Origin: Escherichia phage JLBYU43
Length of the DNA: 64,000 bases
Reading direction: 5' to 3' (one strand)
Sequence record: NC_105512.1
In this document: piece after piece, positions 1-64,000 of the stretch
Position numbering within the stretch: the first letter of the stretch is position 1
How the letters are laid out: every line of letters begins with the position of its first letter
Program-made: the position numbers and the translations under genes
The notes under the pieces: model-generated
What the model was told of the DNA's origin: nothing
The model's input: only the letters and a program-made list of their open reading frames with translations
Databases searched by the model: none

Positions 1-124
1 GTGCAGTGGGTTGGGGGAGAATACTTAGTCTGCTAACCGCCACCCCCGTTACTATTACCTTGCTAACTGTTTCATCCTGTAACCATTATTTAATTACAGG
101 ATGAAACTATTTTATTTTTAATTG

Positions 125-859
125 TTAGGCAACTTTTAATTTCTCAATATATTGTTGCGGGCTGCAACTATATTCTGCGCGTTCTTCTTCGGTCATACCT
201 TCCCAGCATAATTTTAAACGGTCAGCTAGGAATTGATAATCATTATCATCGTCGAGAGATTCATCAATAAAGGTTTCACCTATCAATGCCACGCCGATTG
301 ATAGAATATCGTTAATGGCTTGCGCGTCCAGCGTTTTAAATCCGTATGATGCCGCCGCTGATAATACGCCTTTATGATCATCAATCATCGTAAAATCAGC
401 GTTCGGATATAACTGTTTAAACAGTTCAAAGTAATAGCTTTTGTACACTGCATCTTTACTATGATATATATCGCTAACCTTATCAGCTTTAAAATATTTA
501 TGCAGTGTATCACGGGAAAATACGCGAATATTGCTTTTATCACGACCGCGTAAACCTTGTTTGCGCAGGAAGTAATAATCTGATTTGCTCATTAGTCGAG
601 CGGTACAAATAATGTTTAAAGTATTTGCGTCATTCATGCACTGGCGCATGTATTCAACTAATGGTAATAATGTATCTTGCATTATTAAATGATGTTTGCA
701 GGCTTCATTTTTATATTTATTTAAATCTAAATTGCCCTCATTATCAAAGCAAGGCGCTACACGATGGAAAGAATTAATGATAGTGCCGTCTAAATCCCAA
801 ATCATGACGCGGGAAATATGCGGGAAGCTGCGGGAAATAGTCATAATAGCTTTATTCAT
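125..859 (-). CDS. dmp: 5'-deoxyribonucleotidase Dmp (HAD-like)
   Basis: 244 aa; N-terminal HAD motif I (WDLDGTI); size and position match my recollection of T5 Dmp; GGAG RBS. Confidence 0.8.
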   Translation of the reverse strand: MNKAIMTISRSFPHISRVMIWDLDGTIINSFHRVAPCFDNEGNLDLNKYKNEACKHHLIMQDTLLPLVEYMRQCMNDANTLNIICTARLMSKSDYYFLRKQGLRGRDKSNIRVFSRDTLHKYFKADKVSDIYHSKDAVYKSYYFELFKQLYPNADFTMIDDHKGVLSAAASYGFKTLDAQAINDILSIGVALIGETFIDESLDDDNDYQFLADRLKLCWEGMTEEERAEYSCSPQQYIEKLKVA

Positions 860-938
860 TTGTTACGTTCTCCATTTAAGGGATTAGATTAATTCAGCAT
901 TACCCGCTATTTATAAGCGGGTAATAATAAATTAACTA

Positions 939-1331
939 TTAAAGACCAAAAGCAAGAGCATCGGCGATAAAACTAATATCCTCGCCGGATACACTGGAAC
1001 GAATGCCAGCGCAGGTGTATACCTTTGCACTGGTCAATTGATCATCAAGGCAGGCGAGGCAAGGCGCGACTACTGCAAAAGCTAAACCGGATTTTACGGC
1101 GTCGATGATAATCGTTTCTTGTTTCATCGTGTCAACATAAACACCTTTTGCTTTAATATGGCTTGTTAGTTTGCCTTGCATATATGCAAACGTTGTTACC
1201 TGTAGCGCCTCGTTAAAGTCTAGCAGTTCATCAATAATATGACCCGATTCAACGTGATAACGCTCGCCATTAGAATAAACCAGAACAATGGAAGATTGAG
1301 CGCGATCGAATGGAATATTTTGCTTTTTCAT
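939..1331 (-). CDS. hypothetical pre-early protein
   Basis: 130-aa ORF with the conserved TAATCCCTTAA-GGAG leader upstream. Confidence 0.55.
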   Translation of the reverse strand: MKKQNIPFDRAQSSIVLVYSNGERYHVESGHIIDELLDFNEALQVTTFAYMQGKLTSHIKAKGVYVDTMKQETIIIDAVKSGLAFAVVAPCLACLDDQLTSAKVYTCAGIRSSVSGEDISFIADALAFGL

Positions 1332-1368
1332 AGTTATAAAACTCCAGATTATTTAATAAGGGATTAAT

Positions 1369-1659
1369 TTATTTAATTTCAATACTAGCTGAATGGTTAG
1401 TTAATTCAACTGGTACATTAAATGATTCTTGTGAAAGGGTGTAACAATCAATAGTGATAAGAGAATCACAACCGATAATTATTACCCCATTATAGGCCAT
1501 TACTATAAAATCCCCTTTCCTGATTGGGTAATCGGGATAATCGTAACAATCAGAGCAAGCGCGGTAAACATGGTTATTTAAATATGCGTCACTGATTGGA
1601 ATATCAGATAATAAAAGGGATTTAGGCGAAAAGTCATTAATAGGTAGTACAATATTCAT
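1369..1659 (-). CDS. hypothetical pre-early protein
   Basis: 96-aa ORF in the leftward pre-early gene array. Confidence 0.5.
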   Translation of the reverse strand: MNIVLPINDFSPKSLLLSDIPISDAYLNNHVYRACSDCYDYPDYPIRKGDFIVMAYNGVIIIGCDSLITIDCYTLSQESFNVPVELTNHSASIEIK

Positions 1660-1716
1660 TTGATTAACCTTTTATTAATGGCGGTATATTTCAACCGCTA
1701 GGATGTTAATTAGTTA

Positions 1717-3387
1717 TTATGCAAAGAATTTTCCATTCTTAAAGTCAATCAAAGTACGTTGCCCGTTTGCATATGTAATTAAATGCGTTTGCGTCCAGCT
1801 TGACGCGCCAACGTTGTAACCCATATCCAGACTACCAGCAACGCCCGCGGTATATACGCCACCGTAAATGCTTGCCGTATGCGTATGCCCCGTGTTTAAC
1901 TTGCCCAATTTCTTAAATTGCTTAGGATTACCACGGCTGCCGTTAATGCCGTTGTGACCATGTACGCCGCATTCAATGCCTGCAATCTTGAAAGATTGAT
2001 CAGTGGTCAGGAAAATGGCGTTAAATTCACAACCTGCAACATTACGCAAGGCATAATCTAGCACGTTAAACGTTTCGTCGTGTTCACCGATTGCCGCGTA
2101 AATAGCCGCATTCAGGCGGTGATATATTTCCGCGTTTGCGGGATCGTCCTTAATGTTAGCATTACGATCATCAAGCCAACGGGATAGCGCCAAATCGTGA
2201 TTCGATTCGACAATGATCGTTTGACTAAAATCACGTTCCATCGATTCCAGCACGCGCCCCGTATCGATAAGATCATCCAGAACTTTATCACGTCCGGCGG
2301 CATACTGTTTTGCTAGGAATACACCGGATGCGCGGTTATGATGATTGCGGGATGTAAAATCATGCACGTCATGCACAAACTGATATTTTGGTTTAAGAAT
2401 ATCCACAAGCCCATAAGTATCACCATGCCCCCAAGATGCGGCGGCGCACTCTTCATCTAATTTTTCGGCGTGAATATCACCATACTGCAAGCCTAAAACA
2501 TGCCCCGATGTCTCATAGCATCCGGCAGGAGTAGCGCACACATTCAGATCATAAAATACCCCGCTTTCGTCCATCGTTTCGAGCTGGCGTACAAAAAATT
2601 CGCCGTCGTCGTCAAATTCTACCAGCAAAGCGCCGTAATTATGCAGCGCCTCAGCTTTTTGACCTGCTTTCTGCTGAATATAGTTTTTAAGTGTAGCCGT
2701 TCCGGTGGAGTACATACGGCGCACTACTTCACCTTTTAACGCTGGCACACTTTCAGCGGTAATTTTTGCGTGACCAATTGCCAGCCCTTCAATATTTAAA
2801 GCGGTGGCAGTTTCTGCGAATCCTGAAAGCGGGTAGTCTGCCGTTGGTAATACGTTAATTTCAGCCATGAAAGCAAAACGGCGATTGTTTAAAAATACAT
2901 TTTTCTCGCAGATATATTTATCAAATGCGGAGTCATATTTGATTTTTTCGCCGCCTTCCCCGTTCTGGAAGCCGTTTTTATTATAAATATACTTAGAAAC
3001 AAGCAAATCGGCACCGATATATTCAGCGAATTTTTCCAGACTTGCTAAAAAGTTTTTATGCGGGAAAGTATTATTCTGAATCGACGTAATAATAAAACGT
3101 TTACCCTGTTTTACTTCCCATTGCTCAACCGTACTAGAAACAATCCCAGCCGCTTCGGGGCGCTCGTCGTTTTTAATGGCTTTTGCTACTTTTGCCGCTT
3201 TCGGTTTAGCTGGTTTGTTTGCTTCCAGCCAATCACAAATGGCGGTAGAATGTTTCGTTGTATCGTAGACTGCTTTTGATATATCGTCGCAGACCTCCAG
3301 TTTAGTAGCGCGCAGACGTTTACCATAAAAATTAAAGTCAGCGGCCATTTTCAGGATAACGGTTTGTTTTTCTGCGGAAATAATCAT
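1717..3387 (-). CDS. A1: A1 protein, metallophosphoesterase-like
   Basis: 556 aa, the size I recall for T5 A1; calcineurin-like motifs GDIH and SNHD; conserved leader and GGAG RBS. Confidence 0.8.
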   Translation of the reverse strand: MIISAEKQTVILKMAADFNFYGKRLRATKLEVCDDISKAVYDTTKHSTAICDWLEANKPAKPKAAKVAKAIKNDERPEAAGIVSSTVEQWEVKQGKRFIITSIQNNTFPHKNFLASLEKFAEYIGADLLVSKYIYNKNGFQNGEGGEKIKYDSAFDKYICEKNVFLNNRRFAFMAEINVLPTADYPLSGFAETATALNIEGLAIGHAKITAESVPALKGEVVRRMYSTGTATLKNYIQQKAGQKAEALHNYGALLVEFDDDGEFFVRQLETMDESGVFYDLNVCATPAGCYETSGHVLGLQYGDIHAEKLDEECAAASWGHGDTYGLVDILKPKYQFVHDVHDFTSRNHHNRASGVFLAKQYAAGRDKVLDDLIDTGRVLESMERDFSQTIIVESNHDLALSRWLDDRNANIKDDPANAEIYHRLNAAIYAAIGEHDETFNVLDYALRNVAGCEFNAIFLTTDQSFKIAGIECGVHGHNGINGSRGNPKQFKKLGKLNTGHTHTASIYGGVYTAGVAGSLDMGYNVGASSWTQTHLITYANGQRTLIDFKNGKFFA

Positions 3388-3478
3388 AGTAATAAAACTC
3401 CATTAAAGGGATTAGATTAATAATGGCAATATTGCCAAATATAACGCCTCAAATAATAGGCGTTATAATTTGCAATAT

Positions 3479-3676
3479 TTAACTAATAGGCATCAGGCTA
3501 GAACTAACACCACAAACAACGGCGGCAATAAAACAAAGTAAGCCTAACCGCTTTGCTAACTTAGATTTGCGTTTAAAATAATACGAATCTAGATCATTTT
3601 GAAAATAAGTGAACAATAATGAGGCCGCCATAATAAACAAGCCTAGAATCAAAGATTCAGTAGGGAAGAAAATCAT
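3479..3676 (-). CDS. small membrane protein
   Basis: 65 aa, two hydrophobic helices, conserved pre-early leader. Confidence 0.45.
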   Translation of the reverse strand: MIFFPTESLILGLFIMAASLLFTYFQNDLDSYYFKRKSKLAKRLGLLCFIAAVVCGVSSSLMPIS

Positions 3677-3732
3677 TTTTAAAACTCCTGATTTAAGGGA
3701 AATTAGTGGGGAGTATTCCCCACTAATTAAAT

Positions 3733-4140
3733 TTATTCACCTGCGGCCTGTTTTACTTCATCGGCAACGCCTAACAATTGCGCCACGGCTTCCAGCGTTT
3801 CAAGTTTTGCACTTTCCAGCGATGCCAGATCATCGGCGTCTTTGATAATGCCGGAATCGATAGCATGTTTAGCGATAACGCGCACATAGTGAGCTTTACG
3901 CACAGAGCTACCGCCGCCAACTTTACGCGGCTTATCGCTTTTTTGATAGGCTTTTGCACTGGTCAATTTTGACCGAACGGATACGGGAGAAGCCGCGCCT
4001 ACTGCTTTTGCAATCTCTTTTAAACCGTCGCTATTTGCGAAATCTAAACCGTTTTCATTGATTAACTGCTGGTACATAGAAACAGCTTTCTGAGTGTTTT
4101 CTTCGTTCCATGCGAATTTTGCGGTTTTTGCGTTAGTCAT
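3733..4140 (-). CDS. A2: A2-like DNA-binding protein
   Basis: 135 aa directly upstream of A1 with an HTH-like segment; the A2 assignment rests on size and position. Confidence 0.6.
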   Translation of the reverse strand: MTNAKTAKFAWNEENTQKAVSMYQQLINENGLDFANSDGLKEIAKAVGAASPVSVRSKLTSAKAYQKSDKPRKVGGGSSVRKAHYVRVIAKHAIDSGIIKDADDLASLESAKLETLEAVAQLLGVADEVKQAAGE

Positions 4141-4240
4141 GGTAAAAACTCCTATTAGTTTAATTTAAGGGATTAAATGATTAACTAATGTTAATCGTTA
4201 TATGCCCCGAACTACTGGGGCATATAAAGTTAACACTAAA

Positions 4241-4492
4241 TTATAAAACAGCTTCCCACTTTTCGTTACGTTGAACAACCTTTACAACGTCGCCAGATTT
4301 AACGCGAACGTTATAAATTGGCTTGCCGTTGTTACTGCGTTCCGTTTCAGCGTATACCGCTTCGATTGTATCGAACGGCATAAGCGCCGCACCTTTAATA
4401 CGTTCGGCTTTTCCGGTTAATTCATCCATTTTAGTAACGAAAGGAATGAAGACGGATTGACCAACTTTCGGCGCGGTAATAACGTTTTGCAT
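4241..4492 (-). CDS. hypothetical pre-early protein
   Basis: 83-aa ORF with GGAG RBS; a 10-bp stem / GAAA loop hairpin lies upstream at ~4527-4552. Confidence 0.5.
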   Translation of the reverse strand: MQNVITAPKVGQSVFIPFVTKMDELTGKAERIKGAALMPFDTIEAVYAETERSNNGKPIYNVRVKSGDVVKVVQRNEKWEAVL

Positions 4493-4719
4493 AGTATAAA
4501 CTCCTAGTTATTTGGGGATTGTTCCGCATTACCTGCTAGAAAGTAGCAGGTAATAAGTAACAATCCGCTCGCCAATATAATAAAGTTAAAGAACTCCACG
4601 TAGGCCGCTATATCCCAGTTAGGGGGCGGGATGCATTATGGTAAGCACCGACCGTCAAATTGTATCAAGTTATCGCTCTTGTCGAACTGGGTATATCTTA
4701 AAGCCTATCGGCTAGGGTG

Positions 4720-4923
4720 TCAAACTGTTTTTTGCAGTTTTTTATGATTTTCTTTCAGGTCAATCATAATGTTTCGCCAGATCATTTCTAAACCTTGCTG
4801 GCGACCTTTCTTGTACTGCTTGAATCGGTATTTTACCGATCTTTGCGCTACGGTCAACAAATTTTTTGTTTTGCTATCTAGTGCCTTGCTAGGCTTGCCA
4901 GTGATCAATAAAGTTTGTTTCAT
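4720..4923 (-). CDS. small basic protein inside an inverted-repeat-flanked segment
   Basis: 67-aa Lys/Arg-rich ORF bracketed by perfect 25-bp inverted repeats (4688-4712 / 4956-4980). Confidence 0.3.
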   Translation of the reverse strand: MKQTLLITGKPSKALDSKTKNLLTVAQRSVKYRFKQYKKGRQQGLEMIWRNIMIDLKENHKKLQKTV

Positions 4924-5492
4924 ATCGTCGATTCCTTATAGTAGATAAGTTTACCGCCGATAGGCTTTAAGATATACCCAATTTTTAAAGAGCGCGGCGG
5001 TAAACTTCCCGCCGTGTAGTTCGTCATTGCCGCCCTACGAGATAAATAATAGGGGATTCCCGAAAATGGCGCAACCTTATTTTTGTAAAGAAACGTAAAG
5101 ACACGATTCACCGCACCACGTCCGGCGACGGCCTAAAATTAAAAGAAACGGGCGCGCAAATACCACAAAACATAGCAGATAAGCAAGTAATTTTTTCATT
5201 TATATTTGCTTTGCCCTAATTGACAAAATCCAAAAAGCTCATGGCAGCGATAAACGGCTTATCCCTTTATGATTGGATGGCTAAAAACTTTATTGCGTTC
5301 TGGAGCGTTTTCTCACTGCTGCCCTTATTATAATAAAGCCTTGTGTACGCTTACAGGACGCTAGAAATAGAAAACGCGCGGCTATCATAAAATTAGACGC
5401 TAGGCAAGGAAAATAAAAAAGTAAAATAATCTTTGCCCCTAGAAAGAAAATACCTTTATCATTCTTCTACCGATTAACGAGGAGGCCAACAA

Positions 5493-5819
5493 ATGCGGCT
5501 ATATAAACCAGATAACGCAACCGTCTTAAAAGGTGCACTGCGTAACCTGCTGGATGGTAGCAGAACAACCAGCATCCGGCATTTTGTTTTCAATTTTGAA
5601 ACTATTCATCAAAACTTTTTTGATGAATATGACGCTCATAATATGAATAGTTTTCTACCGTTATATAAACAAGGGGCAACGCTTGTTTTGTATAATCAGG
5701 ATTATCAATTGCTCACTAGTCGGGGGCCGGATACTGATTTCATAATCGTAAAAGGCAACACAGTAAAAGCCTATGATACTGGGGCGGGCTTAGAAGTTTT
5801 TTTCAATAGAAAACTATGA
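5493..5819 (+). CDS. hypothetical protein
   Basis: 108-aa ORF, strong GAGGAGG RBS. Confidence 0.55.
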   Translation: MRLYKPDNATVLKGALRNLLDGSRTTSIRHFVFNFETIHQNFFDEYDAHNMNSFLPLYKQGATLVLYNQDYQLLTSRGPDTDFIIVKGNTVKAYDTGAGLEVFFNRKL

Positions 5820-6129
5820 AGCCAATGATAATGATCTTTATGACGTAGAAAATTTTCTTGATTCATTTTGGCGTTATTTATCAGTTGGCTGGAATCGGTC
5901 GGATTATGACGGGTATTGTTTTGCGGCTATAATGGCCTTCGATGATAACGGTAATTTTTTGCTACCGTCGGAACTATGCCCGTATGTTTATAATGATCTG
6001 ATACAGGAGGCCGGTTTTACTTTCTGGAAAGATGAGGATCAGATTATTAACAGTATAGAAAAACATGCTGTAAATTCTAACACTCAAAGCGTTATCACTC
6101 AAACTACTGAAAATAAAGGAAAAAACACT

Positions 6130-6486
6130 ATGACCAAGATCGCTAACATCGTTGCCGCCAATAAGTCTGCCGTTGTAAACGCTGCAAAACTGGAAGCGGG
6201 TAAAATTGCACTAACTCAAATCACGAAAGTAGCGGCTAAAAAAGCACCGTTCATGATCAAAGGTTATATCGATACGCCGATTGGTCGCGTAGTAATCGCT
6301 AACCTGCTGAGTGTAGTGGTTGACCAGTACGCCCCTAACAACCAAAAAGCGAAAGCGGTAGCAGGCGCGGCTATGGAAGCGGCAATGCTGGAAATGGTAC
6401 AGAGTTTCAATATTGCTGAAATGATCGATGAAATGGTAAAAGGTATTGACATTTCAACCTTTACCCAAAATGCTGAAAGCGAGTAA
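6130..6486 (+). CDS. hypothetical protein
   Basis: in-frame ATG with an AAGGA RBS inside track ORF 5932-6486; start uncertain. Confidence 0.4.
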   Translation: MTKIANIVAANKSAVVNAAKLEAGKIALTQITKVAAKKAPFMIKGYIDTPIGRVVIANLLSVVVDQYAPNNQKAKAVAGAAMEAAMLEMVQSFNIAEMIDEMVKGIDISTFTQNAESE

Positions 6487-6605
6487 TAATTAGTCTAATG
6501 TAAAGTTTTGTAAAGGTCGCCTATTATGGCGGCCTTTTTTGTTATAATGCCTTTACACCGAAACGGTGGATTGAAAATTTTCCCTGATTTCTAGGAGGCG
6601 TTAAA

Positions 6606-6833
6606 ATGGTACATTCATCATCTTCTGCAATTTTTAATGGTATGGAATGGGTATCCGTTCCCGCTATTATCAGCGTTATGGTTTCTGAATTTGGGATTGG
6701 TAAAACTTATGTTACCATTCAGGAGCTTTACGACAATGACAAGATTGATCAGCAAACAGCCGGATTTTTGCTGGATGAATTGAAAGCTAACTACTGCACC
6801 AAAAAGCAAGCGGTAAAAATTGTTTTAATGTAA
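6606..6833 (+). CDS. hypothetical protein
   Basis: 75 aa, AGGAGG RBS. Confidence 0.5.
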   Translation: MVHSSSSAIFNGMEWVSVPAIISVMVSEFGIGKTYVTIQELYDNDKIDQQTAGFLLDELKANYCTKKQAVKIVLM

Positions 6834-6879
6834 TTATTAAAGGGGATAATATATCCCCTAATTTCTAGGAGCTAATGAA

Positions 6880-7062
6880 ATGGTTATTTTTCGATCTATT
6901 CTGGCTAGTATCTTGGGCGCTATTTTATCGCTGTTTGTAATAGCTTTCGGTATTCAGGATTCCTATTGCGGTTTGGTAAACACAAAACCTATGGTTATTA
7001 TTGGAGCAGGTATCGCTGTATTTTCTTATCTGCTGGGCTGCATGACTAGTAAAGGAGAATAA
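6880..7062 (+). CDS. small membrane protein
   Basis: 60 aa, hydrophobic, AGGAG RBS. Confidence 0.5.
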   Translation: MVIFRSILASILGAILSLFVIAFGIQDSYCGLVNTKPMVIIGAGIAVFSYLLGCMTSKGE

Positions 7063-7064
7063 AA

Positions 7065-7277
7065 ATGATCCGCAACGTTTCTCTTGCACGTTCGAAAGGC
7101 TTTAAGCTGGTGGATGCTAACACGTTCGAGCGGGAAGATTGTAAAATCGAATATGTAGCACGTAATAAAAATGCCTTTCGTGTTACCGAGAAAAAATTTG
7201 ATAAGCGCGGCAACGTGATCCTTGAAACGGTTAGGCACTTTGCCACCTTTTACGCTGCATTTCGTGGGGTACTATGA
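7065..7277 (+). CDS. hypothetical protein
   Basis: 70 aa, AAGGAGA RBS. Confidence 0.45.
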   Translation: MIRNVSLARSKGFKLVDANTFEREDCKIEYVARNKNAFRVTEKKFDKRGNVILETVRHFATFYAAFRGVL

Positions 7278-7400
7278 AAAGCGTTATTGTTGTTCTCCTT
7301 GCAATGGCTGGCGGTTTTATCGCCACCTTATTTAAGAATGATCCCACTTCGTTGGGGATCTTTATGTTATTATCTGGCTATCTGATCGGGAGGTTATAAA

Positions 7401-7745
7401 ATGGTTATTTATGAGGGCAATCGTTTTGTTGCTAACTGCCGCCCGGCATTGTTAGCAAACTATTTGAACCAGCTTTCGCCAGCTTATAAGGGCGTTATTA
7501 ATATTTATGAGGGCAAGGCGCATTATAAAATTAATGCGGTCGTTGCCCGTGAACTAGCGTTTCAATTTTTAACCTTTGCAGCTTGCGACGTTCAGGTTAT
7601 GGGTGAGGCATTAATCGCAGAAAATGAAGATGATTTTATTAATATTTTTCGCAAGATATGCACCGAGCGCCTGATAATGAAAGGCGCATATATTCAATCC
7701 ACGGCTGATAGTATTGAAACAGCGTTTCGAAAAATAGGTAAATAA
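7401..7745 (+). CDS. hypothetical protein
   Basis: 114 aa, GGGAGG RBS. Confidence 0.5.
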   Translation: MVIYEGNRFVANCRPALLANYLNQLSPAYKGVINIYEGKAHYKINAVVARELAFQFLTFAACDVQVMGEALIAENEDDFINIFRKICTERLIMKGAYIQSTADSIETAFRKIGK

Positions 7746-8018
7746 TATGGCTGTTTATATTGCTTTGCTAGGATATGCGCTATCCCTTATTGCTGGTATG
7801 GTTACTTATAACATGATCGGCAATATTGTGTTACCCCTTGTTGTCTGCACTATCTTAGGTCAGTTTTGCGGAATGTTCGTTATGTATAAATTAATGCAAG
7901 GAAAATAATACTAATGAAACTATATATTTTCGTTGGTAATGCTGAGGCAGCTAATGATTCCGCTGGTGGCGGTAACGTTCGCCACTATTGGCAAAAATAT
8001 ATTTACTAGGGCGTTATT

Positions 8019-8222
8019 ATGAGCAATAAAATTGTTGTAACCAAAACTACTACGATGGTAGACGTTTTCTACGTGCCCGATACGCCGGAAAACCGACAAG
8101 CGGTTGAGCGTGGGGAGTATGATAAAGTGATTTATGATCACGATGGTTATTATCAGTATTTAGTGGATTCATATGGGGAGGAGGAAAAAATCACGCATCG
8201 ACTACCAGAGGAGGATTTATGA
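8019..8222 (+). CDS. hypothetical acidic protein
   Basis: 67-aa ORF. Confidence 0.45.
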   Translation: MSNKIVVTKTTTMVDVFYVPDTPENRQAVERGEYDKVIYDHDGYYQYLVDSYGEEEKITHRLPEEDL

Positions 8223-8375
8223 AACGATGGTTTAATCACTGGTATAAACGGTTTTTAGTACGCCGTCGCAAGTCTAGATATCAAGATGAGTGGCGGGAGT
8301 GGGCAAAGCGTAACGATTGCCCACTACTATAATAATCACGGGGCGCAACTCTCAGGGAGTGCCCCCGTTTCTCAA

Positions 8376-8396
8376 ATGAGAATCATTCTCATTTGA
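8376..8396. repeat. palindrome AAATGAGAAT-C-ATTCTCATTT
   Basis: perfect 10-bp inverted arms with a 1-nt centre; first member of a repeat family recurring to ~8910. Confidence 0.7.
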
Positions 8397-8616
8397 CCGC
8401 GCCCGCGATGGTTAGCCTGCTAATGGTTAGGGTGTTACGTGTCGCCTTGTGTGATCGTTAGCGAGCTAACTAATTTTCAAGCCTCCTCCAATTTTGCCCT
8501 TGTTTTAGTATCCCCACCAAAATTAAACGCGTTAGAATGCGATCTAGGACGTTTTAGCGGTATATTAGAATTATTCACTGCGTAGGAATACTGTATATTT
8601 ATACAGTAGGATAAGC

Positions 8617-8625
8617 TGTGGATAA
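8617..8625 (-). promoter_or_regulatory. DnaA box (TTATCCACA on minus strand)
   Basis: exact 9-mer TGTGGATAA read on plus strand. Confidence 0.6.
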
Positions 8626-8689
8626 GTCTGTTAATAACGCCTCAAAATGGCTAGGGTTTTATCAAGTCAAATCGTGCTGTTAATAAACC

Positions 8690-8698
8690 TGTGGATAA
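8690..8698 (-). promoter_or_regulatory. DnaA box (TTATCCACA on minus strand)
   Basis: second exact TGTGGATAA, 73 bp from the first, same orientation. Confidence 0.6.
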
Positions 8699-8719
8699 CT
8701 TAAATAACAGTGTTTCTCA

Positions 8720-8910
8720 CTTCCATTCTTAAATGCGAATCATTATCATTATCATTTGTATTTCACTTCCTAAATGAGAATCATTCCACTTTTTAACTGA
8801 GAATCACTCCACTTTTTAAATGATTCTCATTTCACTTTCTAAATGCGAATTACTATCATTCTCATTCCGCTTTTTAAATGAGAATGATTCTTATTTTTAT
8901 TCTCATTTAG
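8720..8910. repeat. array of AAATG(A/C)GAAT(C/G)ATT partial palindromes
   Basis: about 6 degenerate copies at ~20-35 bp spacing, several self-complementary. Confidence 0.6.
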
Positions 8911-8932
8911 CGCAGGGCAAATTGCCCTGCGC
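8910..8932. repeat. perfect 23-bp palindrome GCGCAGGGCAA-A-TTGCCCTGCGC
   Basis: exact 11-bp inverted arms around one central base. Confidence 0.75.
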
Positions 8933-8936
8933 TTTT

Positions 8937-9672
8937 GTGCAAATCCGACATTGCTCCACGGGTGTTACGTGCGGGCGTGTATGTGCGAATCCGACAATTT
9001 TTGGTAGTGTGCAAATCCGACCCCAAAATTTTTTATAGTGTGCAAATCCGACAATGAATTTTCCCAAAAACTCCAGCAATCTCGAACTGCGTTCGAATCC
9101 TGTGGAATATGTGCAAATCCGACATGGTTTTTCTAGGATTAAGATGTGCGAATCCGACAAGATTTTTGTGACTTCGATGAGAAGGTGTGTGATTGTGTGA
9201 GTTTGGGGAGAAGTTGAGAGAGCGAGAGAAAATTAGGGGAACTGCGAGAGGGGCAGCAGTGGTGGCGTGCAACGCCTGATTTGCTGCGTTTTTGGGGAAG
9301 AGTTGAGAAGATTTGGGTTAATTTGAGATTAGGGGAGATAAAGTAAAATTTTATTAGCAAAATGGGGCAAAATAGCTTGACAAGTGAAAATTTCTGTGGC
9401 TCTAAAAAACTCAGGCAATCATGGGCCTTCGGCCCGAAATAATGCTGCCATTTTCAATATCCATAGAAACTCTGGAGACCCCTATCAATGTGCAAATCCG
9501 ACCATAAATTTCTAGAAACACAATGTGCAAATCCGATAGTAATTTCTGGAAATGTGTTTTGGAAAAATGCCTTCTAGAAATAACCGCCCTCCCTATAACC
9601 GCCCTGTATAGGAAAACCGGCCTAGGATATGTGACGTTGAGAGAAACTGCCCTAGAACATGTGCAAATCCGA
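8937..9672 (+). repeat. iteron-like direct repeats GTGC(A/G)AATCCGA, 9 copies
   Basis: copies at 8937, 8983, 9009, 9040, 9111, 9146, 9490, 9525 and 9661, all in the same orientation, mostly as TGTGCAAATCCGACA. Confidence 0.8.
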
Positions 9673-10126
9673 TTTAAAGTTTAGTATAAACGCTAGAGTT
9701 AGTGTTTAACTATTTAACTATTCCTAGAAACTTAGGAGTCTACTAGAAAGTGTTGAGCCATCCTAGCAGATGAGCGGCAACTGAGTGTATCATCTTGAAC
9801 GTTAATTTACCTATTTGACAATATCAGTTTTTATGTAAGTATAAGATCCCCAGGGTTCTCATATAGAGCTTTGCCCCCGCCAGAAGGTCTCGTGATGTTT
9901 CTAGTAATCTTTATTAAATTACCTGTTGACTTGTCCTGTCGCTCCGTAACCTACGCTACAAGTCAGTAATTTAAGATTCCTGAACCACCACACCTTCTGT
10001 GTGGCAACTCTAAATGGTTAATTCTATTAACTCATAGAGTTATGATAACATACATTTAGCTATCTGTCAACGAGAGTTTGTATTATTGTCTCGGTACAGG
10101 TATTGTGCACCGAGACTTGCAAGATC

Positions 10127-11008
10127 TTACAGTAACTCTTGGTATGCTTTTTGATACGCCTCAGTGTCAGTAGGTGTATCTTTTGCAATAGCTATTAATT
10201 CATCTGTGATCTGAATATTCGTGTTATAACGTGTGTGGAACTCGTTAGGAATTTCTAGGTATCTATTGATGAATGCTGCAGCAAGCGGTGAAGCTATACC
10301 CATTTCTAGAACCCATCCAACTTGTTTCTCAAACTTCAGATAAGGAGATTCTGTTTGAGTAGTAGAAGTTTTGGTTTCCTTGACTTCTTTAGTTGGTAGA
10401 ATTGGATTTTCATAACGTGCTTCTTCTGGAATAGCAGATCTACGTTCTTTATAAATATAAGTTTCTAGATCCGATGCTTTAGACCCTGAGTATACTGCAA
10501 AGACACTTGCTTTACCTTGTGATGCTCTAATTGGAAGATAACAATTTGGATAGCTTCTTAAGGCATCATGGAACGGGCTTCCAGAATATTGATAACGATC
10601 TCCATATAAATCATCAATATTCATTCGTTCATCTTCAAAGATGTGGAATGCACTAAATGAAGGTAGCGTAAAATATTCTGTCTCTAGCGCACGAATTAAG
10701 AAACGATGTGCATATGCACTAATCTTAATAACTGTGTAAGGTTTTTCTCCTTCTTTAAGAGCGTTACCCTTAGATGTAACTTGATAACGTTTCCCAAAGA
10801 ACTCTACTAAACGTTTCTCATTTAACGAGAGCGTAGAGTATAAACGTCCATTTAGTCCTAGCAAAGTATCAAACATAAATGCTAGCTTATCTTTTTCTTC
10901 TTTGGTTAATTCAGGGAATGGTAGGATCTTAGCATTTGGAATGTTATTTGTTTCCTTTGCCTTTCCTTTACCAGCATTTTGTCTTAGTTTATCTTTAAAG
11001 TTATACAT
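10127..11008 (-). CDS. hypothetical early protein
   Basis: 293-aa ORF. Confidence 0.55.
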   Translation of the reverse strand: MYNFKDKLRQNAGKGKAKETNNIPNAKILPFPELTKEEKDKLAFMFDTLLGLNGRLYSTLSLNEKRLVEFFGKRYQVTSKGNALKEGEKPYTVIKISAYAHRFLIRALETEYFTLPSFSAFHIFEDERMNIDDLYGDRYQYSGSPFHDALRSYPNCYLPIRASQGKASVFAVYSGSKASDLETYIYKERRSAIPEEARYENPILPTKEVKETKTSTTQTESPYLKFEKQVGWVLEMGIASPLAAAFINRYLEIPNEFHTRYNTNIQITDELIAIAKDTPTDTEAYQKAYQELL

Positions 11009-11085
11009 TATTTATCTCTCGTTTTTAAGGTCATTGTGACCTTCTTTTTATTTTAGAGCCTCCGTAGAGGCTCGTGCTTTTATTA

Positions 11086-11436
11086 CTAGATATCACAGGC
11101 TTGATCACCTGTAAATTTTTTAACTGGTCTTTCTTTTAATGTTATGACTCTATCTATAGCGGGATCTAATTTAATCCATATTAGATTTAGTTGAGCAACA
11201 ATATGAGACATGTTTCTAGCTGTGAAAGGTATATCTTTTGGCAATCTAAATACTAGCTCTTTGAGATCATTCATTAAATGACCATCAGCAAAGAATAAAT
11301 ACGCTAGCCTTTCCACACGTTCATATTCATCCTCCTTAATTTCAAAGATCCCAATAGTTTCTTCGTTATTAAAAGACTTTTCATTGAGAAAAGCCACCTT
11401 GCAGTGGCCTATAGTAAATTCAGTAACTAGTTCCAT
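11086..11436 (-). CDS. hypothetical protein
   Basis: 116-aa ORF. Confidence 0.5.
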   Translation of the reverse strand: MELVTEFTIGHCKVAFLNEKSFNNEETIGIFEIKEDEYERVERLAYLFFADGHLMNDLKELVFRLPKDIPFTARNMSHIVAQLNLIWIKLDPAIDRVITLKERPVKKFTGDQACDI

Positions 11437-12047
11437 TAATTAAAACCCTTACTATTAGTCAGATCAACAAGAGCTTCCATAACTGCATCAGCAAAGCTCT
11501 CATTCCTGCTAGATGGTGTGCTCAGATGAATAGTATATGAGTTCCTAGAAACTCCAGCATCCGCTGGTGCTACGCTTCGCATATCAGATTCAAGAGCTTC
11601 TTGAGTATGTTTCAGTTGTACGGAAGGACTGCAATCTTCCCCAAACTTATATGACTGCGTACTACTTACCACACCCCCACAAGGAACATTGTGCATATCC
11701 GACATTAATCTTTTATCAGAATTAGTTAGTGCAGTAATATGCCAAGGGTCATTACGAGGAATAGTTGTAGTACTCGGGCGGTTCACTTCAGTCTTCACGA
11801 GTTTGTATCCTGCATCGATCAGTGCATTAATCAGATTATCCGCCGGGATGCGAGCTGTGCCAAAGATATTACGAGCATTCATGAGCTTAGCCTGAAACTC
11901 TTTGCAAGCCTGAAGATCAGTGTGCAAAAACGACAGTTGCATAGATTTAAACTGTACTGTAGCAGTCAGATCTTTAAAGCTATAATCCCATGTGTCGAGT
12001 TCGTGGTCTGGTACTACTTGAATAGATTGTTGTGTATTAAAAGTCAT
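11436..12047 (-). CDS. hypothetical protein
   Basis: 203-aa ORF, start overlaps the downstream gene. Confidence 0.55.
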   Translation of the reverse strand: MTFNTQQSIQVVPDHELDTWDYSFKDLTATVQFKSMQLSFLHTDLQACKEFQAKLMNARNIFGTARIPADNLINALIDAGYKLVKTEVNRPSTTTIPRNDPWHITALTNSDKRLMSDMHNVPCGGVVSSTQSYKFGEDCSPSVQLKHTQEALESDMRSVAPADAGVSRNSYTIHLSTPSSRNESFADAVMEALVDLTNSKGFN

Positions 12048-12232
12048 TATTTATTCTCCAGTTTGTCTAACAGTTTATGAGCTGCGATATTATATTGTTT
12101 AAGTTCACGATTAAGGATTTGGTTCTCACACTTTAGCTCTAGATTCTTGTTGTTAAGAATATTGCAGATTAGTAGAAGTGCTAGTATTAGTAACAGAGAA
12201 CCTACGAGCATTAAAAGAAAAAGAGTTTCCAT
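12047..12232 (-). CDS. small membrane protein
   Basis: 61 aa with an N-terminal hydrophobic helix. Confidence 0.4.
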   Translation of the reverse strand: METLFLLMLVGSLLLILALLLICNILNNKNLELKCENQILNRELKQYNIAAHKLLDKLENK

Positions 12233-12672
12233 TATTTTATCTCCATTCTTAACTTTGAAAACTTATTATACCAAACTATATGATTATCGTCAATTACAAA
12301 CTTATGATAACATGCTGGTACGGTATAAGTTCCATAATCCGTGACACGCTGCACAACCTTGTGTGCACACAGTCGACAACCATGCCCTTCTAAATGAGAT
12401 CTAGCAGTTTGCCAGTAATACCCTTCATGATCTGGACAGTAGATCTCGACTTGCTGTTGCATTGTTTTGTAATTTACACGCTCATACCCAAAGAAAGCTC
12501 CATGAACTGCAACAGCTTTCTTGATAAATATAAGGTTTAGTGCTTCTTGTTGAAAGTCGGGATGTAGCTGTTTAATCTTAGTTCTATTAATAGATCCATC
12601 CGATTTGATAAACCTATTTATTGGGAAGTTGTTAGCTTCCTCGATTAGTAATTCATTTATTTTATCACGCAT
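12232..12672 (-). CDS. Cys/His-rich hypothetical protein
   Basis: 146 aa with a CPDH...HGCRLCAH cluster. Confidence 0.5.
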   Translation of the reverse strand: MRDKINELLIEEANNFPINRFIKSDGSINRTKIKQLHPDFQQEALNLIFIKKAVAVHGAFFGYERVNYKTMQQQVEIYCPDHEGYYWQTARSHLEGHGCRLCAHKVVQRVTDYGTYTVPACYHKFVIDDNHIVWYNKFSKLRMEIK

Positions 12673-12673
12673 G

Positions 12674-12892
12674 TTACTTATTAAATAACTTATTTAGTTT
12701 ACAGTATAAGTCTTTTGCTTGTTCTTCGGATAGCCAAATAATATTGGGGGATGTTCCTCCACCTTTTTGAGCTAATCGTACTGTTTTATTTTTGCTTATT
12801 TCACAGGTTACAGCAGATTGATCTTCCGTAGGGCTATATCTAGCCTTTAGGTAGTTATCTAATGTTTTCATACTAAGTTCCTTGAAACACAA
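12674..12892 (-). CDS. hypothetical protein
   Basis: 72-aa ORF. Confidence 0.45.
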   Translation of the reverse strand: MCFKELSMKTLDNYLKARYSPTEDQSAVTCEISKNKTVRLAQKGGGTSPNIIWLSEEQAKDLYCKLNKLFNK

Positions 12893-12918
12893 AAGGCCAG
12901 AACAATTAAGTCCTGGCC
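12885..12918 (-). terminator. rho-independent terminator
   Basis: GGCCAG/CTGGCC stem followed by a U-tract on the minus strand. Confidence 0.5.
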
Positions 12919-12925
12919 TCTAGAA

Positions 12926-13297
12926 TTAATGAAGTTGTTTACCACTTCTTAAAATAGTGGCCGTTTCCATAAGATTTAGTGTTGTATCACGCTTTTTGAT
13001 TTGTTTGTCGAGTTCATCGGTACGTTTGCCAATGTAAGCGTTAATAGCCATATTCATAGCTGAGGCGAGATCTTCTTTGGTTATCTCTTCATCATCTAAA
13101 GCTAATTTAGCCAAAGAATCGAAAGTACTAGAAAGTCCTATAAGATCTGAGGTTTCACTAGCCAAAATAGGATTTATATTATCTATTGTTACTTCTAGCA
13201 TAGAGTTAACAATATCTTCTCCGTCTACCAGACCAGATTCAATATTACTCTCCCATTCCCTCATCTGCTCCAGCAATGGATTTTTCTTTTCTGTCAT
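12926..13297 (-). CDS. hypothetical acidic protein
   Basis: start moved to the internal ATG at 13297 with an AGGAAA RBS. Confidence 0.45.
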   Translation of the reverse strand: MTEKKNPLLEQMREWESNIESGLVDGEDIVNSMLEVTIDNINPILASETSDLIGLSSTFDSLAKLALDDEEITKEDLASAMNMAINAYIGKRTDELDKQIKKRDTTLNLMETATILRSGKQLH

Positions 13298-13706
13298 GGT
13301 AAAGGTTTCCTGTGTCAGTGGGTAAGAAGGACGATTGAGCTTTAGGTGGATGTTGTTTAGCAATCCAGTTAAGAATCAGCACACGACTAGGAACAATATC
13401 GGTGTTGTACCAGAAATCATGAACCCATTGACGAGCATCCTCAAACTTACCAAATTTATACGCTTTCTTAAATAATTCAAACCCAAAACAATCTGGTGTG
13501 AAGTCTACTTCACGATACTGAATTACTTTAGAACCAGTTAGATCTTGGATCGCTGCATTAATTTCTGTATGCGAGAATTTTGTTTCGTGAAACTTATTAA
13601 AGAATCGGTAGTTGAAGCGTCCGTTCGTTTCGACAAACAACTGGATGAAGAGATCGTTAAATTGGTTATCAAACCAGTAATTCTGTAGTTGTTGTAGTGC
13701 TGTCAT
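13245..13706 (-). CDS. hypothetical protein
   Basis: 153-aa ORF. Confidence 0.5.
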   Translation of the reverse strand: MTALQQLQNYWFDNQFNDLFIQLFVETNGRFNYRFFNKFHETKFSHTEINAAIQDLTGSKVIQYREVDFTPDCFGFELFKKAYKFGKFEDARQWVHDFWYNTDIVPSRVLILNWIAKQHPPKAQSSFLPTDTGNLYHDRKEKSIAGADEGMGE

Positions 13707-13903
13707 TTACGAACTCCGTTAATTGCCACAATGATGCCTTCGTACATAAAAGGAAGAACTTGTGAAATGTGGAAATCTTGGACTGTCCAACCAGCTTCTT
13801 GATACATAATGTTAATGATTGCACAACTTAACATAAAAGCTGGTAGAATTATAAAGTAATCCCACGTTGCTTTCTGCAAGTTAGGGTTATAAAAATTAAT
13901 CAT
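13703..13903 (-). CDS. small membrane protein
   Basis: 66 aa, hydrophobic. Confidence 0.45.
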   Translation of the reverse strand: MINFYNPNLQKATWDYFIILPAFMLSCAIINIMYQEAGWTVQDFHISQVLPFMYEGIIVAINGVRK

Positions 13904-14003
13904 CTGTTTTTAAGTCTCCGTATTACTTTGGCCTGCTCAACGATTATGAAAACGGCAATCACTAAACCGAAGATTAGGATTGCCGTAACAGTTGTTAAAT
14001 CAA

Positions 14004-14336
14004 TCAAGGCAGACGCCAAATATAATGGGCTGTCCAAAGTGTTTCTGGTTCATCGTCATGATGCATCACTATGGACTCTGGAGAATAACTATTAGCCAGT
14101 TCTTTACGAACCATCTCACGTTCTTCACCAGTTTCAATATTTTTAACAATCACTTTCATATTAAGAGGAGTTAGCTCAGAAAGTGGTCGCCATAAGTCTT
14201 CCAGATCTGTTTTAGTTTTATTCTGGATGGATTGCAAGACTTCTAGTGTCTGAGGATCTACATTAATAGACCCACGTTCAGTAACAAAACCTAGAAACTC
14301 GTCCAGCAGGGTTAATTCACTAAAATTAAGCTTCAT
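14004..14336 (-). CDS. hypothetical protein
   Basis: 110-aa ORF. Confidence 0.5.
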   Translation of the reverse strand: MKLNFSELTLLDEFLGFVTERGSINVDPQTLEVLQSIQNKTKTDLEDLWRPLSELTPLNMKVIVKNIETGEEREMVRKELANSYSPESIVMHHDDEPETLWTAHYIWRLP

Positions 14337-14571
14337 CTTTCAGAATATCCTCGATCATGTCTGAAGATTGCTGTAGTTCATCTACAATGCGTTTAACGTC
14401 AGTTTTCGTCACTTTACCGGCCAACATCGTGAACAGCATTGCAACGATGATGATAGGAACTGGCAGAACAAACAGTGCTACTTTACCAACGTTCTTCGGG
14501 GTCCAGGTATGATACTTAGTAACCAGAACACCAACAATAACCAGATAAAAAGCTAAGATAATTAACATCAT
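14326..14571 (-). CDS. membrane protein
   Basis: 81 aa with two predicted TM helices. Confidence 0.45.
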   Translation of the reverse strand: MMLIILAFYLVIVGVLVTKYHTWTPKNVGKVALFVLPVPIIIVAMLFTMLAGKVTKTDVKRIVDELQQSSDMIEDILKDEA

Positions 14572-14849
14572 TTCTTAATCTCCGTGATTACCTGAGCGCG
14601 CAGGACTTTAATAGGAAGTTTAGTGTTACCAACAAGAGTTTCAATATTCATTAGCTTTTCTTTAAGGAGATCTGAACGTCTTTGGGCTAATTCGATATCT
14701 TCTTCCTGTTCGACAAGGCGTTTAACTAGCCCATCATTGGTGAGGCGCATCCTCTCCATATTTTTATTAGCATTAAGAATGCCAATGATTCCACCAATTG
14801 CTGCTAAAGTCGTGAGAACCAGCAATCCAATTAAAATTTCTGTAATCAT
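14568..14849 (-). CDS. membrane-anchored coiled-coil protein
   Basis: 93 aa with an N-terminal TM helix. Confidence 0.45.
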   Translation of the reverse strand: MITEILIGLLVLTTLAAIGGIIGILNANKNMERMRLTNDGLVKRLVEQEEDIELAQRRSDLLKEKLMNIETLVGNTKLPIKVLRAQVITEIKK

Positions 14850-15262
14850 TAATCCGTTACTCCATTACTACATTTAATGTAGGGGCTTATAGTTTCATAA
14901 AACTTAATTTTTACTAAGGAGGAATCATTCATTTTACAGAATCTTTTACCCTCTTCAATTTGAAGCTTGACTTCAATTGAGTCTTCTATTTTGTAGGCAT
15001 CTAATACTTCAACCCCAGAATATTTCGATAACGCTTCATCTAATTCTATTTGTTTAAGTGCAACGTTTGCTTCTGCGAGCACTCTATTACGTTCCGCTAT
15101 TGCTTGTACTTCAGGGCTAGCATAAACGTATACTTCTTTAGTTACTGGTTTTGGTAAATCTGCATCTCTTTGACTAAGCATATAGCCCGTCGTGCCCATC
15201 GAAATACAGAGTGAAACTAGGGCACCAAGCCCTAGTGAATAGAAGAATTGGCTGTAAGTCAT
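14849..15262 (-). CDS. hypothetical protein with N-terminal TM segment
   Basis: 137-aa ORF. Confidence 0.5.
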   Translation of the reverse strand: MTYSQFFYSLGLGALVSLCISMGTTGYMLSQRDADLPKPVTKEVYVYASPEVQAIAERNRVLAEANVALKQIELDEALSKYSGVEVLDAYKIEDSIEVKLQIEEGKRFCKMNDSSLVKIKFYETISPYIKCSNGVTD

Positions 15263-15531
15263 TATTTCTTACCTTTCAGTTGCTTAACTTCACGCTCAAA
15301 AGATGCTGCACGACGTTCGGCAGTTGCCTGATGCTCTTTCGCAAAACGTGCTTCCTGTTTTGCTAGGTTGAATGCCATAGCATTCTTGTTCAGAGAATCA
15401 TACATCTTTTTCATTGCCGGAATAGACATCTTCATGAGCTGACCTTCAAACCCTTGCATGTCCAGCAGGATAGCCAATACGTTTGCCATTTCAGTTTTAG
15501 TCATGTTTTCCATTTGAACTTCCTCTCTCAT
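15262..15531 (-). CDS. hypothetical protein
   Basis: 89 aa, directly behind an early promoter-leader cassette. Confidence 0.5.
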   Translation of the reverse strand: MREEVQMENMTKTEMANVLAILLDMQGFEGQLMKMSIPAMKKMYDSLNKNAMAFNLAKQEARFAKEHQATAERRAASFEREVKQLKGKK

Positions 15532-15545
15532 TAATTTATAAATAT

Positions 15546-15574
15546 ATTATATAAGATTTCTGGACATTTAGCAA
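15546..15574 (-). promoter_or_regulatory. sigma70 early promoter (TTGCTA-17-TATAAT)
   Basis: consensus -10, near-consensus -35, exact 17-bp spacer, AT-rich upstream, conserved leader into RBS. Confidence 0.7.
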
Positions 15575-15587
15575 GTAAATTATTTAT

Positions 15588-16019
15588 TTACCAATCGTTA
15601 ACGAAACCTGAGAACTCCGAAGCAAATACTAACTCAAATTTCTCAGCAATTTCAGGATAATCCTTACAGATCAGTTCGATGCACTTCTCAGGTTCCATAC
15701 CGTCTTCTTCAGGATCACCGTAATACTTATCCCAAAGATCATCAGGAATGATATGCTCCGCCAAATCCTGAAAAGAGATTAACTGATAACGTTCTGCCTC
15801 CTCAGCGATAAGAATTTCGCACAGATCTTTATCTATATCGCTACGATAATCCGCAATTAATAGGGCATTGCAAGCATGACATTCCCAGACCATCAAACGT
15901 TCAGAGATAGGATTAGACTTATCTTGAACGTAAGACTGGAACAAGGTTCGGAAAGTTGCCTTAACTTGTTCAAACTTATCTGCTGCTGCGAAAACTAGAG
16001 CTTTATCAACTTTGTTCAT
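15588..16019 (-). CDS. hypothetical protein
   Basis: 143-aa ORF. Confidence 0.5.
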   Translation of the reverse strand: MNKVDKALVFAAADKFEQVKATFRTLFQSYVQDKSNPISERLMVWECHACNALLIADYRSDIDKDLCEILIAEEAERYQLISFQDLAEHIIPDDLWDKYYGDPEEDGMEPEKCIELICKDYPEIAEKFELVFASEFSGFVNDW

Positions 16020-16186
16020 TTTGATTCCTTCTCATCAATTTATAAAGTAATTATACAGAAACTTAAGCATTTTAGCAAATAAAACTTTTAATTAAAATGC
16101 CTAATCCTGTACCAATAGCAATACAAATGATTATAAGTATTGCTATCGCTTGTATGATTCGTTTAATAATAGCCTCAGCTATATAC

Positions 16187-16777
16187 TTAGACATTTATAT
16201 CGCCACGTAATACAGCAGCTACATCTTCCCCTATTTGTAATACTTCGCCAGTAGTACAATTAACTACTCTATCGTAACTAGTAAACTTACCAGACACAAT
16301 ATCCTCTAATGGAATTGGAGTTTTACTCATTTCAAACGAGACATTGATATAACGTGGGTCACGTAAAGAAGTAGTATGTACATGTCCGTGAATATTTAGT
16401 TTGCCACGAAGTTCATTGGGGTGCAAAGGGCAGTGAGATAGCCAAAACTTTTTGCCACCTCCAGTCTGTTTACCCAGAGCCTGAATATCATCATAAACTT
16501 CTGCTAAGTCCCTAATGCTCAGTCCTTGACGTTCCGCATCATGATTACCCATAATAAGTTGATTAGGAACATTGTGGATAACCGACTTTAATTTGGCCAG
16601 GCCTTCACGACCTACTGCAATATCTCCTAGCAAAATAAGTTTTGTTCGTTTACCAATATGCTTCGAAAGAGTATCTAGAATATACTCATCGTGCTCTTTC
16701 ATGTTCTTAAACCATGGACGAAAACGTAGTGCTCCGGGGTGGTCTAGGTGCAAGTCTGACCAGAATTTAACTTTCAT
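16187..16777 (-). CDS. metallophosphoesterase (calcineurin-like)
   Basis: motifs SDLHLD, GD, GNHD and GHVH. Confidence 0.7.
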   Translation of the reverse strand: MKVKFWSDLHLDHPGALRFRPWFKNMKEHDEYILDTLSKHIGKRTKLILLGDIAVGREGLAKLKSVIHNVPNQLIMGNHDAERQGLSIRDLAEVYDDIQALGKQTGGGKKFWLSHCPLHPNELRGKLNIHGHVHTTSLRDPRYINVSFEMSKTPIPLEDIVSGKFTSYDRVVNCTTGEVLQIGEDVAAVLRGDINV

Positions 16778-17066
16778 TACTCTTTTCCTTATTCTGTATT
16801 AAACTATCAACCCAAGAGGTTAACACTTTGGTTTTAAACTCTTCGTGGGTCTCTCCTTCCTTAAGGTCTACCTCATTAAGGTAGGTAGTAAGCCTTGTTT
16901 CTATCTCTATTTCAGCAGGAGAATTAAAACAAAAATTGACTGCTATTCCAGAATATATTACTCCGGTATCTCCTTTGACGAAAGCATTAACTAATGCCCT
17001 CCAACGAAGGGCATCAATACGCATTGCTCGTAATTCTTCTCGTACTTCTTTCATTCTATCATTCAT
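16767..17066 (-). CDS. hypothetical protein
   Basis: 99-aa ORF. Confidence 0.45.
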   Translation of the reverse strand: MNDRMKEVREELRAMRIDALRWRALVNAFVKGDTGVIYSGIAVNFCFNSPAEIEIETRLTTYLNEVDLKEGETHEEFKTKVLTSWVDSLIQNKEKSNES

Positions 17067-17929
17067 TAAAGAATCCTCTGTACACCGCAGCTATCTTCCC
17101 GGAGTGTAGTAAATGTGGTGATTTTGCCAGTTTCATCGTTAACTTGCGCAACCGTCAACTGCCCGTTGAAAACACCGCCAGTATCAAGATAAACACGGTT
17201 CTGGTATAAAATCGGGTAGGGTACTCCAGTATGCCCATGAAATACAAAGTCTACTCCATTAACTGGGGGTACTTCTACCATGTATTTTTCCTTAAATCCT
17301 GCATAACGCTGGAAATATGGGTGTTCCTCACCATTTTTGGACAAGTAGAAGCCTATTTCTTGGATTACATCTCGATCCCATAAATATGGTTCAACATGAT
17401 ATCCCGGATGGTCATGTGGGTCTTCCTTAGCTGCTTCTACTTGCGCAATAAGATTATCCCATACTGGGGTTTCTACTTCATTACCGCATTCTTTGTATGT
17501 AAAAGGTACACCACCATGAACAACACCAAACTTCTTACCACGATGTCTAACAGTTAGGAATACTGGCATTTTTTCAGCCATATCTTCGGCAATATTTTTA
17601 ATTGTGTCTGCATCTAGTTCATTCATGGCCCACATACCACCATTATACATCCAATTAGCCCAATCTCCTACAATCATAAATTGGTCATGATTACCACGTA
17701 CACTGATAAAACGTGGATTATACAGGAATTTGGCTAAAACTTGTAGGTTTTGTGTGCCTCGGTCTATTAAGTCGCCGACACATACTACGCAATCTTTTTT
17801 GCTATTATACCCAGCTAATTTCAACGCATCTTCTAGCAAATCATTGCATCCATGAATATCACCAACGAAAAATAAATTAGCGTCATCCGGCACTACTAGA
17901 GTTTTATGTACATTAAATTCTTTTTTCAT
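17066..17929 (-). CDS. Ser/Thr protein phosphatase (lambda-PPase-like)
   Basis: GDIHG, GDLIDRG and GNHD motifs; start set to the ATG at 17929 because the track start codon is TTG. Confidence 0.75.
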   Translation of the reverse strand: MKKEFNVHKTLVVPDDANLFFVGDIHGCNDLLEDALKLAGYNSKKDCVVCVGDLIDRGTQNLQVLAKFLYNPRFISVRGNHDQFMIVGDWANWMYNGGMWAMNELDADTIKNIAEDMAEKMPVFLTVRHRGKKFGVVHGGVPFTYKECGNEVETPVWDNLIAQVEAAKEDPHDHPGYHVEPYLWDRDVIQEIGFYLSKNGEEHPYFQRYAGFKEKYMVEVPPVNGVDFVFHGHTGVPYPILYQNRVYLDTGGVFNGQLTVAQVNDETGKITTFTTLREDSCGVQRIL

Positions 17930-17931
17930 AA

Positions 17932-18177
17932 TTATTCCCAAATAACAGTTAAAATAGTTGTGCCATAGTCATTAGATAGTTGGAGAGTATAACCCTCTTT
18001 ATAGAGGGCTTTTATAGCTTCATAACTAATTTCATCACGATTAAACTGCACAAAAGAACCCCCAATCCCTACAGAAGAAACTATTCTCTTTTTAACATAC
18101 TTATATGGTTTCTTTCTGCTATTAAGAAGTGCAGCTCTATTTATCCTGGCTAAACGTTTTGCTTGTTCCGCTAACAT
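17932..18177 (-). CDS. hypothetical protein
   Basis: 81-aa ORF. Confidence 0.45.
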   Translation of the reverse strand: MLAEQAKRLARINRAALLNSRKKPYKYVKKRIVSSVGIGGSFVQFNRDEISYEAIKALYKEGYTLQLSNDYGTTILTVIWE

Positions 18178-18274
18178 TTAATCCTCCAATCAATTTATAT
18201 AACTATTATACCAAAATTTTTAGCAAAAAGCAAGTAAAATAAAAGCCTGATCAGCTAAGATCAGGCTTTGTTTA

Positions 18275-18565
18275 TTAGTCCTCTGGATTATCATCTAGGA
18301 AATTTTTAATAGCTTCGTGCATAGTTTCTTTACGAAGCTGACGTCCAATCAGAATATGATTAGCTTCTACTCGACCATTAGGTAAACGATCCGCCAGAAC
18401 TACTACAGGAACTTGGCGCACACCAAATTTCTGCATTAATTCTGTATTATCAGTCTCTTTATGGATTTCTAAATTATAGTCATTGACTACTTTATCAAAT
18501 ACTGGCTCGAAAAGTTTGCAAGGGTTGCAAGTGGAACCTTTTAATAGATATACTAATTTACTCAT
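18275..18565 (-). CDS. thioredoxin/glutaredoxin-like protein
   Basis: 96 aa with a CNPC redox motif near the N-terminus. Confidence 0.55.
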   Translation of the reverse strand: MSKLVYLLKGSTCNPCKLFEPVFDKVVNDYNLEIHKETDNTELMQKFGVRQVPVVVLADRLPNGRVEANHILIGRQLRKETMHEAIKNFLDDNPED

Positions 18566-18989
18566 AGTTATTAATGGCCTCTAAGAAGTTTCTCATGGTT
18601 TTTACGGTTGCGGTGCTTAGATCAAGATTTACACCCAAACACTCGGTTAATGCTTCCTGATAAGGAGCCTTTAATCTGCCTTCCGGGACTTCTACCTTCT
18701 TATACTCTTTATTTTTGACCTTTTTAATCATAGTCTCTAGTACAAGAAGCGGTAATTTAGCACCTTCAATATCAGTACCCAAAAGTTCAGTTAAAATTTT
18801 ATTAAGATCAAGACGAGTTAACTTTTTGCCCTTAGACATAGATGCACCTACCTTTGTATCAATAGATTTTTCCGCTTTCTTTTCGAGCTTTTTGTACTCA
18901 GGAGAGTCATGATCACGGAGTGCAATGTTTAGCTCGTAATGTGGTATACGAAAATGTTCCGCCATTTGAGTATAGAAACGATCAGACAT
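18558..18989 (-). CDS. hypothetical protein
   Basis: 143-aa ORF. Confidence 0.5.
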   Translation of the reverse strand: MSDRFYTQMAEHFRIPHYELNIALRDHDSPEYKKLEKKAEKSIDTKVGASMSKGKKLTRLDLNKILTELLGTDIEGAKLPLLVLETMIKKVKNKEYKKVEVPEGRLKAPYQEALTECLGVNLDLSTATVKTMRNFLEAINNYE

Positions 18990-19064
18990 AATATATACCT
19001 CTCTTAACTAATTTATGTATATATTATATAATAACGAGGGCTAAAAGTCAACTACTTTTTTATC

Positions 19065-19481
19065 TTAATCTACTGCATGTATAAATCTTTTCCTAACTAG
19101 ATACATAGTTATTGGGTAAATTGAGTACATAAGTATCGGGGAGAAAAGGGTGAAATACGCTGTAACTCCCCCAGCTAACATCAAAGGTATTAATGCTAGA
19201 ATAAGGGCCATAAGAATCATGCCGAATGAAACAGCCAAAGCTATGGATATAGGATTCTCTAGTTCCATCCATAACCAACAATATTTCGTATCTCTATGGC
19301 AATTGCATTTACAAACGCCGAATGAACCCATAATTATATACTCTAGTCCGTGAATAACCTTTATTAATAAGCTATTTCGGGTAGTTAATGCAAGGATAGT
19401 AAAGACTATCATTAAAACGAATACTACTAGACTTATTTTCCAGATACCTAGCAGCATCATAGTGAATAGTTCTGCAAACAT
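19065..19481 (-). CDS. multi-pass membrane protein
   Basis: 138 aa with 3-4 hydrophobic helices. Confidence 0.45.
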   Translation of the reverse strand: MFAELFTMMLLGIWKISLVVFVLMIVFTILALTTRNSLLIKVIHGLEYIIMGSFGVCKCNCHRDTKYCWLWMELENPISIALAVSFGMILMALILALIPLMLAGGVTAYFTLFSPILMYSIYPITMYLVRKRFIHAVD

Positions 19482-19558
19482 GGCTTTCTCCTATCTTTAA
19501 AAATTATTAAAGCCCCCTTTGCCTAAAAAGGCGGGAATATTCCCGCCTAAGTTATTAA

Positions 19559-19972
19559 TTAAACTAGTTCGACATGACCGCCATCATAGGTACCACGTTT
19601 TATTTCATCGTGATAATCTCCCGAAGCATCCCAATCAGCACCAAAACGAAGTTTAATGCCTAGTTCTTTACCTGCTTGTTCAAAAGCCTTTTTAACTGCC
19701 CAAAATGCTTCTAAGTCATTCCAATCAATTTTGCCATTAATGTATGGAGCAAAATCAAGGGCATCTCCAGTAATATGCTTACTTTTACTAGGGTCTTTTA
19801 AAAATGAAGTACCATTAGCAATATTCTGGGCACTTTGTGCTACTGTACGAATACCCTGTACGATCGTGAAATCATACGGGGATAATTCTAAAGCTCTACG
19901 AGCTACTTTTTGTAGCTCTGGCTTAACAGTAGCTAATTGTTTTTCGCTATTTTTACCAAATTTAAAACTCAT
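19559..19972 (-). CDS. lys: endolysin, L-alanyl-D-glutamate peptidase (M15-like)
   Basis: 137 aa; H...D...H zinc-ligand pattern (SKHITGDALDF, DGGHVE); sits just downstream of a holin-like gene. Confidence 0.75.
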   Translation of the reverse strand: MSFKFGKNSEKQLATVKPELQKVARRALELSPYDFTIVQGIRTVAQSAQNIANGTSFLKDPSKSKHITGDALDFAPYINGKIDWNDLEAFWAVKKAFEQAGKELGIKLRFGADWDASGDYHDEIKRGTYDGGHVELV

Positions 19973-20625
19973 ATTGATCTACCTAAAGATCTCTGTTGTG
20001 GGGAACAGAGCTTTGTTAAATACTCGTTAAATTTCTCAGAATCGGCTGCATCTACAGGATTATCTTTCCAAGCAATACCAATATATCCAGCATAGATATT
20101 GTTTAGATTGAAATATGGACAAGTGTATATGTAATTAAAAGTAACGTTCTTAAACGCAGGTATATTTAACCCCATGTATTTATTTACTTTTACACTTAAA
20201 TCCGATGCGTAGTTAAAGCCGTCTAAGTGACGTCTATATAGCTCAGACGTCTTATTTACCGCTTTATCGGCCAAGTCAGCCCTATCTAATTGCGCATTGC
20301 TTTCCCATGCAATAATGTTAGAATAATCATTAATGGCATCGGGTTTATACTTGACTACAAAAACAGCATCCGCACCCGTTTGGGAAAAAAGCACCATGCT
20401 CTTTTCTCTAGCTACGTTAGGAAAATTACTTATCCTTTGAGTTTGAACATCCTGTAGAACCGCAGACGTGGAGAAAGTCTTTAAGAATGACATCACCTCA
20501 CTAGTATTACTAACAAATAAGAAAATAATGACAGCAACTAAGATAGTTAGCAGACGTTTAAGAAGCGATGCTGGATCTTTCGCTTCTTGGAGCAGTACCG
20601 TTAATAATTGTAAGAACTTTTCCAA
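19969..20625 (-). CDS. putative holin
   Basis: 218 aa with a TM segment, start/stop overlap with the endolysin gene. Confidence 0.55.
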   Translation of the reverse strand: MEKFLQLLTVLLQEAKDPASLLKRLLTILVAVIIFLFVSNTSEVMSFLKTFSTSAVLQDVQTQRISNFPNVAREKSMVLFSQTGADAVFVVKYKPDAINDYSNIIAWESNAQLDRADLADKAVNKTSELYRRHLDGFNYASDLSVKVNKYMGLNIPAFKNVTFNYIYTCPYFNLNNIYAGYIGIAWKDNPVDAADSEKFNEYLTKLCSPQQRSLGRSI

Positions 20626-20781
20626 TTGTAACCTCCTCTAACCAATACCATTATACTAATTTTGGAGGAAAATTACAATGTGTTTTTAAAGATCACTTCT
20701 GGAGCATAAAATTTTGTCGTTGTCAAGAAGAATTTTAGATAAAAGAAAAGCCAGGGTCGTTAAACCCTGGCTTAAAACTAC

Positions 20782-21381
20782 TTACTCTTCTTTATGCTCC
20801 TCTGATTGAGGTAACTGGGCTTTGTTATATTGCTCAGATCGATATTTTGCCAAGATTTCAATACGCTTATGGATTTCTTTGCTATCTAGATAGATATTTT
20901 TGTTGTCTTTTACCATCTCGTCTATTTCGTCTATTGAGAAGAACGGATAGTAGACATCTAGCATCATATCTTCTACGAACTTGTTGTAAGATTCATAGGC
21001 TTTCTTGATTTCCTGACCTTTCTCACAGAACCCACCAGAGAACGTGTGGCCCATTAGCGTAGCATGTGGATGTACTACCCATCCATGACAGGATAGAAAA
21101 ATTGTGCAGTAAGCAGAAGCACTAGGACCAACCAGATGTCCTATAACTGTTCCACGGCAATTAGCAATTAAGTTAGATAACTGTGCAGCAGTATCAACAT
21201 AACCACCTGGACCATTAATCATCAGATTAATTTCGTCGTCCTCATTTGCTTGCATAAGTACCATTGATAAATCACGGTATTCATCTGGCGGGCCTAATTC
21301 CTCATCAAAGAAAAAGGTATACTCGTTAGATTGGCGAATGGAGTGAAACAGGTTAGTCTTTTCTTCTTTTTTATTAGTCAT
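20782..21381 (-). CDS. ClpP-like serine peptidase family protein
   Basis: INGPGG and GPSASA motifs resemble the ClpP/S14 fold. Confidence 0.45.
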   Translation of the reverse strand: MTNKKEEKTNLFHSIRQSNEYTFFFDEELGPPDEYRDLSMVLMQANEDDEINLMINGPGGYVDTAAQLSNLIANCRGTVIGHLVGPSASAYCTIFLSCHGWVVHPHATLMGHTFSGGFCEKGQEIKKAYESYNKFVEDMMLDVYYPFFSIDEIDEMVKDNKNIYLDSKEIHKRIEILAKYRSEQYNKAQLPQSEEHKEE

Positions 21382-21393
21382 AGCGATCCTTGA

Positions 21394-22143
21394 TTATCCA
21401 ACTAGTGGTTCTAGCTCTAAGTCACAGAAGTTATAAACTTCTAGTTTAAGGTTATTGATACCATCGAATTTATTAACTAATTCGTGAGTAATATATTTTG
21501 CAGGAATACCACTTTCAGATGGATGATCTGATTTAATAGTGAACTTCTGCTCAGCGGGTACTACATTTACTATCAAAGAATCCATATCTAGAGTATTGGT
21601 TTCCATAATTAGCTCTCCCTCATTGGGAAAACGCACATCGGTAACGATTGCGACGTCTGGGTCGTCTTTATCGATGGATTGCTCCAGAATTATGAGCCAA
21701 ATGCGTTCATGCACCAGCTGCCTTCCCAACTCAGTACCTACGAGCTGTAGCATTTTTCTTGGGGAGATAAATACGCTATACAGCGCATCATCAGCTTGCC
21801 CAATTAACTGCTGAGGATCAAGGTATTTTCCTTCAAAAATAGGCCAAACGTACGAGAAGTCCTCAAACTTATCGATACCATACTTAAACCATACGTCTCT
21901 AGCTCGCTCCAGCTGAGATTGTGTGACCGTAAACCATTGGTCAATCTCCTTTCCCCTGCGCTCTCCTAGAAACTCTGGAGTTACACCGAGGATTACGGAT
22001 GCAAGTTCATAAACGGGCTTAGCAAAACTATAACGACGAGAAAAACACGTTGGATACGTGTCATTACACCAATCGATAATTAATTTTGCAACGGTATCTT
22101 TTCCCGAACCAGCTTCACCATGTAAACCGACTAATACTGACAT
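21394..22143 (-). CDS. dnk: deoxynucleoside monophosphate kinase
   Basis: P-loop GLHGEAGSGKDT at the N-terminus; ~250 aa as for T5 Dnk. Confidence 0.75.
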   Translation of the reverse strand: MSVLVGLHGEAGSGKDTVAKLIIDWCNDTYPTCFSRRYSFAKPVYELASVILGVTPEFLGERRGKEIDQWFTVTQSQLERARDVWFKYGIDKFEDFSYVWPIFEGKYLDPQQLIGQADDALYSVFISPRKMLQLVGTELGRQLVHERIWLIILEQSIDKDDPDVAIVTDVRFPNEGELIMETNTLDMDSLIVNVVPAEQKFTIKSDHPSESGIPAKYITHELVNKFDGINNLKLEVYNFCDLELEPLVG

Positions 22144-22496
22144 TAATCTTTCCTATTGTTAATTGGTGGATAATATACTAAACAACGTTTTTCTTGCAAA
22201 TCTTGACGATAGAAGCAAACCATACTTGTCAGTCGTGAAATATAAGAGTAAACTGCTTCCTCGCATTTTGCTTTTGCATTCCAATCTTTGTAAGGTACAA
22301 CAACTACTACGCCATCTTCACCATTTGTAGCTAATTTCTTTTCGAATTTGAAATCAAAACTACACGGCTGAAGTCCTTTAGGCCAATCTACATGGGCTTG
22401 CTTTAACTCATGGGATGGCTCCGGTTTTATTTCTTCTGCACAGCCTGTGATTGTGATTGCGGCTGCAAGCAGTACTCCAAGTTTCCAGTTAAACAC
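22143..22496 (-). CDS. putative lipoprotein
   Basis: signal peptide with lipobox ITGC. Confidence 0.5.
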   Translation of the reverse strand: MFNWKLGVLLAAAITITGCAEEIKPEPSHELKQAHVDWPKGLQPCSFDFKFEKKLATNGEDGVVVVVPYKDWNAKAKCEEAVYSYISRLTSMVCFYRQDLQEKRCLVYYPPINNRKD

Positions 22497-22870
22497 GCTA
22501 ATCTTTCCTCGAACTCTTTATTCTGCTTTTTAGCAATTAATGTTACCAATCCAGGCTTTGCAGCGATAATATCTTGACGACTAAGAGCTTTATCTAACTG
22601 CTTAATCTTTTTGTCTAGATCTGCTTGCGAAATATTATTCATTGTAAAATACTGGTTCATTCGAGTCTCACGAAGTTCACTCTCAGTTTTCACTTTATTA
22701 AGAGAAGTCTCTAGAGTGGAGATCTTTTTAGTCGCAACTGCAAGATCTCCCGCTAAAGTTTCGACCTTATTTACTAAATGATAAGCACCGAATCCGATAC
22801 CTATCGCAAGACCAGCTCCCAGGATATACCACTTACCTTGCCATAGAGAACTAATAAAGTTTTTTATCAT
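22427..22870 (-). CDS. membrane-anchored coiled-coil protein
   Basis: 147 aa with an N-terminal TM helix. Confidence 0.45.
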   Translation of the reverse strand: MIKNFISSLWQGKWYILGAGLAIGIGFGAYHLVNKVETLAGDLAVATKKISTLETSLNKVKTESELRETRMNQYFTMNNISQADLDKKIKQLDKALSRQDIIAAKPGLVTLIAKKQNKEFEERLACLTGNLEYCLQPQSQSQAVQKK

Positions 22871-23547
22871 CTTTTCATATTCCTGAATGACGTAACCGTA
22901 TCAAATCCATGTGCTGCTAGGCGGTCTTTATCAGAAATGGTAATAATATCTGGTTCTCCTGTTCCAAGCACGCCCCAGATATATTGTTCAATTCTCTGGT
23001 GTAATCGATATAGGTTGCTTTCAATTTCCTGCCACGGAGTACCTGATAGGTGTAGACGCGGATTAGTTATAACCTTGAAGTATTTATTGTTATCTTTATC
23101 ATTTGGAACTAATGAATCTAGAACTGCTAACGGTACTCTTAGCTCAGATAAGGCTTCTTTAGCTTTCGGGGTAACTTCATCTTGCCATGATAAGATAGAC
23201 TCTTTTGGCTTCCCTCTATTTATATCTAGTAGAGAAAATCCCGTTGACCATCCATTCTCTTTCAAAACTTCTAATGCTTTGTCTAGGTTGAAAGTTTTTA
23301 CTTGAGTATCCAATACATCAATATGGTACATCCAGTAAATCTCTCCTGCTAGGAAAAACGGTAGAATTTTAAAGTAGCCTTTCTTTTCACCAACACGAGC
23401 AATCATACGTTCTTGCATAATCATGTAGTTGCCATCATCTGGAGCCTTTATTATTAGCTCTTCAGTTTTACGCTCCCAAGCACGATCGGGGTCAAACAAG
23501 CTGTTCTGCAAATCGTATACATCTGCCCATTTACTAATAATTCTCAT
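22867..23547 (-). CDS. hypothetical protein
   Basis: 226-aa ORF. Confidence 0.5.
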   Translation of the reverse strand: MRIISKWADVYDLQNSLFDPDRAWERKTEELIIKAPDDGNYMIMQERMIARVGEKKGYFKILPFFLAGEIYWMYHIDVLDTQVKTFNLDKALEVLKENGWSTGFSLLDINRGKPKESILSWQDEVTPKAKEALSELRVPLAVLDSLVPNDKDNNKYFKVITNPRLHLSGTPWQEIESNLYRLHQRIEQYIWGVLGTGEPDIITISDKDRLAAHGFDTVTSFRNMKR

Positions 23548-23699
23548 ATTTAATCCTCTTGCCTCAATCTATAAACATATTATACAATACTTGTGGCATC
23601 TGAGCAACTGAAATTTTATTACAAAAAATAGCCCAGTCGCAAAATTGCAGGCTGGGCTTTGTCATTATTATTCTTGCTAGGAGGTGATTATCATCACTC

Positions 23700-24083
23700 T
23701 TATTTACTTAATTCTCTAGCACGACGTAGCGATCCAGCGGTTCTCCATAGTTTAATGTCGTCAATAACGTCTTTGTAAGGAGCAATAGTAAGACCTAGCG
23801 GTCCTGCTACCAACAGTCCAAAGAAACCAATTACACGCATGTAGAGCAAGCATTCTTTGGGAGTCATTGACTGGACAGCCTGCCTTTCCTCATCACTGTC
23901 GAACTCATATTCTTGATCGTCTAAACGTAGGTACTTAATAAACCATTCAGCAGAATATTCATCCAGATGACGAATAACTGCAATAGCATAGCCTAAACCA
24001 ATAATAAACCATGCTGCTACAATGAATAAAATAAAGCTCATGATATCTCCAGTTAAAGTTGAGGTCAGCGACCAACTCACCAC
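23700..24083 (-). CDS. membrane protein
   Basis: 127 aa, two TM helices. Confidence 0.45.
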   Translation of the reverse strand: MVSWSLTSTLTGDIMSFILFIVAAWFIIGLGYAIAVIRHLDEYSAEWFIKYLRLDDQEYEFDSDEERQAVQSMTPKECLLYMRVIGFFGLLVAGPLGLTIAPYKDVIDDIKLWRTAGSLRRARELSK

Positions 24084-24157
24084 TTACCGCACTAAGGGGC
24101 ACGACTCCCTTATCCGTAACAGTTGCAGGTGACGCAACTCGGTCCTACGCGAGTTCT

Positions 24158-24433
24158 TTACTTGTTATGCATTTCAGCTTTGAATTGCTTAACCTTTAAG
24201 GTCTTGCGATAAAAGCCCCAAATAGCTACTGGCCCCATTAAGGTATCCATTGCTATCCAAACACACATCAAGATTTTAAATACTTTGGTATCATCCCAGG
24301 GAATAACGTTACTTTGACGGAACTTCCAGACCATAACTTCTTTGTTCTTGGAAATAAAGACATCATCAATAACACTATAGATACCTACAACAGCACCAAT
24401 GATAAACCATAGAGCAAAAGGTGAAACAATCAT
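24158..24433 (-). CDS. membrane protein
   Basis: 91 aa, two TM helices. Confidence 0.45.
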   Translation of the reverse strand: MIVSPFALWFIIGAVVGIYSVIDDVFISKNKEVMVWKFRQSNVIPWDDTKVFKILMCVWIAMDTLMGPVAIWGFYRKTLKVKQFKAEMHNK

Positions 24434-24726
24434 TTAAGATCCTTTTCGTCAATTAAAATATTAGTAAAGAATGGTTCGCAGCCTGGAAACATAGATGCTC
24501 CGAACTTCTCCATTACACTCCATAATGGCATTGTGATCATACCATTTTTAACTTTAGGATCTTTATACTCAGCTATTCGTTTATCCGCGAATGTTATTGC
24601 ACTAGAAGTTTCTTCGTACTGTTCTGTATAGTTAGTCCAGAATTTAACATGATCCTTTCTAAGATATTCTAGTACAGCATCAGTTGCTGGAATCTGTACT
24701 AGACTGTTGATGTTTAGTCTTTTCAC
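24430..24726 (-). CDS. hypothetical protein
   Basis: 98-aa ORF. Confidence 0.45.
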   Translation of the reverse strand: MKRLNINSLVQIPATDAVLEYLRKDHVKFWTNYTEQYEETSSAITFADKRIAEYKDPKVKNGMITMPLWSVMEKFGASMFPGCEPFFTNILIDEKDLK

Positions 24727-25099
24727 GTTCTTCTCTCCGACGTTTGCGTTCTTTCATCATATGAGCTGCTACAACTTCATGGTAGTAGTCATTAATGTTA
24801 CCTTCTGGCAAGAAATGCTTAATAGTCACTAGCTGACAAATAACTCGATGAAGATGGTTATTTGGTAGACACAATTTTATACCTGCAACAAATCCAGAGA
24901 AGCCTGGAACACTGAACATGGGTTGGGCTTCTACTCTACCTTCAGAGTTGATATTAAGCTCAATTGAGATACCCATTTTCATGCTATAAAGCTGACAACC
25001 TTCACCATTACCAAATTTTGACCAAACAGTGAAATCCTCATCGATTTGATCTTGGATTTCTTCAACTGCAAGTTTAATTCTAGGGTCTAAATTACTCAT
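24680..25099 (-). CDS. hypothetical protein
   Basis: start set to the internal ATG with a GAAGGTGAAG RBS; start uncertain. Confidence 0.4.
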   Translation of the reverse strand: MSNLDPRIKLAVEEIQDQIDEDFTVWSKFGNGEGCQLYSMKMGISIELNINSEGRVEAQPMFSVPGFSGFVAGIKLCLPNNHLHRVICQLVTIKHFLPEGNINDYYHEVVAAHMMKERKRRREEREKTKHQQSSTDSSN

Positions 25100-25397
25100 C
25101 TTCACCTTCAAAGCCACAGTCATAACGGCAAGTAAAAGAATCAGAACTATTAGTACGTTGAGTAGTGATTTCACCACGTTTGCTAACAGTAACAGCCGGA
25201 GTAGAGAAGTTTTTATTAGTATAGATTTCTACTTTGCCGTTACGTTCTTTAACATCACGCACTTTACCATATTCGGTGGTAATGCCGTTCTGTTGAACTT
25301 TAACATTACCATTTTTCATAGAAACTTTGGTAGTTGCCTGAGAACCGAAACTAACTGCTGAGATTACTAGAGCAATAATAAACTTATTCATCTTCAT
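25092..25397 (-). CDS. secreted small protein
   Basis: signal peptide MKMNKFIIALVISAVSFGSQA; AAGAGGA RBS. Confidence 0.45.
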   Translation of the reverse strand: MKMNKFIIALVISAVSFGSQATTKVSMKNGNVKVQQNGITTEYGKVRDVKERNGKVEIYTNKNFSTPAVTVSKRGEITTQRTNSSDSFTCRYDCGFEGEDE

Positions 25398-25683
25398 CGT
25401 CCTCTTTACAGTCACGGCATACATCATAATCATTGAAAGAATGTTCGTGAGCTTCACACCACCAAGAACAAGAATCGCACAAGAAAATTTCTGTTTTCTC
25501 TATTGACTGTCCAAGCAGTTCGTCTGCTTCATCTTCTGTGATTTTCAAACTACAAACATCAGCAACACGTTTAACAATCATTTTACCTGCTTCATGATAA
25601 GACATACAAGTCCCAACAACATCATGCTCAAGTACGTGAACAGCACAGTCTAGGCGAGTTTTCATTTCAAAGCTCCTTATCAA
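25384..25683 (-). CDS. Cys-rich acidic protein
   Basis: 99 aa with CDSCSWWC and CRDC motifs. Confidence 0.45.
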   Translation of the reverse strand: MIRSFEMKTRLDCAVHVLEHDVVGTCMSYHEAGKMIVKRVADVCSLKITEDEADELLGQSIEKTEIFLCDSCSWWCEAHEHSFNDYDVCRDCKEDDEDE

Positions 25684-25736
25684 TTTATGTAAATATTATA
25701 TCAATAAAGAGGACTTTCGTCAAGTAAATTTTTAAG

Positions 25737-26255
25737 TTATCTACTCTTTTCTTTTATAATATTAGATATAGTAGGTTGGCTAACACCAAACATAGCAGCT
25801 AAAGCCGATTGTCCAAATTCTTTGCTTCTAGGTTGATAATGTGTGCGTATCCAATATACATCTGCATCTGATAACTTACACCTTCCGTGCTGCTCTCCTT
25901 TAGCTCTCTTTTCAGGGCTATTTAATCCAGTATTGTACGCATGTTCCATATTTTCTTCTGCCGTCACCCACTCTAGGTTACTTTCCTCGTTGTTATACTT
26001 ATTGCCATCTAGGTGGTTAACAAAAGGTTTGTTATCTGGGTTAGACACATAATGCTCTGCAACTAGCCTATGTATCCTATACTTTCTACACTTACCTGTC
26101 TCATAGTAAAGATTTACTATTAAGTAACCTTGTCTATTCACTTGAGGTTTAAGAATTTTACCAGATAAGTAACTCAGAACATTTCCTTTATTACTTATCT
26201 GATATTTACCCTCAAAACCTGTTATATCTTTCCAGGTTTCCACTAGTATCCTCAA
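25737..26255 (-). CDS. HNH homing endonuclease
   Basis: NUMOD4-like N-terminus, HNH core (HRLVAEHY...NHLDGNK), C-terminal HTH. Confidence 0.7.
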   Translation of the reverse strand: MRILVETWKDITGFEGKYQISNKGNVLSYLSGKILKPQVNRQGYLIVNLYYETGKCRKYRIHRLVAEHYVSNPDNKPFVNHLDGNKYNNEESNLEWVTAEENMEHAYNTGLNSPEKRAKGEQHGRCKLSDADVYWIRTHYQPRSKEFGQSALAAMFGVSQPTISNIIKEKSR

Positions 26256-26599
26256 TCATATACCCACCATAACCCACGCTTACGCATGTCATGGTCGCGA
26301 TTATAATCATAATTTTCTGGATCTTTCATCACGCGGTGGAGTTCTTGACGATTCCCTTGACGAACCATCTTATTAGAATGCCACTTAACATTCTTACTAA
26401 TGGAATTCCAGTTATAACCATCCTTTTTCTCATTACGAATGGTTGCTTCCTTCATTTCTTTTTTGATGTCGTCCCAGGATTTGGCATAAATAACACGAAT
26501 CCAGTAGCCATTTTCTTTGAGGAAAGAATATTCTTGAGAGAATTGTTCTTTAGACTTCCACCACTGATCACCAGATTGTTTACGATAAGTACGGCTCAT
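26252..26599 (-). CDS. hypothetical protein
   Basis: 115-aa ORF. Confidence 0.45.
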   Translation of the reverse strand: MSRTYRKQSGDQWWKSKEQFSQEYSFLKENGYWIRVIYAKSWDDIKKEMKEATIRNEKKDGYNWNSISKNVKWHSNKMVRQGNRQELHRVMKDPENYDYNRDHDMRKRGLWWVYD

Positions 26600-26720
26600 A
26601 TTACCTCCATTAAGTCTTTTAAATTAACCTAATGTGGATGAATTTTATTATACATATATTATGTACCTTTATACAGAAAAACCCCAGACTACTTATTCAA
26701 TAGCTGGGGTTTGTTATTAA

Positions 26721-27035
26721 TTACAGATCGGGGCGTTCATCTTCGAAACAGCCTGAGCTGATTCCTTCTCCGAATCCTACAAAGCCGTCAAATTCATCGT
26801 TTGAGATGCCCATAATCATTGCTTCCATTTTCCTGATCTCCGAGATTTTCATACCTGCTTTACTATTCTTATAGTATTTGCGAGGATTCCCACACATCCA
26901 ACAAGAACAGATGCAAGGAGTGGTAGTAATAATGCCTAACCGCTTAGGACTTTCTTCATGTGGGAAGACTGTCCAATACTTTTTGCGATTGTTTTTCACA
27001 CGTTGCCGGTGATGGCGTCTTAATGCTCGATCCAC
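26721..27035 (-). CDS. hypothetical Cys-containing protein
   Basis: 104-aa ORF. Confidence 0.45.
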   Translation of the reverse strand: MDRALRRHHRQRVKNNRKKYWTVFPHEESPKRLGIITTTPCICSCWMCGNPRKYYKNSKAGMKISEIRKMEAMIMGISNDEFDGFVGFGEGISSGCFEDERPDL

Positions 27036-27116
27036 ACATTTCTCCTAAAACTTGGGAGATAAATGGAGTTTGCTCGACTACCTTGCGTAGTTGGGAGAAA
27101 TCGTATCCAAATCCCA

Positions 27117-27485
27117 TTATATCGCCTGAGTAAATGTACGACTAATAACGTCGTTCTGTTGTTCACGCGTCAATGCGTTAAATCGAACAGCATAGCCAGA
27201 GACACGGATGGTCAACTGAGGATATTTTTCAGGATGTTTCTGTGCATCCAAAAGCTGATCACGGCTTAACACATTGACATTTAGGTGCTGACCACACTCG
27301 ACTTGAGGAACCACTTCTACATCTACAATGCGGAAGGCCTCAGGGTCAAAATGAGGTGTGATACCCTCTAGATCTTCAACTAGAACCTTTTGTTTAAGTT
27401 CACCATCTTTAGAATATAGCTGAATGATCTGGTTATCATGAACAAGGTTAATTACGCCAGACTTAAGACTTTGATATGCTTTCAT
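27117..27485 (-). CDS. autonomous glycyl radical cofactor (GrcA/YfiD-like)
   Basis: 122 aa; C-terminus [27 protein letters not shown] closely matches my recollection of E. coli GrcA (glycyl-radical RVSGYAV). Confidence 0.7.
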
Positions 27486-27668
27486 TAGATCTCCCTGATG
27501 TTAGAATTTGGCTCAGCTTTTTGTTAACCCAGAAGCAAGATAAAAACTGGGAGGCAGGCTGTTTATTAAGTGAATACCCGATAATCGCTCGTAGTCCGGC
27601 TTGTGGATTGATAGTCCCATTCAGTTTAATAAACACAGAGATCTGGCACAAAGGCCTGATCTTATCTT

Positions 27669-27744
27669 TGGTAGTTAGTAGTGGAGTTGAACCACTGTAG
27701 TCGCTCCGTATGAAGGAGGTGCATAACCACTCTGCCAACTAACT
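27669..27744 (-). tRNA. tRNA with anticodon CAU (Met or Ile2)
   Basis: 7-bp acceptor stem, T-arm AGTGG-TTCAACT-CCACT, encoded CCA, loop TTCATAC. Confidence 0.55.
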
Positions 27745-27750
27745 ATAATT

Positions 27751-27825
27751 TGGTACCCAATCTAGGTTACGATCCTAGGTCTGAGAGTTATCGGCTCTCT
27801 GTTCTACCATTGAACTAATCGGGCT
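27751..27825 (-). tRNA. tRNA-Ile (GAU)
   Basis: perfect D-arm and anticodon stem, encoded CCA; unusual T-loop ATCGTAA. Confidence 0.5.
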
Positions 27826-28390
27826 TTTTAATACTTTTGGGATCTTTTCCTGTTAAGGCTTTATATCTTTTTCTTAAGCCATTATCAGAATAACCAAGTT
27901 CTTTAGCTGCTCTGACCCAGGAATAGTTAGATACCCAATATTCAATTTGTTCAGCAGATACACTATTATCTTTTACTTTTGACTCGCTATAATGTTTAAG
28001 ACAATAAGTAGACTTACCCGCTATTCTTATTCCACAGACTTTGCAAAAACTTTGTTTGGGCGGAGATATTCCCCTATCAAAACAAGTTTTCTCATAATGA
28101 TCCAGTTTAGACCTCACTATCAGGTTATCTAAATCATTATTAGATATATCTGTATCATCGTGATCTACTTCTAAATCAGAGGTTAATGAGGGTAGATCTT
28201 TATATACTCTCGCTAATGCTCTGCTTAGTAGTATATTTTTAGTTCCATTTTCGACGCCGAAATATTTATACCCAGTAGTATTAGTACGTATACTAAGTAA
28301 TTTATTACTTATTTTGGAATATACTCTACCCTCTCTAGAAATTAAATAATCTGGATACTCTGGTATTTCCTTAAATTCTGTTAAGTCCAT
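27815..28390 (-). CDS. HNH homing endonuclease
   Basis: NUMOD4-like N-terminus and HNH motif (EVDHDD...N). Confidence 0.7.
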   Translation of the reverse strand: MDLTEFKEIPEYPDYLISREGRVYSKISNKLLSIRTNTTGYKYFGVENGTKNILLSRALARVYKDLPSLTSDLEVDHDDTDISNNDLDNLIVRSKLDHYEKTCFDRGISPPKQSFCKVCGIRIAGKSTYCLKHYSESKVKDNSVSAEQIEYWVSNYSWVRAAKELGYSDNGLRKRYKALTGKDPKSIKKPD

Positions 28391-28683
28391 TACATCATCT
28401 CGTCTAGGTAAGAAGTATACTGGTATTTAGCTTCACCAGTTTTAGCTACTTCGACTTCTGTTCTAGGTACTTTTCGTACCAGACCATGAATCATCTTATA
28501 GTTAAGAGACTTAGATGGTTCGTGATCTTTTGGAAAGACTTGTTTAACCGTTACTACTTTGAAGCCTTCACGAGGTGTTAATACAACAACTTGATCACCT
28601 TCTTTAATTTTCCAGGACTCAGGAAATTCATAAGTGTAGCGTTGACCACCAGTTTGGAACACGACAGAAAGATAACGTTTCAT
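28390..28683 (-). CDS. hypothetical protein
   Basis: 97-aa ORF behind an early promoter. Confidence 0.5.
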   Translation of the reverse strand: MKRYLSVVFQTGGQRYTYEFPESWKIKEGDQVVVLTPREGFKVVTVKQVFPKDHEPSKSLNYKMIHGLVRKVPRTEVEVAKTGEAKYQYTSYLDEMM

Positions 28684-28757
28684 TTGGTTTCCCTCTCATT
28701 AATTTATATAAATATTATAACAAGAAATAAGAGAGAAGGCAAATGAATTTTTAAATT

Positions 28758-28832
28758 TGGTGCTCCCACCAGGAGTCGAACCTAGTTCAGATGCTTACAA
28801 GGCAACTGCATCGCCAGCAATGCTTTAGGAGC
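28758..28832 (-). tRNA. tRNA-Thr (UGU)
   Basis: acceptor and T-arm fold, CCA encoded, loop CTTGTAA. Confidence 0.6.
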
Positions 28833-28999
28833 AATAAACCCGTCATTTCAACGGGATTTCTTTTTCAAATACAGGAGACTTATCAGACATTACTGTCATC
28901 GCCAACTGCTGAAGAAACTCGAAGGATAGTGCTAGGCGTTCGTCACCAAGCTCAATCTCTACACGTTTCTTTTGTTTGTCAACCTTTAGTTTCAGGTTA

Positions 29000-29221
29000 T
29001 CAGCCATCTTCGGATTCTAGTTGCTCGGCTACTGCTAGCCAGTCTGGTAAAAGAAACTTAGTACGAAACTCTTCATAAGGTTCTTCTGGATAAAAGCTAA
29101 AATTTGCTTTCTCATCATTTAATAAAACCGAACCGTCTTCCTGTTCATAAGCTCGGTATGTTTCACCAATAATTAAAACTCGTCTATTAGGATTTTTATT
29201 ACGAAACTCAAAAACGTCCAT
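29000..29221 (-). CDS. hypothetical protein
   Basis: 73-aa ORF. Confidence 0.45.
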   Translation of the reverse strand: MDVFEFRNKNPNRRVLIIGETYRAYEQEDGSVLLNDEKANFSFYPEEPYEEFRTKFLLPDWLAVAEQLESEDG

Positions 29222-29236
29222 AACGTTTCCTTAAAT

Positions 29237-29311
29237 TGGTGCGGGATACGAGAGTCGAACTCGTGTCTACTGGTTGGAAGCCAGTTATTCTAGCCACTGA
29301 ACTAATCACGC
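29237..29311 (-). tRNA. tRNA-Gly (UCC)
   Basis: T-arm ACGAG-TTCGACT-CTCGT, CCA encoded, loop CTTCCAA. Confidence 0.6.
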
Positions 29312-29318
29312 ATTCGTT

Positions 29319-29394
29319 TGGCTGGAGAAGGAGGAATCGAACCTACCATTAACGGAGTCAAAGGCCGCTGTGCTAACCGTTACACTACTCTCCA
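29319..29394 (-). tRNA. tRNA-Gln (UUG)
   Basis: U1-A72 acceptor with discriminator G as in Gln tRNAs; loop CTTTGAC. Confidence 0.55.
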
Positions 29395-29400
29395 ATTGTT

Positions 29401-29476
29401 TGGCTGGAGTGCCTGGGATCGAACCAGGAACCTTCGGAGTCAGAGGCCGACGATCTGCCAATTGATCTACACTCCA
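29401..29476 (-). tRNA. tRNA-Gln (CUG)
   Basis: perfect acceptor TGGAGTG/CACTCCA, discriminator G, loop CTCTGAC. Confidence 0.55.
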
Positions 29477-29484
29477 ATAATTCT

Positions 29485-29685
29485 TCACTCTACAGGAACC
29501 GTGGCTATTGGTTCTGGTTCTTCTAGACGTTTGCCTTCATGATCTACACGAATAACACCACAACCTTCACAGATTACAACAGCACCGTAGCCTTCTTTAA
29601 CTTCGGCTTCTGTAATCAGACCAGAAAGATCACCAGTATCTCTACCCCACATATCAATGGAGCATTGTTTGCAGAAATCAGCCAT
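29485..29685 (-). CDS. small zinc-ribbon protein
   Basis: 66 aa with CxxC...CxxC. Confidence 0.45.
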   Translation of the reverse strand: MADFCKQCSIDMWGRDTGDLSGLITEAEVKEGYGAVVICEGCGVIRVDHEGKRLEEPEPIATVPVE

Positions 29686-29710
29686 ATTTTATTTCCTATT
29701 TAAGTTAACT

Positions 29711-29787
29711 TGGGGTGGCTAGTGGAATTCGAATCCACATAGGCCTGATTCACAATCAGGATCATTAACCAATTATGATATAGCCAC
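29711..29787 (-). tRNA. tRNA-His (GUG)
   Basis: extra 5' G (G-1), discriminator C, loop TTGTGAA, CCA encoded. Confidence 0.7.
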
Positions 29788-30255
29788 AATTGAAAACTCG
29801 CAGTGTTAGCGAAACCATCCTCAAATAGCATTTTCTAGAATACTAATCAAGTTATCTCCTATTGCACGCAGCTCAAGACGAGTACGAATTTTCAATTGTG
29901 GCGGCTCTCCGAAACTCATCACACTAACAACTAGTTGATTACACCTGGATTCTCGCCCAGGAAATTCTCTAGAAAGGCGCACCGTTACACTTTGAGCCAT
30001 TGAATGGGATGGTCTCTCATCCCTACTAACTACTTGATCCTTACGATCCGTCGGTTAGCACGAGCAGCGACCCTTCATATATTGTATAGTGCTCAGAAGG
30101 TCATTAGAAGCACTTATCAAGAAGCAGAAGGACTTGAACCTTCACGAGATAGACCATTTATCTCAGCCTCGTTTTCGGGTATCTTATGAGGAGTGGATGT
30201 TCCCCTTACGCCCTTTAGGAAGCCCCGTCTACCGATTCCGGCATACTTCAAGATT

Positions 30256-30350
30256 TGGAGGTAGGTAAGGGGATCGAACCCTTACACCGTATCACTACGA
30301 TCAACCGATTTCAAGTCGGAGTCCAGCGCCAGCCATTGGATTGACCTACC
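30256..30350 (-). tRNA. tRNA-Ser (UGA), long variable arm
   Basis: perfect acceptor GGTAGGT/ACCTACC, CCA encoded, loop CTTGAAA, 95 nt. Confidence 0.55.
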
Positions 30351-30362
30351 GTATAAATTGTT

Positions 30363-30456
30363 TGGCGGAAAAGATGGGAGTTGAACCCATAAGGCGGTAT
30401 TGCTACCACTCAACCGATTTCCAATCGGGTTTAGTCACCAGTCTATTTGCTTTTCC
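30363..30456 (-). tRNA. tRNA-Ser (GGA), long variable arm
   Basis: perfect acceptor GGAAAAG/CTTTTCC, CCA encoded, loop TTGGAAA. Confidence 0.5.
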
Positions 30457-31027
30457 GTTGTTCTGTTAATACTTTTGGGCTTAATCCGGTTAGTTTAGTA
30501 TATCGTCTACGTAAAGTGGACTCTGATACTTCTAGATCTTTAGCTGCCTTAACCCACCCCATTAATAATACCTTTTCAGTTATGTCTTCTAAGGACAATT
30601 CTGGTTTTATTAACTTTCCTGTAGGTTTTGGCTTACAATTTGTACATGTTACTGATCTCTGAAGCATTAGATTTCCACATAAGGGGCAAGGTACTCTACT
30701 ATCAGACCATCCATTATCTTTATTAGTTTTCTTCTGATGTTCTATTTTTGATAAAACTTGAAGATTATCTTTAGATAGATTCAGCCTATCTCTATCCTTG
30801 TGATCTACTTCTAATTCAGGGTCAAATAGATTATATAAGTCCCCAAATACATGAGAAATAATTCGGTGTATAAGTACCGAAGTTTGCTTACCATTTATCT
30901 GTAATTTTACAGCAGGGTATCCATCAACTATATATCTTGATAAAATTTTATTAGTAAATGTAGATAACACATCCCCTGTTTCATTTACTAAATACCCTGG
31001 TGCATCTTTTATTGGTACAAACTGCAT
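30443..31027 (-). CDS. HNH homing endonuclease
   Basis: NUMOD4-like N-terminus, HNH motif EVDHKDRDRLN, Cys-rich zinc ribbon. Confidence 0.7.
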   Translation of the reverse strand: MQFVPIKDAPGYLVNETGDVLSTFTNKILSRYIVDGYPAVKLQINGKQTSVLIHRIISHVFGDLYNLFDPELEVDHKDRDRLNLSKDNLQVLSKIEHQKKTNKDNGWSDSRVPCPLCGNLMLQRSVTCTNCKPKPTGKLIKPELSLEDITEKVLLMGWVKAAKDLEVSESTLRRRYTKLTGLSPKVLTEQRKSK

Positions 31028-31043
31028 ACATTACCCTATAAGT

Positions 31044-31128
31044 TGGTGGGGCTAGGGAGACTCGAACTCCCACGCATTTAAGCTACGGAATCTAAGGCCG
31101 TATTGTCTACCAGTTCCAGCATAGCCCC
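31044..31128 (-). tRNA. tRNA-Leu (UAG), long variable arm
   Basis: perfect acceptor GGGGCTA/TAGCCCC, CCA encoded, loop CTTAGAT. Confidence 0.55.
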
Positions 31129-31133
31129 AAATT

Positions 31134-31207
31134 TGGTGGAGAAAGAGGGAGTTGAACCCTCGTCTTCTGCGTGCAAAGCAGATGTTCTACCATTAAACTA
31201 TATCCCC
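31134..31207 (-). tRNA. tRNA-Ala (UGC)
   Basis: G3-U70 wobble (Ala identity element), loop TTTGCAC, CCA encoded. Confidence 0.6.
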
Positions 31208-31467
31208 AAATTCTTTAGTTTACTAAGGCTATTAGCTCGGTGTGCGTATTACCCTCAGACATTAGCCAGTAGAGGATAACCGCTCTTCACAAACCCGATA
31301 CACTATTCAGTTGCCGCTGAATCTAGTGGACTAATCTAGAACTTCTCCCGAGTCGTAGGGATTGTGCTTTTTGGCAGCCAGTCCTAGGTCGAGCTAATAC
31401 CTTAGTGAACTTTGATGAGGATTTCTCCTCATCAATTTATATAAATATTATAACAAGAAATTAAACA

Positions 31468-31827
31468 TTAAGCAAGTACATTTTTGCAGATTTCTTGTAT
31501 TTCCTTAACGTCACTAACGAAAAGGTAATCAGAGCTTCCAGAGTGCATACTCTGCATAACCACACCACCATCCGGTGCATCTTCTTTCAAAGTAATACCT
31601 AACCAGAACTTGGCAAAACTAGGTGTTACCTCACCTTGACTTGCCTTGAACACATCGCCTTCTGTGATCTCTTGACCAGTGGAGAGTCCCATGTATGGTA
31701 CGTTCAGATCAATATCTTTGTAGAACTCAGCTAGATCTTGCTCGAAATCCCAACCTTTAGAGATAGCGAACTCCATTGTTACATGACCGAAATAGCCTTG
31801 AACCTTGCTTGATAATTGCATTTGCAA
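31468..31827 (-). CDS. hypothetical protein
   Basis: 119-aa ORF. Confidence 0.5.
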   Translation of the reverse strand: MQMQLSSKVQGYFGHVTMEFAISKGWDFEQDLAEFYKDIDLNVPYMGLSTGQEITEGDVFKASQGEVTPSFAKFWLGITLKEDAPDGGVVMQSMHSGSSDYLFVSDVKEIQEICKNVLA

Positions 31828-31846
31828 TTCCTTATTTTGAGTTAAT

Positions 31847-31920
31847 TGGTACTCGGTGATAGAATCGAACTATCGCAACCGCCGTGTAAAGACGGGGTTC
31901 TCCCATTAAACTAACCGAGC
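31847..31920 (-). tRNA. tRNA-Val (UAC)
   Basis: T-arm GATAG-TTCGATT-CTATC, loop TTTACAC, CCA encoded. Confidence 0.55.
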
Positions 31921-31924
31921 AATT

Positions 31925-32002
31925 TGGTGGATTGCCTGGGATTCGAACCCAGAACTGACGGATTAAAGGTCCGCTACTCTTATCCAGTTGAGCTAGCAAT
32001 CC
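31925..32002 (-). tRNA. tRNA-Lys (UUU)
   Basis: perfect acceptor GGATTGC/GCAATCC, loop CCTTTAA (C at position 33), CCA encoded. Confidence 0.5.
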
Positions 32003-32466
32003 AATTTTTCTACTAATAATTTAAAAGCATCTAGTACAGGTACTTCAAACCATTCTCCAGATACTATATAATCTTTAAGAAGATTATGTAATTCTTTCTC
32101 TGTACGTCTTTTATCCGACGAAAATCTGAAATGGTATAGCTTGTAGTCTCTATTAGGTGAATAAGTTTGATAACTTGCTAACCTCTCATTCACATCTATA
32201 GTCATACCTATTTTATACATGCCTGGCCATGCTGGATTACCAATTACATATACAAAACCTTCCGTTATAGGTATTTTATGCTCCCTTTTATACTTTAAGA
32301 GATTTAAGGCTGCCATTCGATAACAGAATCTAAACTCTGAAGTTTTTAACTTACCTTCTTTACCTGAAATTTCGTTATATTTGCTCATATAAGCTCTTAT
32401 GAGCTTATCATCTATAATGAAGTTATCAGGAAGGTTTAAGGCAGATAAAACTTTATTAATTAGCAT
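31993..32466 (-). CDS. T5orf172-domain protein (GIY-YIG-like)
   Basis: motif VYVIGNPAWPGMYKIGMT...ERL...YQTYSP. Confidence 0.55.
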   Translation of the reverse strand: MLINKVLSALNLPDNFIIDDKLIRAYMSKYNEISGKEGKLKTSEFRFCYRMAALNLLKYKREHKIPITEGFVYVIGNPAWPGMYKIGMTIDVNERLASYQTYSPNRDYKLYHFRFSSDKRRTEKELHNLLKDYIVSGEWFEVPVLDAFKLLVEKLDC

Positions 32467-32641
32467 AGACTTCCTTAATAGAATAAACTTTTAAGTAAGG
32501 GTGATTAATACCAAATTCCGCCATCACTTCGTTTTCATCTTTACCGTAATGGGCTAGTGGATACTTCTTACGATCTTTGCTAGAACGCAGATCACTTACT
32601 TTTAAACGAAATAATTTCATTTCGAAATCCTTCTATTAAAT

Positions 32642-32719
32642 TGGAAGCGGGTGTAGGAATCGAACCTACCTCTTTCTAGCTTATGAGACTAGCGATCTCT
32701 ACCAGAGATCTAACCCGCA
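32642..32719 (-). tRNA. tRNA-Met (CAU)
   Basis: loop CTCATAA, T-arm GTAGG-TTCGATT-CCTAC, CCA encoded; 1-72 pair mismatched. Confidence 0.5.
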
Positions 32720-32725
32720 ATTGTT

Positions 32726-32803
32726 TGGTCTCCGTGGGAGGATTTGAACCCCCGACCCTACCGCCCCAAACGGAACGCTCTGGCCAAACTGAGCTACACG
32801 GAG
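32726..32803 (-). tRNA. tRNA-Pro (UGG)
   Basis: perfect acceptor CTCCGTG/CACGGAG, loop TTTGGGG, CCA encoded. Confidence 0.6.
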
Positions 32804-33119
32804 AATATTCTTTGTTAACTCACTTTATAAGATATATTATACAGAGAATTAAGTGAAATAGCAAATGAATTTTTAATAAATTTACTTATTGCGTAGGCCA
32901 CCTGGAGGGTTCAAGCCCCACGGCTGACAAAGAAGTTTGCGAGACTTCTCTTAAATGCCAGAATAGACCCGCCGATCTATCGGAACCTACATAATAAGTA
33001 AACTTTCGTTTACCTACACCTACCTGGTCGGGAGGATTTTCAGCGACTAGAACCGGCCGGAAACTCATCGCCTTGTTTACCCTGTAGTCCCACTATAAGT
33101 GACGCGACCTACAAAGATT

Positions 33120-33193
33120 TGGTGCGGTCGGAGGGAATCGAACCCTCAACTTCTGGTTGGCAACCAAAAATTATACCTTTTAACTACGAACGC
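33120..33193 (-). tRNA. tRNA-Gly (GCC)
   Basis: T-arm GAGGG-TTCGATT-CCCTC, loop TTGCCAA, CCA encoded. Confidence 0.5.
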
Positions 33194-33406
33194 ATAATGA
33201 GTCAATCTAGGTAGGACTTGAACCTACTATCACTTGTGCGGATTTACGAGAACCATTCTTTCACTCGAATCGAACGAGCTTCTACCCTCGGCAAGCTGGT
33301 GTCCCCTCTCCACCACGCTAGAATGATAATTAATGCCTGCTCCTTTGAATCAAGAAGTCCACCCCGGACTTTGGGTCTTTGCAGTACATCACGCTGCTCT
33401 GATGTT

Positions 33407-33483
33407 TGGTACACCCACTAGGACTTGAACCTAGAACCCTCCGCTTAAGAGGCGGTAGCTCTAACCAATTGAGCTATGGATGT
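33407..33483 (-). tRNA. tRNA-Lys (CUU)
   Basis: acceptor ACATCCA/TGGGTGT, loop CTCTTAA, CCA encoded. Confidence 0.5.
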
Positions 33484-33489
33484 ATAATT

Positions 33490-33542
33490 TGGCGGTACTA
33501 AGGGTAATCGAAACCCTACCTCTCCCGTGACAGGGGAGTACC
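33490..33542 (-). tRNA. compact tRNA-like element without D-arm (anticodon loop GUC, Asp-like)
   Basis: 53 nt: acceptor-like stem, hairpin CTCCC-CTGTCAC-GGGAG, T-arm AGGGT-TTCGATT-ACCCT, CCA encoded; no room for a D-arm. Confidence 0.3.
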
Positions 33543-33574
33543 ATTACCAAGCCAGCCCCGATCGCATAATTTAT

Positions 33575-33760
33575 TTACTCAGCTTTGAGTTTTTCGATAG
33601 CTTCCTCAACCTCTTTTAGAGCTTCACGACGCTCTACTTGACCTTGAAGTTCTTCAAGAAGTTCAGCTTTCAGAGCCTTAATAATATTACCACGAACCTT
33701 AATATTATTAATCATATTATCACGATCAGCTTCTAGTCGAGCAATTGCACGAGTTGTCAT
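33575..33760 (-). CDS. small coiled-coil protein
   Basis: 61-aa charged ORF. Confidence 0.35.
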   Translation of the reverse strand: MTTRAIARLEADRDNMINNIKVRGNIIKALKAELLEELQGQVERREALKEVEEAIEKLKAE

Positions 33761-33787
33761 ATCTATTTCCTCAGTTGTTAGTGAAAT

Positions 33788-33873
33788 TGGCGGGCCGTGT
33801 AGGAGTTGAACCTACTTTATCCTTGCGGATACGGATTAACAGTCCGGCGCTTAAACCGTTCAGCCAACGACCC
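33788..33873 (-). tRNA. tRNA with anticodon GUU (Asn-type loop) and long variable arm
   Basis: 86 nt; acceptor GGGTCGT/ACGGCCC, loop CTGTTAA, variable hairpin ATCC-GCAA-GGAT, CCA encoded. Confidence 0.5.
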
Positions 33874-34025
33874 TAAATTTATATTGCTGACTAGGATTTT
33901 CACCTAGACGGAGTTAGCACCGTAGCGTGTAGCGGCATACCTCTCCAAACCGTGCCTCATCTTTCAATTACTGAGGCAGTGTTCCTACGCGTGCCTGAAC
34001 TGTTTTAACAATTCTTTCAGCAAAT

Positions 34026-34101
34026 TGGACGACCGCATGAGATTCGAACTCACATAAAAAGGATTTGCAATCCTTCGCCTAAGCCATTCAGCCAACAGTC
34101 G
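34026..34101 (-). tRNA. tRNA-Cys (GCA)
   Basis: loop TTGCAAA on a perfect AAGGA/TCCTT stem, discriminator U, CCA encoded. Confidence 0.6.
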
Positions 34102-34282
34102 ATTTATCTTGTTTTTCGAGATCTTCAAATTCTAGATTTATAGAATGTCCTATGGACCTAGCATAATAGCTATCTCCAGCATCAGTATCTCTTTCAATTT
34201 GGTACAACCTGTACGCAACGATCGTACCTCTTCTCCTTTTCAGGGAGATACTAATCCTTCTCAGTTAAAGTTGCATATTATC

Positions 34283-34353
34283 TGGCAGGGGTAAAGGTAT
34301 TCGAAACCTTTTCATGGGTTTTGGAGGCCCACTAGCAACCTATGCGTACCCCA
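34283..34353 (-). tRNA. tRNA-Trp (CCA)
   Basis: 3' end CCCCTGCCA as in E. coli tRNA-Trp, loop CTCCAAA. Confidence 0.55.
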
Positions 34354-34362
34354 ATTATTAAT

Positions 34363-34437
34363 TGGCACACCCACGGAGAATTGAACTCCGATTCTCAGAT
34401 TGAAATCCTGATGTCCTAACCATTAGACGATAGGTGC
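34363..34437 (-). tRNA. tRNA-Glu (UUC)
   Basis: Glu-type D-arm GTCTAATGGTTAGGAC, loop ATTTCAA, CCA encoded. Confidence 0.55.
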
Positions 34438-34445
34438 ATTAATTT

Positions 34446-34526
34446 TGGTGGGGGATGGAGGACTCGAACCTCCGCGTGGTATACCCGGTCTACAGCCAGG
34501 CGCCGTCGCCACTGAGCCAATCCCCC
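34446..34526 (-). tRNA. tRNA, probable anticodon GUA (Tyr)
   Basis: perfect acceptor GGGGGAT/ATCCCCC and T-arm, CCA encoded; anticodon arm fold ambiguous. Confidence 0.45.
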
Positions 34527-34632
34527 ATATTTGAATGAAAAGTAAGTCGGTTAAACTCAAAGTGGAATATTTCAGGAAATCCTGACTTTACCCCTAAAAG
34601 CAACTCGCTTAATTACTTCTCATTCAGATATG

Positions 34633-34661
34633 TTTCCAAAGTAGATAACTATTATATCAAG
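34633..34661 (-). promoter_or_regulatory. sigma70 promoter upstream of the tRNA cluster (TTGCTC-17-TATAAT)
   Basis: consensus -10 and 17-bp spacer on the minus strand; a 13-bp-stem hairpin lies immediately upstream at 34662-34701; ~110-nt leader before tRNA-Tyr. Confidence 0.5.
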
Positions 34662-34715
34662 TTTTATGGCACTGAGCAAGTCAGATTTTAAAGAACTTGC
34701 TCAGTGCTATATCAG

Positions 34716-35009
34716 TTAATCAAATGAAGGAGTGACTTTCAAAGTGAATGGAAGTTCGAATACCTCTTCACCTTCATCAGTAACAGTGACTACTCGACCC
34801 TCTAGATTATTCATGCTGATTTCAACATCAGCCGTAGCATCAGGAGCCATACCAGCCTCAATACATTGAGCTTTGATCTCTGGAAGAAGTTCTACATTGT
34901 AGAAATAAAGCCACTCGATCTCACCTTCCCAACCACCCCAGGATTTACATACTGAGCTTTCAATACCAGTTGCTGTAACACGTTTTGACATTCTGATTCC
35001 TCTCATCAA
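34716..35009 (-). CDS. hypothetical protein
   Basis: 97-aa ORF. Confidence 0.5.
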   Translation of the reverse strand: MMRGIRMSKRVTATGIESSVCKSWGGWEGEIEWLYFYNVELLPEIKAQCIEAGMAPDATADVEISMNNLEGRVVTVTDEGEEVFELPFTLKVTPSFD

Positions 35010-35080
35010 TTTATATAACTATTATATCAGAAATTTAAGGCAAAAGGCAAGTACATTTTTAAAAATTCTGTTTGGAGGAG

Positions 35081-35287
35081 TTAAAGACCGGATTCATCAG
35101 CCAGATCTAGACCAATAAGGGTGATTGCCATGATTGCAGCAGCCTGTTCTTTTTCACTCACATCTTTAGCAGACGCGATAATCTTTTCAAATTGTGATTT
35201 AAAATCTGCTACTTCAGCTTCTAAACCAGCTTCAGCAATAATGCCTTTCACCATAATACGCTGCGTCATAATTTCAGGATTTGCCAT
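35081..35287 (-). CDS. hypothetical protein
   Basis: 68-aa ORF. Confidence 0.4.
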   Translation of the reverse strand: MANPEIMTQRIMVKGIIAEAGLEAEVADFKSQFEKIIASAKDVSEKEQAAAIMAITLIGLDLADESGL

Positions 35288-35462
35288 TTGTTTTCTCCAG
35301 TTTCATTTTTAGTATTTTGCAAACAAAGTCAATATCTTCATCCGTGCCTAGATCTCTATCTTCAAGGGTTGCCTTGAAATTTTTTGTTAGTTCCATAAGA
35401 ATAACTTCCCTGGAACGACGTGTTGGCGGAGGTGGATGTCTATACATCTTAATTCCTTAATT

Positions 35463-35537
35463 TGGTGGGTCGGAGGAGAATCTAACTCCTACTCGTTAGC
35501 TTATGAGGCCACCGCTTTAACTTTAAGCTACCGACCC
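35463..35537 (-). tRNA. tRNA with anticodon CAU (Met/fMet/Ile2)
   Basis: perfect acceptor GGGTCGG/CCGACCC, loop CTCATAA, CCA encoded; anticodon stem weak. Confidence 0.5.
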
Positions 35538-35543
35538 TATGTT

Positions 35544-35632
35544 TGGAGGAAGAAGTGGGAATCGAACCCACAAGGCTATATTTCAAACTGACAGATTAGC
35601 AATCTGCTGCAATACCGTTATGCTATTCTTCC
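35544..35632 (-). tRNA. tRNA-Ser (GCU), long variable arm
   Basis: perfect acceptor GGAAGAA/TTCTTCC, loop TTGCTAA, CCA encoded. Confidence 0.55.
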
Positions 35633-35653
35633 GAATTTATAAGATATATTATA

Positions 35654-36172
35654 TTAGAAATTTAGCTTCATAGCAAGAAAATTTTTCAAGTTTTCGGTAG
35701 ACATCTCATCCACATCTACAGGAGAAACAAATCCATTTAATTGTTTAGCAAATTTTTCACCTGCAGGATCATTATCCCCAACAGCTACCAATTTAAAAGG
35801 TAGTAATTTCAATTGCTTTAACAACGCTTTTCCAGGGGAAGAACCCAACATTGCTAGGGCTGGATAACCAGCATTATGTAATGCAACTGCCTTAAATACA
35901 GATTCAGCAATCAATACTACTTTTTCATCTCCATTGAGAGTTTCTAGTCCCCATACACACTGGGTAGTAGAATAAGTAAAATATTTAGCTTCAAAGGGAC
36001 ACTTACCATGACCTTTTGGAGCAGAAGGATTATAAGTTTGATAGCCCCTCAACATCCCAGAGAAATCATATAACGGGACTGTTAGCCATCCTTCCGGACT
36101 TAACCAGCAATGATATTTTTCTGTATCAAATCCCCTAGATAGAAGGTGCTGTGTTAGCTCATCAACACTCAT
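35654..36172 (-). CDS. Toprim-domain protein (primase-like)
   Basis: conserved Glu (LIAES) and DxD (VAVGDNDPAG) typical of DnaG-type Toprim. Confidence 0.45.
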   Translation of the reverse strand: MSVDELTQHLLSRGFDTEKYHCWLSPEGWLTVPLYDFSGMLRGYQTYNPSAPKGHGKCPFEAKYFTYSTTQCVWGLETLNGDEKVVLIAESVFKAVALHNAGYPALAMLGSSPGKALLKQLKLLPFKLVAVGDNDPAGEKFAKQLNGFVSPVDVDEMSTENLKNFLAMKLNF

Positions 36173-36210
36173 ATTTGATCTCCTAGTTAGTTTTATAAAT
36201 ACATTATATA

Positions 36211-36242
36211 GAAAAGCCCGCGCTCTCGGAGGAAACGCGGGC
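36211..36242 (-). terminator. rho-independent terminator
   Basis: AGCCCGCG/CGCGGGCT stem followed by a U-tract on the minus strand. Confidence 0.5.
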
Positions 36243-36267
36243 TTGTTTCGAAGATTACGTGTAACTA

Positions 36268-37284
36268 TTACTTATTACGCATATCCATAATCATCTGGCC
36301 ATCATAACCAGTACCTACAACAGTCTGAGGAACGCCACCCTGATATTTTTCAGCGCGTTTCATATCAACTTCCAGCTGCTTCCAACGAATCATTTCAGGA
36401 GTAATGGTACGTTGCAGAGCGGCGTTAGCTTCAGCTTCTTTCTTAGCTGCGTACAGTTTAGCATCTGCGTCACGTTCGTTAGCTACTGCCATATTTTCAC
36501 GAGCAGAACGATCAGCTTCAGCTTGCTTAACTTTCTGCTGTGCTTCTTGTTCAACACGAGCTAGTTCAGCTTTTGCAGCGTTAACTTGTTCTTCACGAAC
36601 TTTTGTGTTTTGTACCTGTTCCATGATTACCGGTGGCAGAGTAATATCCTGAAGGAATACTTGCTTAACGGTGTAACCATAAGGACGCGCGTACTCTTCT
36701 ACTTCTTGCTGAATAGCGGTTTGCAGTTGAGCCTGAATCTTAGCGTCGAACAGATCTTGTGCTTTTGGTACAGACTTACCAAACTCACGAATCGTAGACA
36801 GCATCTTCTCTTCAACGTACTTGTTCAGAGCTTGATCCTGAGTACCTGCGTTAATACGGTTAATCGGTGCCTTAGAACCATCAAACTGCAACATAACAGT
36901 CAAGTCAACAGTGGATTTAAACTTATCCTGGCTAGGAACCTGAAGTTTATCTAATTTTACAGCAATATCTTTTGTACTAAAAGTATCGAAAGATGCAAAC
37001 GGGTTTACAAGATGGAAACCAGGCAATACTGGATTAGGATCTACTTTACCCAGAAATGTTTGGGTTTTAACCGTACCATCAGAAACAATAGTATATGAAT
37101 TAAAAGCTAGAATCAAGCCTGCTAAACCAACTACAGCACCAATACCCCAACGTTTAATAGTATATGAATTAAAAGCTAGAATCAAGCCTGCTAAACCAAC
37201 TACAGCACCAATACCCCAACGTTTAATAGTACGAATTACTTTCTGCTCAGAAGTCAGTTCTTTCATATTTTTAGTATTAAACAT
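36268..37284 (-). CDS. SPFH/band-7 (prohibitin, HflC-like) membrane protein
   Basis: N-terminal TM anchor, SPFH core, C-terminal coiled coil; contains an exact 69-bp tandem duplication. Confidence 0.7.
   Translation of the reverse strand: MFNTKNMKELTSEQKVIRTIKRWGIGAVVGLAGLILAFNSYTIKRWGIGAVVGLAGLILAFNSYTIVSDGTVKTQTFLGKVDPNPVLPGFHLVNPFASFDTFSTKDIAVKLDKLQVPSQDKFKSTVDLTVMLQFDGSKAPINRINAGTQDQALNKYVEEKMLSTIREFGKSVPKAQDLFDAKIQAQLQTAIQQEVEEYARPYGYTVKQVFLQDITLPPVIMEQVQNTKVREEQVNAAKAELARVEQEAQQKVKQAEADRSARENMAVANERDADAKLYAAKKEAEANAALQRTITPEMIRWKQLEVDMKRAEKYQGGVPQTVVGTGYDGQMIMDMRNK
37087..37231. repeat. 69-bp perfect tandem duplication (2.1 copies)
   Basis: 37088-37156 is identical to 37157-37225; in frame, duplicating the TM segment of the SPFH protein. 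Confidence 0.85.
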
Positions 37285-37318
37285 ATGTTTCCTTTGTTTT
37301 AGTTACAGTTAATAAAAT

Positions 37319-37393
37319 TGGCCGAGGTGACAGGATTCGAACCTGCATAAAGGAATTTAGAAGACTCCTGCCTATCCCTTAGACTACACCCCG
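37319..37393 (-). tRNA. tRNA-Arg (UCU)
   Basis: T-arm GCAGG-TTCGAAT-CCTGT, loop CTTCTAA, CCA encoded. Confidence 0.55.
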
Positions 37394-37995
37394 TTTAGGT
37401 ATTTTTAAGAACTCTCGTAAAAGTCCTTAAAGATACCCAACGGTAGGTAGGGTCAGCCCCCTCAGATTAAGCTCTGCAGCCCTTCCGTCAGACAATATCT
37501 TCCAGTTTAAGTCAAGGTGACTTTGTGGTTATGTTCTCCGTATGTGAAGAACTCGGTTAGGCTTAGGTCATGACTCCCAGCCTACTGCTGCCGCTCAACA
37601 GGAATTATCGCGAATTACCTGTACTATTGGGCACCATTAGTGACATCTCTCATGTCAGCATTTCCCACTTTGTGGATAGCTTGAAAAACTACTCCGATAT
37701 GGAGAAAGAACTTCACTATCCTAGAAATACCTTCTAAAGTTCTTCTTTAGCCTGGACATAGTTAAATCGTAATAAAACTATTCAGCAGACTAGTTGGTTA
37801 GCCTGGAACCAACTACCGCGTGGTTTAGGCAGTGCGTAACTAACCTAGGAAGCTTTTACGTTAAAAGCATCAGTTATCCAGTTCTTACCGACCGTAGGAT
37901 TCGAACCTACATCTTCCACCAGTTACGGCTTGATAATACCAATTATACTAGGACGGCAGTGTTACTACATAAGTGATTTCCACACACCACTATTA

Positions 37996-38478
37996 CTAAC
38001 CAAAGTTAGTAAATTCTTTATGTAAGGATTCTCTTAATATCTTAGAGGCCTCGAAAGCCTCTTCCGCAGTTTTAAACCCTCTTTTACTGTAATTTTTTCC
38101 TTCATGTCTTACTTGGTATCTCCAGGAAGAGCCTTCCCAACTTACTCCTTTGTACCCAGAAGTATTATTGCATTGTTGGTTTCTATTCGCATTGTTTTGC
38201 GATCTAGAGGCGTCCCTTAGATTATTTTTCCTATTATTTCTAGGATTAGTATCCTTATGATCTACTTCTTCAGGCCTATATCCATAGTACATAATAAACA
38301 ATAAGACATGCAGTTGATAGGTGTCGCCCTGAAATCCCACATCTGGGTGTGATTTCTTATTATTGGCACAACACTCTTTCAAACCTTTCTTTGTTTTCCT
38401 ATATAGTACCCCATTATCAGGATCAGCTACAAAATATTTTTCAAGTATTTCTTTAGTAGGGTATTCTTTCCTTTTCAT
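37996..38478 (-). CDS. HNH endonuclease with AP2-like domain
   Basis: HNH motif (EVDHKDTNPRNN) plus C-terminal YKGVSWEGSSWRYQV. Confidence 0.65.
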   Translation of the reverse strand: MKRKEYPTKEILEKYFVADPDNGVLYRKTKKGLKECCANNKKSHPDVGFQGDTYQLHVLLFIMYYGYRPEEVDHKDTNPRNNRKNNLRDASRSQNNANRNQQCNNTSGYKGVSWEGSSWRYQVRHEGKNYSKRGFKTAEEAFEASKILRESLHKEFTNFG

Positions 38479-38521
38479 GAAACTATTATATCAACTTTTT
38501 CGATGTTAAGCAAATCAATTT

Positions 38522-38965
38522 TTAATTAAATTCGCCAGCAACCTGAGCAGCAATGCCACCGTCGTAACGACCAGGAAACTCTTCCTTAATCGCTTTCATC
38601 AGCATACCTTTTGTAATCCCAGGATTCAACTTAACTAATTCTGCAAAGTATTTGCGAATCTCAGAATCAGATAACTGAGGCGGCAGATACTGCTGTAACC
38701 ATTTGTTCAGTATATATTCATACTGAGCAGACTGCAAGCTATAATTATCAAGGTCTTGACCGTGAAGTTTAGCTTTCGTCTGATTAATGCTTTTCAGTTG
38801 AGCTTTTAGATAAGATACAAACTGTTCAGAAGTAATGAAGTCTTTATCAACACGCTGAAGATCTCCGATTATGGTCTGGTAGCTTTTAGCTACTTCTTTA
38901 TCAGAACCATTAAACTTGGATTCCTGCAAAGCCCTACGCAAAACATCTAGAATATTCTCTTCCAT
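38522..38965 (-). CDS. GatB/YqeY-domain protein
   Basis: 147 aa; C-terminal pattern (GITKGMLMKAIKEEFPGRYDG) resembles the YqeY family. Confidence 0.5.
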   Translation of the reverse strand: MEENILDVLRRALQESKFNGSDKEVAKSYQTIIGDLQRVDKDFITSEQFVSYLKAQLKSINQTKAKLHGQDLDNYSLQSAQYEYILNKWLQQYLPPQLSDSEIRKYFAELVKLNPGITKGMLMKAIKEEFPGRYDGGIAAQVAGEFN

Positions 38966-39156
38966 TATTTAATTCCCAGTGCTTGGTTAAAAGATTGTTC
39001 TGTCATAACTGCTGAGACTTTGGCGAAATCAAACTTCTTAGGATTTGTAGTAATTTCAGCAACGTTAGTAGTTTTAACTGTTTTCGTAGTACGAATACCG
39101 TGAGTGTTAACACCAATAATTACTAAGGTTTTCATTGTTCGCTTTCCTCTCATCAA
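38965..39156 (-). CDS. hypothetical protein
   Basis: 63-aa ORF. Confidence 0.4.
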   Translation of the reverse strand: MMRGKRTMKTLVIIGVNTHGIRTTKTVKTTNVAEITTNPKKFDFAKVSAVMTEQSFNQALGIK

Positions 39157-39204
39157 TTTATACAGTTATTATACAGAATTTTAAGGCTTAAAGCAATTGA
39201 ATTT

Positions 39205-39651
39205 TTAAATTTTCTTAGTCACAGGCTTATAGAACGTGTGGCCTTGAATTTTAGTTGTTTTCTTGAACGTTTTCGTCCAGTACGGCTTTTCTTTACCACT
39301 ATGGAAGTATAACGCTCCATATGTTGGATCATGTGGTAAATCAACGTAGTATATCACTCTAGCTACATTCTTAGCAGTTTGCCAAGCCGCATCGGTTTTA
39401 TCAACTTTTGGTCTCTTAGATACCCAAGAGAACTGGTTAGACTGATATACTACTTTACAGTAAGAATCCGGGAATGTGCCAGAGTTAACACGGTTTTTAG
39501 TGACCTGTGCAACTGCAACCATTCCCTTCGTGCCCTCACCTCGGCTCTCAAAATAGACATTTTTTGCAATGCAATCAATCTGTTTAGCGTCGTAGGTAGC
39601 ATGACTCTGAAAGCTAAAGGTTAGGGCAGCCATTAGTAAGACTGCCTTCAT
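39205..39651 (-). CDS. secreted cell-wall hydrolase (SleB-like)
   Basis: signal peptide plus Hydrolase_2-like core (NVYFESRGEG...GALYFH). Confidence 0.6.
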   Translation of the reverse strand: MKAVLLMAALTFSFQSHATYDAKQIDCIAKNVYFESRGEGTKGMVAVAQVTKNRVNSGTFPDSYCKVVYQSNQFSWVSKRPKVDKTDAAWQTAKNVARVIYYVDLPHDPTYGALYFHSGKEKPYWTKTFKKTTKIQGHTFYKPVTKKI

Positions 39652-39663
39652 TCTTTTTACTCC

Positions 39664-40485
39664 TTAAAATAGATCATATTCTAATCTATTGGGATTTTCT
39701 CGGTATCCATAAGACGTAAGGGTTCCTCTCATGTACTCTGCGTCAACAGGATTAGATGTTACTAGAACCACTTTTAGTGGTCTTTGACCTAAAAATAGTA
39801 TATGATCTAATAAATCTTTTCCTTGTACCTCTGGATCCCCTAAATCTGAGTCCATAAATAAATAGGATCCTGTGAAACTAAACATATCTGATAGTTCCAG
39901 CGCACCTATAACTGTACGACAAATAATGGACATTTCAGGTAGATCTCTAACATCGTCTATTAGAATATTGGTCTGCTTCCCAATTTCTGCATTACATAAA
40001 CCATTTACTAGTTTTTCTCTTTCCCCTTTAGCTTGTTCGAAAGTGGTGAAGCCAGGAGATACGAAAAACTTTCCACCTAATGTAATGCTATACGCAAAAC
40101 CCTCGGAGAGGAGTTCTACACCTACGGTTTTATCAGTATTAATCCTATTTAACTTAAAATTTGTCTCTCTTAGATTAAGAATTCTGTTATCCCACGGTAT
40201 GGTATTTATATGGTCGATCATATCAGGTGGCTCTTCACCATAATGGAGCAACCACGCTATTCGGTGCCCATAAATAATTGTGGGTTTATTACCTAAGAGC
40301 AAGCTAACTCTGATGTACCCATTAGAGTTCTTACTACATATTTCTCTCCCAGCATATAGGGTGTGCCAAGTTTTATTCTTGTATTTATTAGGCTTATAAA
40401 ATAATTTACCTGTATAAGGATTATATTCTATAATTTCTCGAATATAATCTATATATGATAGTATTTGTTTTTGTAATTTACCCAT
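39664..40485 (-). CDS. HNH homing endonuclease
   Basis: HNH motif (HRIAWLLHYG...IDHIN...N). Confidence 0.65.
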   Translation of the reverse strand: MGKLQKQILSYIDYIREIIEYNPYTGKLFYKPNKYKNKTWHTLYAGREICSKNSNGYIRVSLLLGNKPTIIYGHRIAWLLHYGEEPPDMIDHINTIPWDNRILNLRETNFKLNRINTDKTVGVELLSEGFAYSITLGGKFFVSPGFTTFEQAKGEREKLVNGLCNAEIGKQTNILIDDVRDLPEMSIICRTVIGALELSDMFSFTGSYLFMDSDLGDPEVQGKDLLDHILFLGQRPLKVVLVTSNPVDAEYMRGTLTSYGYRENPNRLEYDLF

Positions 40486-40936
40486 AATAGCCTCGTCTCA
40501 TCAATTTAAAAATATATTATATAGAAAACTAAACTAATTAGCAAATACATTTTTAAATTGAGAGACTAGTAAACCGATAAACAGCCTAGAGGCGCCACAG
40601 GCCATATCTTATGAGCCATGTACCTTTGATCTAGGGTTTGAATCATCAACGAATACTTTGCATCTTTTAGCTTTAGAAGGTTAGAAGTTTGAGTGCTTTT
40701 AACTTTTCAGCTTTCATACTTGAGCGTTGATCTTTGAAGTTGTGTTGGTACTACCAACGACGTCTTGTTTTATTTTGACAGATGCAACATCTGCCGAAAA
40801 ATAAATTAAGATAATCTCCAATAGATTATACTGTATCTAGTATGGTCAGCGGTCTTATTTAACCTCGTATTTCAACCGCTGCTGCGAGGTAAGATGCTTG
40901 GGCTTTCGTCTACCGATTTACTAGTCTTTTAAATTA

Positions 40937-41575
40937 TTACTCTACTTCGATAAAAGTAGAGGCGTTGGACTCAGACAGAACAAAGTCAACGTTGGTTGCA
41001 AAGTCCTGGTATTCTTCGTCGTGTTGCTTGATCAGCTTTTCCAGCTCCAGCGGATCGATCAGGAACGGAGTGTTCTTGAGTTCCAGCAGGTTAAGCTGCA
41101 TCTTAACTTCATCCTCGGAAGTCTTCTTGTCGCGGGTAGCCATGGTATCCTGCAAACGCTCATACTTAGCATCAAACTGAGCTTTCTGAGTGTTAAACTT
41201 AACAGTAGCAGCATGGAACTGCTTACGCATGTTAGCCAGCAACTGAGCTTTGAGTTCCATAGAACGCTTAGCTTCGATTGCTTCCGCAACAGTCATAGAG
41301 CGCGAACCGATCTCTACAACAGTTTCAGCATTGCTCTTGATCAGCGCAGCTTTCAGACGATCACGCTGGGACATCATATCCAGCAGAGACTGGAAATCAG
41401 TCTTAATACGGGTAGACAGATCGTCTACTTCGATTGCAGCGCCAACTACAACCTGGTTCTTGTCCTTACCTTCACCAACAGCGATCAAAAGCTGTTGTTC
41501 AGTAGCTTTACGGATTTTAGCTTCCAGAGACTTGATAGTTGCCAGAGCACGAGTTTTAGAGATACGAGTAGTCAT
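40937..41575 (-). CDS. hypothetical protein
   Basis: 212-aa ORF in a locally GC-richer segment. Confidence 0.5.
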   Translation of the reverse strand: MTTRISKTRALATIKSLEAKIRKATEQQLLIAVGEGKDKNQVVVGAAIEVDDLSTRIKTDFQSLLDMMSQRDRLKAALIKSNAETVVEIGSRSMTVAEAIEAKRSMELKAQLLANMRKQFHAATVKFNTQKAQFDAKYERLQDTMATRDKKTSEDEVKMQLNLLELKNTPFLIDPLELEKLIKQHDEEYQDFATNVDFVLSESNASTFIEVE

Positions 41576-41628
41576 TATTTGCTTCCTTATATGAAGTTTG
41601 AGATTTGAATTTGTTTAAATTTGGTCTA

Positions 41629-41811
41629 TTACAGACCAATTGCCAGCAGAGTGCGCAGAACAGTATCGTTACTGTTATCAATTTTAGGATTAGCACGATT
41701 TAGCAGATCAAAGATTTTCTGGATACCTGATTGACGTTCAGCCATACGACGGATACCCAGATTACGAGTAGCTTTCTTACCATTTTTACGAACATTTTTA
41801 GATACTGGCAT
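41629..41811 (-). CDS. hypothetical basic protein
   Basis: 60-aa ORF. Confidence 0.4.
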   Translation of the reverse strand: MPVSKNVRKNGKKATRNLGIRRMAERQSGIQKIFDLLNRANPKIDNSNDTVLRTLLAIGL

Positions 41812-41881
41812 ATTTGTTTTCCTTTTATTGTTTTCTCAAATTTATGAATATATTATACAGAATTTTGGAGCCGGAAGCAAA

Positions 41882-42583
41882 TCAAATTTTCATTTTTTCG
41901 ATCATAGCTGCAACACAATAGCTCTCAACTAGGGCATCGAATGCTGGGTCGTGCTTAACCGGATAGATCCCATAACGAATGGTGTCCATCTTCTCCATTT
42001 TAGCTATTGCCCAGCTAATACCTTCGGTTTCTAGAGCTTTATAACTATAGCCAGTTTGCATCCAGAGATTACGAAGAGATCTAACATTACCCAAGTTCCA
42101 GAATTTCCACGGAACTATTTCTTCATTGGTTCCAGCATGGAAAGTGTTTGCAGAGTAGATAGTCATATCAAACTCTGGGCCATTGCCATAATACAAAGCA
42201 TTTTCGCCTAGAGCCAACTCCATAATATTTTGAGCCATAGAGAAGGCAGCATGGTTAGAGCCAAGTTTATTAGTGCAATGATGTTTACCATTTTGGAAGG
42301 CAACCAGTTTTGGATTAGGCTCATTCATAGCTTCCATAATGTGGATAGCAGACGGGCTATGTTTAGCCTGATCCATCCAGAATGCTAGAGTAGATGCTGT
42401 AACTTTGGCACCAGAATTAAGTTGATCTTGTACATCTAAAGTAACAAATACTAGATCAGGGTCTTTATCAATTCCATGCATAGCCACAAAAGCGAATGAA
42501 GGCATTGCGATATGGGTAGTACCACAATCTCCTGGAGTTCCTAGAGATTCAATATCTAGCATACCAAATGGTTTTACTTTCAT
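41882..42583 (-). CDS. putative 3'-5' exonuclease (DEDD-like)
   Basis: Exo I-like LDIESLG and Exo III-like HDPAFDAL motifs. Confidence 0.45.
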   Translation of the reverse strand: MKVKPFGMLDIESLGTPGDCGTTHIAMPSFAFVAMHGIDKDPDLVFVTLDVQDQLNSGAKVTASTLAFWMDQAKHSPSAIHIMEAMNEPNPKLVAFQNGKHHCTNKLGSNHAAFSMAQNIMELALGENALYYGNGPEFDMTIYSANTFHAGTNEEIVPWKFWNLGNVRSLRNLWMQTGYSYKALETEGISWAIAKMEKMDTIRYGIYPVKHDPAFDALVESYCVAAMIEKMKI

Positions 42584-42611
42584 AACTTATCCTTTATTGT
42601 GTAGAAAACTA

Positions 42612-42833
42612 TTAAAGAGCTGTCTCTTTAATAGACTCCCACTTCTTGGGGTCTTTAAAACCAGGAAGCATATCCTCACTGACATCCCAGTTCTCTTCCA
42701 TATAGAGATCATCTAAGTCTAGCTCATCCACTGCTAAATCCATTATCTCATGACTAGAAAGTCGTGTATAATCTCTAGCGGACTTATGAGTGCTAGCACG
42801 GTTAAAATCATTCTTTGCTACAAAATTACGCAT
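42612..42833 (-). CDS. hypothetical protein
   Basis: 73-aa ORF. Confidence 0.4.
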   Translation of the reverse strand: MRNFVAKNDFNRASTHKSARDYTRLSSHEIMDLAVDELDLDDLYMEENWDVSEDMLPGFKDPKKWESIKETAL

Positions 42834-42874
42834 AGTTTCTCCGATTAAGAGGGGCTTTCGCCCCTATTTATCTA

Positions 42875-43390
42875 TTACTTCGCTTTACGCTTGCGAGCTG
42901 GTTTAGCAGATTTACGAGCAGAATCACCCGTGAACTTAATGCCTACACCGTAACACAGAGCACGAACGTTATCTTTACTATACTCTACGCCAAAGATATT
43001 TGGCTTAACAGAACCAAACTGCCCGCGAGTATCACGCAATACATCTGCCGTTGGTTTACGCTTCTGGTTAACTGCCTTCTCATAGTCTTTCATAGACATA
43101 CCATTACGAGAGAACAATTCAGCCCCAGCGTTGAAGCTCAGGGAAACTGGGACAGATTTGTGGCCGTAATTTTCTACATACATAACCATTTTGTAGGATT
43201 TACGGGTGGCATTTTTAGCTTTAGGCTTCTGACGAATCGGAGCCGGATTATTCAGTGCTTGCGCAGCCTGAGCATCGGTGGGATGCTTACGCAGGTGGCG
43301 TTCCAGACGAGCCTTGCGATTAGCCTCAGTCTTCGGGAAAGTTTTAACTGCCGGAGCTGCTTGAGTTTTTGCGTTTTTCTGCTTAGCCAT
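42875..43390 (-). CDS. hypothetical basic protein
   Basis: 171-aa ORF, Lys/Arg-rich. Confidence 0.5.
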   Translation of the reverse strand: MAKQKNAKTQAAPAVKTFPKTEANRKARLERHLRKHPTDAQAAQALNNPAPIRQKPKAKNATRKSYKMVMYVENYGHKSVPVSLSFNAGAELFSRNGMSMKDYEKAVNQKRKPTADVLRDTRGQFGSVKPNIFGVEYSKDNVRALCYGVGIKFTGDSARKSAKPARKRKAK

Positions 43391-43473
43391 TATTTGTTTT
43401 CCTTTTTGTTTATCAATTTATGAAGTATATTATACGAGAATTTGAAGCGTTTAGCAAATGAATTTTTTAAAAA

Positions 43474-43752
43474 TTATCTACCAACCATCTTAGCTTGTTC
43501 GGCATCTGAGACATATTGATACGCCCCTTTATTATACGCCGGAGCAGTACACATTTTCTTACGCTCAATCTCTTCCTGAGCTTTTCTTTCACGTTCAGCT
43601 AATTCTTCATCCAGATAAACTAAACGTTGCTCTGGAGGAGGTGGAAGACGTGTTTCTGGCTCACCAATATTAGCCTTTCTTATTTGACGAGGTGATTGTG
43701 CACGTTTTCTCAATGGTTTAAATCCTAATGAATTTGAGTTATAAATTCGCAT
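43474..43752 (-). CDS. hypothetical protein
   Basis: 92-aa ORF. Confidence 0.45.
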   Translation of the reverse strand: MRIYNSNSLGFKPLRKRAQSPRQIRKANIGEPETRLPPPPEQRLVYLDEELAERERKAQEEIERKKMCTAPAYNKGAYQYVSDAEQAKMVGR

Positions 43753-43828
43753 AAAGCCCTCCTCACTTTCAATACGAATATTATACTAAATTAGAGGGCT
43801 TTAAGCAAGAAAATTTTTAATTTATTTA

Positions 43829-44305
43829 TCACATCTCAGCCATTTCAGCTTCAGTAATAACTGTGTTGCACAATGCATCTACAGCTTCATTACCACTAAT
43901 ACCAGAATGCCCTTTAACCTTAATAAAGGTAGGATTAGTATTATGAAAGTTGATATACTGCTGTGTTAATTTAAATGCTTCCTGCCAAAGTTCTAGATTA
44001 AGAGGAACTTCACCATCTGCTTTCTTCCAGCCTTTCCTTTGCCAAGAAAACATCCAACTTTCCATACCATTTTTGCAATAAGCAGAATCAGTATAGATAG
44101 CAATTGGTCTATTATCTTTTTTAACAGACCAACGTAGAGCTTCTACAATAGCTGTGAGTTCCATCTCATTATTTGTAGTTTTAGGATTATAACCAGATTT
44201 AGAACCTAAACGATCGTCGTTATCATCATAGACAATAAAACCCCAAGCACCTGGACCTGGGTTAGACTTACAAGCACCATCTGTGTAAATGTGGAAAACG
44301 CTCAC
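43829..44305 (-). CDS. rnh: ribonuclease H
   Basis: RNase HI signature (YTDGAC...ELTA...TDS). Confidence 0.8.
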   Translation of the reverse strand: MSVFHIYTDGACKSNPGPGAWGFIVYDDNDDRLGSKSGYNPKTTNNEMELTAIVEALRWSVKKDNRPIAIYTDSAYCKNGMESWMFSWQRKGWKKADGEVPLNLELWQEAFKLTQQYINFHNTNPTFIKVKGHSGISGNEAVDALCNTVITEAEMAEM

Positions 44306-44850
44306 TTATTAAGTTCCTCTATTGGTGGGTAATAGTTGGTATAGAAATCTTCTATAACTGCTTCGCTACCATGAAGTGTTTTTCTTAGTTCATTAGCCTT
44401 TATGACCGCACTTTCTAGGTCTAAGTAGTCAAAAACACACCCGTAAATATTTTTACCATTATTATCAATCACCTGTACTTGCCATTTCTGTAGTTGTTTG
44501 TTCCAGTGTACGCCTAGATATCCAGATTTACTCGATGCGGTACAATTTCTGTTATTAGACTGGCTTGTAGCTTCTCTTAGATTTATCCACCTATTATCTG
44601 ACCTAATTCTATTTTTGTGGTCTATTAAATCAGGTATTGATCCTGTCATGTATAGAAAGGCTAACCTATGAGCTAAATAATCTATTTTATCTATCTTAAT
44701 AGTTATATAGCCATCTTTTCTTAGGTATCCAGCGGGCGAACCTGCTTTTCCTCCCCTACCACGACTTATCTTATTAGTAAATATACCGGTATCTGGGTCA
44801 TAGATTAGTATTTCTTTTAATCTTTCTTGGCTAGGTAACTTTTTACTCAT
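44302..44850 (-). CDS. HNH homing endonuclease with AP2-like domain
   Basis: HNH motif (DHKNRIRSDN) plus YLGVHWNKQLQKWQVQV. Confidence 0.7.
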   Translation of the reverse strand: MSKKLPSQERLKEILIYDPDTGIFTNKISRGRGGKAGSPAGYLRKDGYITIKIDKIDYLAHRLAFLYMTGSIPDLIDHKNRIRSDNRWINLREATSQSNNRNCTASSKSGYLGVHWNKQLQKWQVQVIDNNGKNIYGCVFDYLDLESAVIKANELRKTLHGSEAVIEDFYTNYYPPIEELNK

Positions 44851-45226
44851 CTAACCATCCTATGTCTATACTAAGTAATGCTTTTATTCCTGTAATACCT
44901 GTACCATAAGTATTATATCGAATAGCACTTCTGCTCTTTACTTCAAGTATATTTTCATACTCTGTATTTTCTAGAATTTCTGTAGATATACCTAAATATC
45001 CTAATTGATCTTCCTCGTCCCAACCCATATCTTCTAGAAGATTTAGACGTAACTCTACCTTCTCATCTCCATTGCCTACAGAGTGGTAGTCTTCTAAAGT
45101 CCTGAATTTAGAAGTGATAGAGTCTAGTATTAATAATACCTGTTCCTTAGTAATAGTTTCTTTATCACTCTGCAAGTAATTGGAGTAATTCAGAAGGGCT
45201 TGTTCTAATTCAATTTCTTTACTCAT
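44843..45226 (-). CDS. hypothetical acidic protein
   Basis: 127-aa ORF. Confidence 0.45.
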   Translation of the reverse strand: MSKEIELEQALLNYSNYLQSDKETITKEQVLLILDSITSKFRTLEDYHSVGNGDEKVELRLNLLEDMGWDEEDQLGYLGISTEILENTEYENILEVKSRSAIRYNTYGTGITGIKALLSIDIGWLDE

Positions 45227-45325
45227 TTTATTATCCTTTTGTACTTATTGAGTATATTATATTTGAAATTGTACTTAATAAGCAAATACAATTTCAAATA
45301 TAATAGTCCCGAAGGACTATTTAAG

Positions 45326-46165
45326 TTAAGAAGACATTTTAGCTTTAAGAGCTGGATGCGGATCATATCCTTCCAGCTTGAAAGACCAAGCCGCAGTATT
45401 ATTCTCTAATAAATCATAGAGATCTACAAATTCTGGCATTACTAGAGTTGGCAAGGGACGTGGTTTACGTTTCAATTGCTCCTCTACTTGCTCTATATGA
45501 TCACTGTAAATATGTGTATCTCCACCACTAAAGATGAGATAACGGGGTTTTAATCCAGTCAGTTTTGCCAGGATATGTGTTAATAAAGCATAACTAGCAA
45601 TATTGAAAGGTAGGCCTAGAAAACAGTCTACAGAACGTTGTGTCCATTTAAGATCTAAGTATCCATCATTACTTACGTAACATTGGAAACCATAGTGACA
45701 TGGTGGTAATGCCATCTTATCCAGTTCAGCTACATTCCATGCAGATACTAGGTGTCTACGACCATGTGGATTATTCTTGAGACCCTCAATGAGTTCTAGA
45801 ATCTGATCTCGTCCACCAAAGTTACGCCATTGTTTGCCATATACTGGCCCTAGATTACCCTTGTCATATCCCATACTTATGGCTTGGTCTTCATAATTTG
45901 GAGTCCAGATGGTCCACTGTCCTTCGTCACGCCCAAATGTGAATACTCGTAGATCATGGAGATTTGTAGATCCAGATAAAAACCATAAGAGTTCTCCAAC
46001 TACCGATTTCCAAGCTAGACGTTTAGTAGTTACAGCTGGGAATCCCTCACGTAAATCGAACTTAGCATAGGAATCAAAAATTGAAACTGTGCCTGTTCCT
46101 GTACGATCGTTACGTGGTTCACCTAGTAGAATTACATCTGTTAGAATTTTTAAATATTGTTGCAT
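45326..46165 (-). CDS. thyA: thymidylate synthase
   Basis: 279 aa with canonical ThyA motifs. Confidence 0.9.
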   Translation of the reverse strand: MQQYLKILTDVILLGEPRNDRTGTGTVSIFDSYAKFDLREGFPAVTTKRLAWKSVVGELLWFLSGSTNLHDLRVFTFGRDEGQWTIWTPNYEDQAISMGYDKGNLGPVYGKQWRNFGGRDQILELIEGLKNNPHGRRHLVSAWNVAELDKMALPPCHYGFQCYVSNDGYLDLKWTQRSVDCFLGLPFNIASYALLTHILAKLTGLKPRYLIFSGGDTHIYSDHIEQVEEQLKRKPRPLPTLVMPEFVDLYDLLENNTAAWSFKLEGYDPHPALKAKMSS

Positions 46166-46698
46166 TAATAAGTAACCAATTCCTGTACAAATCGCAGGCT
46201 GTTATCACTGTTTGCGCCAGTTGCGTAAACTAAACGAGTAGATTCATAGTTGTAATCTAGAATCATATTATCCAGATGTACATCTGCATCTAGTTTTTGA
46301 TTACTAAAGATTGTTGATACAAAAGCACTTTCAATATGTCCATGAATATACATTTCGTATAGTAATGTTGCGCCACCTAAAACCACTGTCTGTTGATCTT
46401 TTAAGAATGTAGGTAATGTATCCCCAATCTTAGAAATTGGAGTGTAAATACCATGTTTAATATCATCAGGCAGAGGACGATCCGCACGAATAAAGAGGTC
46501 AGATTCTCCAATCATACGTTGCCGAACAACTTCTGGAAGTGCTAAATAAGTACCCACACCAATGATGATGTTATCTGGGTTCAACACGTCCAGTTGAGAG
46601 TAGAAAGCATCTAGTTCTTCTTTGAAGGAACCCCAGGGGAGTTTACCTCGGAGGCCGAACTCCCCATTCGGCCCAACTGCATATAATGCCGTTATCAT
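46165..46698 (-). CDS. frd: dihydrofolate reductase
   Basis: DHFR N-terminus (ITALYAVGPNGEFG...LPW); start at ATG 46698 in an ATGA overlap with the nrdB stop. Confidence 0.8.
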   Translation of the reverse strand: MITALYAVGPNGEFGLRGKLPWGSFKEELDAFYSQLDVLNPDNIIIGVGTYLALPEVVRQRMIGESDLFIRADRPLPDDIKHGIYTPISKIGDTLPTFLKDQQTVVLGGATLLYEMYIHGHIESAFVSTIFSNQKLDADVHLDNMILDYNYESTRLVYATGANSDNSLRFVQELVTY

Positions 46699-47840
46699 AA
46701 GAAATCTCCAAATTCGTTGCCAAGATCTTTCAGAGTATCCATAGATGTTTCTGTGACTTGACCTACACGATATGCTGCGCCAATCTGAATCTCTTGCGGA
46801 GCAGGTTGTAAAGATGTAGTATCCAACCAGTTCATGATCCACGGAATAGGGTTTTTGGTGATTACTGGTAAATGACTAGGCCATTCTACACCAATGTGCA
46901 TAAACGCATTACGCCCCACAAAATATAGGTACTCTTCTAGAAGTTCTGCATTCAAGCCAATCAGACTACGACCTTTGAAAATGAAATGACCCCATTCAAT
47001 TTCAGTTTTCAGAGTTTTCAGGAGCTGTGCTGGTGCTTTAGCCACTGCTTCATCCACCAGATCTTTGTCAAACTGCTGGAACATAATCTGGATGATTGCT
47101 TTGGACATCTGAGTATGCAGAGCTTCATCTTTAGCGATTAATTGCAGATTTTTAGCAATACCCTGCAGAATATCATTCTCTGCTAATGCAAAGGTACATG
47201 CAAAGGATGCGTAAAACTGCATTGCTTCCAGACCGTAGATCGCAAAGTAAGCGTCTAATAGCTTAGCCTGAGTTTCACGTTTAACTTCAGGGAACTCAGT
47301 TTCTGGATATGTATTGTCGCCACGATGATCGCGTACTGCGATGAAATACTGACCTAACTGGTACAGTTCATCGAATAGTTCAACAGAATCAGCGATGCGT
47401 GCGAATGCTTCTTGGTTTTTGGTTACAGAATCAATAAATTCTGCTGGATCAGTTAGCACATTACGAATAATATTGCTATAAGCACGACTATGCAGATCTT
47501 CGAAGTAGCTCCACTGTTTGAGCATACCTTCTAGTTCTGGACGACTTACAAGCGGCATAATAGCTGCTTCAGGAGCACGACTGATAAAAGAATCTGTTTG
47601 AGTCTGCCATGCTAAGTTCAGGAGTGTAATTTCCTGAATTTCACGTGGGAGATTAGGCCATTGTTTCTTATCTGCTTCCAGACTGATTTCAGTTTCAGTC
47701 CAAAATTGAGAGCGTTGCAAAAGTGCCAGACGTTCTAGTTCTGGGTGTGCTACACGTACATAATCTGCGATACCGAGAGAATCGCCCAGGAAAAGGTCAG
47801 CGTTAGTATGGTCCCAATTCAGGTTTAGTAAAGTAGTCAT
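46695..47840 (-). CDS. nrdB: ribonucleotide reductase class Ia beta subunit
   Basis: 381 aa with the di-iron/tyrosyl-radical architecture. Confidence 0.85.
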   Translation of the reverse strand: MTTLLNLNWDHTNADLFLGDSLGIADYVRVAHPELERLALLQRSQFWTETEISLEADKKQWPNLPREIQEITLLNLAWQTQTDSFISRAPEAAIMPLVSRPELEGMLKQWSYFEDLHSRAYSNIIRNVLTDPAEFIDSVTKNQEAFARIADSVELFDELYQLGQYFIAVRDHRGDNTYPETEFPEVKRETQAKLLDAYFAIYGLEAMQFYASFACTFALAENDILQGIAKNLQLIAKDEALHTQMSKAIIQIMFQQFDKDLVDEAVAKAPAQLLKTLKTEIEWGHFIFKGRSLIGLNAELLEEYLYFVGRNAFMHIGVEWPSHLPVITKNPIPWIMNWLDTTSLQPAPQEIQIGAAYRVGQVTETSMDTLKDLGNEFGDFL

Positions 47841-47910
47841 TGATTTTCCTCTTTCTCACTATTTCAGGAATATTATAGCAAATCTGGTAGCGATTAGCAA
47901 GTAAAATTTC

Positions 47911-47948
47911 AAAGAAAAAGGAGACCCGAAGATCTCCTTGTTTTTATT
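47911..47948. terminator. bidirectional hairpin terminator between nrdA and nrdB
   Basis: AGGAGA/TCTCCT stem with A-tract on one side and T-tract on the other. Confidence 0.45.
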
Positions 47949-50277
47949 AAATAGTACAACCACCGGATGCACAACCGGCTGCTTCTTCTCCAGCACCTCC
48001 ACCATTTGCGGTATTGAAGTTTGCATAGTAGAAAGTTTTCCACCCATACTTAACAGCAGTCATGAAATCACGAACTACTACTGGGCCAGGAATGATTTCA
48101 TTCTCAAACTTGGTGTAGTCATAGTACATATTCGTACTGATAGACTGACTGAAGAATTTCTGCATAGTTGCTACCCATTTGATCCACTCGATACGATCTA
48201 CATCATAAGCCAGTTTATAGCTCATTAACGTTTCCCAATCAGTTGCACCTGGAGCAATTGCAATTACTTTATTAACTGCACTACCCTTGATAGATACAAT
48301 CTTACGAGGTGGTTCGATAGAGTTAGTAACACCTAACAGAACAGAAGAACTTTCTCCCGGCATCTGAGCAGTCAGAACAGAGTTACGCATACCATATTTC
48401 AGAATATCTGCACGCAGAGACTCCCAATCCATTTCTAGACCTACAGATACCAGTTCATCAACAGTTTTCTTGTACGTGTCGATTACCAGAATTCCTTTAG
48501 ACGGTTTAGTACGATCAAACCACTCACATGCACCCTGTTCTTTAGCTAGGCGTACAGAGGCTTTATGCAGGAAGTAAGACAGTTTTTCAGCCTCACGGTG
48601 GATCCAGTTACGGGCTTCAATACCTTCATAAGCCAGACCTTCTGCTGCCATTGCACCTGCTGCGTTCATTAGGCCAATACCAACATTACGACGTTTCTTA
48701 GCCGTATATTCCATAGTTGGGAACGGATAATCCTGAATTTCAATAATTGTATCAACGAATTTCAGGAGGATGTAGCAAGTTTTTTCCCACTCAGCCAGAG
48801 ATTCCATGCGTCCAAGTACAACACCACCTAAGTTACACAGAGATACTTCACCAATATCCTCCGGCTTCATTTGATCAAGCTGCTCTTTTGTCTTATACAG
48901 TTCTGTGATATGATGGAACGGGCGTGTAGGCTGAGTAATTTCAACACAAAGGTTTGTCATACGGATCGGATCAAGGAAGTTACCATGACGATTAGATTCC
49001 CCGATGTGATGAGCATACATACGTCCTGTTTCCATTCGGATACGTAGCCAAGTATCTAGGATTTCTTTTGCGGAAACTTTAGGAGCTGCTGGAACTGTTT
49101 TTCCTTCATGATCGATCTTTGTAAGAGATGCCACACGTTTCTCCGCTGCCACGTAGATTTCTTCAAATTTAGCCTCGTCATCACTATAAAACGCTTCATG
49201 AACTTCTGGAGCATAGAAGTATGACATTAGCGTAATATCTTCGTTTTTAAGATAACGTTTTAACAAAAGATTGTTAAAGCTCAGAGAATAATCCATCTTA
49301 TCGATTTTATTCTCATCTGTAGCACGTTGTTGCTTAACCTGCATCAATTGAATGATTTCAGGGTCGAAGTATGGATAAGACACTGTGGCAGAACCACCAC
49401 GAGTTTGCTGAGTATTGGCCTTTACTGAGCGGTCAATGTGTCGATAATATGGCAGTTTTCCGGAATGCGGGAATGCCCCATTTCGCACCGGATCAGCAAT
49501 TGATCGGCTTTCAAGATGATACCCGATTCCCGCTCTGGCTGCGACCATTTTGAAGACGATGTGCTCGGCGGTGTCGATTGAATCCAACGTGTCAGTGGAA
49601 TCCACGAGGCAGCAACTAGCAAATCCACGGTCACTAGAGCGCAGACCAACCAGTGGCGGCGTAGGAACGTTGATTTTGTGGAGTGACATTGCGTTGTAGA
49701 GGTCGATTGCATCTAGAATTGTCCAGTTAGGTTGAGATAGCATCGCCATTGCCATACCCATGTAGGCAAACTGCGGAGTTTCGTAAATTTCACCAGTGGC
49801 TATGTTGCGACGGGAATACTTATCAAAGAACTGCTTCAGTCCACCACTAGTAAAAAGACGATCACGATCATGGTCGATAACCTGATTCAGAGCTTCAAAT
49901 TGCTCATCGGTAATCCATGCACTCATGTCTTCCCATGCACCTACGCTAACCATATGGTCATGGAAGAAGCGTAGAGAAGGTGGTTCGAAAGAGTCATAGA
50001 GGCGCTTACGCATTTGCGCAAGACGTAATTCCTTTGCTGGCACATCGTATGCTGGGTTATCTTTAATAAGACTTTCAGCAGCTTTAATTAATGCATCCAT
50101 CAGAGTGTCGGAATCTACAACCCCTTTAGGCAGAGTTTTTTGAGCAGCCATAGTAATGGCTGACCAACTTACATCAACTGTTTTGCAACCATACTCTGCC
50201 CAACCATTGATTTTTTCAGGAGCAAAGTCTTCTACAGTACCGTCACGTTTAATTACTTTTTCAATGCGATGGCTCAT
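47947..50277 (-). CDS. nrdA: ribonucleotide reductase class Ia alpha subunit
   Basis: ATP-cone N-terminus; start set to ATG 50277 (AGGAAAG RBS), trimming a 35-aa upstream extension in the track. Confidence 0.85.
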   Translation of the reverse strand: MSHRIEKVIKRDGTVEDFAPEKINGWAEYGCKTVDVSWSAITMAAQKTLPKGVVDSDTLMDALIKAAESLIKDNPAYDVPAKELRLAQMRKRLYDSFEPPSLRFFHDHMVSVGAWEDMSAWITDEQFEALNQVIDHDRDRLFTSGGLKQFFDKYSRRNIATGEIYETPQFAYMGMAMAMLSQPNWTILDAIDLYNAMSLHKINVPTPPLVGLRSSDRGFASCCLVDSTDTLDSIDTAEHIVFKMVAARAGIGYHLESRSIADPVRNGAFPHSGKLPYYRHIDRSVKANTQQTRGGSATVSYPYFDPEIIQLMQVKQQRATDENKIDKMDYSLSFNNLLLKRYLKNEDITLMSYFYAPEVHEAFYSDDEAKFEEIYVAAEKRVASLTKIDHEGKTVPAAPKVSAKEILDTWLRIRMETGRMYAHHIGESNRHGNFLDPIRMTNLCVEITQPTRPFHHITELYKTKEQLDQMKPEDIGEVSLCNLGGVVLGRMESLAEWEKTCYILLKFVDTIIEIQDYPFPTMEYTAKKRRNVGIGLMNAAGAMAAEGLAYEGIEARNWIHREAEKLSYFLHKASVRLAKEQGACEWFDRTKPSKGILVIDTYKKTVDELVSVGLEMDWESLRADILKYGMRNSVLTAQMPGESSSVLLGVTNSIEPPRKIVSIKGSAVNKVIAIAPGATDWETLMSYKLAYDVDRIEWIKWVATMQKFFSQSISTNMYYDYTKFENEIIPGPVVVRDFMTAVKYGWKTFYYANFNTANGGGAGEEAAGCASGGCTI

Positions 50278-50419
50278 TTGGCTTTCCTTTTTATAGTTAT
50301 CAGGATTTAAGGAATATTCTACTTTATTATCGGTCATTAGGCAAATAAAATTTTCTGATAGAAAAGGCCCGAGTATTTTCATACCCAGGCCCTGTGTATT
50401 ACCAGTCTAGCTTTTTAGC

Positions 50420-50641
50420 TTATTCAATTACTTTAGCTCTAGCTACTTCTTTTAATAGAATATCTATGGAGGTGCTCAGCTCGTTATAATTGAATGGTTT
50501 ATTTGGATTTGAGGTTACAATTTTCCACGCTAGGGTTGTCTTAGGACTTTCTTCCCCTTCCTTACGTGTAATAATATTAGCAGCACTCAGTGAAGTACGA
50601 TGTATTTTAGTTTTACGGCTCAGATGAACGACGTTTCCCAT
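50420..50641 (-). CDS. hypothetical protein
   Basis: start set to the internal ATG with a GGGGAAGGTG RBS just after the phoH stop. Confidence 0.4.
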   Translation of the reverse strand: MGNVVHLSRKTKIHRTSLSAANIITRKEGEESPKTTLAWKIVTSNPNKPFNYNELSTSIDILLKEVARAKVIE

Positions 50642-50642
50642 A

Positions 50643-51404
50643 TTACACCTTCCCCATGTCTTTAAAAATACCATAGAATGCTTTAGACTCAACAGAACGA
50701 ACGTTATCAATCAATTCGATCATTGAGAATGGGGCATTTTCATATTTCTCATAGACTTCCATAAGGAGTGCTAGACCTGAGTCACCTTTAATGTCTTTCT
50801 GAGCTATATCTCCGCAGATAATTAAACGGCAGTCTTGTCCTACACGAGTTAGGAGACAAATCATTGCCTCAACGGAAATATTCTGAGCTTCATCGACAAT
50901 TACATAGGAGTTGTTGAAAGTTCTGCCACGAGCATGTTCGATAGCCAAAAATTTAATTTTCTGACGTTCGACATATCCCTTATATGCATGATCTCCGATG
51001 GCCCATTTCATACCATCAGCTATTGGCTCCAACCAAGGCTCTAGCTTTTCCGCTAGATCACCAGGAAGCATACCAAGAGACTTACCTAGAGGTTCATTAG
51101 GACGTACGAGGATCACTTGCTCAATATCTGAGTGAATGTCTACGAGTTCCTGAGCTGCAAGAACGGACGGAATAAAGGTTTTACCAGTACCTGGCTCACC
51201 GATACCCACAGTCACTGTGTTGTTCTTGATCATATTGATATATGATTTTTGCTCGCGGTTTTTACCTACTAGGGATTTAGCAACTGGGTTAGCGTAATCA
51301 TTAGAAAAATCAGCCTGAATTACGTTATTCTCATATTTGTTGCCACGCTTTCTTGAACCATTGCGGTTCTCTCTTTTTTGACGTGCTTTTCCCATAAATA
51401 ACAC
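50643..51404 (-). CDS. phoH: PhoH-like ATPase
   Basis: Walker A GEPGTGKT, PhoH-like architecture. Confidence 0.8.
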   Translation of the reverse strand: MLFMGKARQKRENRNGSRKRGNKYENNVIQADFSNDYANPVAKSLVGKNREQKSYINMIKNNTVTVGIGEPGTGKTFIPSVLAAQELVDIHSDIEQVILVRPNEPLGKSLGMLPGDLAEKLEPWLEPIADGMKWAIGDHAYKGYVERQKIKFLAIEHARGRTFNNSYVIVDEAQNISVEAMICLLTRVGQDCRLIICGDIAQKDIKGDSGLALLMEVYEKYENAPFSMIELIDNVRSVESKAFYGIFKDMGKV

Positions 51405-51694
51405 TCCTATAGTGTACTTCGCTTCTAACAGAGGATCAACAAAAAGATCTTGTTTATCAACTTACAAATATATTATACCAATATATGTGGGAGAAAGCAA
51501 CTACAATTTTAAATAAGCATATGATATTGCATTTAAATAAAAAATTTGCTTGCTTATAGAGGCAGAAATATGATACTAGATAATCATTTATTTATACGCA
51601 AAATATTACAGTATTAGATGACGAAAGAAAATTTTAATTGACATAGTGGATAATGTTTAGTATAATAGGTGTAAAAATTCTGTGGAGAAGGGGA

Positions 51695-52558
51695 ATGCCG
51701 AAAAAATTAACTCAAGAAGAAGTAGATAAATGCCTAGCCGAACGTGGTTTTACTATGGTGGATAAGCCTTACCAAAATTCTAGGTATAGGCATACGTATC
51801 AGTGTGAATATGGTCATCAATGGACATCTAAATTTGATGCTATTAGGAATGGAAAGACCAATTGTCCTACTTGTTCTATTAATAGCCGTAAACTAGATAT
51901 CGATAAAATTAATACTGTATTACAGGGTAGGGGTATTACATTGTTGGAGGGCTATAAAAATAGTGCCGATATAAATACTAAATTTAGGTGTGTTTGTGGT
52001 CATGAGTGGGCTACTACACTTAATAGTATAATTAATAGAGGTAGTGGCTGCCCCTCTTGTGCTATTAATAAACAAAAACTTAGTATTAATACTATAAACG
52101 ATCGTCTTACTGCTAGGAATATTAGAATAGTAGGTGAATATAGTAATGCGAATATTAAGACCACCTTTCTCTGTGGTGCAGGGCATCAGTGGGAAGCTAC
52201 TCCAGGATCCGTGTTAGGAGGAAATGGTTGTCCTTACTGTAAGTATAGGGATTTAGAAAATACTAAGGTATATATTATGCATAGCCCTTCACATGGTGTT
52301 AAAATAGGAAGGTCTAACAATCCAGAGCGCAGACTTTTACATATTAAATCTAGTAGTCACCTTACTGATCTGGAAGTAATTAAAGTATTTGAAATTGGAG
52401 AATATAGTGATGCTGTTCAAATCGAAAAATTAGCTCATAATTACTTTAAAGAACAGAATTGCCAATACAAAGATTTTGATGGTGCTACGGAATTCTTCAA
52501 TATTGAGCCAGAAGTAGCTATAAAATTTATCGAGGAAATAATCAATGACAGAAAATGA
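51695..52558 (+). CDS. T5orf172-domain protein with three zinc-ribbon repeats
   Basis: three ~47-aa repeats CxxGHxW...GxGCPxC followed by a T5orf172/GIY-YIG-like C-terminus; start at ATG 51695 with a GGAGAAGGGG RBS. Confidence 0.55.
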   Translation: MPKKLTQEEVDKCLAERGFTMVDKPYQNSRYRHTYQCEYGHQWTSKFDAIRNGKTNCPTCSINSRKLDIDKINTVLQGRGITLLEGYKNSADINTKFRCVCGHEWATTLNSIINRGSGCPSCAINKQKLSINTINDRLTARNIRIVGEYSNANIKTTFLCGAGHQWEATPGSVLGGNGCPYCKYRDLENTKVYIMHSPSHGVKIGRSNNPERRLLHIKSSSHLTDLEVIKVFEIGEYSDAVQIEKLAHNYFKEQNCQYKDFDGATEFFNIEPEVAIKFIEEIINDRK

Positions 52559-54371
52559 ACTAATTGAAAATTGCAAAGGTTTACTTACTCTAACTGCTGA
52601 CAAAGACTTGCAGCATAATAATGCTAATAAACCTAGCGAGATGTTTCATACACAGAGGGACTTACTAGCTGGAGAAATCAACAAGTATTTAGTAGCACAA
52701 GAATTACCTAAACATTTATTAGACGCCCATAATCTAGGTAAAATACACATCCATGATATGGATTATAGAGCACAGGGGTACACTAACTGTTGTTTAGTAG
52801 ACCTAGGTGGTATGTTGAAAAATGGTACTAAAATTGGTAATGCGAATATTGAAACTCCTAAATCTATAACTACTGCATGTGCGATTACTGCTCAGATTAT
52901 TGCTCAGGTATCAGGCGCTCAGTATGGGGGTACTTCTATTGATCGTATTGATGAAGTTCTAGCTCCGTATGTTAGGAAGTCCTACAATAAACATCTGGGG
53001 CGTGGCCTACGTTGGCTTAAGGATGAGAGAAAAGCTGCTGTATATGCTACTGAACTTACTGAAAAAGAATGTTATGATGCATTCCAAGCTCTAGAGTATG
53101 AAACTAATTCATTATTTAACTCTAATGGGCAGACTCCTTTTATTACGCTGGGCTTTGGATTAGGGCAGGAGTGGGAGGAAAGGATGATTCAGAAAGCCAT
53201 CCTCCAAAATCGTATTAAAGGTTTAGGTGCTGCTGAGTCAACTCCTATCTTCCCTAAACTAGTATTCTCAGTTAAAGAAGGGTTAAATAAAAATCCAGGT
53301 GATCCTAACTATGATATAAAACAACTAGCACTTGAGTGTTCTGCTACTCGTATGTACCCAGACTATTTAAGTTACGAGAAAGTTGTAGCTGTTACTGGTG
53401 ATTTTAAAGCCCCTATGGGTTGTCGTAGTTTTTTATCTGCCATCCCCTCTGGAGAAATTGCAGGACGTAATAATTTAGGTGTTGTGTCTATCAATCTACC
53501 TATGGTTGCTGCTGAGGCAGATGGAGTTTTTGAAGATTTCTGGGATATTCTAGACAAATATGTGGATGAGGCTTTTGAAGCACATGACTTCTTCTTAAAC
53601 AGACTGAAGAAAGTTAAGGCTAAACAAGCCCCTATTCTTTATATGCACGGTGGTTTTGGTGTACGTTTAGAAGGAGAAGAATATGTATGGCCTATTTTTG
53701 AGGGTAGATCTTCTGTATCTCTTGGGTATATTGGGGTCTATGAGATGTGCCAAATAATGTTTAGTTTACCACAGACTCATAGGGACTGTATTGAATTTAC
53801 AGAGGAAGTTCTCACTCACCTAAAAAATCGTTGCGAAGTTAAAGCTACTGAAACTAATCTTGGGTTTAGCTTGTATGCTACTCCTAGTGAGTCTCTGTGT
53901 AATCGCTTTAATAAACTACTGGAGCGTAGATTCCCAGAGTATTCTTGGTTAGCAGATAAAGGTTATCTTACTAATAGCCATCATTTGGACGTGAGGGAGA
54001 AGGTAGCTCCAGATACTAAATTTGAGTATGAGGCTCATTTTACTAAAATAGCTAATGGTGGTAATATATCATTTGTGGAACTACCTCAAATGAAAAAGTT
54101 CCACAAAGCTCTTGAGTATGTGGTGGATAAGGGGCTAGAATGTAGTCATTATATTGGTGTTAATATACCAATTGATGAGTGCTTCAATTGTGGGTATATG
54201 GGTGAATCTATTGCTTCTGAGCGTGGGTTTGTATGTCCAAGTTGTGGGTCTGAAGAAATAGAGGTTACACGTAGGGTTTGCGGGTACCTGGGATCCCCTG
54301 GCAGTAGGCCTTTCAATTCTGGGAAACAAAAAGAAGTTCTTGGTAGAGTAAAACACTTAAATTTCAAGTAA
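52545..54371 (+). CDS. nrdD: anaerobic ribonucleoside-triphosphate reductase (class III)
   Basis: 608 aa; C-terminal zinc ribbon CxxC...CPxCG and glycyl-radical motif RRVCGYLGS. Confidence 0.85.
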   Translation: MTENELIENCKGLLTLTADKDLQHNNANKPSEMFHTQRDLLAGEINKYLVAQELPKHLLDAHNLGKIHIHDMDYRAQGYTNCCLVDLGGMLKNGTKIGNANIETPKSITTACAITAQIIAQVSGAQYGGTSIDRIDEVLAPYVRKSYNKHLGRGLRWLKDERKAAVYATELTEKECYDAFQALEYETNSLFNSNGQTPFITLGFGLGQEWEERMIQKAILQNRIKGLGAAESTPIFPKLVFSVKEGLNKNPGDPNYDIKQLALECSATRMYPDYLSYEKVVAVTGDFKAPMGCRSFLSAIPSGEIAGRNNLGVVSINLPMVAAEADGVFEDFWDILDKYVDEAFEAHDFFLNRLKKVKAKQAPILYMHGGFGVRLEGEEYVWPIFEGRSSVSLGYIGVYEMCQIMFSLPQTHRDCIEFTEEVLTHLKNRCEVKATETNLGFSLYATPSESLCNRFNKLLERRFPEYSWLADKGYLTNSHHLDVREKVAPDTKFEYEAHFTKIANGGNISFVELPQMKKFHKALEYVVDKGLECSHYIGVNIPIDECFNCGYMGESIASERGFVCPSCGSEEIEVTRRVCGYLGSPGSRPFNSGKQKEVLGRVKHLNFK

Positions 54372-54378
54372 GCTAATC

Positions 54379-54411
54379 AGCCAGGTTGCTAGTCGACCTG
54401 GCTTTTATTTT
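54379..54411 (+). terminator. rho-independent terminator after nrdD
   Basis: AGCCAGGT/ACCTGGCT stem followed by TTTATTTTATTT. Confidence 0.65.
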
Positions 54412-54412
54412 A

Positions 54413-54441
54413 TTTGCTTTCAGCTAAAAATTTATGTATAA
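54413..54441 (+). promoter_or_regulatory. sigma70 early promoter (TTGCTT-17-TATAAT)
   Basis: consensus -10, near-consensus -35, 17-bp spacer, conserved leader into RBS. Confidence 0.65.
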
Positions 54442-54469
54442 TAGATTTATAAATTTAAGAGGAGGGTAT

Positions 54470-54829
54470 ATGAAATTAAAACCATTTATTGTTGTATCTA
54501 AACTAGGGCATTATCACGTAGGAGTAGATACAATTCAGGAAGCTATTTTTGCTGCTACAGGTGATTACTCATTACTAGAAGGTATTGGGTATCCTACACT
54601 ACTAGGCGACTTCGTAGAGCAAGAACTAGATATTACTGTCTATAATCCTATATATGAAGAACCTGAATACTTAAAAGAGACTCTAGAATTTGTATATTGG
54701 AACCACTTACAAGTATTTAATGTTACCTCTAATGGCACAGAGGATTTCTCTTCTGTTATTAAATGCCATATTAAACAAGTTTACTACGATTATTTCTACG
54801 AGGATATTGGAGCGGAGCTAAAAGTATGA
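54470..54829 (+). CDS. hypothetical protein
   Basis: start at ATG 54470 with a GAGGAGGG RBS directly behind the promoter. Confidence 0.5.
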   Translation: MKLKPFIVVSKLGHYHVGVDTIQEAIFAATGDYSLLEGIGYPTLLGDFVEQELDITVYNPIYEEPEYLKETLEFVYWNHLQVFNVTSNGTEDFSSVIKCHIKQVYYDYFYEDIGAELKV

Positions 54830-55029
54830 AAAACGTAAAACATCTTAAATATCGCTTAATTTACAACGGACGTATGGAAACAGAAGATCTAGCACAGCTA
54901 GCGATCAATTCAGATGAAGTTACAGTTCGTGCTTTGTCCATTGAGAAGCTGCGTGCTTCTTACGAAAATCGTATTATGGAATTAGAGGAGAAACTTTATG
55001 GCATTCTCGAGTCAGAAGCTACCAAGTGA
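54826..55029 (+). CDS. hypothetical protein
   Basis: 67 aa, ATGA overlap with the upstream gene. Confidence 0.45.
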   Translation: MKNVKHLKYRLIYNGRMETEDLAQLAINSDEVTVRALSIEKLRASYENRIMELEEKLYGILESEATK

Positions 55030-55243
55030 AAATGTTAGTCTTATTGACCTGAGTAAACTCAATGTAGAGTTTCAGGGGGTTTTAATGAAGCACTGGGAAA
55101 CTGGCTATAAGGATGGTGTTGAATCCTGTGCTACTATGCTAGAATTTATTGCTAATACCTTAGTGGAGAAAGGCAATAAAGAATTAGCTGAGCTGTTAGA
55201 CAGTATTGGGCAAAACTTCAGAGAGCAGGTGAAAAATGCGTAG
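54998..55243 (+). CDS. hypothetical protein
   Basis: 81-aa ORF. Confidence 0.45.
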   Translation: MAFSSQKLPSENVSLIDLSKLNVEFQGVLMKHWETGYKDGVESCATMLEFIANTLVEKGNKELAELLDSIGQNFREQVKNA

Positions 55244-56012
55244 ACTAATCATTGTTAGTGGTGCTGGTTTAAGTGTTGATAGTGGTATCCGTGCATTCCG
55301 TACAGATACTGCTAGTGGTAAAGCAATGTGGGACGAGTACGATCTAGAAGAGGTGTGTGATATTCATGCTTTTCGTGGCCAGTTCTACTGGAAAACCCAC
55401 GAGTTCTACAACAAGCGTCGTCAGGAGTTGCGGACTGTTGAACCTAACATTGCGCACCTTCGTATTGGGGAATGGTTCCAGCGGTATCCAGAAGCGGTAC
55501 TAAACATTACTACTAACGTAGATGACTTGCTGGAAAGAGCTGGTGTGCCGAAAAGTGAGGTTCTCCACGTTCATGGCTATTTACCGGAAGTTCGTATTAA
55601 GGAATTGCCAGACCGAAAAGAGTACATCCTAGATGTGGGCTATACTGCTATTGATCCTGATGAATTTTATTGGGCAAAGCCTAACGTTGTATTCTTTGGT
55701 GAAGCAGCCCCCGAATATGCTCTGATGCATGCCACTTTTGATAGTCTTACAGCTAACGATATGGTTATCGTGGTTGGGTGTAGTAACCAAGTTATCAACT
55801 TCAACTGGGAACTTTTTCCTGCACTAGCTCGTGGTACTAAGATGATGGTTGTTAACCCAACTATTAACTACTTGGAACAATCCCTGTACGAAGAGCGTGG
55901 TGTTACTGTATGGCGTGCTGGGGCTGCCGAAGTTTTCGGTAACAAACACTTTATTGGCCAGGTAGAAGCTTTTATGGAAGGAACTATTTATGCCCCAGAA
56001 AAGCATGTGTGA
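55236..56012 (+). CDS. SIR2-family (sirtuin-like) NAD-binding protein
   Basis: sirtuin motifs GAGLSVDSGIRAFR, VVFFGE and VVGCS; no CxxC zinc-ribbon insert visible. Confidence 0.65.
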   Translation: MRRLIIVSGAGLSVDSGIRAFRTDTASGKAMWDEYDLEEVCDIHAFRGQFYWKTHEFYNKRRQELRTVEPNIAHLRIGEWFQRYPEAVLNITTNVDDLLERAGVPKSEVLHVHGYLPEVRIKELPDRKEYILDVGYTAIDPDEFYWAKPNVVFFGEAAPEYALMHATFDSLTANDMVIVVGCSNQVINFNWELFPALARGTKMMVVNPTINYLEQSLYEERGVTVWRAGAAEVFGNKHFIGQVEAFMEGTIYAPEKHV

Positions 56013-56182
56013 TCTTTTAGTATGGCCGGACGGTAGTTGGTGCTACCGTTTCGAATTTGCTACCGATGACTTCTCATGGAAAAGTGATGATTTCTGCGTT
56101 ATCTAAGAGGATACAGCAGAATGGAAAGAGTTCCTTATTAAGGAGGGAGAGTATGGTGAAGAAGATTTTTAAGGGTATCTGG

Positions 56183-56338
56183 AAGGGTCTATTATGGTTT
56201 GTCAACCTAATCGGTATGATTACCATTTATTCTCTGTTCCTATCTGTTATGTGGGGTAAAGGTGAACTGAAGGTTCCAGTTCCTTTTACTGATGAAGTTA
56301 AAGTCTGGACGTGGGATGCTACTGGTGGAAATAAGTAA
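56183..56338 (+). CDS. small membrane protein
   Basis: AAGGAGGGAG RBS, one TM helix; start moved inside the track ORF. Confidence 0.4.
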   Translation, partial: KGLLWFVNLIGMITIYSLFLSVMWGKGELKVPVPFTDEVKVWTWDATGGNK

Positions 56339-56528
56339 TACTCCTGTGATTTTCCTGGATATTGATGGGGTGCTCAATTCGAGCATCTCTCACCATCATG
56401 CTCGAGATAATGAAAAGCTGTTCTTTGGCAGTGATTGGGTTTATAAGCCATTACTCCAGGCTTTTCAGAACTTCCTCAAACCTTCTCCAATAATGATTGT
56501 TGGGGTATCTTCATGGTTTTCTGTATGA
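56316..56528 (+). CDS. HAD-like fragment (motif I DIDGVLN), N-terminal part
   Basis: ends at an in-frame TGA; continues in the same frame as 56535-56831. Confidence 0.35.
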   Translation: MLLVEISNTPVIFLDIDGVLNSSISHHHARDNEKLFFGSDWVYKPLLQAFQNFLKPSPIMIVGVSSWFSV

Positions 56529-56534
56529 AATGAA

Positions 56535-56831
56535 ATGGAGAACGTTCAGATTATGACCGGACTCGGTTTGATCGATCGTTTTCTTGGTACAACAGATTTT
56601 ACTGGAGGTGGTTTATCTAGGGGTAATTCTGTTTTACGTTTTGTCGAAAAATATAAGCTCAAACATTGGTGTGTGCTGGATGATGCCGGTGCTATGATGT
56701 ATCAGTATCCAACGGTTATAGTCAATGGTAGAACTGGGATAAATCTTCAAGATTTAAGAGCTGTTAGCTATATGTTAGAATTTAGTCCAGATCTTGAAAT
56801 GTGTAAAGCCCTACAGCAATTTAAGGTGTAA
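56535..56831 (+). CDS. hypothetical protein (possible C-terminal part of split HAD-like protein)
   Basis: 98 aa in the same frame as the upstream fragment; contains VLDDAG. Confidence 0.4.
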   Translation: MENVQIMTGLGLIDRFLGTTDFTGGGLSRGNSVLRFVEKYKLKHWCVLDDAGAMMYQYPTVIVNGRTGINLQDLRAVSYMLEFSPDLEMCKALQQFKV

Positions 56832-56833
56832 AT

Positions 56834-57262
56834 ATGTTTAATAATGTATTCTCTAAAGAAGCTAACCCAATTTTGGTTAACTTTTGGCGTACTCTCCCAG
56901 CTAGCCTGTATAATGAGGCTATTAACTCTTTGAAAATATGGTGTGAGAATAACGAAATCTCCTTTGCTTTTAAAGATGATATTGATGAGGCCCCTTGTAT
57001 TGGTTTAATTGTTCAGGTAGAGGAGGGTCTTGAAGAGATTGTCGGCTGGAAAGAGTTAGATGAAATGGGCTTAGTTTTTGCATTAAATTATAAGCTGTTT
57101 ATGCCTGCTAAGCATCGCCTCGTTGTTAACTATAAAACTAGTGAGTCTCCTGGTTTTCAGGTTAATGAACGTGAGGGCTGGTCATATTCGCCCGAGGAAG
57201 TAAATGAAGGGATTCAGAAACTTCGTCGTTTCGGGTATATGATCCCAGGTTTAACTGCTTAA
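56834..57262 (+). CDS. hypothetical protein
   Basis: 142-aa ORF. Confidence 0.5.
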   Translation: MFNNVFSKEANPILVNFWRTLPASLYNEAINSLKIWCENNEISFAFKDDIDEAPCIGLIVQVEEGLEEIVGWKELDEMGLVFALNYKLFMPAKHRLVVNYKTSESPGFQVNEREGWSYSPEEVNEGIQKLRRFGYMIPGLTA

Positions 57263-57271
57263 GGAGGCAGA

Positions 57272-57667
57272 ATGGAACAAGTATTTTGGCGTCAGATAGA
57301 TCCTAGTTTGGTAGAGCGTGCTGAGGGGCTCCTTGCACATTGGTTGGGGGTTGACAAGGTTAGTGTAACATTTCCGTTTACTTCTGTAACAGACCCTAGT
57401 GTAGGTGTATTTGTGGACGAAGATGAAGATGATGGTTGGGAAGCTGACTGGAATGAATTGTCCAGCATGGGCTTGATTGTTGCCATCAACTTCTCTATAT
57501 TCCATCCACGTGGCTTAGCCATTACACGTGACCCCGAAACTGGTGAATCCCCTTATCTTTTGCAAGTAGAAGATGATATTTGGGAGTACACCGAAGATAT
57601 TCTCGAAGAAGCTAAAGGTCAATTAAATCGCATTGGGATCTATGTTCCAGGCCTAAATGATGATTGA
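57272..57667 (+). CDS. hypothetical acidic protein
   Basis: 131 aa, AGGAGG RBS. Confidence 0.5.
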   Translation: MEQVFWRQIDPSLVERAEGLLAHWLGVDKVSVTFPFTSVTDPSVGVFVDEDEDDGWEADWNELSSMGLIVAINFSIFHPRGLAITRDPETGESPYLLQVEDDIWEYTEDILEEAKGQLNRIGIYVPGLNDD

Positions 57668-57690
57668 TTTTCATTAGCCCAATCCTGATT

Positions 57691-57718
57691 ACCGAGTCAT
57701 TTTGGCTCGGTTTTCTCT
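57691..57718 (+). terminator. rho-independent terminator
   Basis: ACCGAG/CTCGGT stem followed by a T-tract. Confidence 0.55.
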
Positions 57719-57753
57719 GTGCTCAAAGACACTGATAGCACCTTCGTAAAAAA

Positions 57754-57782
57754 TTTTGTTGCACGATGCTCAAAATCTTGGT
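57754..57782 (+). promoter_or_regulatory. candidate sigma70 promoter (TTGCAC-17-TATAAT)
   Basis: consensus -10, 17-bp spacer, upstream A-tract; ~590 nt before the next start codon. Confidence 0.45.
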
Positions 57783-58380
57783 ATAATATTTATATTGAAT
57801 TGAGAGACATTAGTAAAAATTGATTTTGCTAATTTTTCTTAGTGAAGCTGACAATGGATTTACGGCGAGAGTGGTCGATGACCCGTAAATAGCTGCATAA
57901 GGTACGTTGCTAGAGCTTTATGAAAAAGTTTTTCTTGTTTACAATCCGCGATACGGAACAGTTAGGCTGCCCCATTAAGGGTTGTTTTAACTATTACTAG
58001 TGTTTATATTGCATTAGTTAATCTTCAATTAAGTGATCTGTGTACCCTGAATTCGGAAAGGTAAATCCAAACCGTGCATATTTAGCTCGTTATATAGGCA
58101 GAGCTTTATATGGGGGTGCGAACGAAAAGAGCAGCGAATGGCGGCACGTACAGTAGTCACCTACCAATAGGATAGCGAGGACAAATAGAATCGGCTTAGC
58201 GGCCAATGACCTAGGTTCTATTCTGTATATGAGCGAAGAGAGCACAGCACTGAGATATGATAACTTATTCATATTGTTTGATGATAATTGATGTTTACGT
58301 AAATAGTAGTAATAGTTGTTCTATTCTTTCTGAATAGTCCTAAAGAAAAGATTTCGATTAATCAACACAGGAGTATTGTT

Positions 58381-61170
58381 GTGTTTTCTATCCTCCAAGG
58401 TCACGCCGGGTTTTCTCGTGATTTAGCAACAGGTATTTGGCGAGAAATCAAAGCGGAAGATTATACCTTTGCCAAACGATTCTCGAAAGAGCATCCAGAA
58501 GGTAAACCAGCTTCTATGCCCTTCAAATTTGATGTAATAGAAGAGCACGACCCACAAAGCCTTGCTGAAATGTTACCACTTATGAGACGTTTAACGTCTG
58601 ACCCTCATATCGTTGTGGTACGAGGTCGATGTCTTGCACCTAAAAATAATGTGCGACGTAAGAAAGGTAACTTTAATGTATCCAACCCTAGCAATATTAT
58701 TGCTATGGACGTGGATGGTATCCTGGATACCGGTGGGTACGACAAGTTTAATCTTGTAGGTATGGCCCGTCACATTATTAAGATGTTGAATAGTATTAGT
58801 GAGGACATGTTTCCTCTTGATGCAGGGTTTATTGCTCATGCATCGTCTTCGGCTGGCCTAAAACCAGGTATCCGAATGCACTTAATGCTAGAATCTAACG
58901 TCAAGGTAACTCAAGGTCAGTTAAAGTTCTTATTTACGTCTATCAATGATAGTAGTAAGCAAAAATTCGGTTTTGATATTGCCGACTTAGCTTATTATTC
59001 ATCTGTCCAGCTTCACTATTTTGCCGACCCTTTATTTAGCGATGGTATTGTTGATCCGTTTAAAGCGGAGAGTAAGCCACGTCTGGTGTATGTTAAAGGT
59101 TCGAAAGTAAATTTGCCTAATAATCTGGTTGACTATGAAACAACTAGAGGGGAGTTTAAGGAAGAGTTTTATTCTTTACTTGATCAAATTAAAGGCAAAA
59201 AGATTGCTTCTGATAAAGTAGAAGAAACCATCAGCGAATTGGAAGAAGCTGAGGATGGGGTGTACTTGCGTATTATCCCCAAACTATACCATAGAGCATT
59301 AGAGGATGGTGTTGATTTCGCATGGCTAGAACGTGAGATTAAACCCGCTTTATCTGAATATATTGCAACTAAAGATAACAGTCGTAATATTCAAGATTAC
59401 TTTAATAACGGTCGTAAGCAGGCTCTCAAAGCGTTTGTTAATAATTCTAAACGCGAGATTCCATTAAATCTGAAAGGTGTTCCTCTTAAGAAATTAGAAG
59501 TGGATTCTCCACCAGAAGTTCCATACCTGAAGATTAACATTGTGCCCCCAAAAGGGCATATAACATTTGTTAAGGCAAGTCTTGGTACTGGCAAAACTAC
59601 GGCAGTAACTAAATGGCTGGACGCAGGTGTTCTTCCTGGCAACTTTTTAGCAGTTACAAATACTAGAGCGCTGGTATCTTCAAACGCTAAGAAATTTAGC
59701 GCAGGACAATATGATAAGTCTGTAGATATGCTCAACTTTAAACGTGGAGCTATTGATCGTATGTCCACAACTATTCACTCTTTGCATAAGTTCAAGAGTT
59801 TTATTGGTCAAATTGATGCAATCTTTATCGATGAATGTGATGCTGTAATGAATGACCTATTATTCGCCCCGGTTGTTAAACAGCGTCGTGAATGTATTCA
59901 AGTTCTACGTGACATCCTCATGACAGCTAAAACTGTAATTCTATCAGATGGTGATATTAGTGCCGAAACTATTGAAGCATATGGTTCTCTAATTGATTTT
60001 GATAAACCAGTAGCATTTTATAATCATCACCGTAAAATGCTGTCAAAAGCTCATGCTTATGAGTTCCCTGACGAATCCAGTATTTGGGTTGCACTTCAAA
60101 CATCTCTAGAGATGGGTGAGAAGTCAATCCTAGTATCTGACTGTGGACCTGATGAATTAAATGAAAAGGGAATGGCATTACGTCGTAATACCGGTGCGTT
60201 AGTTAAAGAAATTCACTCAAACTCTACGTCTGATGTAGATATCCGACGTATTCTGGATTATACAACTAATGAGCTAATTGATCAACAGATTGATTGTTTG
60301 TTATGTAGTCCATCTGTAACGAGTGGTGTTGACTTTAACTATTTTGATAACGTATTCGTAATCACTAGAACCTCAAACCAAGCGCCAAACATGCGTTTCC
60401 AAGCAATCAGGCGCGACCGTGGTGCTCAGAACATTTATTATTTTATTGATAAATCTACGAGTGGATTTTCTGCAGGTTCCGAGCAATATAATATTGACGA
60501 GGGTTGGATTGAGTTAGCCCAACAACTGTACGCACGTCGTCGTGAGCTGGAATCTAGAAACTATACCAGTACTTTGCGTTATTATCTTCTCGATCAAGGT
60601 GCAACTATTGATATCTTCAGTGAAAGCTGGGGGACTATCGAAGGTGCAGGCAAAGAGTATACAGAAGAGCGAATCAAAGCCATTTTGTATTCAACTCCTG
60701 ATTATTGTGCTCCACGCCATGCAGATGCGTATGAAGCTAAACTACTTCTTGTTCGCTATTATCATCTTGAGTCTATTAAAGATGTAACAGTTGAGCATGT
60801 TGAGCAATATATCAAGGATAAACCTAATGATCGAGCTGCATTCTTCCATAAAATGCACGAGATGTTCTGGGAAGATATTAAGAAGTGTTCAAATGTCACT
60901 ATCAAACCATTCATAGAAGCTCTGAAAGGTAAGAAGAAAGATTTCTTCCTTAAAACAGGTCAGAGTGCTAACCCAAAATACGCCAGAATGTATCTTGGTA
61001 TGATGGGTATTGGTAAGGATATGAACACGGAGAATATTGTAGACTGGTACAGAACCTATTGTAAAATCGAATGTATGCCAATCCCGTATAAGTTTATGAC
61101 TGATGAGGAGAAACATATGCATGATGAAGCAATGGCAGAGCTAGGCGCTAGAAATGACAGTGAAGAATAA
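58381..61170 (+). CDS. large Walker-ATPase/helicase-like protein (putative replication initiator or origin-binding protein)
   Basis: 929 aa; GTG start after an AGGAG RBS; Walker A SLGTGKTT and Walker B-like IFIDECD. Confidence 0.6.
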   Translation: MFSILQGHAGFSRDLATGIWREIKAEDYTFAKRFSKEHPEGKPASMPFKFDVIEEHDPQSLAEMLPLMRRLTSDPHIVVVRGRCLAPKNNVRRKKGNFNVSNPSNIIAMDVDGILDTGGYDKFNLVGMARHIIKMLNSISEDMFPLDAGFIAHASSSAGLKPGIRMHLMLESNVKVTQGQLKFLFTSINDSSKQKFGFDIADLAYYSSVQLHYFADPLFSDGIVDPFKAESKPRLVYVKGSKVNLPNNLVDYETTRGEFKEEFYSLLDQIKGKKIASDKVEETISELEEAEDGVYLRIIPKLYHRALEDGVDFAWLEREIKPALSEYIATKDNSRNIQDYFNNGRKQALKAFVNNSKREIPLNLKGVPLKKLEVDSPPEVPYLKINIVPPKGHITFVKASLGTGKTTAVTKWLDAGVLPGNFLAVTNTRALVSSNAKKFSAGQYDKSVDMLNFKRGAIDRMSTTIHSLHKFKSFIGQIDAIFIDECDAVMNDLLFAPVVKQRRECIQVLRDILMTAKTVILSDGDISAETIEAYGSLIDFDKPVAFYNHHRKMLSKAHAYEFPDESSIWVALQTSLEMGEKSILVSDCGPDELNEKGMALRRNTGALVKEIHSNSTSDVDIRRILDYTTNELIDQQIDCLLCSPSVTSGVDFNYFDNVFVITRTSNQAPNMRFQAIRRDRGAQNIYYFIDKSTSGFSAGSEQYNIDEGWIELAQQLYARRRELESRNYTSTLRYYLLDQGATIDIFSESWGTIEGAGKEYTEERIKAILYSTPDYCAPRHADAYEAKLLLVRYYHLESIKDVTVEHVEQYIKDKPNDRAAFFHKMHEMFWEDIKKCSNVTIKPFIEALKGKKKDFFLKTGQSANPKYARMYLGMMGIGKDMNTENIVDWYRTYCKIECMPIPYKFMTDEEKHMHDEAMAELGARNDSEE

Positions 61171-61387
61171 AAAATGGGAAACAAGGAAGTTTCCAGTAAA
61201 AGAGCGTAAAGTTCCTGTTTACGACACTTCGGAAAAGCTATGTAGGGTGGTACCACACAGATTAGCTGGCATCCCTAACATATCCGAGTGGTTACTTAAA
61301 CAACGGAAAACTAACGTGTCTCTTCGCATCGGCTTTGAGTTAGATAAAGTCTATGCTGAACTTGCTTCTTTGCTCAAGGAACAATAA
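61154..61387 (+). CDS. hypothetical protein
   Basis: 77-aa ORF overlapping the end of the ATPase gene. Confidence 0.4.
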   Translation: MTVKNKKWETRKFPVKERKVPVYDTSEKLCRVVPHRLAGIPNISEWLLKQRKTNVSLRIGFELDKVYAELASLLKEQ

Positions 61388-61959
61388 TGTTTATAAGAAT
61401 TCCCGAATTTCCTGACTATGCAGTGAATGAAAATGGAGATGTATACTCTTTTCTCTCCAACAAATTTCTTGCTCCAGGTCAAAATACTGCGGGGTACTTA
61501 CAAGTTAACTTAATGAAAGATGGCTCCCCTATAAATGTGAGAGTGCATAGGCTAGTGGCTTATTGTTTTGGTCTACTTCCTGAGTTAGAATCAGAGTTGG
61601 TAGTAGACCATATAAATGATAATAAGTTAGATCCTAGATTAGTTAACCTACAGGTATTAACCCACAAAGCTAATGCAATAAAATTCCATAATAAAAACTG
61701 GAGAGAACATCCAGATTTCTTAGCAGAGATTAAGAAATTAGAAAGTATGGGTATAACTAAAGCAGCTGCATCTTATAGGTGTAGGGCTATGTTTAAATAT
61801 AATGTGGTTATTCCTTCCGGTGATACTCTAACCTTAGAGTTAATAGAATCTACATATCAGAAAACCAATTCTTGGAGAAAAACCGCGAGAGTACTTGGAT
61901 TTAAAAGCGCTCCTGCCATTCTTTATAGATATAACAAGCTGAAAGCAGCTTCTTTATAA
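61387..61959 (+). CDS. HNH homing endonuclease
   Basis: NUMOD4-like N-terminus and HNH motif VVDHINDNKLDPRLVN. Confidence 0.7.
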   Translation: MFIRIPEFPDYAVNENGDVYSFLSNKFLAPGQNTAGYLQVNLMKDGSPINVRVHRLVAYCFGLLPELESELVVDHINDNKLDPRLVNLQVLTHKANAIKFHNKNWREHPDFLAEIKKLESMGITKAAASYRCRAMFKYNVVIPSGDTLTLELIESTYQKTNSWRKTARVLGFKSAPAILYRYNKLKAASL

Positions 61960-61965
61960 ATTTAT

Positions 61966-61994
61966 TTGCTTTCAGGAAAAAATTTCTGTATAAT
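61966..61994 (+). promoter_or_regulatory. P_N25-like sigma70 promoter (TTGCTT-17-TATAAT)
   Basis: TTTATTTGCTTTCAGGAAAAAATTTCTGTATAATAGATTCATAAATTTGAGAGAGGAG closely matches my recollection of T5 P_N25. Confidence 0.75.
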
Positions 61995-62025
61995 AGATTC
62001 ATAAATTTGAGAGAGGAGTTTAAAT

Positions 62026-62730
62026 ATGGCTGGTTCTCGTAGAAAGAAACACATTCATGAAATCCCGGATGAAGTCTTTAAAAAGGTTATAGAGCATCTG
62101 GAGAACGGCGGTACTAAGAAAGCAGCATGTGAAATGCTCGGCGTATCATCCAATCCAACTATGGAAAGGATGATTGAGGAATGGCAAGACCGCCAAATTC
62201 AAGTTGCCGAGATGAAGAAAAAGAAACGTGGCACACTCATTGAAGGCATTGAGTTAGCTAACGTTATTGAGCAGTATTTATCTGGTGATTCTTTTGAAGA
62301 AATTGCCGATCGTAATTATCGTTCTGTAGCAATGGTTAAATCTGTTTTGGAACGCTATGGTGCTCTGCTTCGTTTGAACGATATTGTAGATCCATTGAAT
62401 CCTCCAATTATTCCTGATGATGCTGTAGCAGAAGAATTTGAGGTTGGAGAACTAGTTTGGGTTCCTGGATACCAGTGTATTGGTGAAATCAAAAAAGCAA
62501 TGGATAATCCTGTTGGTTGTTACCGTGTATGGCTTCTATCAGAAGGCAAACAACAGAACGTCCATTATATGAATTACGAGCTGGCTTCTGTTAAACATCT
62601 GGAAAAGCTAGGGGTTGATGTAAAATCTCTAGGGTATAAATGGACTCGTGAAGAAATTATTACGTTGATTAATGAAGCTGTTAAGGCTGCCCTGAAACTT
62701 GATAAAGAAAAAGGAAAACGCCGTGAGTAA
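62026..62730 (+). CDS. HTH DNA-binding protein
   Basis: 234 aa with an N-terminal helix-turn-helix (GGTKKAACEMLGVS); first gene behind the P_N25-like promoter. Confidence 0.55.
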   Translation: MAGSRRKKHIHEIPDEVFKKVIEHLENGGTKKAACEMLGVSSNPTMERMIEEWQDRQIQVAEMKKKKRGTLIEGIELANVIEQYLSGDSFEEIADRNYRSVAMVKSVLERYGALLRLNDIVDPLNPPIIPDDAVAEEFEVGELVWVPGYQCIGEIKKAMDNPVGCYRVWLLSEGKQQNVHYMNYELASVKHLEKLGVDVKSLGYKWTREEIITLINEAVKAALKLDKEKGKRRE

Positions 62731-62959
62731 GCTAACTGATTTGCTTAAAGATGGGGATGTAAAATATCTTCAACGGGATAGCTGGGAGAATAATAAAGAG
62801 TATACTGTACTGTTAAAATTTGACGTAGACAGCAATACTGTACGTCAATACGTGTGGATGCCTCCAGATACTACGCTGCTGCCTAGTGATGAAGAGGTTG
62901 AATTAACCCTAGACGAAGCTCTAGCGGATGATTGGGAGATTGTTGAGCTAGATGTGTAG
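62726..62959 (+). CDS. hypothetical acidic protein
   Basis: GTG start after an AAGGAAAA RBS; start uncertain. Confidence 0.4.
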   Translation, partial: SKLTDLLKDGDVKYLQRDSWENNKEYTVLLKFDVDSNTVRQYVWMPPDTTLLPSDEEVELTLDEALADDWEIVELDV

Positions 62960-62977
62960 CAATTACCGAAAAATTTC

Positions 62978-63008
62978 AGTTGCTTAATCCTATAATTCTT
63001 GATATAAT
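62978..63008 (+). promoter_or_regulatory. sigma70 early promoter (TTGCTT-17-TATAAT)
   Basis: consensus elements upstream of the AAGGAAA RBS of gene 63066. Confidence 0.55.
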
Positions 63009-63065
63009 ATTCTCATAGTTTGAAAGAACTATTCTGTTTAATTCTTAATTAAGGAAATATAAAAT

Positions 63066-63476
63066 ATGACTACTCCAACTCAGTGGACTGATGAACTGTT
63101 CGAAAAAATGTCTTCCGAATACGTTGCTCGTATGGAGCAATTCCCAGAGGATGAACGTCCGGGTGTTAGCATGGAAATTGTTAGCGAAATTGCCCAGGAA
63201 AATGGTGTAACTCCGAACGGTTTTCGTATGAAGCTGACTAAAGCAGGTTTGTATATCAAGAAAGCTGCTGGCTCTGCTTCTAAATCTAGTGCATCTACTG
63301 GAGAAAAAGCTTCTGGTGGTTCTCGCACTTCTAAAGCTCAAGCCCATGCCGACCTTCGTTCAGCATTCTCTGATGCTGGCCTAGCACCAGATTTTCTGGA
63401 TGATGCAATTATTGACAAACTGACCGGTAAAGCGGCTGCTCATCTGGCAGAAGCAATCCGAGCTATCACTAAGTAA
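63066..63476 (+). CDS. hypothetical protein
   Basis: 136-aa ORF. Confidence 0.5.
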   Translation: MTTPTQWTDELFEKMSSEYVARMEQFPEDERPGVSMEIVSEIAQENGVTPNGFRMKLTKAGLYIKKAAGSASKSSASTGEKASGGSRTSKAQAHADLRSAFSDAGLAPDFLDDAIIDKLTGKAAAHLAEAIRAITK

Positions 63477-63512
63477 TTTTTAGATAAATCCACCAACAAA
63501 AGGAACACAGTT

Positions 63513-63809
63513 ATGACCAAAGCTGAAATTATCGCACAATGTGAAAAATTTGGTGAGTTTTATCTTCATTACGAGAAACTTCGTCAGAAAGGAACCACGT
63601 ACCTTCAGGGTACGATGGAATTTGATCCAGCCCAAGATAAATATCTGGCTGAGCGTATTAAACGTGAACGTATTCGTAAAGCGAAAGATGATGAGATCCT
63701 TGTCTTCTCTCGTACTAATGATAGCTTCCGTTTTATTCCTGTCGAGAAAGTCCGTCGTGTGACTAGCCTCCAATCAGAGTTAGATCGTGCTTCTCCAGTA
63801 GGCCGATAA
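63513..63809 (+). CDS. hypothetical protein
   Basis: 98 aa, AAGGAACACAG RBS. Confidence 0.5.
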   Translation: MTKAEIIAQCEKFGEFYLHYEKLRQKGTTYLQGTMEFDPAQDKYLAERIKRERIRKAKDDEILVFSRTNDSFRFIPVEKVRRVTSLQSELDRASPVGR

Positions 63810-63819
63810 GAAACCAATT

Positions 63820-63842
63820 AGCCCCTATATGGGGCTTTTTGT
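63820..63842 (+). terminator. rho-independent terminator
   Basis: AGCCCC-TATAT-GGGGCT hairpin followed by TTTTTG. Confidence 0.65.
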
Positions 63843-63859
63843 GTATTTGGGATATGTAA

Positions 63860-64000
63860 ATGAGCGAACAGGTAAATCAAAACTATGAAGGACACGTTGA
63901 TGACCAGTCCATCATACTTTGGGAGAAGGAGGGAGAACAAGTAAGATTAACAGTATCTGAATTTCGTGGGAATCTATACATGGGTATTCGTTACTGGCTT
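63860..64000 (+). CDS. hypothetical protein (partial, runs off window)
   Basis: ATG at 63860 with open frame to the window end. Confidence 0.35.
   Translation, partial: MSEQVNQNYEGHVDDQSIILWEKEGEQVRLTVSEFRGNLYMGIRYWL

What the first reader, a model, noticed from the sequence alone, without database searches (positions are those of the whole stretch)
37087..37231. Exact 69-bp in-frame tandem duplication inside the SPFH/prohibitin gene
37088-37156 and 37157-37225 are identical, with the repeat starting a third time. This duplicates 23 residues (IKRWGIGAVVGLAGLILAFNSYT), giving the SPFH protein two consecutive copies of its transmembrane anchor. A perfect duplication is either very recent, under selection, or an assembly artefact.
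Basis: seen in the sequence. Interest (0 to 1): 0.5.

Follow-up and report, generated by a model that had tools for sequence, protein, structure and literature searches.

The report
Private anchor duplication in phage SPFH gene
A T5-like phage carries a perfect, in-frame 69-base tandem duplication that doubles the membrane anchor of a dispensable accessory membrane-scaffold (SPFH) gene; it looks like a recent replication-slippage mutation found in no sampled relative, so it is a real but fairly ordinary feature.

Summary
Window 37087-37231 is a 69-nt unit present 2.1 times at 100% identity. It is the only such repeat in the 64 kb. It lies in a minus-strand gene (36268-37284, 338 aa) with a Pfam Band_7/SPFH domain, the orthologue of phage T5 gene T5.080. 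It duplicates 23 residues that hold the single N-terminal hydrophobic anchor.

No relative examined has it: 100 of 433 phage records, 40 IMG/VR loci and 120 protein-cluster representatives all show one copy. The junction is absent from three large collections.

The unit is bounded by a 7-bp direct repeat (TACTATT, Thr-Ile). That repeat already sits 69 nt apart in 11 of 29 single-copy relatives. A randomly placed unit would show this about 1 time in 1000. This points to slippage or microhomology-mediated recombination rather than a concatenation artefact.

T5.080 lies inside the viable T5 st0 deletion, so a disruptive allele would be tolerated.

The predicted consequence is inferred only: a two-helix hairpin that moves the SPFH domain from periplasm to cytoplasm, or a mixed topology.

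Verdict: most likely a recent, neutral or mildly harmful private mutation. Reads were not available, so an artefact is not excluded. Interest is low.

The parts
36268..37284 (-). SPFH/Band 7 gene, 338 aa including the duplication. It is the orthologue of phage T5 gene T5.080, which is 315 aa in relatives.
   Evidence: ORF list. Pfam Band_7 at E 5.4e-18 over aa 75-248. PHROG 200 at E 1e-84. 433 T5-like phage records hold it. T5.080 is annotated 'contains single transmembrane domain'.
37087..37155 (-). Copy 1 of the 69-nt unit on the + strand. In the protein it is the second (downstream) anchor copy, about aa 44-66.
   Evidence: TRF; sequence; script check that the two units are identical.
37156..37224 (-). 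Copy 2 of the 69-nt unit on the + strand. In the protein it is the first (upstream) anchor copy, about aa 21-43.
   Evidence: TRF. The alignment with phage AZ23 shows a clean 69-nt gap.
37225..37231 (-). A 7-bp partial third copy, AATAGTA (coding strand TACTATT, ..T-Thr-Ile). This is the microhomology at the duplication endpoints. The same heptamer starts each full copy, at 37087-37093 and 37156-37162.
   Evidence: Sequence. The same 7-bp direct repeat, 69 nt apart, is present in 11 of 29 single-copy relatives, and a 6-bp version in 7 more. The chance of 7 bp or more for a random 69-nt unit is about 1e-3.
37171..37218 (-). Hydrophobic segment H1, aa 23-38, WGIGAVVGLAGLILAF.
   Evidence: Kyte-Doolittle scan finds segments 23-40 and 46-63. 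Charge and hydrophobicity table. AF2 helix 12-35.
37102..37149 (-). Hydrophobic segment H2, aa 46-61, identical to H1. It is separated from H1 by the 7-residue loop NSYTIKR, which has 2 positive charges.
   Evidence: AF2 helix 40-62 follows a low-confidence break at 36-39.
36541..37062 (-). SPFH (Band 7) domain, aa 75-248. It is followed by a long predicted helix (aa 218-293) typical of cage-forming SPFH proteins.
   Evidence: Pfam; AF2 secondary structure; Foldseek against PDB.
37288..37294 (-). Shine-Dalgarno-like AAGGAAA, 3 nt upstream of the ATG. It is unaffected by the duplication.
   Evidence: Read from the sequence. It is conserved in AZ23.
37319..37393 (-). tRNA-Arg (TCT) immediately upstream of the gene on the same strand. 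Context only: the arrangement is the same as in T5.
   Evidence: ARAGORN; Rfam at 49.3 bits; T5 annotation.

Best explanation
This is a real, evolutionarily very recent, in-frame tandem duplication.

**How it arose.** The most likely cause is replication slippage, or microhomology-mediated illegitimate recombination, between two copies of a pre-existing 7-bp direct repeat. The repeat is TACTATT, codons ..T-ACT-ATT (Thr-Ile). The two copies lie 69 nt apart and bracket the membrane-anchor coding segment of the T5.080-type SPFH gene.

**Shown**
- The repeat is exact.
- The endpoints coincide with the ancestral direct repeat.
- Every sampled relative has one copy.
- Both copies share a sequence that no sampled relative has.
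- The T5 orthologue is deleted in a viable mutant.

**Inferred**
- Normal topology. The normal protein is a type-II single-pass membrane protein. It has a short, positively charged N-tail in the cytoplasm, with the SPFH domain and coiled coil in the periplasm, as in HflK/C.
- Altered topology. The duplication puts a second identical 16-residue, Gly-rich hydrophobic stretch 7 residues after the first. By sequential insertion, H1 acts as signal-anchor and H2 as stop-transfer. The default outcome is then a helical hairpin that leaves the roughly 275-residue SPFH part in the cytoplasm.
- Why a mixture is plausible. H2 is only marginally hydrophobic and the connecting loop carries Lys-Arg. A mixed or frustrated topology could result, with some molecules keeping the domain periplasmic and an extra segment hanging out.
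- Likely effect. Either way the allele is probably impaired or neutral rather than improved. It persists because the gene is dispensable under propagation conditions, and perhaps because a single-plaque bottleneck fixed it.
For: - **Exact repeat.** 2.1 copies at 100% identity, unique in the window.
- **Clean insertion.** There is a 69-nt gap against the closest relative, AZ23.
- **Single copy in phage records.** All 100 listed records out of 433 span 964 or 955 nt against a 1033 or 1027-nt query, or align through one copy only.
- **Single copy elsewhere.** The same holds in 40 IMG/VR loci. Of 120 protein-cluster representatives, 117 have one hydrophobic segment and none has two.
- **Junction not found elsewhere.** The exact and degenerate junction patterns gave no true hit in IMG/VR, GTDB genomes or JGI metagenomes. 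The exact protein is not on record.
- **Microhomology.** TACTATT sits at both endpoints in the de-duplicated window gene and in 11 of 29 relatives; 7 more have 6 bp. P(7 bp or more) for a random 69-nt unit in this sequence is about 1e-3.
- **Recency.** The two copies are identical. The 30 relatives carry 17 distinct unit sequences and none equals the window's; the closest differ by 1 nt.
- **Dispensability, and a local precedent.** T5.080 lies in the 4.4 kb of T5 missing from the st0 mutant. The st0 junction is annotated as a 10-bp direct-repeat recombination site.
- **Topology signal.** 112 of 118 homologues have more Lys+Arg in the N-tail than in the 15 residues after the anchor. In the window protein the N-tail has 6 K+R, the loop NSYTIKR has 2 and the C-flank has 1. 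The H1/H2 cores score about -0.2 kcal/mol on a crude Hessa sum.
- **Structure model.** AF2 models two helices (12-35, 40-62) with a low-confidence break.
- **Closest folds.** They include the type-II SPFH cage subunits erlin, prohibitin and HflK/C.
Against: - No reads, coverage or independent assembly of this phage were available, so the physical existence of the second copy is unverified.
- The exact phage is not in any searched collection. The closest records are about 92-96% identical.
- Polymerase template switching in vitro (PCR or MDA chimeras) would also use microhomology.
- The topology consequences are predictions from simple charge and hydrophobicity rules and an AF2 model with pLDDT below 50 at residues 30-39. 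I could not inspect model coordinates and no dedicated topology predictor was available.
- The Hessa values were recalled from memory and applied without position dependence.
- Dispensability was shown for T5 in the laboratory, not for this phage or in nature. The anchor is under purifying selection: among the 20 closest relatives, 59 of 61 differing codons are synonymous.
Confidence: 0.7

Rival explanations
1. Assembly or post-assembly artefact. The genome really has one copy. The second copy was created when contig ends or a circular overlap were joined without proper trimming, or it came from chimeric reads.
For: - A perfect duplication found in no relative is what an artefact would look like.
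- No reads could be examined.
- The period, 69, is an odd number within the range of user-chosen k-mer sizes (own knowledge of de Bruijn assemblers).
- The phage is not in public collections, so no second assembly exists for comparison.
Against: - A blind end-joining artefact has random endpoints. Here the endpoints fall exactly on a 7-bp direct repeat that pre-exists in relatives, which a random placement gives about 1 time in 1000.
- Naive concatenation of a k or k-1 overlap would give a period equal to the overlap, with no dependence on microhomology (inference).
- 69 is not a default k of common assemblers (own knowledge).
- This is the only such repeat in 64 kb, and the reading frame and ORF are intact.
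- De Bruijn assemblers tend to collapse tandem repeats, not create them, and every k-mer in a contig must occur in reads (own knowledge).
Confidence: 0.12
2. Adaptive change of function. The duplication was selected because a two-helix hairpin anchor, or a cytoplasm-facing SPFH domain, or a denser ring of transmembrane helices in the SPFH cage, benefits this phage on its host.
For: - The frame is preserved and both copies are intact.
- Perfect direct repeats of 69-76 nt are expected to be lost by the reverse slippage unless recent or favoured (own knowledge of tandem-repeat instability).
- In-frame tandem duplications have been selected in another phage gene during experimental coevolution (PMC6365445).
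- SPFH complexes work in both orientations in E. coli: HflKC faces the periplasm and QmcA the cytoplasm (own knowledge; both appear among the fold matches).
- The anchor contains small-xxx-small motifs (GAVVG) that could pack two copies together (sequence, inference).
Against: - The allele is absent from every one of the several hundred sampled relatives across Salmonella, Escherichia, Shigella, Klebsiella and Yersinia T5-like phages, and from the wider family. There is therefore no recurrence or spread.
- In-frame status follows automatically, because the two heptamers are in the same codon phase.
- The orthologue is dispensable in T5, so neutral persistence suffices.
- No functional data exist for this gene family: NCBIfam and PADLOC gave no hit, and the literature search found only domain annotations.
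Confidence: 0.1
3. Real but heterogeneous. The phage stock is a mixture of single-copy and double-copy genomes, and the consensus happened to report the duplicated form.
For: Tandem duplications in phage populations coexist at several copy numbers: long reads showed 0 to 4 extra copies in one isolate in PMC6365445. A 69-nt perfect repeat can expand and contract by slippage (own knowledge).
Against: The sequence neither supports nor contradicts this. An assembler normally reports the majority path (own knowledge), so the duplicated form would still be the dominant one.
Confidence: 0.08

Closest known systems
Phage T5 gene T5.080 (AAS77126.1, AY543070 39791-40738) and its orthologues in Tequintavirus and related Demerecviridae
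   Same: It occupies the same locus, immediately downstream of tRNA-Arg and the RNAX stretch in the tRNA region. The protein is about 90% identical, with the same N-tail, anchor sequence, SPFH domain and C-terminal helix.
   Different: T5.080 and all sampled orthologues are 314-316 aa with one anchor. The window protein is 338 aa with two identical anchors.
Type-II single-pass SPFH cage proteins: E. coli HflK/HflC, mitochondrial prohibitins and ER erlins
   Same: The overall fold and domain order match: N-terminal TM, SPFH domain, long helix (Foldseek E 2e-14 to 1e-10). The positive N-tail predicts the same N-in / domain-out orientation.
   Different: Sequence similarity is only remote: the best PDB sequence hit is QmcA at E 1.6e-4. 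There was no NCBIfam HflK/HflC hit. There is a single gene rather than a K/C pair. Cage formation and any FtsH link are untested. None of these proteins has a duplicated anchor.
Hairpin-anchored or cytoplasm-facing SPFH proteins: stomatin, flotillins and E. coli QmcA
   Same: If H1 and H2 form a hairpin, both termini and the SPFH domain would be cytoplasmic. That is the arrangement in stomatin and flotillin (own knowledge). These proteins are also among the fold matches.
   Different: Their hairpins or anchors are ancient, diverged sequences rather than a perfect repeat. The hairpin in the window protein is a prediction only.
T5 st0 deletion (AY692264), formed at a 10-bp direct repeat in the same genome region
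   Same: It is illegitimate recombination between short direct repeats in the T5 tRNA region. It shows that such events occur and are tolerated there, and it removes this very gene.
   Different: It is a deletion of several kb rather than a 69-nt duplication. It is in a different phage and was selected in the laboratory for heat stability (own knowledge).
In-frame tandem duplications arising in phage genes during propagation, for example the 1.8 kb duplications in the EfV12-phi1 tail fibre (PMC6365445)
   Same: They are head-to-tail, in-frame, near-perfect copies inside a phage structural or accessory gene, and of recent origin.
   Different: Those were recurrent across replicates, of variable copy number, and linked to host resistance. 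The present duplication is a single observation in a non-structural gene with no evidence of selection.

Membership tests
SPFH / Band 7 (stomatin-prohibitin-flotillin-HflK/C) superfamily | SPFH domain recognised by the curated profile above its gathering score | tested here: met
   PF01145 at 66.1 bits against a cut-off of 23.6, E 5.4e-18, aa 75-248.
SPFH / Band 7 (stomatin-prohibitin-flotillin-HflK/C) superfamily | Fold: N-terminal membrane anchor, alpha/beta SPFH domain, then a long C-terminal helix as in the solved cage subunits | tested here: met
   The AF2 model (mean pLDDT 73.8) has strands at 64-134 and 204-215 and a helix at 218-293. Foldseek hits to erlin1/2, PHB1/2, HflK/C, stomatin and QmcA at E 2e-14 to 2e-9, probability 1.00.
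SPFH / Band 7 (stomatin-prohibitin-flotillin-HflK/C) superfamily | Assembly into large ring or cage oligomers on a membrane | not testable with these tools
   This needs biochemistry or cryo-EM. It is only inferred from the fold.
HflK/HflC, 'modulator of FtsH protease' (the label some records give the orthologue) | Match to the HflK or HflC equivalog models | tested here: not met
   No NCBIfam family at E up to 0.01. The best PDB sequence hits are QmcA and prohibitins at E around 1e-4 to 1e-3, not HflK/C.
HflK/HflC, 'modulator of FtsH protease' (the label some records give the orthologue) | Paired K and C genes forming a heterodimer | tested here: not met
   Only one SPFH ORF lies at the locus. 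Its neighbours are a Toprim-like ORF and tRNA-Arg.
Bacterial lipoprotein (the RefSeq and PHROG 200 label for the orthologues) | Signal peptide ending in a lipobox with an invariant Cys | tested here: not met
   The translated protein contains no Cys. The anchor ends ...GLAGLILAFNSYT. The label appears to be inherited annotation.
Slippage / microhomology-mediated tandem duplication | Head-to-tail copies with no spacer and no filler at the junction | tested here: met
   TRF reports 0% indels and 100% match. The gap against AZ23 is a clean 69 nt.
Slippage / microhomology-mediated tandem duplication | A short direct repeat present at both endpoints in the unduplicated ancestor | tested here: met
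   TACTATT, 69 nt apart, is present in 11 of 29 single-copy relatives, and 6 of the 7 bp in 7 more. The chance expectation is about 1e-3.
Slippage / microhomology-mediated tandem duplication | Physical presence of the junction in the DNA molecule (reads or PCR) | not testable with these tools
   No reads were available. The exact protein and junction are absent from all public collections searched.
Assembly overlap artefact | Repeat length equals the assembler's k or k-1 overlap and lies at a former contig end | not testable with these tools
   The assembly method and contig history are unknown. Period 69 is not a common default k (own knowledge), and the microhomology argues against random joining.

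The most novel reading that the evidence does not exclude
The duplication could be a functional, naturally occurring topology switch. Adding a second copy of its own anchor would convert a periplasm-facing, single-pass (HflC/prohibitin-like) phage SPFH scaffold into a hairpin-anchored, cytoplasm-facing one (stomatin/flotillin/QmcA-like). That would be a one-step snapshot of how the two anchor types and orientations of SPFH proteins can interconvert, and it would give the phage a scaffold acting on the other face of the host membrane.
Probability: 0.08. Interest if true: 0.55.

Novelty: new member of a known kind. Interest (0 to 1): 0.2.

Why it matters
If real, this is a tidy natural example of a microhomology-mediated in-frame duplication that doubles a signal-anchor. 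It is a ready-made pair of alleles (315 aa against 338 aa) for asking how a second, marginally hydrophobic segment changes the topology and assembly of an SPFH cage protein. It also concerns a phage SPFH family (T5.080 / RB43 ORF139c / PHROG 200) that is widespread, mislabelled 'lipoprotein' and functionally unstudied. Practically, it flags a position to check in the assembly before the genome is deposited or annotated. It does not reveal a new kind of system.

Tried and rejected
1. **Link to the neighbouring HNH homing endonuclease ORF (37996-38478).** I asked whether endonuclease-induced repair could have caused the duplication. I rejected this because about 57 phage records carry that ORF at the same place. 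They include phages 2-3, 1Sgal2PP, S113 and mar003J3, whose SPFH genes are single-copy.
2. **Junction scans.** The exact 40-mer and a degenerate pattern for the peptide YTIKRWGIG found nothing in IMG/VR. They gave four hits in genomes and metagenomes. Translation showed all four to be unrelated chance matches.
3. **Exact-protein look-up.** It found no encoding contig, so there is no independent assembly to compare.
4. **Assembly-quality check.** I compared 24 kb of the window with phage Lindwurm. The 64 alignment gaps cluster in a few divergent patches and spurious ORFs. The result is uninformative about sequencing errors, and I draw no conclusion from it.
5. **Defence or HflK/C assignment.** PADLOC and NCBIfam gave no hits.
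6. **Lipoprotein annotation.** Rejected, because the protein has no Cys.
7. **Literature.** Searches for a function of the T5 SPFH protein found only domain listings. One search failed on a term that was too short.
8. **AF2 model.** It could not settle hairpin against extended arrangement.
9. **Programmed or phase-variable repeat.** Rejected. There are only two copies, no relative has any expansion, and the unit encodes a conserved anchor under purifying selection.

Full report
**1. The observation**

Tandem Repeats Finder reports one array at 37087..37231 with period 69, 2.1 copies, 100% matches and no indels. Read directly, copy 1 is 37087-37155 and copy 2 is 37156-37224. The heptamer AATAGTA at 37225-37231 begins a third copy before the sequence departs at 37232. 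Across the whole 64-kb window this is the only long exact tandem repeat; the other five TRF rows are short and imperfect.

The array lies in the minus-strand ORF 36268..37284 (338 aa). Its N-terminus reads MFNTKNMKELTSEQKVIRT-IKRWGIGAVVGLAGLILAFNSYT-IKRWGIGAVVGLAGLILAFNSYT-IVSDGTVKTQ....

**2. What the gene and genome are**

The protein has a Pfam Band_7/SPFH domain at aa 75-248 (66.1 bits against a cut-off of 23.6) and belongs to PHROG 200 (E 1e-84).

An AlphaFold2 model built on 45 homologues (mean pLDDT 73.8) shows N-terminal helices, an alpha/beta SPFH core and a 76-residue helix at 218-293. Foldseek places it with the cage-forming SPFH proteins erlin1/2, prohibitin 1/2, HflK/C, stomatin and QmcA, at E 2e-14 to 2e-9. 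By sequence the nearest solved chains are only remote: QmcA at E 1.6e-4 and prohibitins at about 1e-3. No NCBIfam or PADLOC family matches.

The window carries 23 tRNA genes. It matches several hundred T5-like phages (Tequintavirus and relatives, Demerecviridae) at about 90-96% identity, but none closely enough to be the same phage.

The gene is the orthologue of T5.080, annotated 'contains single transmembrane domain'. T5.080 sits just downstream of tRNA-Arg and the stable 'RNAX' transcript.

Some records label the orthologue 'lipoprotein' or 'modulator of FtsH protease'. The first label fails because the protein has no cysteine. The second is unsupported.

**3. Is the duplication shared?**

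No relative examined has it.
- All 100 listed records out of the 433 that hold the gene (the best 40 plus an even spread of 60) either span 964 or 955 nt against a 1033 or 1027-nt query, or align through one copy only.
- Forty IMG/VR loci encode proteins of 301-316 aa from their in-register start, each with a single anchor. These include RB43-like 175-180 kb phages and 90-kb phages.
- Of 120 protein-cluster representatives, drawn from 179 hits (E ≤ 0.001) in a 5.8-billion-sequence collection, 117 have exactly one hydrophobic segment and none has two. The other three are truncated or fall below the threshold.
- The exact junction 40-mer, and a degenerate pattern for the junction peptide YTIKRWGIG, gave no true hit in IMG/VR, GTDB genomes or JGI metagenomes. 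The four hits that appeared are unrelated sequences.
- The exact protein is not on record.

**4. How it arose**

The alignment with the nearest relative, AZ23, shows a clean 69-nt gap. On the coding strand the unit is bracketed by TACTATT, the last base of the preceding codon plus Thr-Ile. This heptamer occurs once in ...CGT ACT ATT AAA (R-T-I-K) and again 69 nt later in ...TAT ACT ATT GTT (Y-T-I-V).

The same 7-bp direct repeat at the same spacing exists in 11 of 29 single-copy relatives, and a 6-bp version in 7 more. The substrate therefore pre-dated the event. For a 69-nt unit placed at random in this window, microhomology of 7 bp or more occurs with probability about 1e-3.

This is the classic signature of slipped-strand mispairing or microhomology-mediated recombination. 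Because the two heptamers are in the same codon phase, the product is necessarily in frame.

The same genome region in T5 offers a precedent. The st0 deletion junction is annotated as a 10-bp direct-repeat recombination site.

**5. How old it is**

The two copies are identical. Among 30 relatives there are 17 distinct versions of the 69-nt unit and none equals the window's; the nearest differ by one synonymous base. The duplication therefore post-dates the split from every sampled relative.

Among the 20 closest relatives, 59 of 61 differing codons in the unit are synonymous. The anchor is thus under purifying selection in nature. That fits the absence of such duplications elsewhere.

**6. Why it can persist**

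BLAST of T5 37500-42500 against T5 st0 shows that everything up to 41879, including T5.080, is missing from the viable st0 mutant. tblastn with T5.080 also finds nothing there (annotations). The gene is therefore dispensable for laboratory growth of T5, and a damaging allele in the orthologue would be tolerated. Extending this to the present phage is an inference.

**7. Likely consequence for the protein (inferred)**

Across the family, 112 of 118 homologues have more Lys+Arg in the N-tail than in the 15 residues after the anchor. By the positive-inside rule (established knowledge) this predicts N-in / C-out, meaning a periplasmic SPFH domain as in HflK/C.

In the window protein the segments are as follows.
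- The N-tail has 6 K+R.
- H1 and H2 are each WGIGAVVGLAGLILAF: 16 residues, four Gly, and only marginal on a crude Hessa-scale sum.
- The loop between them is NSYTIKR, with 2 positive charges.
- The C-flank has 1 K+R.

Sequential insertion would make H1 the signal-anchor and H2 a stop-transfer. That gives a hairpin and leaves the SPFH part in the cytoplasm. The weak hydrophobicity of H2 and the charged loop make a mixed outcome plausible.

AF2 models two helices (12-35 and 40-62) separated by a low-confidence break. This is compatible with a hairpin but not decisive. SPFH complexes of both orientations exist in E. coli, HflKC and QmcA (own knowledge), so a flipped protein is not necessarily inert. 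Nothing here shows that it is functional.

**8. Rivals**

- **Assembly artefact.** It cannot be excluded without reads. A blind concatenation would not land on a pre-existing 7-bp repeat, and it would give a period equal to the overlap length. I put this at about 0.12.
- **Adaptive reading.** In-frame duplications have been selected in another phage (PMC6365445). Here, however, there is no recurrence in hundreds of relatives and the gene is dispensable. I put this at about 0.1.
- **Mixed stock.** It is possible and would still mean that the duplication is real.

**9. Comparison and novelty**

The mutational mechanism is textbook, and the gene family has been listed as an SPFH ORF in T5 and T4-like phages since 2005-2006 (PMC1524935). 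What is new is only this allele, a two-anchor version of a T5.080-type protein. I class it as a new member of a known kind, of low general interest.

Its main practical value is as a position to verify in the assembly. Its main scientific value would be as a natural pair of constructs for testing how duplicating an anchor changes SPFH topology.

Noticed in passing
window 37886..37957 (-), within the ORF-free stretch 37394..37995: Rfam finds a second tRNA-like element here (35.5 bits against a gathering score of 29, E 1.3e-5) that ARAGORN did not call. The stretch corresponds to T5 'RNAX, stable RNA with unknown functions' (AY543070 40848-41566). Some relatives annotate a 'tRNA-OTHER', 'tRNA-Pseudo' or 'tRNA-Sec' there.
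   Followed up: partly
window 37996..38478 (-): A 160-aa HNH_3 homing-endonuclease-like ORF (E 1.2e-11) lies between the RNAX-like stretch and the YqeY-like T5.081 homologue (38522..38965). It is absent at this place in T5, AZ23 and Lindwurm but present in about 57 other T5-like records. It is not linked to the duplication.
   Followed up: yes
window 36268..37284 and loci L027-L040; proteins P0026, P0045-P0118: The T5.080-type SPFH gene is shared at 55-80% protein identity among several groups. These are T5-like siphophages, 175-180 kb RB43-like myophages, about 90-kb phages, about 165-kb Aeromonas phages, a Klebsiella plasmid and Morganella chromosomes. The N-tail and anchor differ between groups while the domain after ...NSYT(I/V)V.DG is conserved, which suggests horizontal spread of an accessory gene of unknown function.
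   Followed up: partly
orthologue annotations in public records and PHROG 200: The orthologues are widely labelled 'lipoprotein', but the protein has no cysteine and therefore no lipobox. The label looks like propagated mis-annotation.
   Followed up: yes
window 25000..49000 compared with public phages: The window is mosaic. The SPFH gene is closest to E. coli phages AZ23 and AZ21 (95.8%). The adjacent tRNA-Arg/RNAX/HNH segment is closest to Salmonella phage S113 (97.7%). The 24-kb region as a whole is closest to Escherichia phage Lindwurm, at only 77% coverage and 92.6% identity. In T5 and Lindwurm, two or three + strand ORFs sit between the Toprim-like gene and the SPFH gene. In AZ23, nadR and pnuC sit downstream of the SPFH gene. 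The window has none of these: the Toprim-like ORF 35654..36172 is followed directly by the SPFH gene.
   Followed up: no
window 8760..8850 and 8982..9055: There are two imperfect tandem arrays, one of period 23 with 4 copies (76% match) and one of period about 31 with 2.7 copies. I did not examine them. They could be iterons or regulatory repeats.
   Followed up: no

What the first reader, a model, noticed from the sequence alone, without database searches (positions are those of the whole stretch)
37394..37960. ~570 bp of structured non-coding DNA at the upstream edge of the tRNA island
The region has no ORF on the coding strand. It contains a 9-bp-stem / 7-nt-loop hairpin (37791-37815), a DnaA-box-like TTGTGGATAG, and a CCA-less tRNA-like element with a perfect T-arm (~37886-37957). 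It is a candidate for a long leader, a stable RNA or a regulatory region.
Basis: seen in the sequence. Interest (0 to 1): 0.45.

Follow-up and report, generated by a model that had tools for sequence, protein, structure and literature searches.

The report
T5-type rnaX: large structured phage RNA
This stretch is the body of rnaX, a roughly 600-base non-coding RNA that T5-like phages encode at the edge of their tRNA gene cluster; it folds into three conserved domains, one of which holds a tRNA look-alike, and its function is unknown.

Summary
The window comes from a T5-like phage (Demerecviridae). On the minus strand, 37394-37994 has no conserved ORF. It contains the 9-bp/7-nt hairpin and a tRNA-like element (Rfam tRNA 35.5 bits, gathering score 29). 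The DnaA-like box occurs at chance level.

The locus is orthologous to "rnaX / RNAX, stable RNA with unknown functions", annotated in GenBank for T5, phage 5 and DT571/2 between promoter P16-17 and tRNA-Arg(UCU).

Comparing 45 homologues shows a modular RNA, 545-895 nt from the conserved leader to P5, with three covariation-supported domains:
- **5' domain:** a 12-bp clamp helix encloses the tRNA-like element. Its acceptor, D and T stems covary, but its anticodon arm is not conserved.
- **Central domain:** includes a hairpin with an invariant self-complementary loop, AGUCAUGA.
- **3' domain:** ends in a 15-bp hairpin 4 nt before tRNA-Arg.

G-U pairs outnumber A-C pairs 212 to 25, so the minus-strand RNA is what is under selection. 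No Rfam family matches except tRNA.

The closest known kind is GOLLD/ROOL, large ornate phage RNAs found near tRNA islands. The locus was already annotated; the architecture appears undescribed and the function is unknown. I favour a tRNA-mimic decoy or scaffold, at low confidence.

The parts
38485..38513 (-). Predicted sigma-70 promoter of the rnaX transcription unit: TTGCTT (38513-38508), 17-nt spacer, TATAAT (38490-38485). It is the counterpart of T5 'promoter P16-17'.
   Evidence: Sequence comparison with the annotated promoters of T5, phage 5 and DT571/2 and with phiR2-01. Prediction only; transcription was not measured.
37996..38478 (-). HNH homing-endonuclease ORF (160 aa) inserted between the promoter and rnaX. 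It is absent from T5, phage 5 and DT571/2. Its ATG lies 7-8 nt after the -10 box. It replaces the P0 stem and the optional 5' module seen in relatives.
   Evidence: Pfam HNH_3 E=1.2e-11; annotations of relatives; alignment of promoter regions.
37978..37994 (-). Conserved single-stranded leader motif AAUAGUGGNGUGUSGAA.
   Evidence: Nearly invariant in 27 distinct homologues; used as the search pattern.
37964..37977 (-). Clamp helix, 5' strand AUCACUUAUGUAGU. It pairs with 37869-37882.
   Evidence: RNAalifold on a MAFFT alignment. 12 pairs are 100% paired in 27 distinct sequences, 5 of them with changes on both sides. The C.C and G.G 1x1 mismatches are invariant in those 27. The helix is kept with further compensatory changes in DU_PP_V and PSTCR5; in my hand alignment G.G is kept in both and C.C only in PSTCR5.
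37886..37957 (-). tRNA-like element. Acceptor 37957-37951 / 37893-37887, D arm 37948-37933, non-conserved 'anticodon' arm 37932-37915 (3-bp stem, 6-nt loop GUAACU), T arm 37910-37894, A73 37886. It is flanked by the conserved junctions AACACU (37963-37958) and AGA (37885-37883).
   Evidence: Rfam tRNA 35.5 bits. Acceptor, D and T stems covary. D-loop GG and T-loop UUCGA are at least 90% conserved. The anticodon arm differs among orthologues, and ARAGORN assigns ACU, UCA, CGA, UAG, AGA or nothing.
37869..37882 (-). Clamp helix, 3' strand ACUGGAUAACUGAU.
37852..37868 (-). Hairpin H2, GCUUUU-AACGU-AAAAGC.
   Evidence: 2 of 6 pairs have compensatory changes: UA/CG/AU at one position and CG/GC at another.
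37826..37847 (-). Hairpin H3 (UAGGU...GCCUA), followed by the conserved motif AAACCACG (37826-37819).
   Evidence: Alignments show GGCAG/CUGCC in SB9 and GACAG/CUGUC in phiR2-01. Not formally counted.
37791..37815 (-).
   Evidence: Conserved in T5-type and SB9-type relatives without covariation, and replaced by other modules in Stitch, Klebsiella and Pectobacterium phages.
37670..37790 (-). Variable middle modules (hairpins 37749-37791, 37723-37746, 37674-37721). This is the mosaic part that differs between phage lineages.
   Evidence: BLAST shows modular conservation. RNAalifold on 28 collinear relatives finds few compensatory pairs.
37523..37669 (-). Central domain, closed by invariant GUGG (37668-37665) / CCAC (37528-37525). 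It contains hairpins Ha 37657-37641, Hb 37622-37595 and Hc 37553-37533, and the long-range helix GGU/ACC.
   Evidence: MAFFT alignment A6 of 26 distinct sequences: 96.1% of cells paired against 30-51% in slid controls, and 11 pairs changed on both sides against 0-3.
37559..37584 (-). PAL hairpin with the invariant motif GGGAGUCAUGACC (37578-37566). Its 8-nt loop AGUCAUGA contains the self-complementary UCAUGA / GUCAUGAC.
   Evidence: GUCAUGAC is present in 44 of 45 homologues. It sits in a hairpin in most of the 22 distinct contexts, with at least 6 different outer-stem sequences; covariation.
37393..37525 (-). 3' domain. P1 37523-37509; conserved strand AAACUGGAAGAUAUU 37508-37494; long-range P2 37489-37481 / 37447-37439 with a conserved 1x1 mismatch; P3 plus CUUAAU 37480-37466; P4 37462-37449; P5 37437-37398 (15 bp, loop UUUUACGAGAG); tail UAAA 37397-37394.
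   Evidence: Independent single-sequence folds of four sequence types give the same P2/P3/P4 topology. Covariance model R1 and its alignment: 92% paired against 36-44% slid, and 8 pairs changed on both sides. R1 also finds it in KFSSM, AAS21 and DU_PP_V.
37319..37393 (-). tRNA-Arg(UCU) immediately downstream. Its 5' processing site would define the 3' end of rnaX.
   Evidence: ARAGORN and Rfam; same arrangement in annotated relatives. RNase P cleavage is inferred from general tRNA biology.
36214..36244 (-). Intrinsic terminator-like hairpin after the SPFH/Band_7 gene; probable end of the transcription unit. It corresponds to 'bidirectional terminator ter1' of T5.

Best explanation
The region is the body of rnaX, a large structured non-coding RNA of T5-like phages. 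In this window it spans about 37994-37394 on the minus strand, roughly 600 nt.

Shown here:
- It is orthologous to the annotated RNAX of T5, phage 5 and DT571/2.
- It has no conserved ORF.
- It folds into three domains kept by compensatory base changes on the tRNA-coding strand.
  - 5' domain: a 12-bp clamp helix, carrying two 1x1 mismatches that are invariant in the 27 aligned sequences, encloses a tRNA-like element. The acceptor, D and T arms of that element are conserved. Its anticodon arm varies freely or is missing.
  - Central domain: presents an invariant self-complementary 8-nt loop.
  - 3' domain: ends in a 15-bp hairpin 4 nt before tRNA-Arg.

Inferred:
- Host sigma-70 RNA polymerase starts at TTGCTT-17-TATAAT (38513-38485). 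It reads through the inserted HNH gene, rnaX, tRNA-Arg and the SPFH gene to the terminator at about 36244-36214.
- RNase P cutting at the 5' end of tRNA-Arg makes the rnaX 3' end. The P5 hairpin then shields that end from 3' exonucleases, which would explain a stable RNA.

Most likely mode of action (my estimate about 0.35): a trans-acting accessory RNA of the tRNA island. Its clamped tRNA mimic does not decode. Instead it serves as a handle for a factor that recognises the tRNA elbow and acceptor, such as a tRNA-processing or modifying enzyme or a tRNA-targeting defence protein. The palindromic loop would then mediate self-association or bind an invariant partner.

The RNA is dispensable in the laboratory. 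The T5 record AY734508 marks the two ends of the st0 deletion at the two ends of the 8.2-kb segment that carries rnaX.
For: Identity:
- 557 phage records match; S113 is 98.7% identical.
- rnaX features are annotated in AJ604531, AY734508 and KM979355, between promoter P16-17 and tRNA-Arg.

Structure:
- 5' domain: 93.1% of cells paired against 34-40% in slid controls; 15 pairs changed on both sides against 0-2 (unbiased MAFFT alignment).
- Central domain: 96.1% against 30-51%; 11 pairs against 0-3.
- 3' domain: 92.0% against 36-44%; 8 pairs against 2-5.
- Strand: 212 G-U cells against 25 A-C cells.
- Fold z-score is -3.55 on the minus strand.

Not a decoding tRNA:
- The anticodon arm does not align.
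- Orthologues get inconsistent anticodons or none.
- The arm is a long helix in Klebsiella phages and lacks a normal 7-nt anticodon loop in phiR2-01 and DU_PP_V (my reading).
- The whole element is replaced by a hairpin in L056, L059 and PSTCR5 while the clamp is kept.

Breadth:
- Markadamsvirinae (Tequintavirus, Epseptimavirus, AAS21).
- The Klebsiella phage genus Sugarlandvirus.
- Mccorquodalevirinae (DU_PP_V).
- Priunavirus, clamp domain only.

Transcription unit.

Dispensability: st0 deletion annotation.
Against: - 'Stable RNA' rests on the GenBank annotators' wording, and I found no paper on RNAX.
- The homologues fall into only about 8-10 independent sequence types that recombine. The covariation counts are not corrected for phylogeny.
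- The 3'-domain alignment was fitted by the model, and the central-domain structure was derived from the alignment on which it was counted.
- In several phages ORFs sit between the 3' domain and tRNA-Arg. RNase P at tRNA-Arg therefore cannot define the 3' end in every phage.
- The clamp leaves the acceptor end unfree. This argues against aminoacylation and may also hinder RNase P.
- The decoy/scaffold reading has no direct support.
Confidence: 0.8

Rival explanations
1. Cis-acting leader or processing platform. The structured region serves only the transcript it sits in. It would stabilise or time the maturation of tRNA-Arg and the downstream mRNA, and punctuate the HNH/rnaX/tRNA precursor through RNase P, E or III sites. 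It would have no function as a free RNA.
For: - It lies between a strong promoter and tRNA-Arg, with no terminator of its own.
- The tRNA-like element keeps U(-1), a 7-bp acceptor and a T arm, as an RNase P substrate would.
- In some phages ORFs with ribosome-binding sites follow P5 directly.
Against: - About 600-900 nt with three covarying multi-helix domains and invariant loops is far more than processing signals need.
- The 3' domain is kept unchanged whether tRNA-Arg or an ORF follows it.
- The tRNA-like element can be swapped for a hairpin while the clamp is kept.
- T5 annotators list it as a stable RNA.
Confidence: 0.25
2. A decaying tRNA pseudogene plus a functionless spacer, shaped by repeated homing-endonuclease insertions and recombination.
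For: - ARAGORN fails on the element.
- Pipelines label orthologues tRNA-OTHER, pseudo, Sec, Ser or Gln.
- HNH genes flank the locus and the middle is mosaic.
- The region is deletable in T5 st0.
Against: - Compensatory changes keep the acceptor, D and T stems and the clamp.
- The flanks (leader, junctions AACACU / AAGA) are more conserved than the tRNA-like element itself.
- The domains are conserved across subfamilies.
- Neutral decay would not give 92-96% pairing with 8-15 double changes per domain.
Confidence: 0.03
3. The tRNA-like element is a working tRNA, for example a UGA suppressor as the 'tRNA-Sec/UCA' calls in SB9-type phages suggest, and the rest is its precursor.
For: - ARAGORN calls tRNA-SeC(UCA) with a 7-nt loop in SB9, vaffelhjerte and Ob_P.
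- The Rfam tRNA score is above the gathering score.
Against: - In this window the arm has a 3-bp stem and a 6-nt loop.
- Orthologues show five different 'anticodons', long helices or no arm at all.
- There is no CCA, 1-72 is G-U or G.A, and 5-68 is U.U.
- The acceptor end is held in the clamp.
Confidence: 0.04
4. A DNA-level element (replication origin with a DnaA box, endonuclease target, packaging or nick site) or small protein-coding genes.
For: - A DnaA-like 9-mer is present.
- ORFs of 55 and 60 aa lie on the plus strand.
- Some pipelines annotate 'hypothetical proteins' here.
Against: - The DnaA-like box is at chance frequency.
- G-U outnumbers A-C 212:25, which is strand-specific and RNA-specific.
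- The ORFs are not conserved beyond near-identical relatives.
- The annotated T5 major nick lies elsewhere.
Confidence: 0.03

Closest known systems
rnaX / RNAX of bacteriophages T5, 5 and DT571/2 (GenBank AY734508, AY543070, AJ604531, KM979355: 'stable RNA with unknown functions')
   Same: - Same position between promoter P16-17 and tRNA-Arg(UCU).
- 86-91% identity.
- Same leader, tRNA-like element and 3' hairpin.
   Different: - Here an HNH gene separates the promoter from the RNA and replaces the P0 stem.
- The central part of the 3' domain is of a different sequence type from T5.
- The database entries give only coordinates, with no structure or function.
GOLLD and ROOL RNAs (large ornate RNAs of phages and prophages)
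   Same: - Phage-encoded, often near tRNA islands, 500-900 nt, many covarying helices, function unknown.
- GOLLD has a conserved domain plus a variable one and sometimes carries tRNAs in its linker.
- Kissing loops drive their assembly (bioRxiv 10.1101/2024.12.08.627333, read).
- rnaX shares the setting, size, modularity, an embedded tRNA-like unit and a self-complementary loop.
   Different: - No match to the Rfam models of either family, even at E<=10 or E<=5.
- Different hosts: rnaX is in T5-like phages of enterobacteria.
- Multimer formation was not tested.
YrlA / bacterial Y RNAs
   Same: A non-coding RNA with a tRNA-like module that mimics the D arm, T arm and acceptor stem but has no decoding anticodon arm, joined to a conserved helix (PMC4201824).
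   Different: - YrlA is about 100-130 nt (length from my own knowledge) and lies next to a Ro60/Rsr gene, with a Ro-binding helix.
- rnaX is about 5-8 times longer.
- The rnaX neighbours are YqeY-like, HNH and SPFH genes.
- No Rfam family other than tRNA scored in this region.
- The helix of rnaX closes the acceptor end.
Stable RNAs C and D (species 1 and 2) of the phage T4 tRNA cluster (own knowledge, not checked here)
   Same: Stable RNAs of unknown function, co-transcribed and processed with a phage tRNA cluster and dispensable in the laboratory.
   Different: They are much smaller (about 120-140 nt). I tested no sequence or structural relation.
tmRNA, including two-piece forms, and mascRNA-type tRNA-like processing signals
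   Same: A tRNA-like domain inside a longer non-coding RNA. RNase P recognition is possible.
   Different: - ARAGORN finds no tmRNA.
- Position 3-70 is C-G, not the G-U alanine identity pair (the identity rule is own knowledge).
- There is no tag reading frame, and the acceptor end is not free.

Membership tests
T5 rnaX (RNAX) | Lies between the early promoter P16-17 and tRNA-Arg(UCU), on the tRNA strand | tested here: met
   tRNA-Arg is at 37319-37393(-). A homologous promoter lies at 38513-38485, with an HNH gene inserted in between.
T5 rnaX (RNAX) | Sequence homology to the annotated rnaX features | tested here: met
   90.8% over 695 nt to phage 5; 86.1% to DT571/2 over all 492 nt and 88.4% to T5 over 386 nt of the body.
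T5 rnaX (RNAX) | Accumulates as a stable RNA in infected cells | not testable with these tools
   Only the annotators' note is available. No paper was found.
tRNA (Rfam RF00005) | Cloverleaf score at or above the gathering score | tested here: met
   35.5 bits against 29. Orthologues score 38-39 bits.
tRNA (Rfam RF00005) | 5-bp anticodon stem with a 7-nt loop, and an anticodon conserved among orthologues | tested here: not met
   The 18-nt region is left unaligned. By my reading the arm is a 3-bp stem with a 6-nt loop. Orthologues give ACU, UCA, CGA, UAG, AGA, none, a long helix or no arm.
tRNA (Rfam RF00005) | Free acceptor end able to carry CCA and an amino acid | tested here: inconclusive
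   No CCA is encoded. The leader and trailer pair in a covarying 12-bp clamp 6 and 4 nt from the acceptor stem. Processing was not tested.
GOLLD / ROOL | Match to the family covariance model | tested here: not met
   No hit at the gathering score or at E<=10 in the window, nor at E<=5 in five relatives.
GOLLD / ROOL | Large multi-domain covarying RNA encoded by phages next to tRNA genes | tested here: met
   family description.
GOLLD / ROOL | Homo-oligomeric assembly through kissing loops | not testable with these tools
   Only a candidate exists: the invariant self-complementary loop AGUCAUGA.
YrlA / Y RNA | Encoded next to a Ro60/Rsr (TROVE) gene | tested here: not met
   The three flanking genes I scanned match HNH_3, YqeY (24.9 bits, below Pfam's 27-bit cut-off) and Band_7. 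The rest of the window was not scanned for TROVE.
YrlA / Y RNA | tRNA-like D arm, T arm and acceptor stem without a decoding anticodon arm | tested here: met
   family description.
YrlA / Y RNA | Match to an Rfam model for the family | tested here: not met
   Only tRNA and chance-level matches were returned. I did not confirm that Rfam 15 holds a YrlA model.
tmRNA | tRNA-Ala-like acceptor (G3-U70) plus a tag reading frame | tested here: not met
   ARAGORN finds no tmRNA. Position 3-70 is C-G in 26 of 27 sequences.

The most novel reading that the evidence does not exclude
rnaX is a third class of giant ornate phage RNA, beside GOLLD and ROOL, and the first in a classical, genetically tractable coliphage. 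In this reading it self-associates through the invariant palindromic loop. It also displays a clamped tRNA mimic, possibly completed by the GGG-(U)CAU(GA)-CCC hairpin acting as an anticodon-arm look-alike. That mimic would capture or decoy a host factor that recognises tRNA, for example a tRNA-targeting defence nuclease or a processing enzyme. rnaX would then act as an RNA-based partner of the anti-defence tRNA island.
Probability: 0.2. Interest if true: 0.85.

Novelty: new member of a known kind. Interest (0 to 1): 0.58.

Why it matters
T5 is a textbook phage with easy genetics, and the viable st0 deletion already lacks this locus. GOLLD and ROOL come from hosts that are hard to work with, and their function is still unknown despite recent cryo-EM structures.

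If rnaX is the T5-family counterpart, the question of what giant phage RNAs beside tRNA islands do becomes directly testable in E. coli and Salmonella. The tools would be deletions, trans-complementation, defence-system panels and pull-downs.

There is also a practical point for annotation. About 500 deposited T5-like genomes label the tRNA-like module inconsistently (tRNA-OTHER, Sec, Ser, Gln, pseudo) or place 'hypothetical proteins' over the RNA. A covariance model would fix that.

Tried and rejected
- **Known RNA families.** Rfam at the gathering score on the whole window, at E<=10 on the region and at E<=5 on five relatives returned nothing but tRNA.
- **tmRNA.** ARAGORN found none.
- **DnaA box or origin.** The box is at chance level.
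- **Coding.** The ORFs are not conserved.
- **Second copy.** Models R1 and R2 find no second copy or paralogue of either domain in the window. Ordinary tRNAs match only the tRNA part of R2, weakly.
- **Homologues outside Demerecviridae.**
  - The metagenome pattern scan gave only T5-like contigs plus four chance hits.
  - The scan of 185,579 bacterial and archaeal genomes with the P5 pattern gave two Flavobacteriales hits that the model rejects.
  - IMG/VR holds only isolate-like T5 relatives.
- **Literature.** Six searches found no paper on RNAX. The one full-text 'RNAX' hit had no occurrence in its main text.
- **Alternative helix in the 3' domain.** RNAalifold on a subset preferred a helix pairing the conserved J strand (columns 23-25 and 28-31 of the subset alignment) with columns 35-43. 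I set it aside because its varying positions change on one side only (A or G opposite a constant U at 24:42). The competing P2 pair shows A-U to G-C double changes. A switch between the two is not excluded.
- **Pairing between the J strand and the loop of the 37791-37815 hairpin.** Only 4 nt lie in the loop, and there is only one compensatory example. Left as an idea.
- **A full 600-nt consensus fold.** The long-range pairs involving the leader GUGG and the several CCAC motifs are between invariant bases and cannot be tested by covariation.
Full report
**1. What the window is**

All 23 tRNA genes of the window lie on the minus strand. The stretch 37300-38010 matches 557 phage records, all T5-like (Demerecviridae). 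Salmonella phage S113 is the closest at 98.7%. The finding therefore has to be read on the minus strand, from 37960 down to 37394, ending at tRNA-Arg(UCU) at 37393-37319.

**2. Check of the observation**

- **Hairpin.** It is exactly as described: arms 37791-37799 and 37807-37815, 9 bp, perfect, with a 7-nt loop.
- **ORFs.** On the minus strand there is no ORF above 30 aa. The plus strand has ORFs of 55 and 60 aa. The 55-aa ORF is intact in 2 of 28 collinear relatives. The other two ORFs persist only where the nucleotide sequence is almost unchanged.
- **tRNA-like element.** 37886-37957(-) passes the Rfam tRNA gathering score (35.5 against 29 bits). The match covers the acceptor, D and T arms only; the 18-nt anticodon region is left unaligned. 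ARAGORN does not call it.
- **DnaA-like box.** It is a 1-mismatch match. The window holds 26 such matches against 19 +/- 4 expected, so it is chance.
- **Fold energy.** The minus-strand RNA folds better than shuffled sequences (z = -3.55), and better than the plus strand does (z = -2.26).

**3. Identity**

The feature runs from the start site of "promoter P16-17" to the base before tRNA-Arg:
- phage 5: 785 nt
- T5: 719 nt
- DT571/2: 636 nt

The window sequence is 86-91% identical to these. The T5 record also marks the two ends of the st0 deletion (wild-type coordinates 33667-33683 and 41882-41891) at the two ends of the 8.2-kb segment that holds rnaX. That st0 phage is viable is my own knowledge. 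I found no paper on RNAX in the searchable literature, and Rfam has no family for it.

**4. Transcription unit (inferred)**

- T5, phage 5 and DT571/2 have TTGCTA-17-TATAAT upstream of rnaX.
- The window has TTGCTT (38513-38508)-17-TATAAT (38490-38485). This is nearly identical to the phiR2-01 promoter.
- In the window an HNH endonuclease gene follows at once (37996-38478; Pfam HNH_3). Its ATG is 7-8 nt after the -10 box.
- In T5 the transcript begins with a short stem, AAAUUAGAGAG/CUUCUCUAAUUU. In phage 5, Stitch, phiR2-01, AAS21 and PSTCR5 the same position holds an extra 150-400-nt module that starts GAACAGCGAGCCGAUUACGCUGAG. The HNH insertion has replaced that part in the window.
- There is no terminator between the promoter and the hairpin at 36244-36214, downstream of the SPFH gene. 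That hairpin corresponds to T5 "ter1".

**5. Comparative material**

Pattern scans of IMG/VR and metagenomes and fetched GenBank loci gave 42 distinct full-length homologues, 573-895 nt from the conserved leader to the terminal hairpin. I added Pectobacterium phage DU_PP_V (Mccorquodalevirinae), Pantoea phage AAS21 and Providencia phage PSTCR5 (Priunavirus). Conservation is modular. A 5' block and a 3' block are found everywhere, and the middle is mosaic.

**6. The 5' domain (window 37994-37852)**

RNAalifold on a plain MAFFT alignment of 27 distinct sequences found an unexpected helix. The leader AUCACUUAUGUAGU (37977-37964) pairs with ACUGGAUAACUGAU (37882-37869), just downstream of the tRNA-like element.

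*The clamp.*
- All 12 pairs are standard pairs in all 27 sequences, and five show changes on both sides.
- Two 1x1 mismatches, C.C and G.G, flank an invariant UUAU/AUAA core; all three features are invariant in those 27 sequences.
- My hand alignment of the DU_PP_V and PSTCR5 sequences keeps the helix through many further compensatory changes. The G.G mismatch is kept in both. The C.C mismatch and the UUAU/AUAA core are kept in PSTCR5, while DU_PP_V has a different core with a U.U mismatch one position away. Model R2 detects PSTCR5 at 61 bits.

*The tRNA-like element.*
- Inside the clamp, the acceptor, D and T stems also covary, as does the next hairpin H2 (37868-37852).
- For the whole domain, 93.1% of cells are paired against 34-40% when partners are slid. 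15 pairs changed on both sides against 0-2.
- The D-loop GG and the T-loop UUCGA that build the tRNA elbow are at least 90% conserved, as are the junctions AACACU and AAGA.

*The anticodon arm* is not conserved (my reading of the aligned sequences):

| Phage or locus | Anticodon arm |
|---|---|
| This window, T5 | 3-bp stem, 6-nt loop |
| SB9 type | 7-nt loop reading UCA |
| phiR2-01, DU_PP_V | stem with a 5-nt loop |
| Klebsiella phages, L045 | about 30-nt extended helix, itself covarying |
| KFSSM | almost absent |
| L056, L059, PSTCR5 | whole element replaced by a simple hairpin, clamp kept |

ARAGORN assigns the orthologues ACU, UCA, CGA, UAG, AGA or nothing. This is a tRNA-shaped module under selection for its top half. 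It is neither a decoding tRNA nor a decaying pseudogene.

**7. The central domain (37669-37523)**

- It is closed by invariant GUGG/CCAC and contains three covarying hairpins and a long-range GGU/ACC helix.
- 96.1% of cells are paired against 30-51% in slid controls. 11 pairs changed on both sides against 0-3. The caveat is that the structure was predicted on the same alignment.
- Its most striking part is the hairpin around the invariant GGGAGUCAUGACC (37578-37566).
  - GUCAUGAC is present in 44 of 45 homologues.
  - In most of the 22 distinct sequence contexts it folds as an 8-nt loop, AGUCAUGA, on a G-C-rich stem.
  - The outer stem has at least six unrelated sequences.
- The loop is self-complementary (UCAUGA, or GUCAUGAC if the closing pair opens).

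**8. The 3' domain (37525-37393)**

- Single-sequence folds of four different sequence types independently give the same topology:
  - hairpin P1;
  - a conserved single strand, AAACUGGAAGAUA;
  - a long-range helix P2 with one conserved mismatch, enclosing P3, the conserved CUUAAU and P4;
  - a 15-bp hairpin P5 with the conserved loop UUUUACGAGAG.
- P5 ends 4 nt before tRNA-Arg.
- A covariance model (R1) aligned 29 distinct sequences. 92% of cells are paired against 36-44% slid, and 8 pairs changed on both sides, including three in P2.
- R1 also finds the domain in KFSSM, AAS21 and DU_PP_V.
- The domain is unchanged in phages where ORFs have been inserted between P5 and tRNA-Arg.

**9. Which strand and which molecule**

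Over the three structures there are 2189 Watson-Crick cells, 212 G-U cells and only 25 A-C cells. On the opposite strand every G-U would be an A-C mismatch. Selection therefore acts on the RNA of the tRNA strand, not on DNA and not on an antisense transcript.

**10. Mechanism**

Shown:
- A large multi-domain RNA fold is conserved across at least two subfamilies, plus two genera not assigned to a subfamily (Sugarlandvirus and Priunavirus).
- It has a non-decoding tRNA mimic held in a clamp.
- It has invariant single-stranded motifs.

Inferred from general knowledge:
- Transcription from the early promoter.
- The 3' end made by RNase P at tRNA-Arg.
- Protection of that end by P5, giving a stable RNA.

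Function is open. My estimates:
- **About 0.35:** a trans-acting accessory RNA of the tRNA island. It would use the tRNA-shaped module as a handle or decoy for a factor that recognises the tRNA elbow and acceptor. The palindromic loop would serve self-association or an invariant partner.
- **About 0.25:** a purely cis-acting processing or stability role.
- **The remainder:** unknown.

The upstream YqeY-like gene (Pfam YqeY 24.9 bits, below the 27-bit cut-off) is syntenic in most lineages. Only 3 of the 452 records that carry it are Klebsiella phages, while about 80 Klebsiella phage records carry rnaX. It can be at most an optional partner.

**11. Comparison with known systems**

- **GOLLD and ROOL** are the nearest kind. 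They are large ornate RNAs of phages and prophages, often beside tRNA islands, with kissing-loop-driven assembly. GOLLD has a conserved and a variable half and sometimes tRNAs in its linker. rnaX shares the setting and style but matches neither model. It is not a member.
- **YrlA/Y RNAs** share the idea of a tRNA mimic without an anticodon arm joined to a conserved helix. They are small (own knowledge) and lie next to Ro60 genes. The three flanking genes scanned here are not TROVE genes.
- **tmRNA** is excluded.
- **T4 stable RNAs C and D** are a functional analogy from my own knowledge only.

**12. Verdict**

The locus has been in GenBank as rnaX since the T5 genome work, so its existence is not new. 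What seems undescribed is its architecture, its spread across the family, and its resemblance in kind to GOLLD and ROOL.

Limits:
- There are only about 8-10 independent sequence types.
- The covariation counts are not corrected for phylogeny.
- Function is unknown.

Noticed in passing
window 37087-37231: Perfect tandem duplication (period 69 bp, 2.1 copies, 100% match) inside the SPFH/Band_7 ORF 36268-37284(-). It is in frame and adds 23 aa relative to the 315-aa T5 homologue.
   Followed up: partly
window 37996-38513: The HNH_3 homing-endonuclease ORF starts 7-8 nt after the -10 box of the rnaX promoter, so its mRNA would be leaderless or nearly so. The insertion has replaced the first stem and optional 5' module of rnaX seen in T5, phage 5, Stitch and phiR2-01.
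   Followed up: partly
window 30363-30456: The ARAGORN tRNA-Ser(GGA) call (94 nt) is the only ARAGORN call in the window that does not reach the Rfam tRNA gathering score.
   Followed up: no
L096 (T5, AY734508) 197-269; window just below 33788: T5 annotators list a second unexplained RNA, the 73-nt 'RNA3', directly downstream of tRNA-Asn. I did not examine the equivalent stretch of the window.
   Followed up: no
L003 (T5) 816-930; L029: T5 itself carries a partial duplication of the 3'-domain P1 hairpin plus the AAACUGGAA strand, two copies 87 nt apart.
   Followed up: no
L006 1672-2181, L090 2147-2656, L009 1635-2168, L010 1638-2143: In SB9, KFSSM, phiR2-01 and Klebsiella phages extra DNA sits directly after the P5 hairpin and before tRNA-Arg. 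It is annotated as ORFs in SB9, KFSSM and KpGranit, and is unannotated in phiR2-01. The P5 end looks like a recurrent insertion boundary.
   Followed up: no
L089 (Obesumbacterium phage Ob_P) 1797-1940: rnaX is cut off shortly after the T arm of the tRNA-like element and is followed by ORFs. This is a natural truncation that keeps only the 5' part.
   Followed up: partly
L001 70-230, L005 620-830, L009 600-1000, L093 3740-3860, L092 4300-4760: An optional 5' module of rnaX (150-500 nt) begins with the conserved hairpin GAACAGCGAGCCGAUUACGCUGAG. It is present in phage 5, Stitch, phiR2-01, AAS21 and PSTCR5, and absent from T5, DT571/2 and this window.
   Followed up: no
window 37509-37523 and 37566-37578: Hairpin P1 (AAGUCA-CCU-UGACUU) is the same palindrome as the invariant PAL loop (AGUCAUGAC), interrupted by CCU. 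The two could exchange strands or bind the same dimeric partner.
   Followed up: no

What the first reader, a model, noticed from the sequence alone, without database searches (positions are those of the whole stretch)
39205..39651. Secreted SleB-like cell-wall hydrolase separate from the holin-endolysin pair
The phage has an endolysin-holin pair at 19.5-20.6 kb and, 20 kb away, a second peptidoglycan hydrolase with a cleavable signal peptide. A Sec-exported hydrolase in an early operon might act in superinfection exclusion or cell-wall remodelling rather than lysis.
Basis: partly seen in the sequence, partly recalled or inferred. Interest (0 to 1): 0.4.

Follow-up and report, generated by a model that had tools for sequence, protein, structure and literature searches.

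The report
Exported SleB-like wall hydrolase of T5-like phage
The gene is real and encodes a small cell-wall-cutting enzyme with an export signal, but it is the well-conserved and already annotated T5.083 gene of T5-like phages; its role has not been tested experimentally in any paper I found.

Summary
Window 39205-39651 (minus strand) encodes a 148-aa protein with a full-length Pfam Hydrolase_2 (SleB/CwlJ) match (E 3.6e-26). Its predicted fold matches the Bacillus SleB catalytic domain, and the catalytic-motif glutamate (E35) is invariant. The N-terminus is a typical Sec signal peptide (MK, 12 hydrophobic residues, S-H-A|T), and its pattern is kept in all T5-like orthologs. A complete lysis cassette lies 17-20 kb away: T-type holin, M15 endolysin, i- and o-spanin.

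The window is an Epseptimavirus, 99.8% identical to Salmonella phage 1586. The gene is the ortholog of T5.083 and is about as widespread in T5-like genomes as the holin. Databases already call it "cell wall hydrolase/SleB/endolysin", and papers noted it in 2012 and 2024.

The added findings are modest. The protein belongs to a large subfamily of exported SleB-like enzymes from Proteobacteria that carries an invariant cysteine pair absent from spore SleB.

The function is untested. The most likely role is an accessory, holin-independent periplasmic glycan-strand cleaver. Nothing supports superinfection exclusion. Interest is low.

The parts
39205..39651 (-). CDS of the SleB-like cell-wall hydrolase precursor (148 aa plus stop); ortholog of phage T5 gene T5.083
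   Evidence: ORF list; Pfam Hydrolase_2 at E 3.6e-26; 100% identical to the Salmonella phage 1586 'endolysin' and 86% identical to T5.083
39598..39651 (-). Codons 1-18: predicted Sec signal peptide MKAVLLMAALTFSFQSHA, with predicted signal-peptidase I cleavage after Ala18
   Evidence: n/h/c architecture and a conserved [S/A/V]-x-A site in all T5-like orthologs. The homology to the SleB catalytic domain starts at residue 20. Cleavage is inferred, not predicted by a trained tool.
39208..39597 (-). Codons 19-148: mature catalytic domain (130 aa, 14.9 kDa, pI 9.7, lysine-rich C-terminus)
   Evidence: Hydrolase_2 covers residues 38-141; Foldseek match to 4F55/4FET; physicochemical values
39547..39549 (-). 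Codon GAG for Glu35, the putative catalytic glutamate in the Y-F-E-S-R-G-E motif
   Evidence: Aligned to the first Glu of GESRGE in SleB 4F55/4FET; invariant in 150/150 family representatives; codon read
39571..39573 (-). Codon for Cys27, one half of the conserved cysteine pair
   Evidence: Invariant in the T5-like set; present in 149/150 representatives and 80/80 proteobacterial relatives; Leu at this position in Bacillus SleB
39457..39459 (-). Codon for Cys65, the other half of the conserved cysteine pair
   Evidence: Same calls as Cys27. The single representative that lacks Cys27 also lacks Cys65. Ser at this position in Bacillus SleB. A disulfide is inferred; no distance was measured.
39660..39663 (-). 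Shine-Dalgarno GGAG, 8 nt upstream of the ATG and directly after the stop codon of the upstream gene
   Evidence: Sequence read
39664..40485 (-). Upstream gene, apparently co-transcribed: an HNH endonuclease domain fused to a cREC_REC domain. The C-terminal 100 aa are the ortholog of T5.084.
   Evidence: Pfam HNH_3 plus cREC_REC; BLASTP against T5.084 gives 51% identity over residues 173-271
40516..40544 (-). Sigma-70-type promoter (TTGCTA-17-TATAAT) upstream of the two-gene unit
   Evidence: Consensus scan; 92% identical over the region to the promoter annotated upstream of T5.084 in the T5 record. Function in this phage is inferred.
39168..39196 (-). Next promoter (TTGCTT-17-TATAAT), 9 nt downstream of the hydrolase stop. 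It marks the end of the unit and is equivalent to T5 promoter P-D/E 33.
   Evidence: Alignment to the annotated T5 promoter; hexamers read
19559..20625 (-). Context: the canonical lysis pair, a T-type holin (19969-20625) and an M15 peptidase endolysin (19559-19972)
   Evidence: Pfam and PHROG hits
22143..22870 (-). Context: overlapping i-spanin (22427-22870) and o-spanin (22143-22496, lipobox T-I-T-G-C)
   Evidence: PHROG 739 and 812 'Rz-like spanin'; translations

Best explanation
The gene is the T5.083 ortholog of an Epseptimavirus, a T5-like phage. It encodes a minimal exported muralytic enzyme.

Proposed mechanism:
- An 18-residue Sec signal peptide is removed after Ala18. This releases a 130-aa, strongly basic SleB/CwlJ-fold domain into the periplasm.
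- There the two invariant cysteines (C27, C65) probably form a stabilising disulfide.
- Glu35 catalyses cleavage of the glycan strands. By homology to SleB, the reaction would be that of a lytic transglycosylase.

The gene is transcribed from a T5 early-type sigma-70 promoter as the second gene of a two-gene unit. It lies outside the holin/endolysin/spanin cassette, so the enzyme reaches its substrate without the holin.

The most likely role is accessory. The enzyme pre-loads the periplasm with a glycan-cleaving activity. That activity complements the cytoplasmic, holin-released L-Ala-D-Glu peptidase, making wall breakdown faster or more robust. It is dispensable under laboratory conditions.

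Shown: the ORF, domain, fold, catalytic motif, signal-peptide features, conservation and genomic placement.
Inferred: export and cleavage, the disulfide, the bond cleaved, early timing and the contribution to lysis.
For: - Domain and fold: Hydrolase_2 full-length match; SleB structures 4F55/4FET matched by sequence and by fold at TM 0.72.
- Catalytic residue: E35 aligns with the GESRGE glutamate and is invariant in 150/150 representatives.
- Relevance to Gram-negative walls: a SleB-fold T6SS effector is toxic in the E. coli periplasm, causes rounding and bursting, and is inactivated by a Glu-to-Gln change (PMC11148199). A signal-peptide-bearing SleB-like homolog from phage CB7 was toxic when expressed in E. 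coli, reported as data not shown (PMC7344957).
- Export: the signal-peptide pattern is conserved across diverged orthologs. 141/150 representatives and 66/80 proteobacterial chromosomal relatives carry an N-terminal hydrophobic segment, and some have lipoboxes.
- Cysteine pair: present in 149/150 and 80/80 sequences, with no sequence carrying only one of the two. Spore SleB has Leu and Ser at these positions.
- Accessory status: a complete lysis cassette lies elsewhere in the window. The Shivani genome announcement lists holin, soluble endolysin and spanins as the T5-like lysis cassette and does not include the SleB-like gene (PMC4342426).
- Dispensability: T5.083 scored 'Not Fit' in the T5 CRISPRi-ART knock-down screen (PMC11879866 supplement). 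A truncated copy exists in the complete genome of Klebsiella phage vB_Kpn_3.
- Retention under selection: about 517 phage records carry a copy at >=60% identity, against about 525 for the holin.
- Promoter and synteny with the T5 early region.
Against: - No activity, localisation or timing data exist for this protein or for T5.083 in the literature I could search.
- Bacillus SleB acts on muramic-delta-lactam-containing spore cortex (my own knowledge). Activity of this domain on ordinary E. coli or Salmonella peptidoglycan is therefore not guaranteed by homology.
- An active periplasmic hydrolase made from early times should threaten premature lysis. No restraining mechanism was identified.
- The CRISPRi-ART screen also scored the known endolysin and several virion and replication genes as 'Not Fit'. 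It has low sensitivity and says little either way.
- The disulfide is inferred only from conservation. I could not measure the Cys-Cys distance because model coordinates are not exposed.
Confidence: 0.55

Rival explanations
1. Non-lytic wall remodelling. The exported enzyme acts during the latent period rather than at lysis. It could loosen or turn over peptidoglycan so the infected cell can enlarge, change envelope properties or release muropeptides. This would make it an auxiliary host-modifying gene.
For: The gene lies in the early region behind an early-type promoter, far from the lysis cassette. Export does not depend on the holin. A homolog in Pseudomonas phage PAK_P3 (gp151) was proposed to explain the accumulation of cell-wall precursors during infection (PMC4933390). 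In rV5-like phages the homolog is translationally coupled to rIIA, again outside a lysis cassette. The bacterial relatives are chromosomal genes of Proteobacteria and are presumably housekeeping wall enzymes.
Against: There is no direct evidence. T5's holin and endolysin also lie in the same 'early' strand block, so position alone does not separate lysis from non-lysis functions. No phenotype was seen on knock-down.
Confidence: 0.22
2. Signal-anchor-release (SAR) type enzyme. The N-terminal segment is not cleaved. It tethers an inactive enzyme to the inner membrane until the holin depolarises the membrane, as in P1 Lyz or phage 21 R.
For: The N-terminal hydrophobic segment is followed directly by the catalytic domain. 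SAR endolysins are common in phages of Gram-negative hosts, and signal-peptide predictions on such lysins are often read that way (PMC8223927). This model would explain why there is no premature lysis.
Against: The hydrophobic core is only 11-15 residues in most T5-like orthologs, which is short for a membrane span. It is Leu/Phe-rich rather than Gly/Ala/Ser-rich (39% G+A+S+T). A conserved [S/A/V]-x-A signal-peptidase motif follows it 5-6 residues later. The N-terminal segment contains no cysteine that could cage the active site as in P1 Lyz.
Confidence: 0.1
3. Superinfection exclusion or protection of progeny. The periplasmic enzyme alters the wall so that later-arriving phages cannot deliver their DNA.
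For: Only early, holin-independent delivery to the periplasm, which is where T4 Sp acts (my own knowledge).
Against: Known exclusion proteins inhibit or block entry rather than degrade the wall. Degrading peptidoglycan should help entry, not hinder it. [quoted passage not shown] Pfam, PHROG and NCBIfam gave no match to exclusion families.
Confidence: 0.04
4. Inactive or vestigial enzyme. The gene is a wall-hydrolase relic, or merely a peptidoglycan-binding protein, with no muralytic activity on the host wall.
For: Spore SleB needs a cortex-specific substrate (my own knowledge). No fitness effect was seen on knock-down. An occasional truncated copy exists.
Against: The catalytic motif and about 20 other positions are invariant or nearly so across representatives of a family with tens of thousands of clusters. 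The gene is kept in about 98% as many T5-like records as the holin. SleB-fold proteins are toxic in the E. coli periplasm in a Glu-dependent way.
Confidence: 0.07

Closest known systems
Phage T5 gene T5.083 and its orthologs in Demerecviridae, annotated 'cell wall hydrolase', 'SleB', 'spore cortex-lytic enzyme precursor' or 'endolysin'
   Same: Same gene. It is 86% identical to T5.083 and 100% identical to the Salmonella phage 1586 protein. The flanking genes (T5.084-like upstream, T5.082 and T5.081 downstream) and both flanking promoters are the same.
   Different: In this phage the upstream T5.084 homolog carries an in-frame N-terminal HNH endonuclease domain. The first 10 residues of the signal peptide differ in sequence but not in character.
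Bacillus spore cortex-lytic enzyme SleB, catalytic domain (PDB 4F55, 4FET); a lytic transglycosylase
   Same: The catalytic-domain fold (Foldseek TM 0.72, 30-31% identity) and the x-E-S-R-G-E catalytic motif.
   Different: There is no N-terminal peptidoglycan-binding domain. The protein scores 56 bits against a 236.5-bit cut-off for the SleB equivalog model TIGR02869. It has a Cys27/Cys65 pair where SleB has Leu and Ser. The host makes no spores, so the substrate must be vegetative Gram-negative peptidoglycan.
Exported single-domain SleB-like 'cell wall hydrolases' of Proteobacteria (chromosomal Hydrolase_2 proteins)
   Same: 35-46% identity over the whole domain. Both cysteines are present in 80/80 loci, and most carry an N-terminal signal or anchor. 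The phage protein is best seen as a member of this diderm subfamily.
   Different: The bacterial proteins usually have a 20-90-residue linker between the signal or anchor and the domain. The phage version joins the signal peptide directly to the domain. To my knowledge these proteins are also uncharacterised.
SleB-like hydrolases with signal peptides in other large virulent phages of Gram-negative hosts (Vequintavirinae CB7_83 and CR3_087, rV5-like phages, Phapecoctavirus, PAK_P3 gp151, PA5oct gp368)
   Same: The same domain with an N-terminal signal peptide. They are encoded in addition to another lysin and often away from a recognisable lysis cassette.
   Different: Only 31-39% identical. 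The rV5-like clade has a different cysteine arrangement and lacks Cys65. In CB7 a candidate holin overlaps the gene, so there it may be the main endolysin.
Sec-exported and SAR endolysins (Oenococcus phage fOg44 Lys44; P1 Lyz; phage 21 R)
   Same: Holin-independent delivery of a muralytic enzyme across the inner membrane by the Sec system. This is a functional analogy drawn from my own knowledge.
   Different: The catalytic folds are unrelated. Those enzymes are the phage's only endolysin and sit in the lysis cassette. The SAR criteria are not met here.
T6SS effector T6EC3 (SleB-fold toxin)
   Same: A SleB-like fold acting in the periplasm of E. coli, with a required catalytic glutamate (PMC11148199).
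   Different: It is delivered by a type VI secretion system as the C-terminal domain of a larger effector and is paired with an immunity protein. No immunity-like partner was identified next to the phage gene.

Membership tests
Pfam PF07486 Hydrolase_2 (SleB/CwlJ catalytic-domain family) | Match to the family profile above the gathering score, over the full profile | tested here: met
   92.2 bits against a cut-off of 27; profile positions 1-100 of 100, residues 38-141
Pfam PF07486 Hydrolase_2 (SleB/CwlJ catalytic-domain family) | SleB catalytic-domain fold | tested here: met
   AF2 model with pLDDT 82. Foldseek against the PDB gives 4F55 and 4FET as the top hits, probability 1.00, TM 0.72-0.73 normalised to the target, and no other significant hit.
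Pfam PF07486 Hydrolase_2 (SleB/CwlJ catalytic-domain family) | Catalytic glutamate in the E-[AS]-R-G-E motif | tested here: met
   E35 aligns with the first Glu of GESRGE in 4F55/4FET and is invariant in 150/150 representatives. That this Glu is the catalytic one in SleB rests on PMC11148199 and my own knowledge of the 2012 structure papers.
Pfam PF07486 Hydrolase_2 (SleB/CwlJ catalytic-domain family) | Muralytic (lytic transglycosylase) activity | not testable with these tools
   Needs a zymogram or muropeptide analysis
Spore cortex-lytic enzyme SleB in the strict sense (NCBIfam TIGR02869 equivalog) | Score above the equivalog cut-off | tested here: not met
Spore cortex-lytic enzyme SleB in the strict sense (NCBIfam TIGR02869 equivalog) | N-terminal peptidoglycan-binding domain ahead of the catalytic domain | tested here: not met
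   Hydrolase_2 is the only Pfam domain. The domain starts 2 residues after the predicted signal-peptide cleavage site.
Spore cortex-lytic enzyme SleB in the strict sense (NCBIfam TIGR02869 equivalog) | Acts on muramic-delta-lactam spore cortex in a spore-forming host | not testable with these tools
   The hosts of the closest phages are Salmonella and Escherichia, which do not form spores. Substrate specificity was not assayed.
Canonical holin-dependent phage endolysin | Cytoplasmic protein without an export signal, released by the holin | tested here: not met
   A conserved Sec-type signal peptide is present
Canonical holin-dependent phage endolysin | Encoded in the lysis cassette next to the holin or spanins | tested here: not met
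   The holin/endolysin pair lies at 19.6-20.6 kb and the spanins at 22.1-22.9 kb. This gene lies at 39.2-39.7 kb, among an HNH/cREC_REC gene, DUF7616 and a YqeY-like gene.
SAR (signal-anchor-release) endolysins | Uncleaved, weakly hydrophobic N-terminal transmembrane segment rich in Gly/Ala/Ser and long enough to span the membrane | tested here: not met
   The core is 12 residues (11-15 in most T5-like orthologs), Leu/Phe-rich, and followed by a conserved [S/A/V]-x-A cleavage motif. This is a sequence-rule test only.
Sec-exported (signal-peptide) lysins | N-terminal tripartite signal peptide with a signal-peptidase I site | tested here: met
   MK / AVLLMAALTFSF / QSHA|T; the pattern is conserved in orthologs. 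Actual processing was not tested.
Sec-exported (signal-peptide) lysins | Demonstrated contribution to host lysis | not testable with these tools
   The only indirect data are from the T5.083 knock-down, scored 'Not Fit' in a low-sensitivity screen
Superinfection-exclusion proteins (T5 lpp/T5.158, T4 Sp/Imm) | Sequence or family relationship to a known exclusion protein | tested here: not met
   Pfam, PHROG and NCBIfam returned only hydrolase or endolysin families

The most novel reading that the evidence does not exclude
The enzyme is not a lysis protein. It would be an early, Sec-delivered lytic transglycosylase that T5-like phages use to re-engineer the host sacculus during the latent period, for example to allow cell enlargement or envelope changes that raise burst size. 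The same would then hold for rV5-like, PAK_P3-like and other large virulent phages that carry signal-peptide SleB-like genes outside their lysis cassettes. This would define a widespread class of phage-encoded host-wall remodelling genes.
Probability: 0.15. Interest if true: 0.5.

Novelty: already known. Interest (0 to 1): 0.2.

Why it matters
If the accessory-lysin reading is right, T5-like phages attack the wall by two routes and at two bond types. One is a holin-released peptidase. The other is a Sec-exported glycan cleaver. This matters for understanding how robust lysis is and for choosing phage enzymes as antibacterials.

The protein is small, basic and naturally folds in the periplasm, so it is a reasonable candidate enzybiotic scaffold. 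Its proteobacterial relatives form a large family of wall enzymes that, to my knowledge, is uncharacterised.

The gene's existence, domain and separation from the holin are already recorded in genome annotations and in several papers. The finding therefore adds little beyond pointing at an untested gene.

Tried and rejected
- Spanin-substitute idea. One paper on a T5-like phage reported no spanin (PMC12630848), so I asked whether the hydrolase might compensate. I rejected this: the window has clear i- and o-spanin genes at 22143-22870, and other T5-like papers report spanins.
- LysSTG2. This characterised lysin comes from the T5-like phage STG2, so I checked whether it was this protein. It is the M15 peptidase, not the SleB-like gene.
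- Bacterial relatives, first scan. The scan of bacterial genomes with patterns from the T5-like alignment found nothing. A second scan with a broader alignment found at least 591 proteobacterial loci.
- Disulfide. I could not measure the Cys27-Cys65 distance because model coordinates are not exposed to the scripting tool. The disulfide therefore rests on co-conservation only.
- SleB structure papers. I could not open the two primary papers to confirm the catalytic-residue numbering, and the cap on papers ended further reading.
- Intein annotation. The upstream gene is annotated 'intein-containing' in phage HildyBeyeler. I looked at it but did not adopt the annotation. The inserted segment would start with Lys and be followed by Asn, not the usual Cys/Ser/Thr nucleophiles (reading and sequences; canonical intein rules are my own knowledge).
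- Promoter and terminator scan. It found no more sites than shuffled sequence would give. The promoter assignments rest on alignment to the annotated T5 promoters instead.
Full report
**What the window is.** A 2-kb stretch around the finding is 99.8% identical to Salmonella phage 1586 and 99.7% identical to phage KKP_3831. It matches 447 phage records, almost all of them T5-like phages of Salmonella and Escherichia in the family Demerecviridae. Phage 1586 is classified in the genus Epseptimavirus. The left end of the window carries ORFs of the same size and position as T5 genes A1 and A2. A block of 23 tRNA genes lies at 27.6-37.4 kb. The window is therefore roughly the left half of a T5-like genome.

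**Checking the observation.** The reported coordinates are exactly an ORF on the minus strand, 39651 down to 39205, encoding 148 aa.
- A GGAG ribosome-binding site lies 8 nt upstream of the ATG, immediately after the stop codon of the preceding gene.
- The protein matches Pfam Hydrolase_2 (PF07486, 'Cell Wall Hydrolase') over the entire profile, with 92.2 bits and E 3.6e-26.
- It matches PHROG 938 'endolysin' at E 1.6e-29.
- The only solved structures it matches by sequence are the catalytic domains of Bacillus cereus and B. anthracis SleB (4F55, 4FET; E about 1e-9). In that alignment the phage motif Y-F-E-S-R-G-E lies on Y-G-E-S-R-G-E.
- An AlphaFold2 model built from 30 orthologs has mean pLDDT 82. 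Its only significant Foldseek hits in the PDB are those same SleB domains, with probability 1.00 and TM 0.72.

The 'SleB-like cell-wall hydrolase' part is therefore solid.

**The signal peptide.**
- The N-terminus MKAVLLMAALTFSFQSHA|TYD has one positive charge, a 12-residue hydrophobic core (mean Kyte-Doolittle 2.25) and Ser/Ala at positions -3/-1.
- The homology to SleB begins at residue 20.
- Among T5-like orthologs the sequence of this segment drifts. Examples are MLKVLLLLATTISSLPAYA, MKAAILMISILTSFHAQA and MKITLFTVIFLFSFQSYA.
- All 13 distinct T5-like N-termini nevertheless keep the same architecture and end in [S/A/V]-x-A. Conservation of pattern without conservation of sequence is what a functional signal peptide shows.
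- The core is too short and too Leu/Phe-rich for a signal-anchor-release domain, and it contains no cysteine.
- I had no trained signal-peptide predictor, so cleavage after Ala18 is an inference from the classical rules.
- The mature protein would be 130 aa, 14.9 kDa, pI 9.7, with a lysine-rich C-terminus. A survey of phage lysins reported significantly higher net charge for lysins bearing Hydrolase_2 domains (PMC8223927).

**The separate lysis cassette.**
The holin at 19969-20625 is of the T4 'T' type (Pfam E 4.8e-113). The gene at 19559-19972 is an M15-type peptidase endolysin (phrog_465, E 4.2e-54).
- Two genes further upstream lie an overlapping i-spanin (22427-22870, N-terminal membrane segment) and o-spanin (22143-22496, lipobox T-I-T-G-C).
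- The phage therefore has every component of a standard Gram-negative lysis system without the SleB-like gene.
- The Shivani genome announcement likewise lists holin, soluble endolysin and spanins as the T5-like lysis cassette. Its GenBank record annotates the gene studied here separately, as 'spore cortex-lytic enzyme precursor, SleB-like' (PMC4342426).

**Genomic setting and likely timing.**
- The gene is the ortholog of T5.083, 86% identical. Its downstream neighbours are the same as in T5: T5.082/DUF7616 and the T5.081/YqeY-like gene.
- Upstream lies a 273-aa protein whose C-terminal 100 residues are the T5.084 ortholog (a cREC_REC domain). Its first 170 residues are an HNH endonuclease domain.
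- The sigma-70-type promoter in front of that gene (TTGCTA-17-TATAAT, 40516-40544) is essentially identical to the promoter annotated in front of T5.084 in the T5 record. The promoter just downstream of the hydrolase stop corresponds to T5's P-D/E 33.
- The hydrolase is thus the second gene of a short unit in the block syntenic with T5's early genes.
- 'Early' is a positional inference, because I found no expression data. T5's holin and endolysin lie in the same strand block, so position alone does not separate lysis functions from others.

**Family-level findings.**
- A profile of the T5-like orthologs finds 26,858 cluster representatives at E<=1e-3 and 508 at E<=1e-30.
- In the best 150 representatives, Glu35, Asn53 and Arg54 are invariant.
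- Cys27 and Cys65 are both present in 149 of them and both absent in the remaining one.
- 141 of the 150 have a hydrophobic N-terminal segment before the domain, and some have lipoprotein boxes.
- A scan of species-representative bacterial genomes found at least 591 relatives at 35-46% identity. They come overwhelmingly from Proteobacteria, such as Chromatiaceae, Rhodospirillales, Burkholderiales and Pseudomonas.
- Of the 80 loci inspected, all 80 carry both cysteines and 66 have a hydrophobic N-terminus.
- Bacillus SleB has Leu and Ser at the two cysteine positions.
- The protein scores far below the cut-off of the true SleB equivalog model, 56 against 236.5 bits, and it lacks SleB's N-terminal peptidoglycan-binding domain.

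The phage enzyme is therefore not a spore-type SleB. It is a minimal member of a large diderm subfamily of exported SleB-fold enzymes. A cysteine pair confined to exported members is most simply explained as a periplasmic disulfide. This is an inference, because I could not measure the distance in the model.

**Distribution in phages.**
- tblastn finds the protein in 1,357 phage records. About 517 of these are at >=60% identity (the T5-like lineage), compared with about 525 records carrying the holin at >=60% identity. The gene is thus practically a core gene of this lineage.
- More distant copies (31-39% identity) occur in rV5-like, Phapecoctavirus, PAK_P1/PAK_P3-like, Goslar-like and other large virulent phages of Gram-negative hosts.
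- The rV5-like copy also has a signal peptide and is translationally coupled to rIIA.
- In Sugarlandvirus the gene stays in the same region although its immediate neighbours differ.

**What is already known.**
- The gene is annotated in hundreds of genomes as cell wall hydrolase, SleB, spore cortex-lytic enzyme precursor or endolysin.
- The AKFV33 paper (2012) listed 'cell wall hydrolase SleB' beside the lysozyme and holin in the early region (PMC3326045).
- Guzel et al. (2024) explicitly noted that in T5-like Salmonella phages the endolysin next to the holin is an M15 peptidase, while an 'endolysin far from holin' has the SleB domain. They called for experiments (PMC11180984).
- The OSYSP and vB_Sal_S6 papers also count it as a second or third endolysin.
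- For Vequintavirinae, a signal peptide on the SleB-like protein and its toxicity on expression in E. coli were reported (PMC7344957).
- I found no biochemical or genetic characterisation of T5.083 or any ortholog.

**Indirect functional evidence.**
- In the genome-wide CRISPRi-ART knock-down screen of T5, T5.083 scored 'Not Fit'. The holin scored 'Fit' and the endolysin lys 'Not Fit' (PMC11879866 supplement).
- This is compatible with dispensability and with redundancy between the two wall enzymes. However, the screen also missed several virion and replication genes, so it is weak evidence.
- A complete Klebsiella phage genome carries a truncated copy.
- A SleB-fold type VI effector is toxic when directed to the E. 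coli periplasm. It causes rounding and bursting and is inactivated by a Glu-to-Gln change at the glutamate that superimposes on SleB's catalytic residue (PMC11148199). This fold can therefore attack ordinary Gram-negative peptidoglycan.

**Interpretation.** I consider the protein's identity as an exported, Glu35-dependent glycan-cleaving enzyme very likely. Its biological role is less certain.
- The reading I favour (about 0.55) is an accessory, holin-independent muralytic enzyme. It accumulates in the periplasm and complements the peptide-bond-cleaving endolysin when the holin fires. What keeps it from lysing the cell early is unknown. Candidates are low or restricted activity, compensation by ongoing wall synthesis, or dependence on membrane de-energisation as for other secreted lysins. 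All three are speculative.
- The main rival (about 0.2) is non-lytic remodelling during the latent period.
- A SAR-type tethered form (about 0.1), a vestigial protein (under 0.1) and superinfection exclusion (under 0.05) are less likely, for the reasons given under each rival.

**Verdict.** It concerns a conserved, already annotated gene that the literature has already remarked on. The new points are that it belongs to a proteobacterial exported two-cysteine subfamily rather than to spore SleB, that the signal-peptide pattern is conserved, and that the lysis cassette elsewhere is complete. These points sharpen the description and do not change the picture. Interest is low (0.2). The remaining value is as a pointer to an easy and still unperformed experiment.

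Noticed in passing
window 39664-40485 (minus strand): The gene upstream of the hydrolase is a 273-aa in-frame fusion. An HNH_3 endonuclease domain (residues about 1-170) precedes a cREC_REC domain (residues 173-271) that alone makes up T5.084 (105 aa) in phage T5. The promoter, ribosome-binding site and start codon are shared with T5.084, so the HNH module appears to be inserted right after codon 2. The BASEL phage HildyBeyeler annotates the equivalent gene as 'intein-containing', but the junction residues (Lys... / ...Gln-Thr|Asn) do not look like a canonical intein.
   Followed up: partly
window 37996-38478 (minus strand): A second free-standing HNH endonuclease (160 aa; HNH_3, phrog_99) lies between the YqeY-like gene (T5.081 ortholog) and the tRNA-Arg gene. 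At the corresponding place T5 has the 'RNAX' stable-RNA region instead.
   Followed up: no
window 27669-37393 (minus strand): A block of 23 tRNA genes, all on the minus strand. It includes three tRNA-Met(CAT) genes and pairs for Gln, Gly, Lys and Ser.
   Followed up: no
window 19559-22870 (minus strand): The lysis genes are split. The holin and endolysin are adjacent, but the overlapping i- and o-spanin genes are separated from them by a Clp-protease-like gene (20782-21381) and a dNMP kinase gene (21394-22143). The holin is a homolog of the T4 'T' holin.
   Followed up: partly
window 36268-37284 (minus strand): A 338-aa SPFH/Band-7 domain protein (T5.080 ortholog, phrog_200 'lipoprotein') is encoded in the tRNA region. 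It is another envelope-directed protein of unknown role.
   Followed up: no
window 40937-41575 (minus strand): This 212-aa gene matches phrog_1491, labelled 'tail fiber protein' (T5.085 ortholog), although it sits in the early-gene block and has no Pfam hit. The label may be an annotation artefact.
   Followed up: no
L085 2402-2902 (Escherichia phage Mangalyan, rV5-like): The rV5-like SleB-like hydrolase has its own signal peptide (VKIKIFAIILSAFLSLPVVA|A). It overlaps the start of rIIA. Its cysteines are placed differently: no Cys65 equivalent, and cysteines at 'HTC' and 'LAC'.
   Followed up: no
protein P0030 (Klebsiella phage vB_Kpn_3, 112-kb genome): This ortholog is truncated or frameshifted after about residue 78 in an otherwise complete T5-like genome. 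It is either a natural loss-of-function allele or a sequencing error.
   Followed up: no
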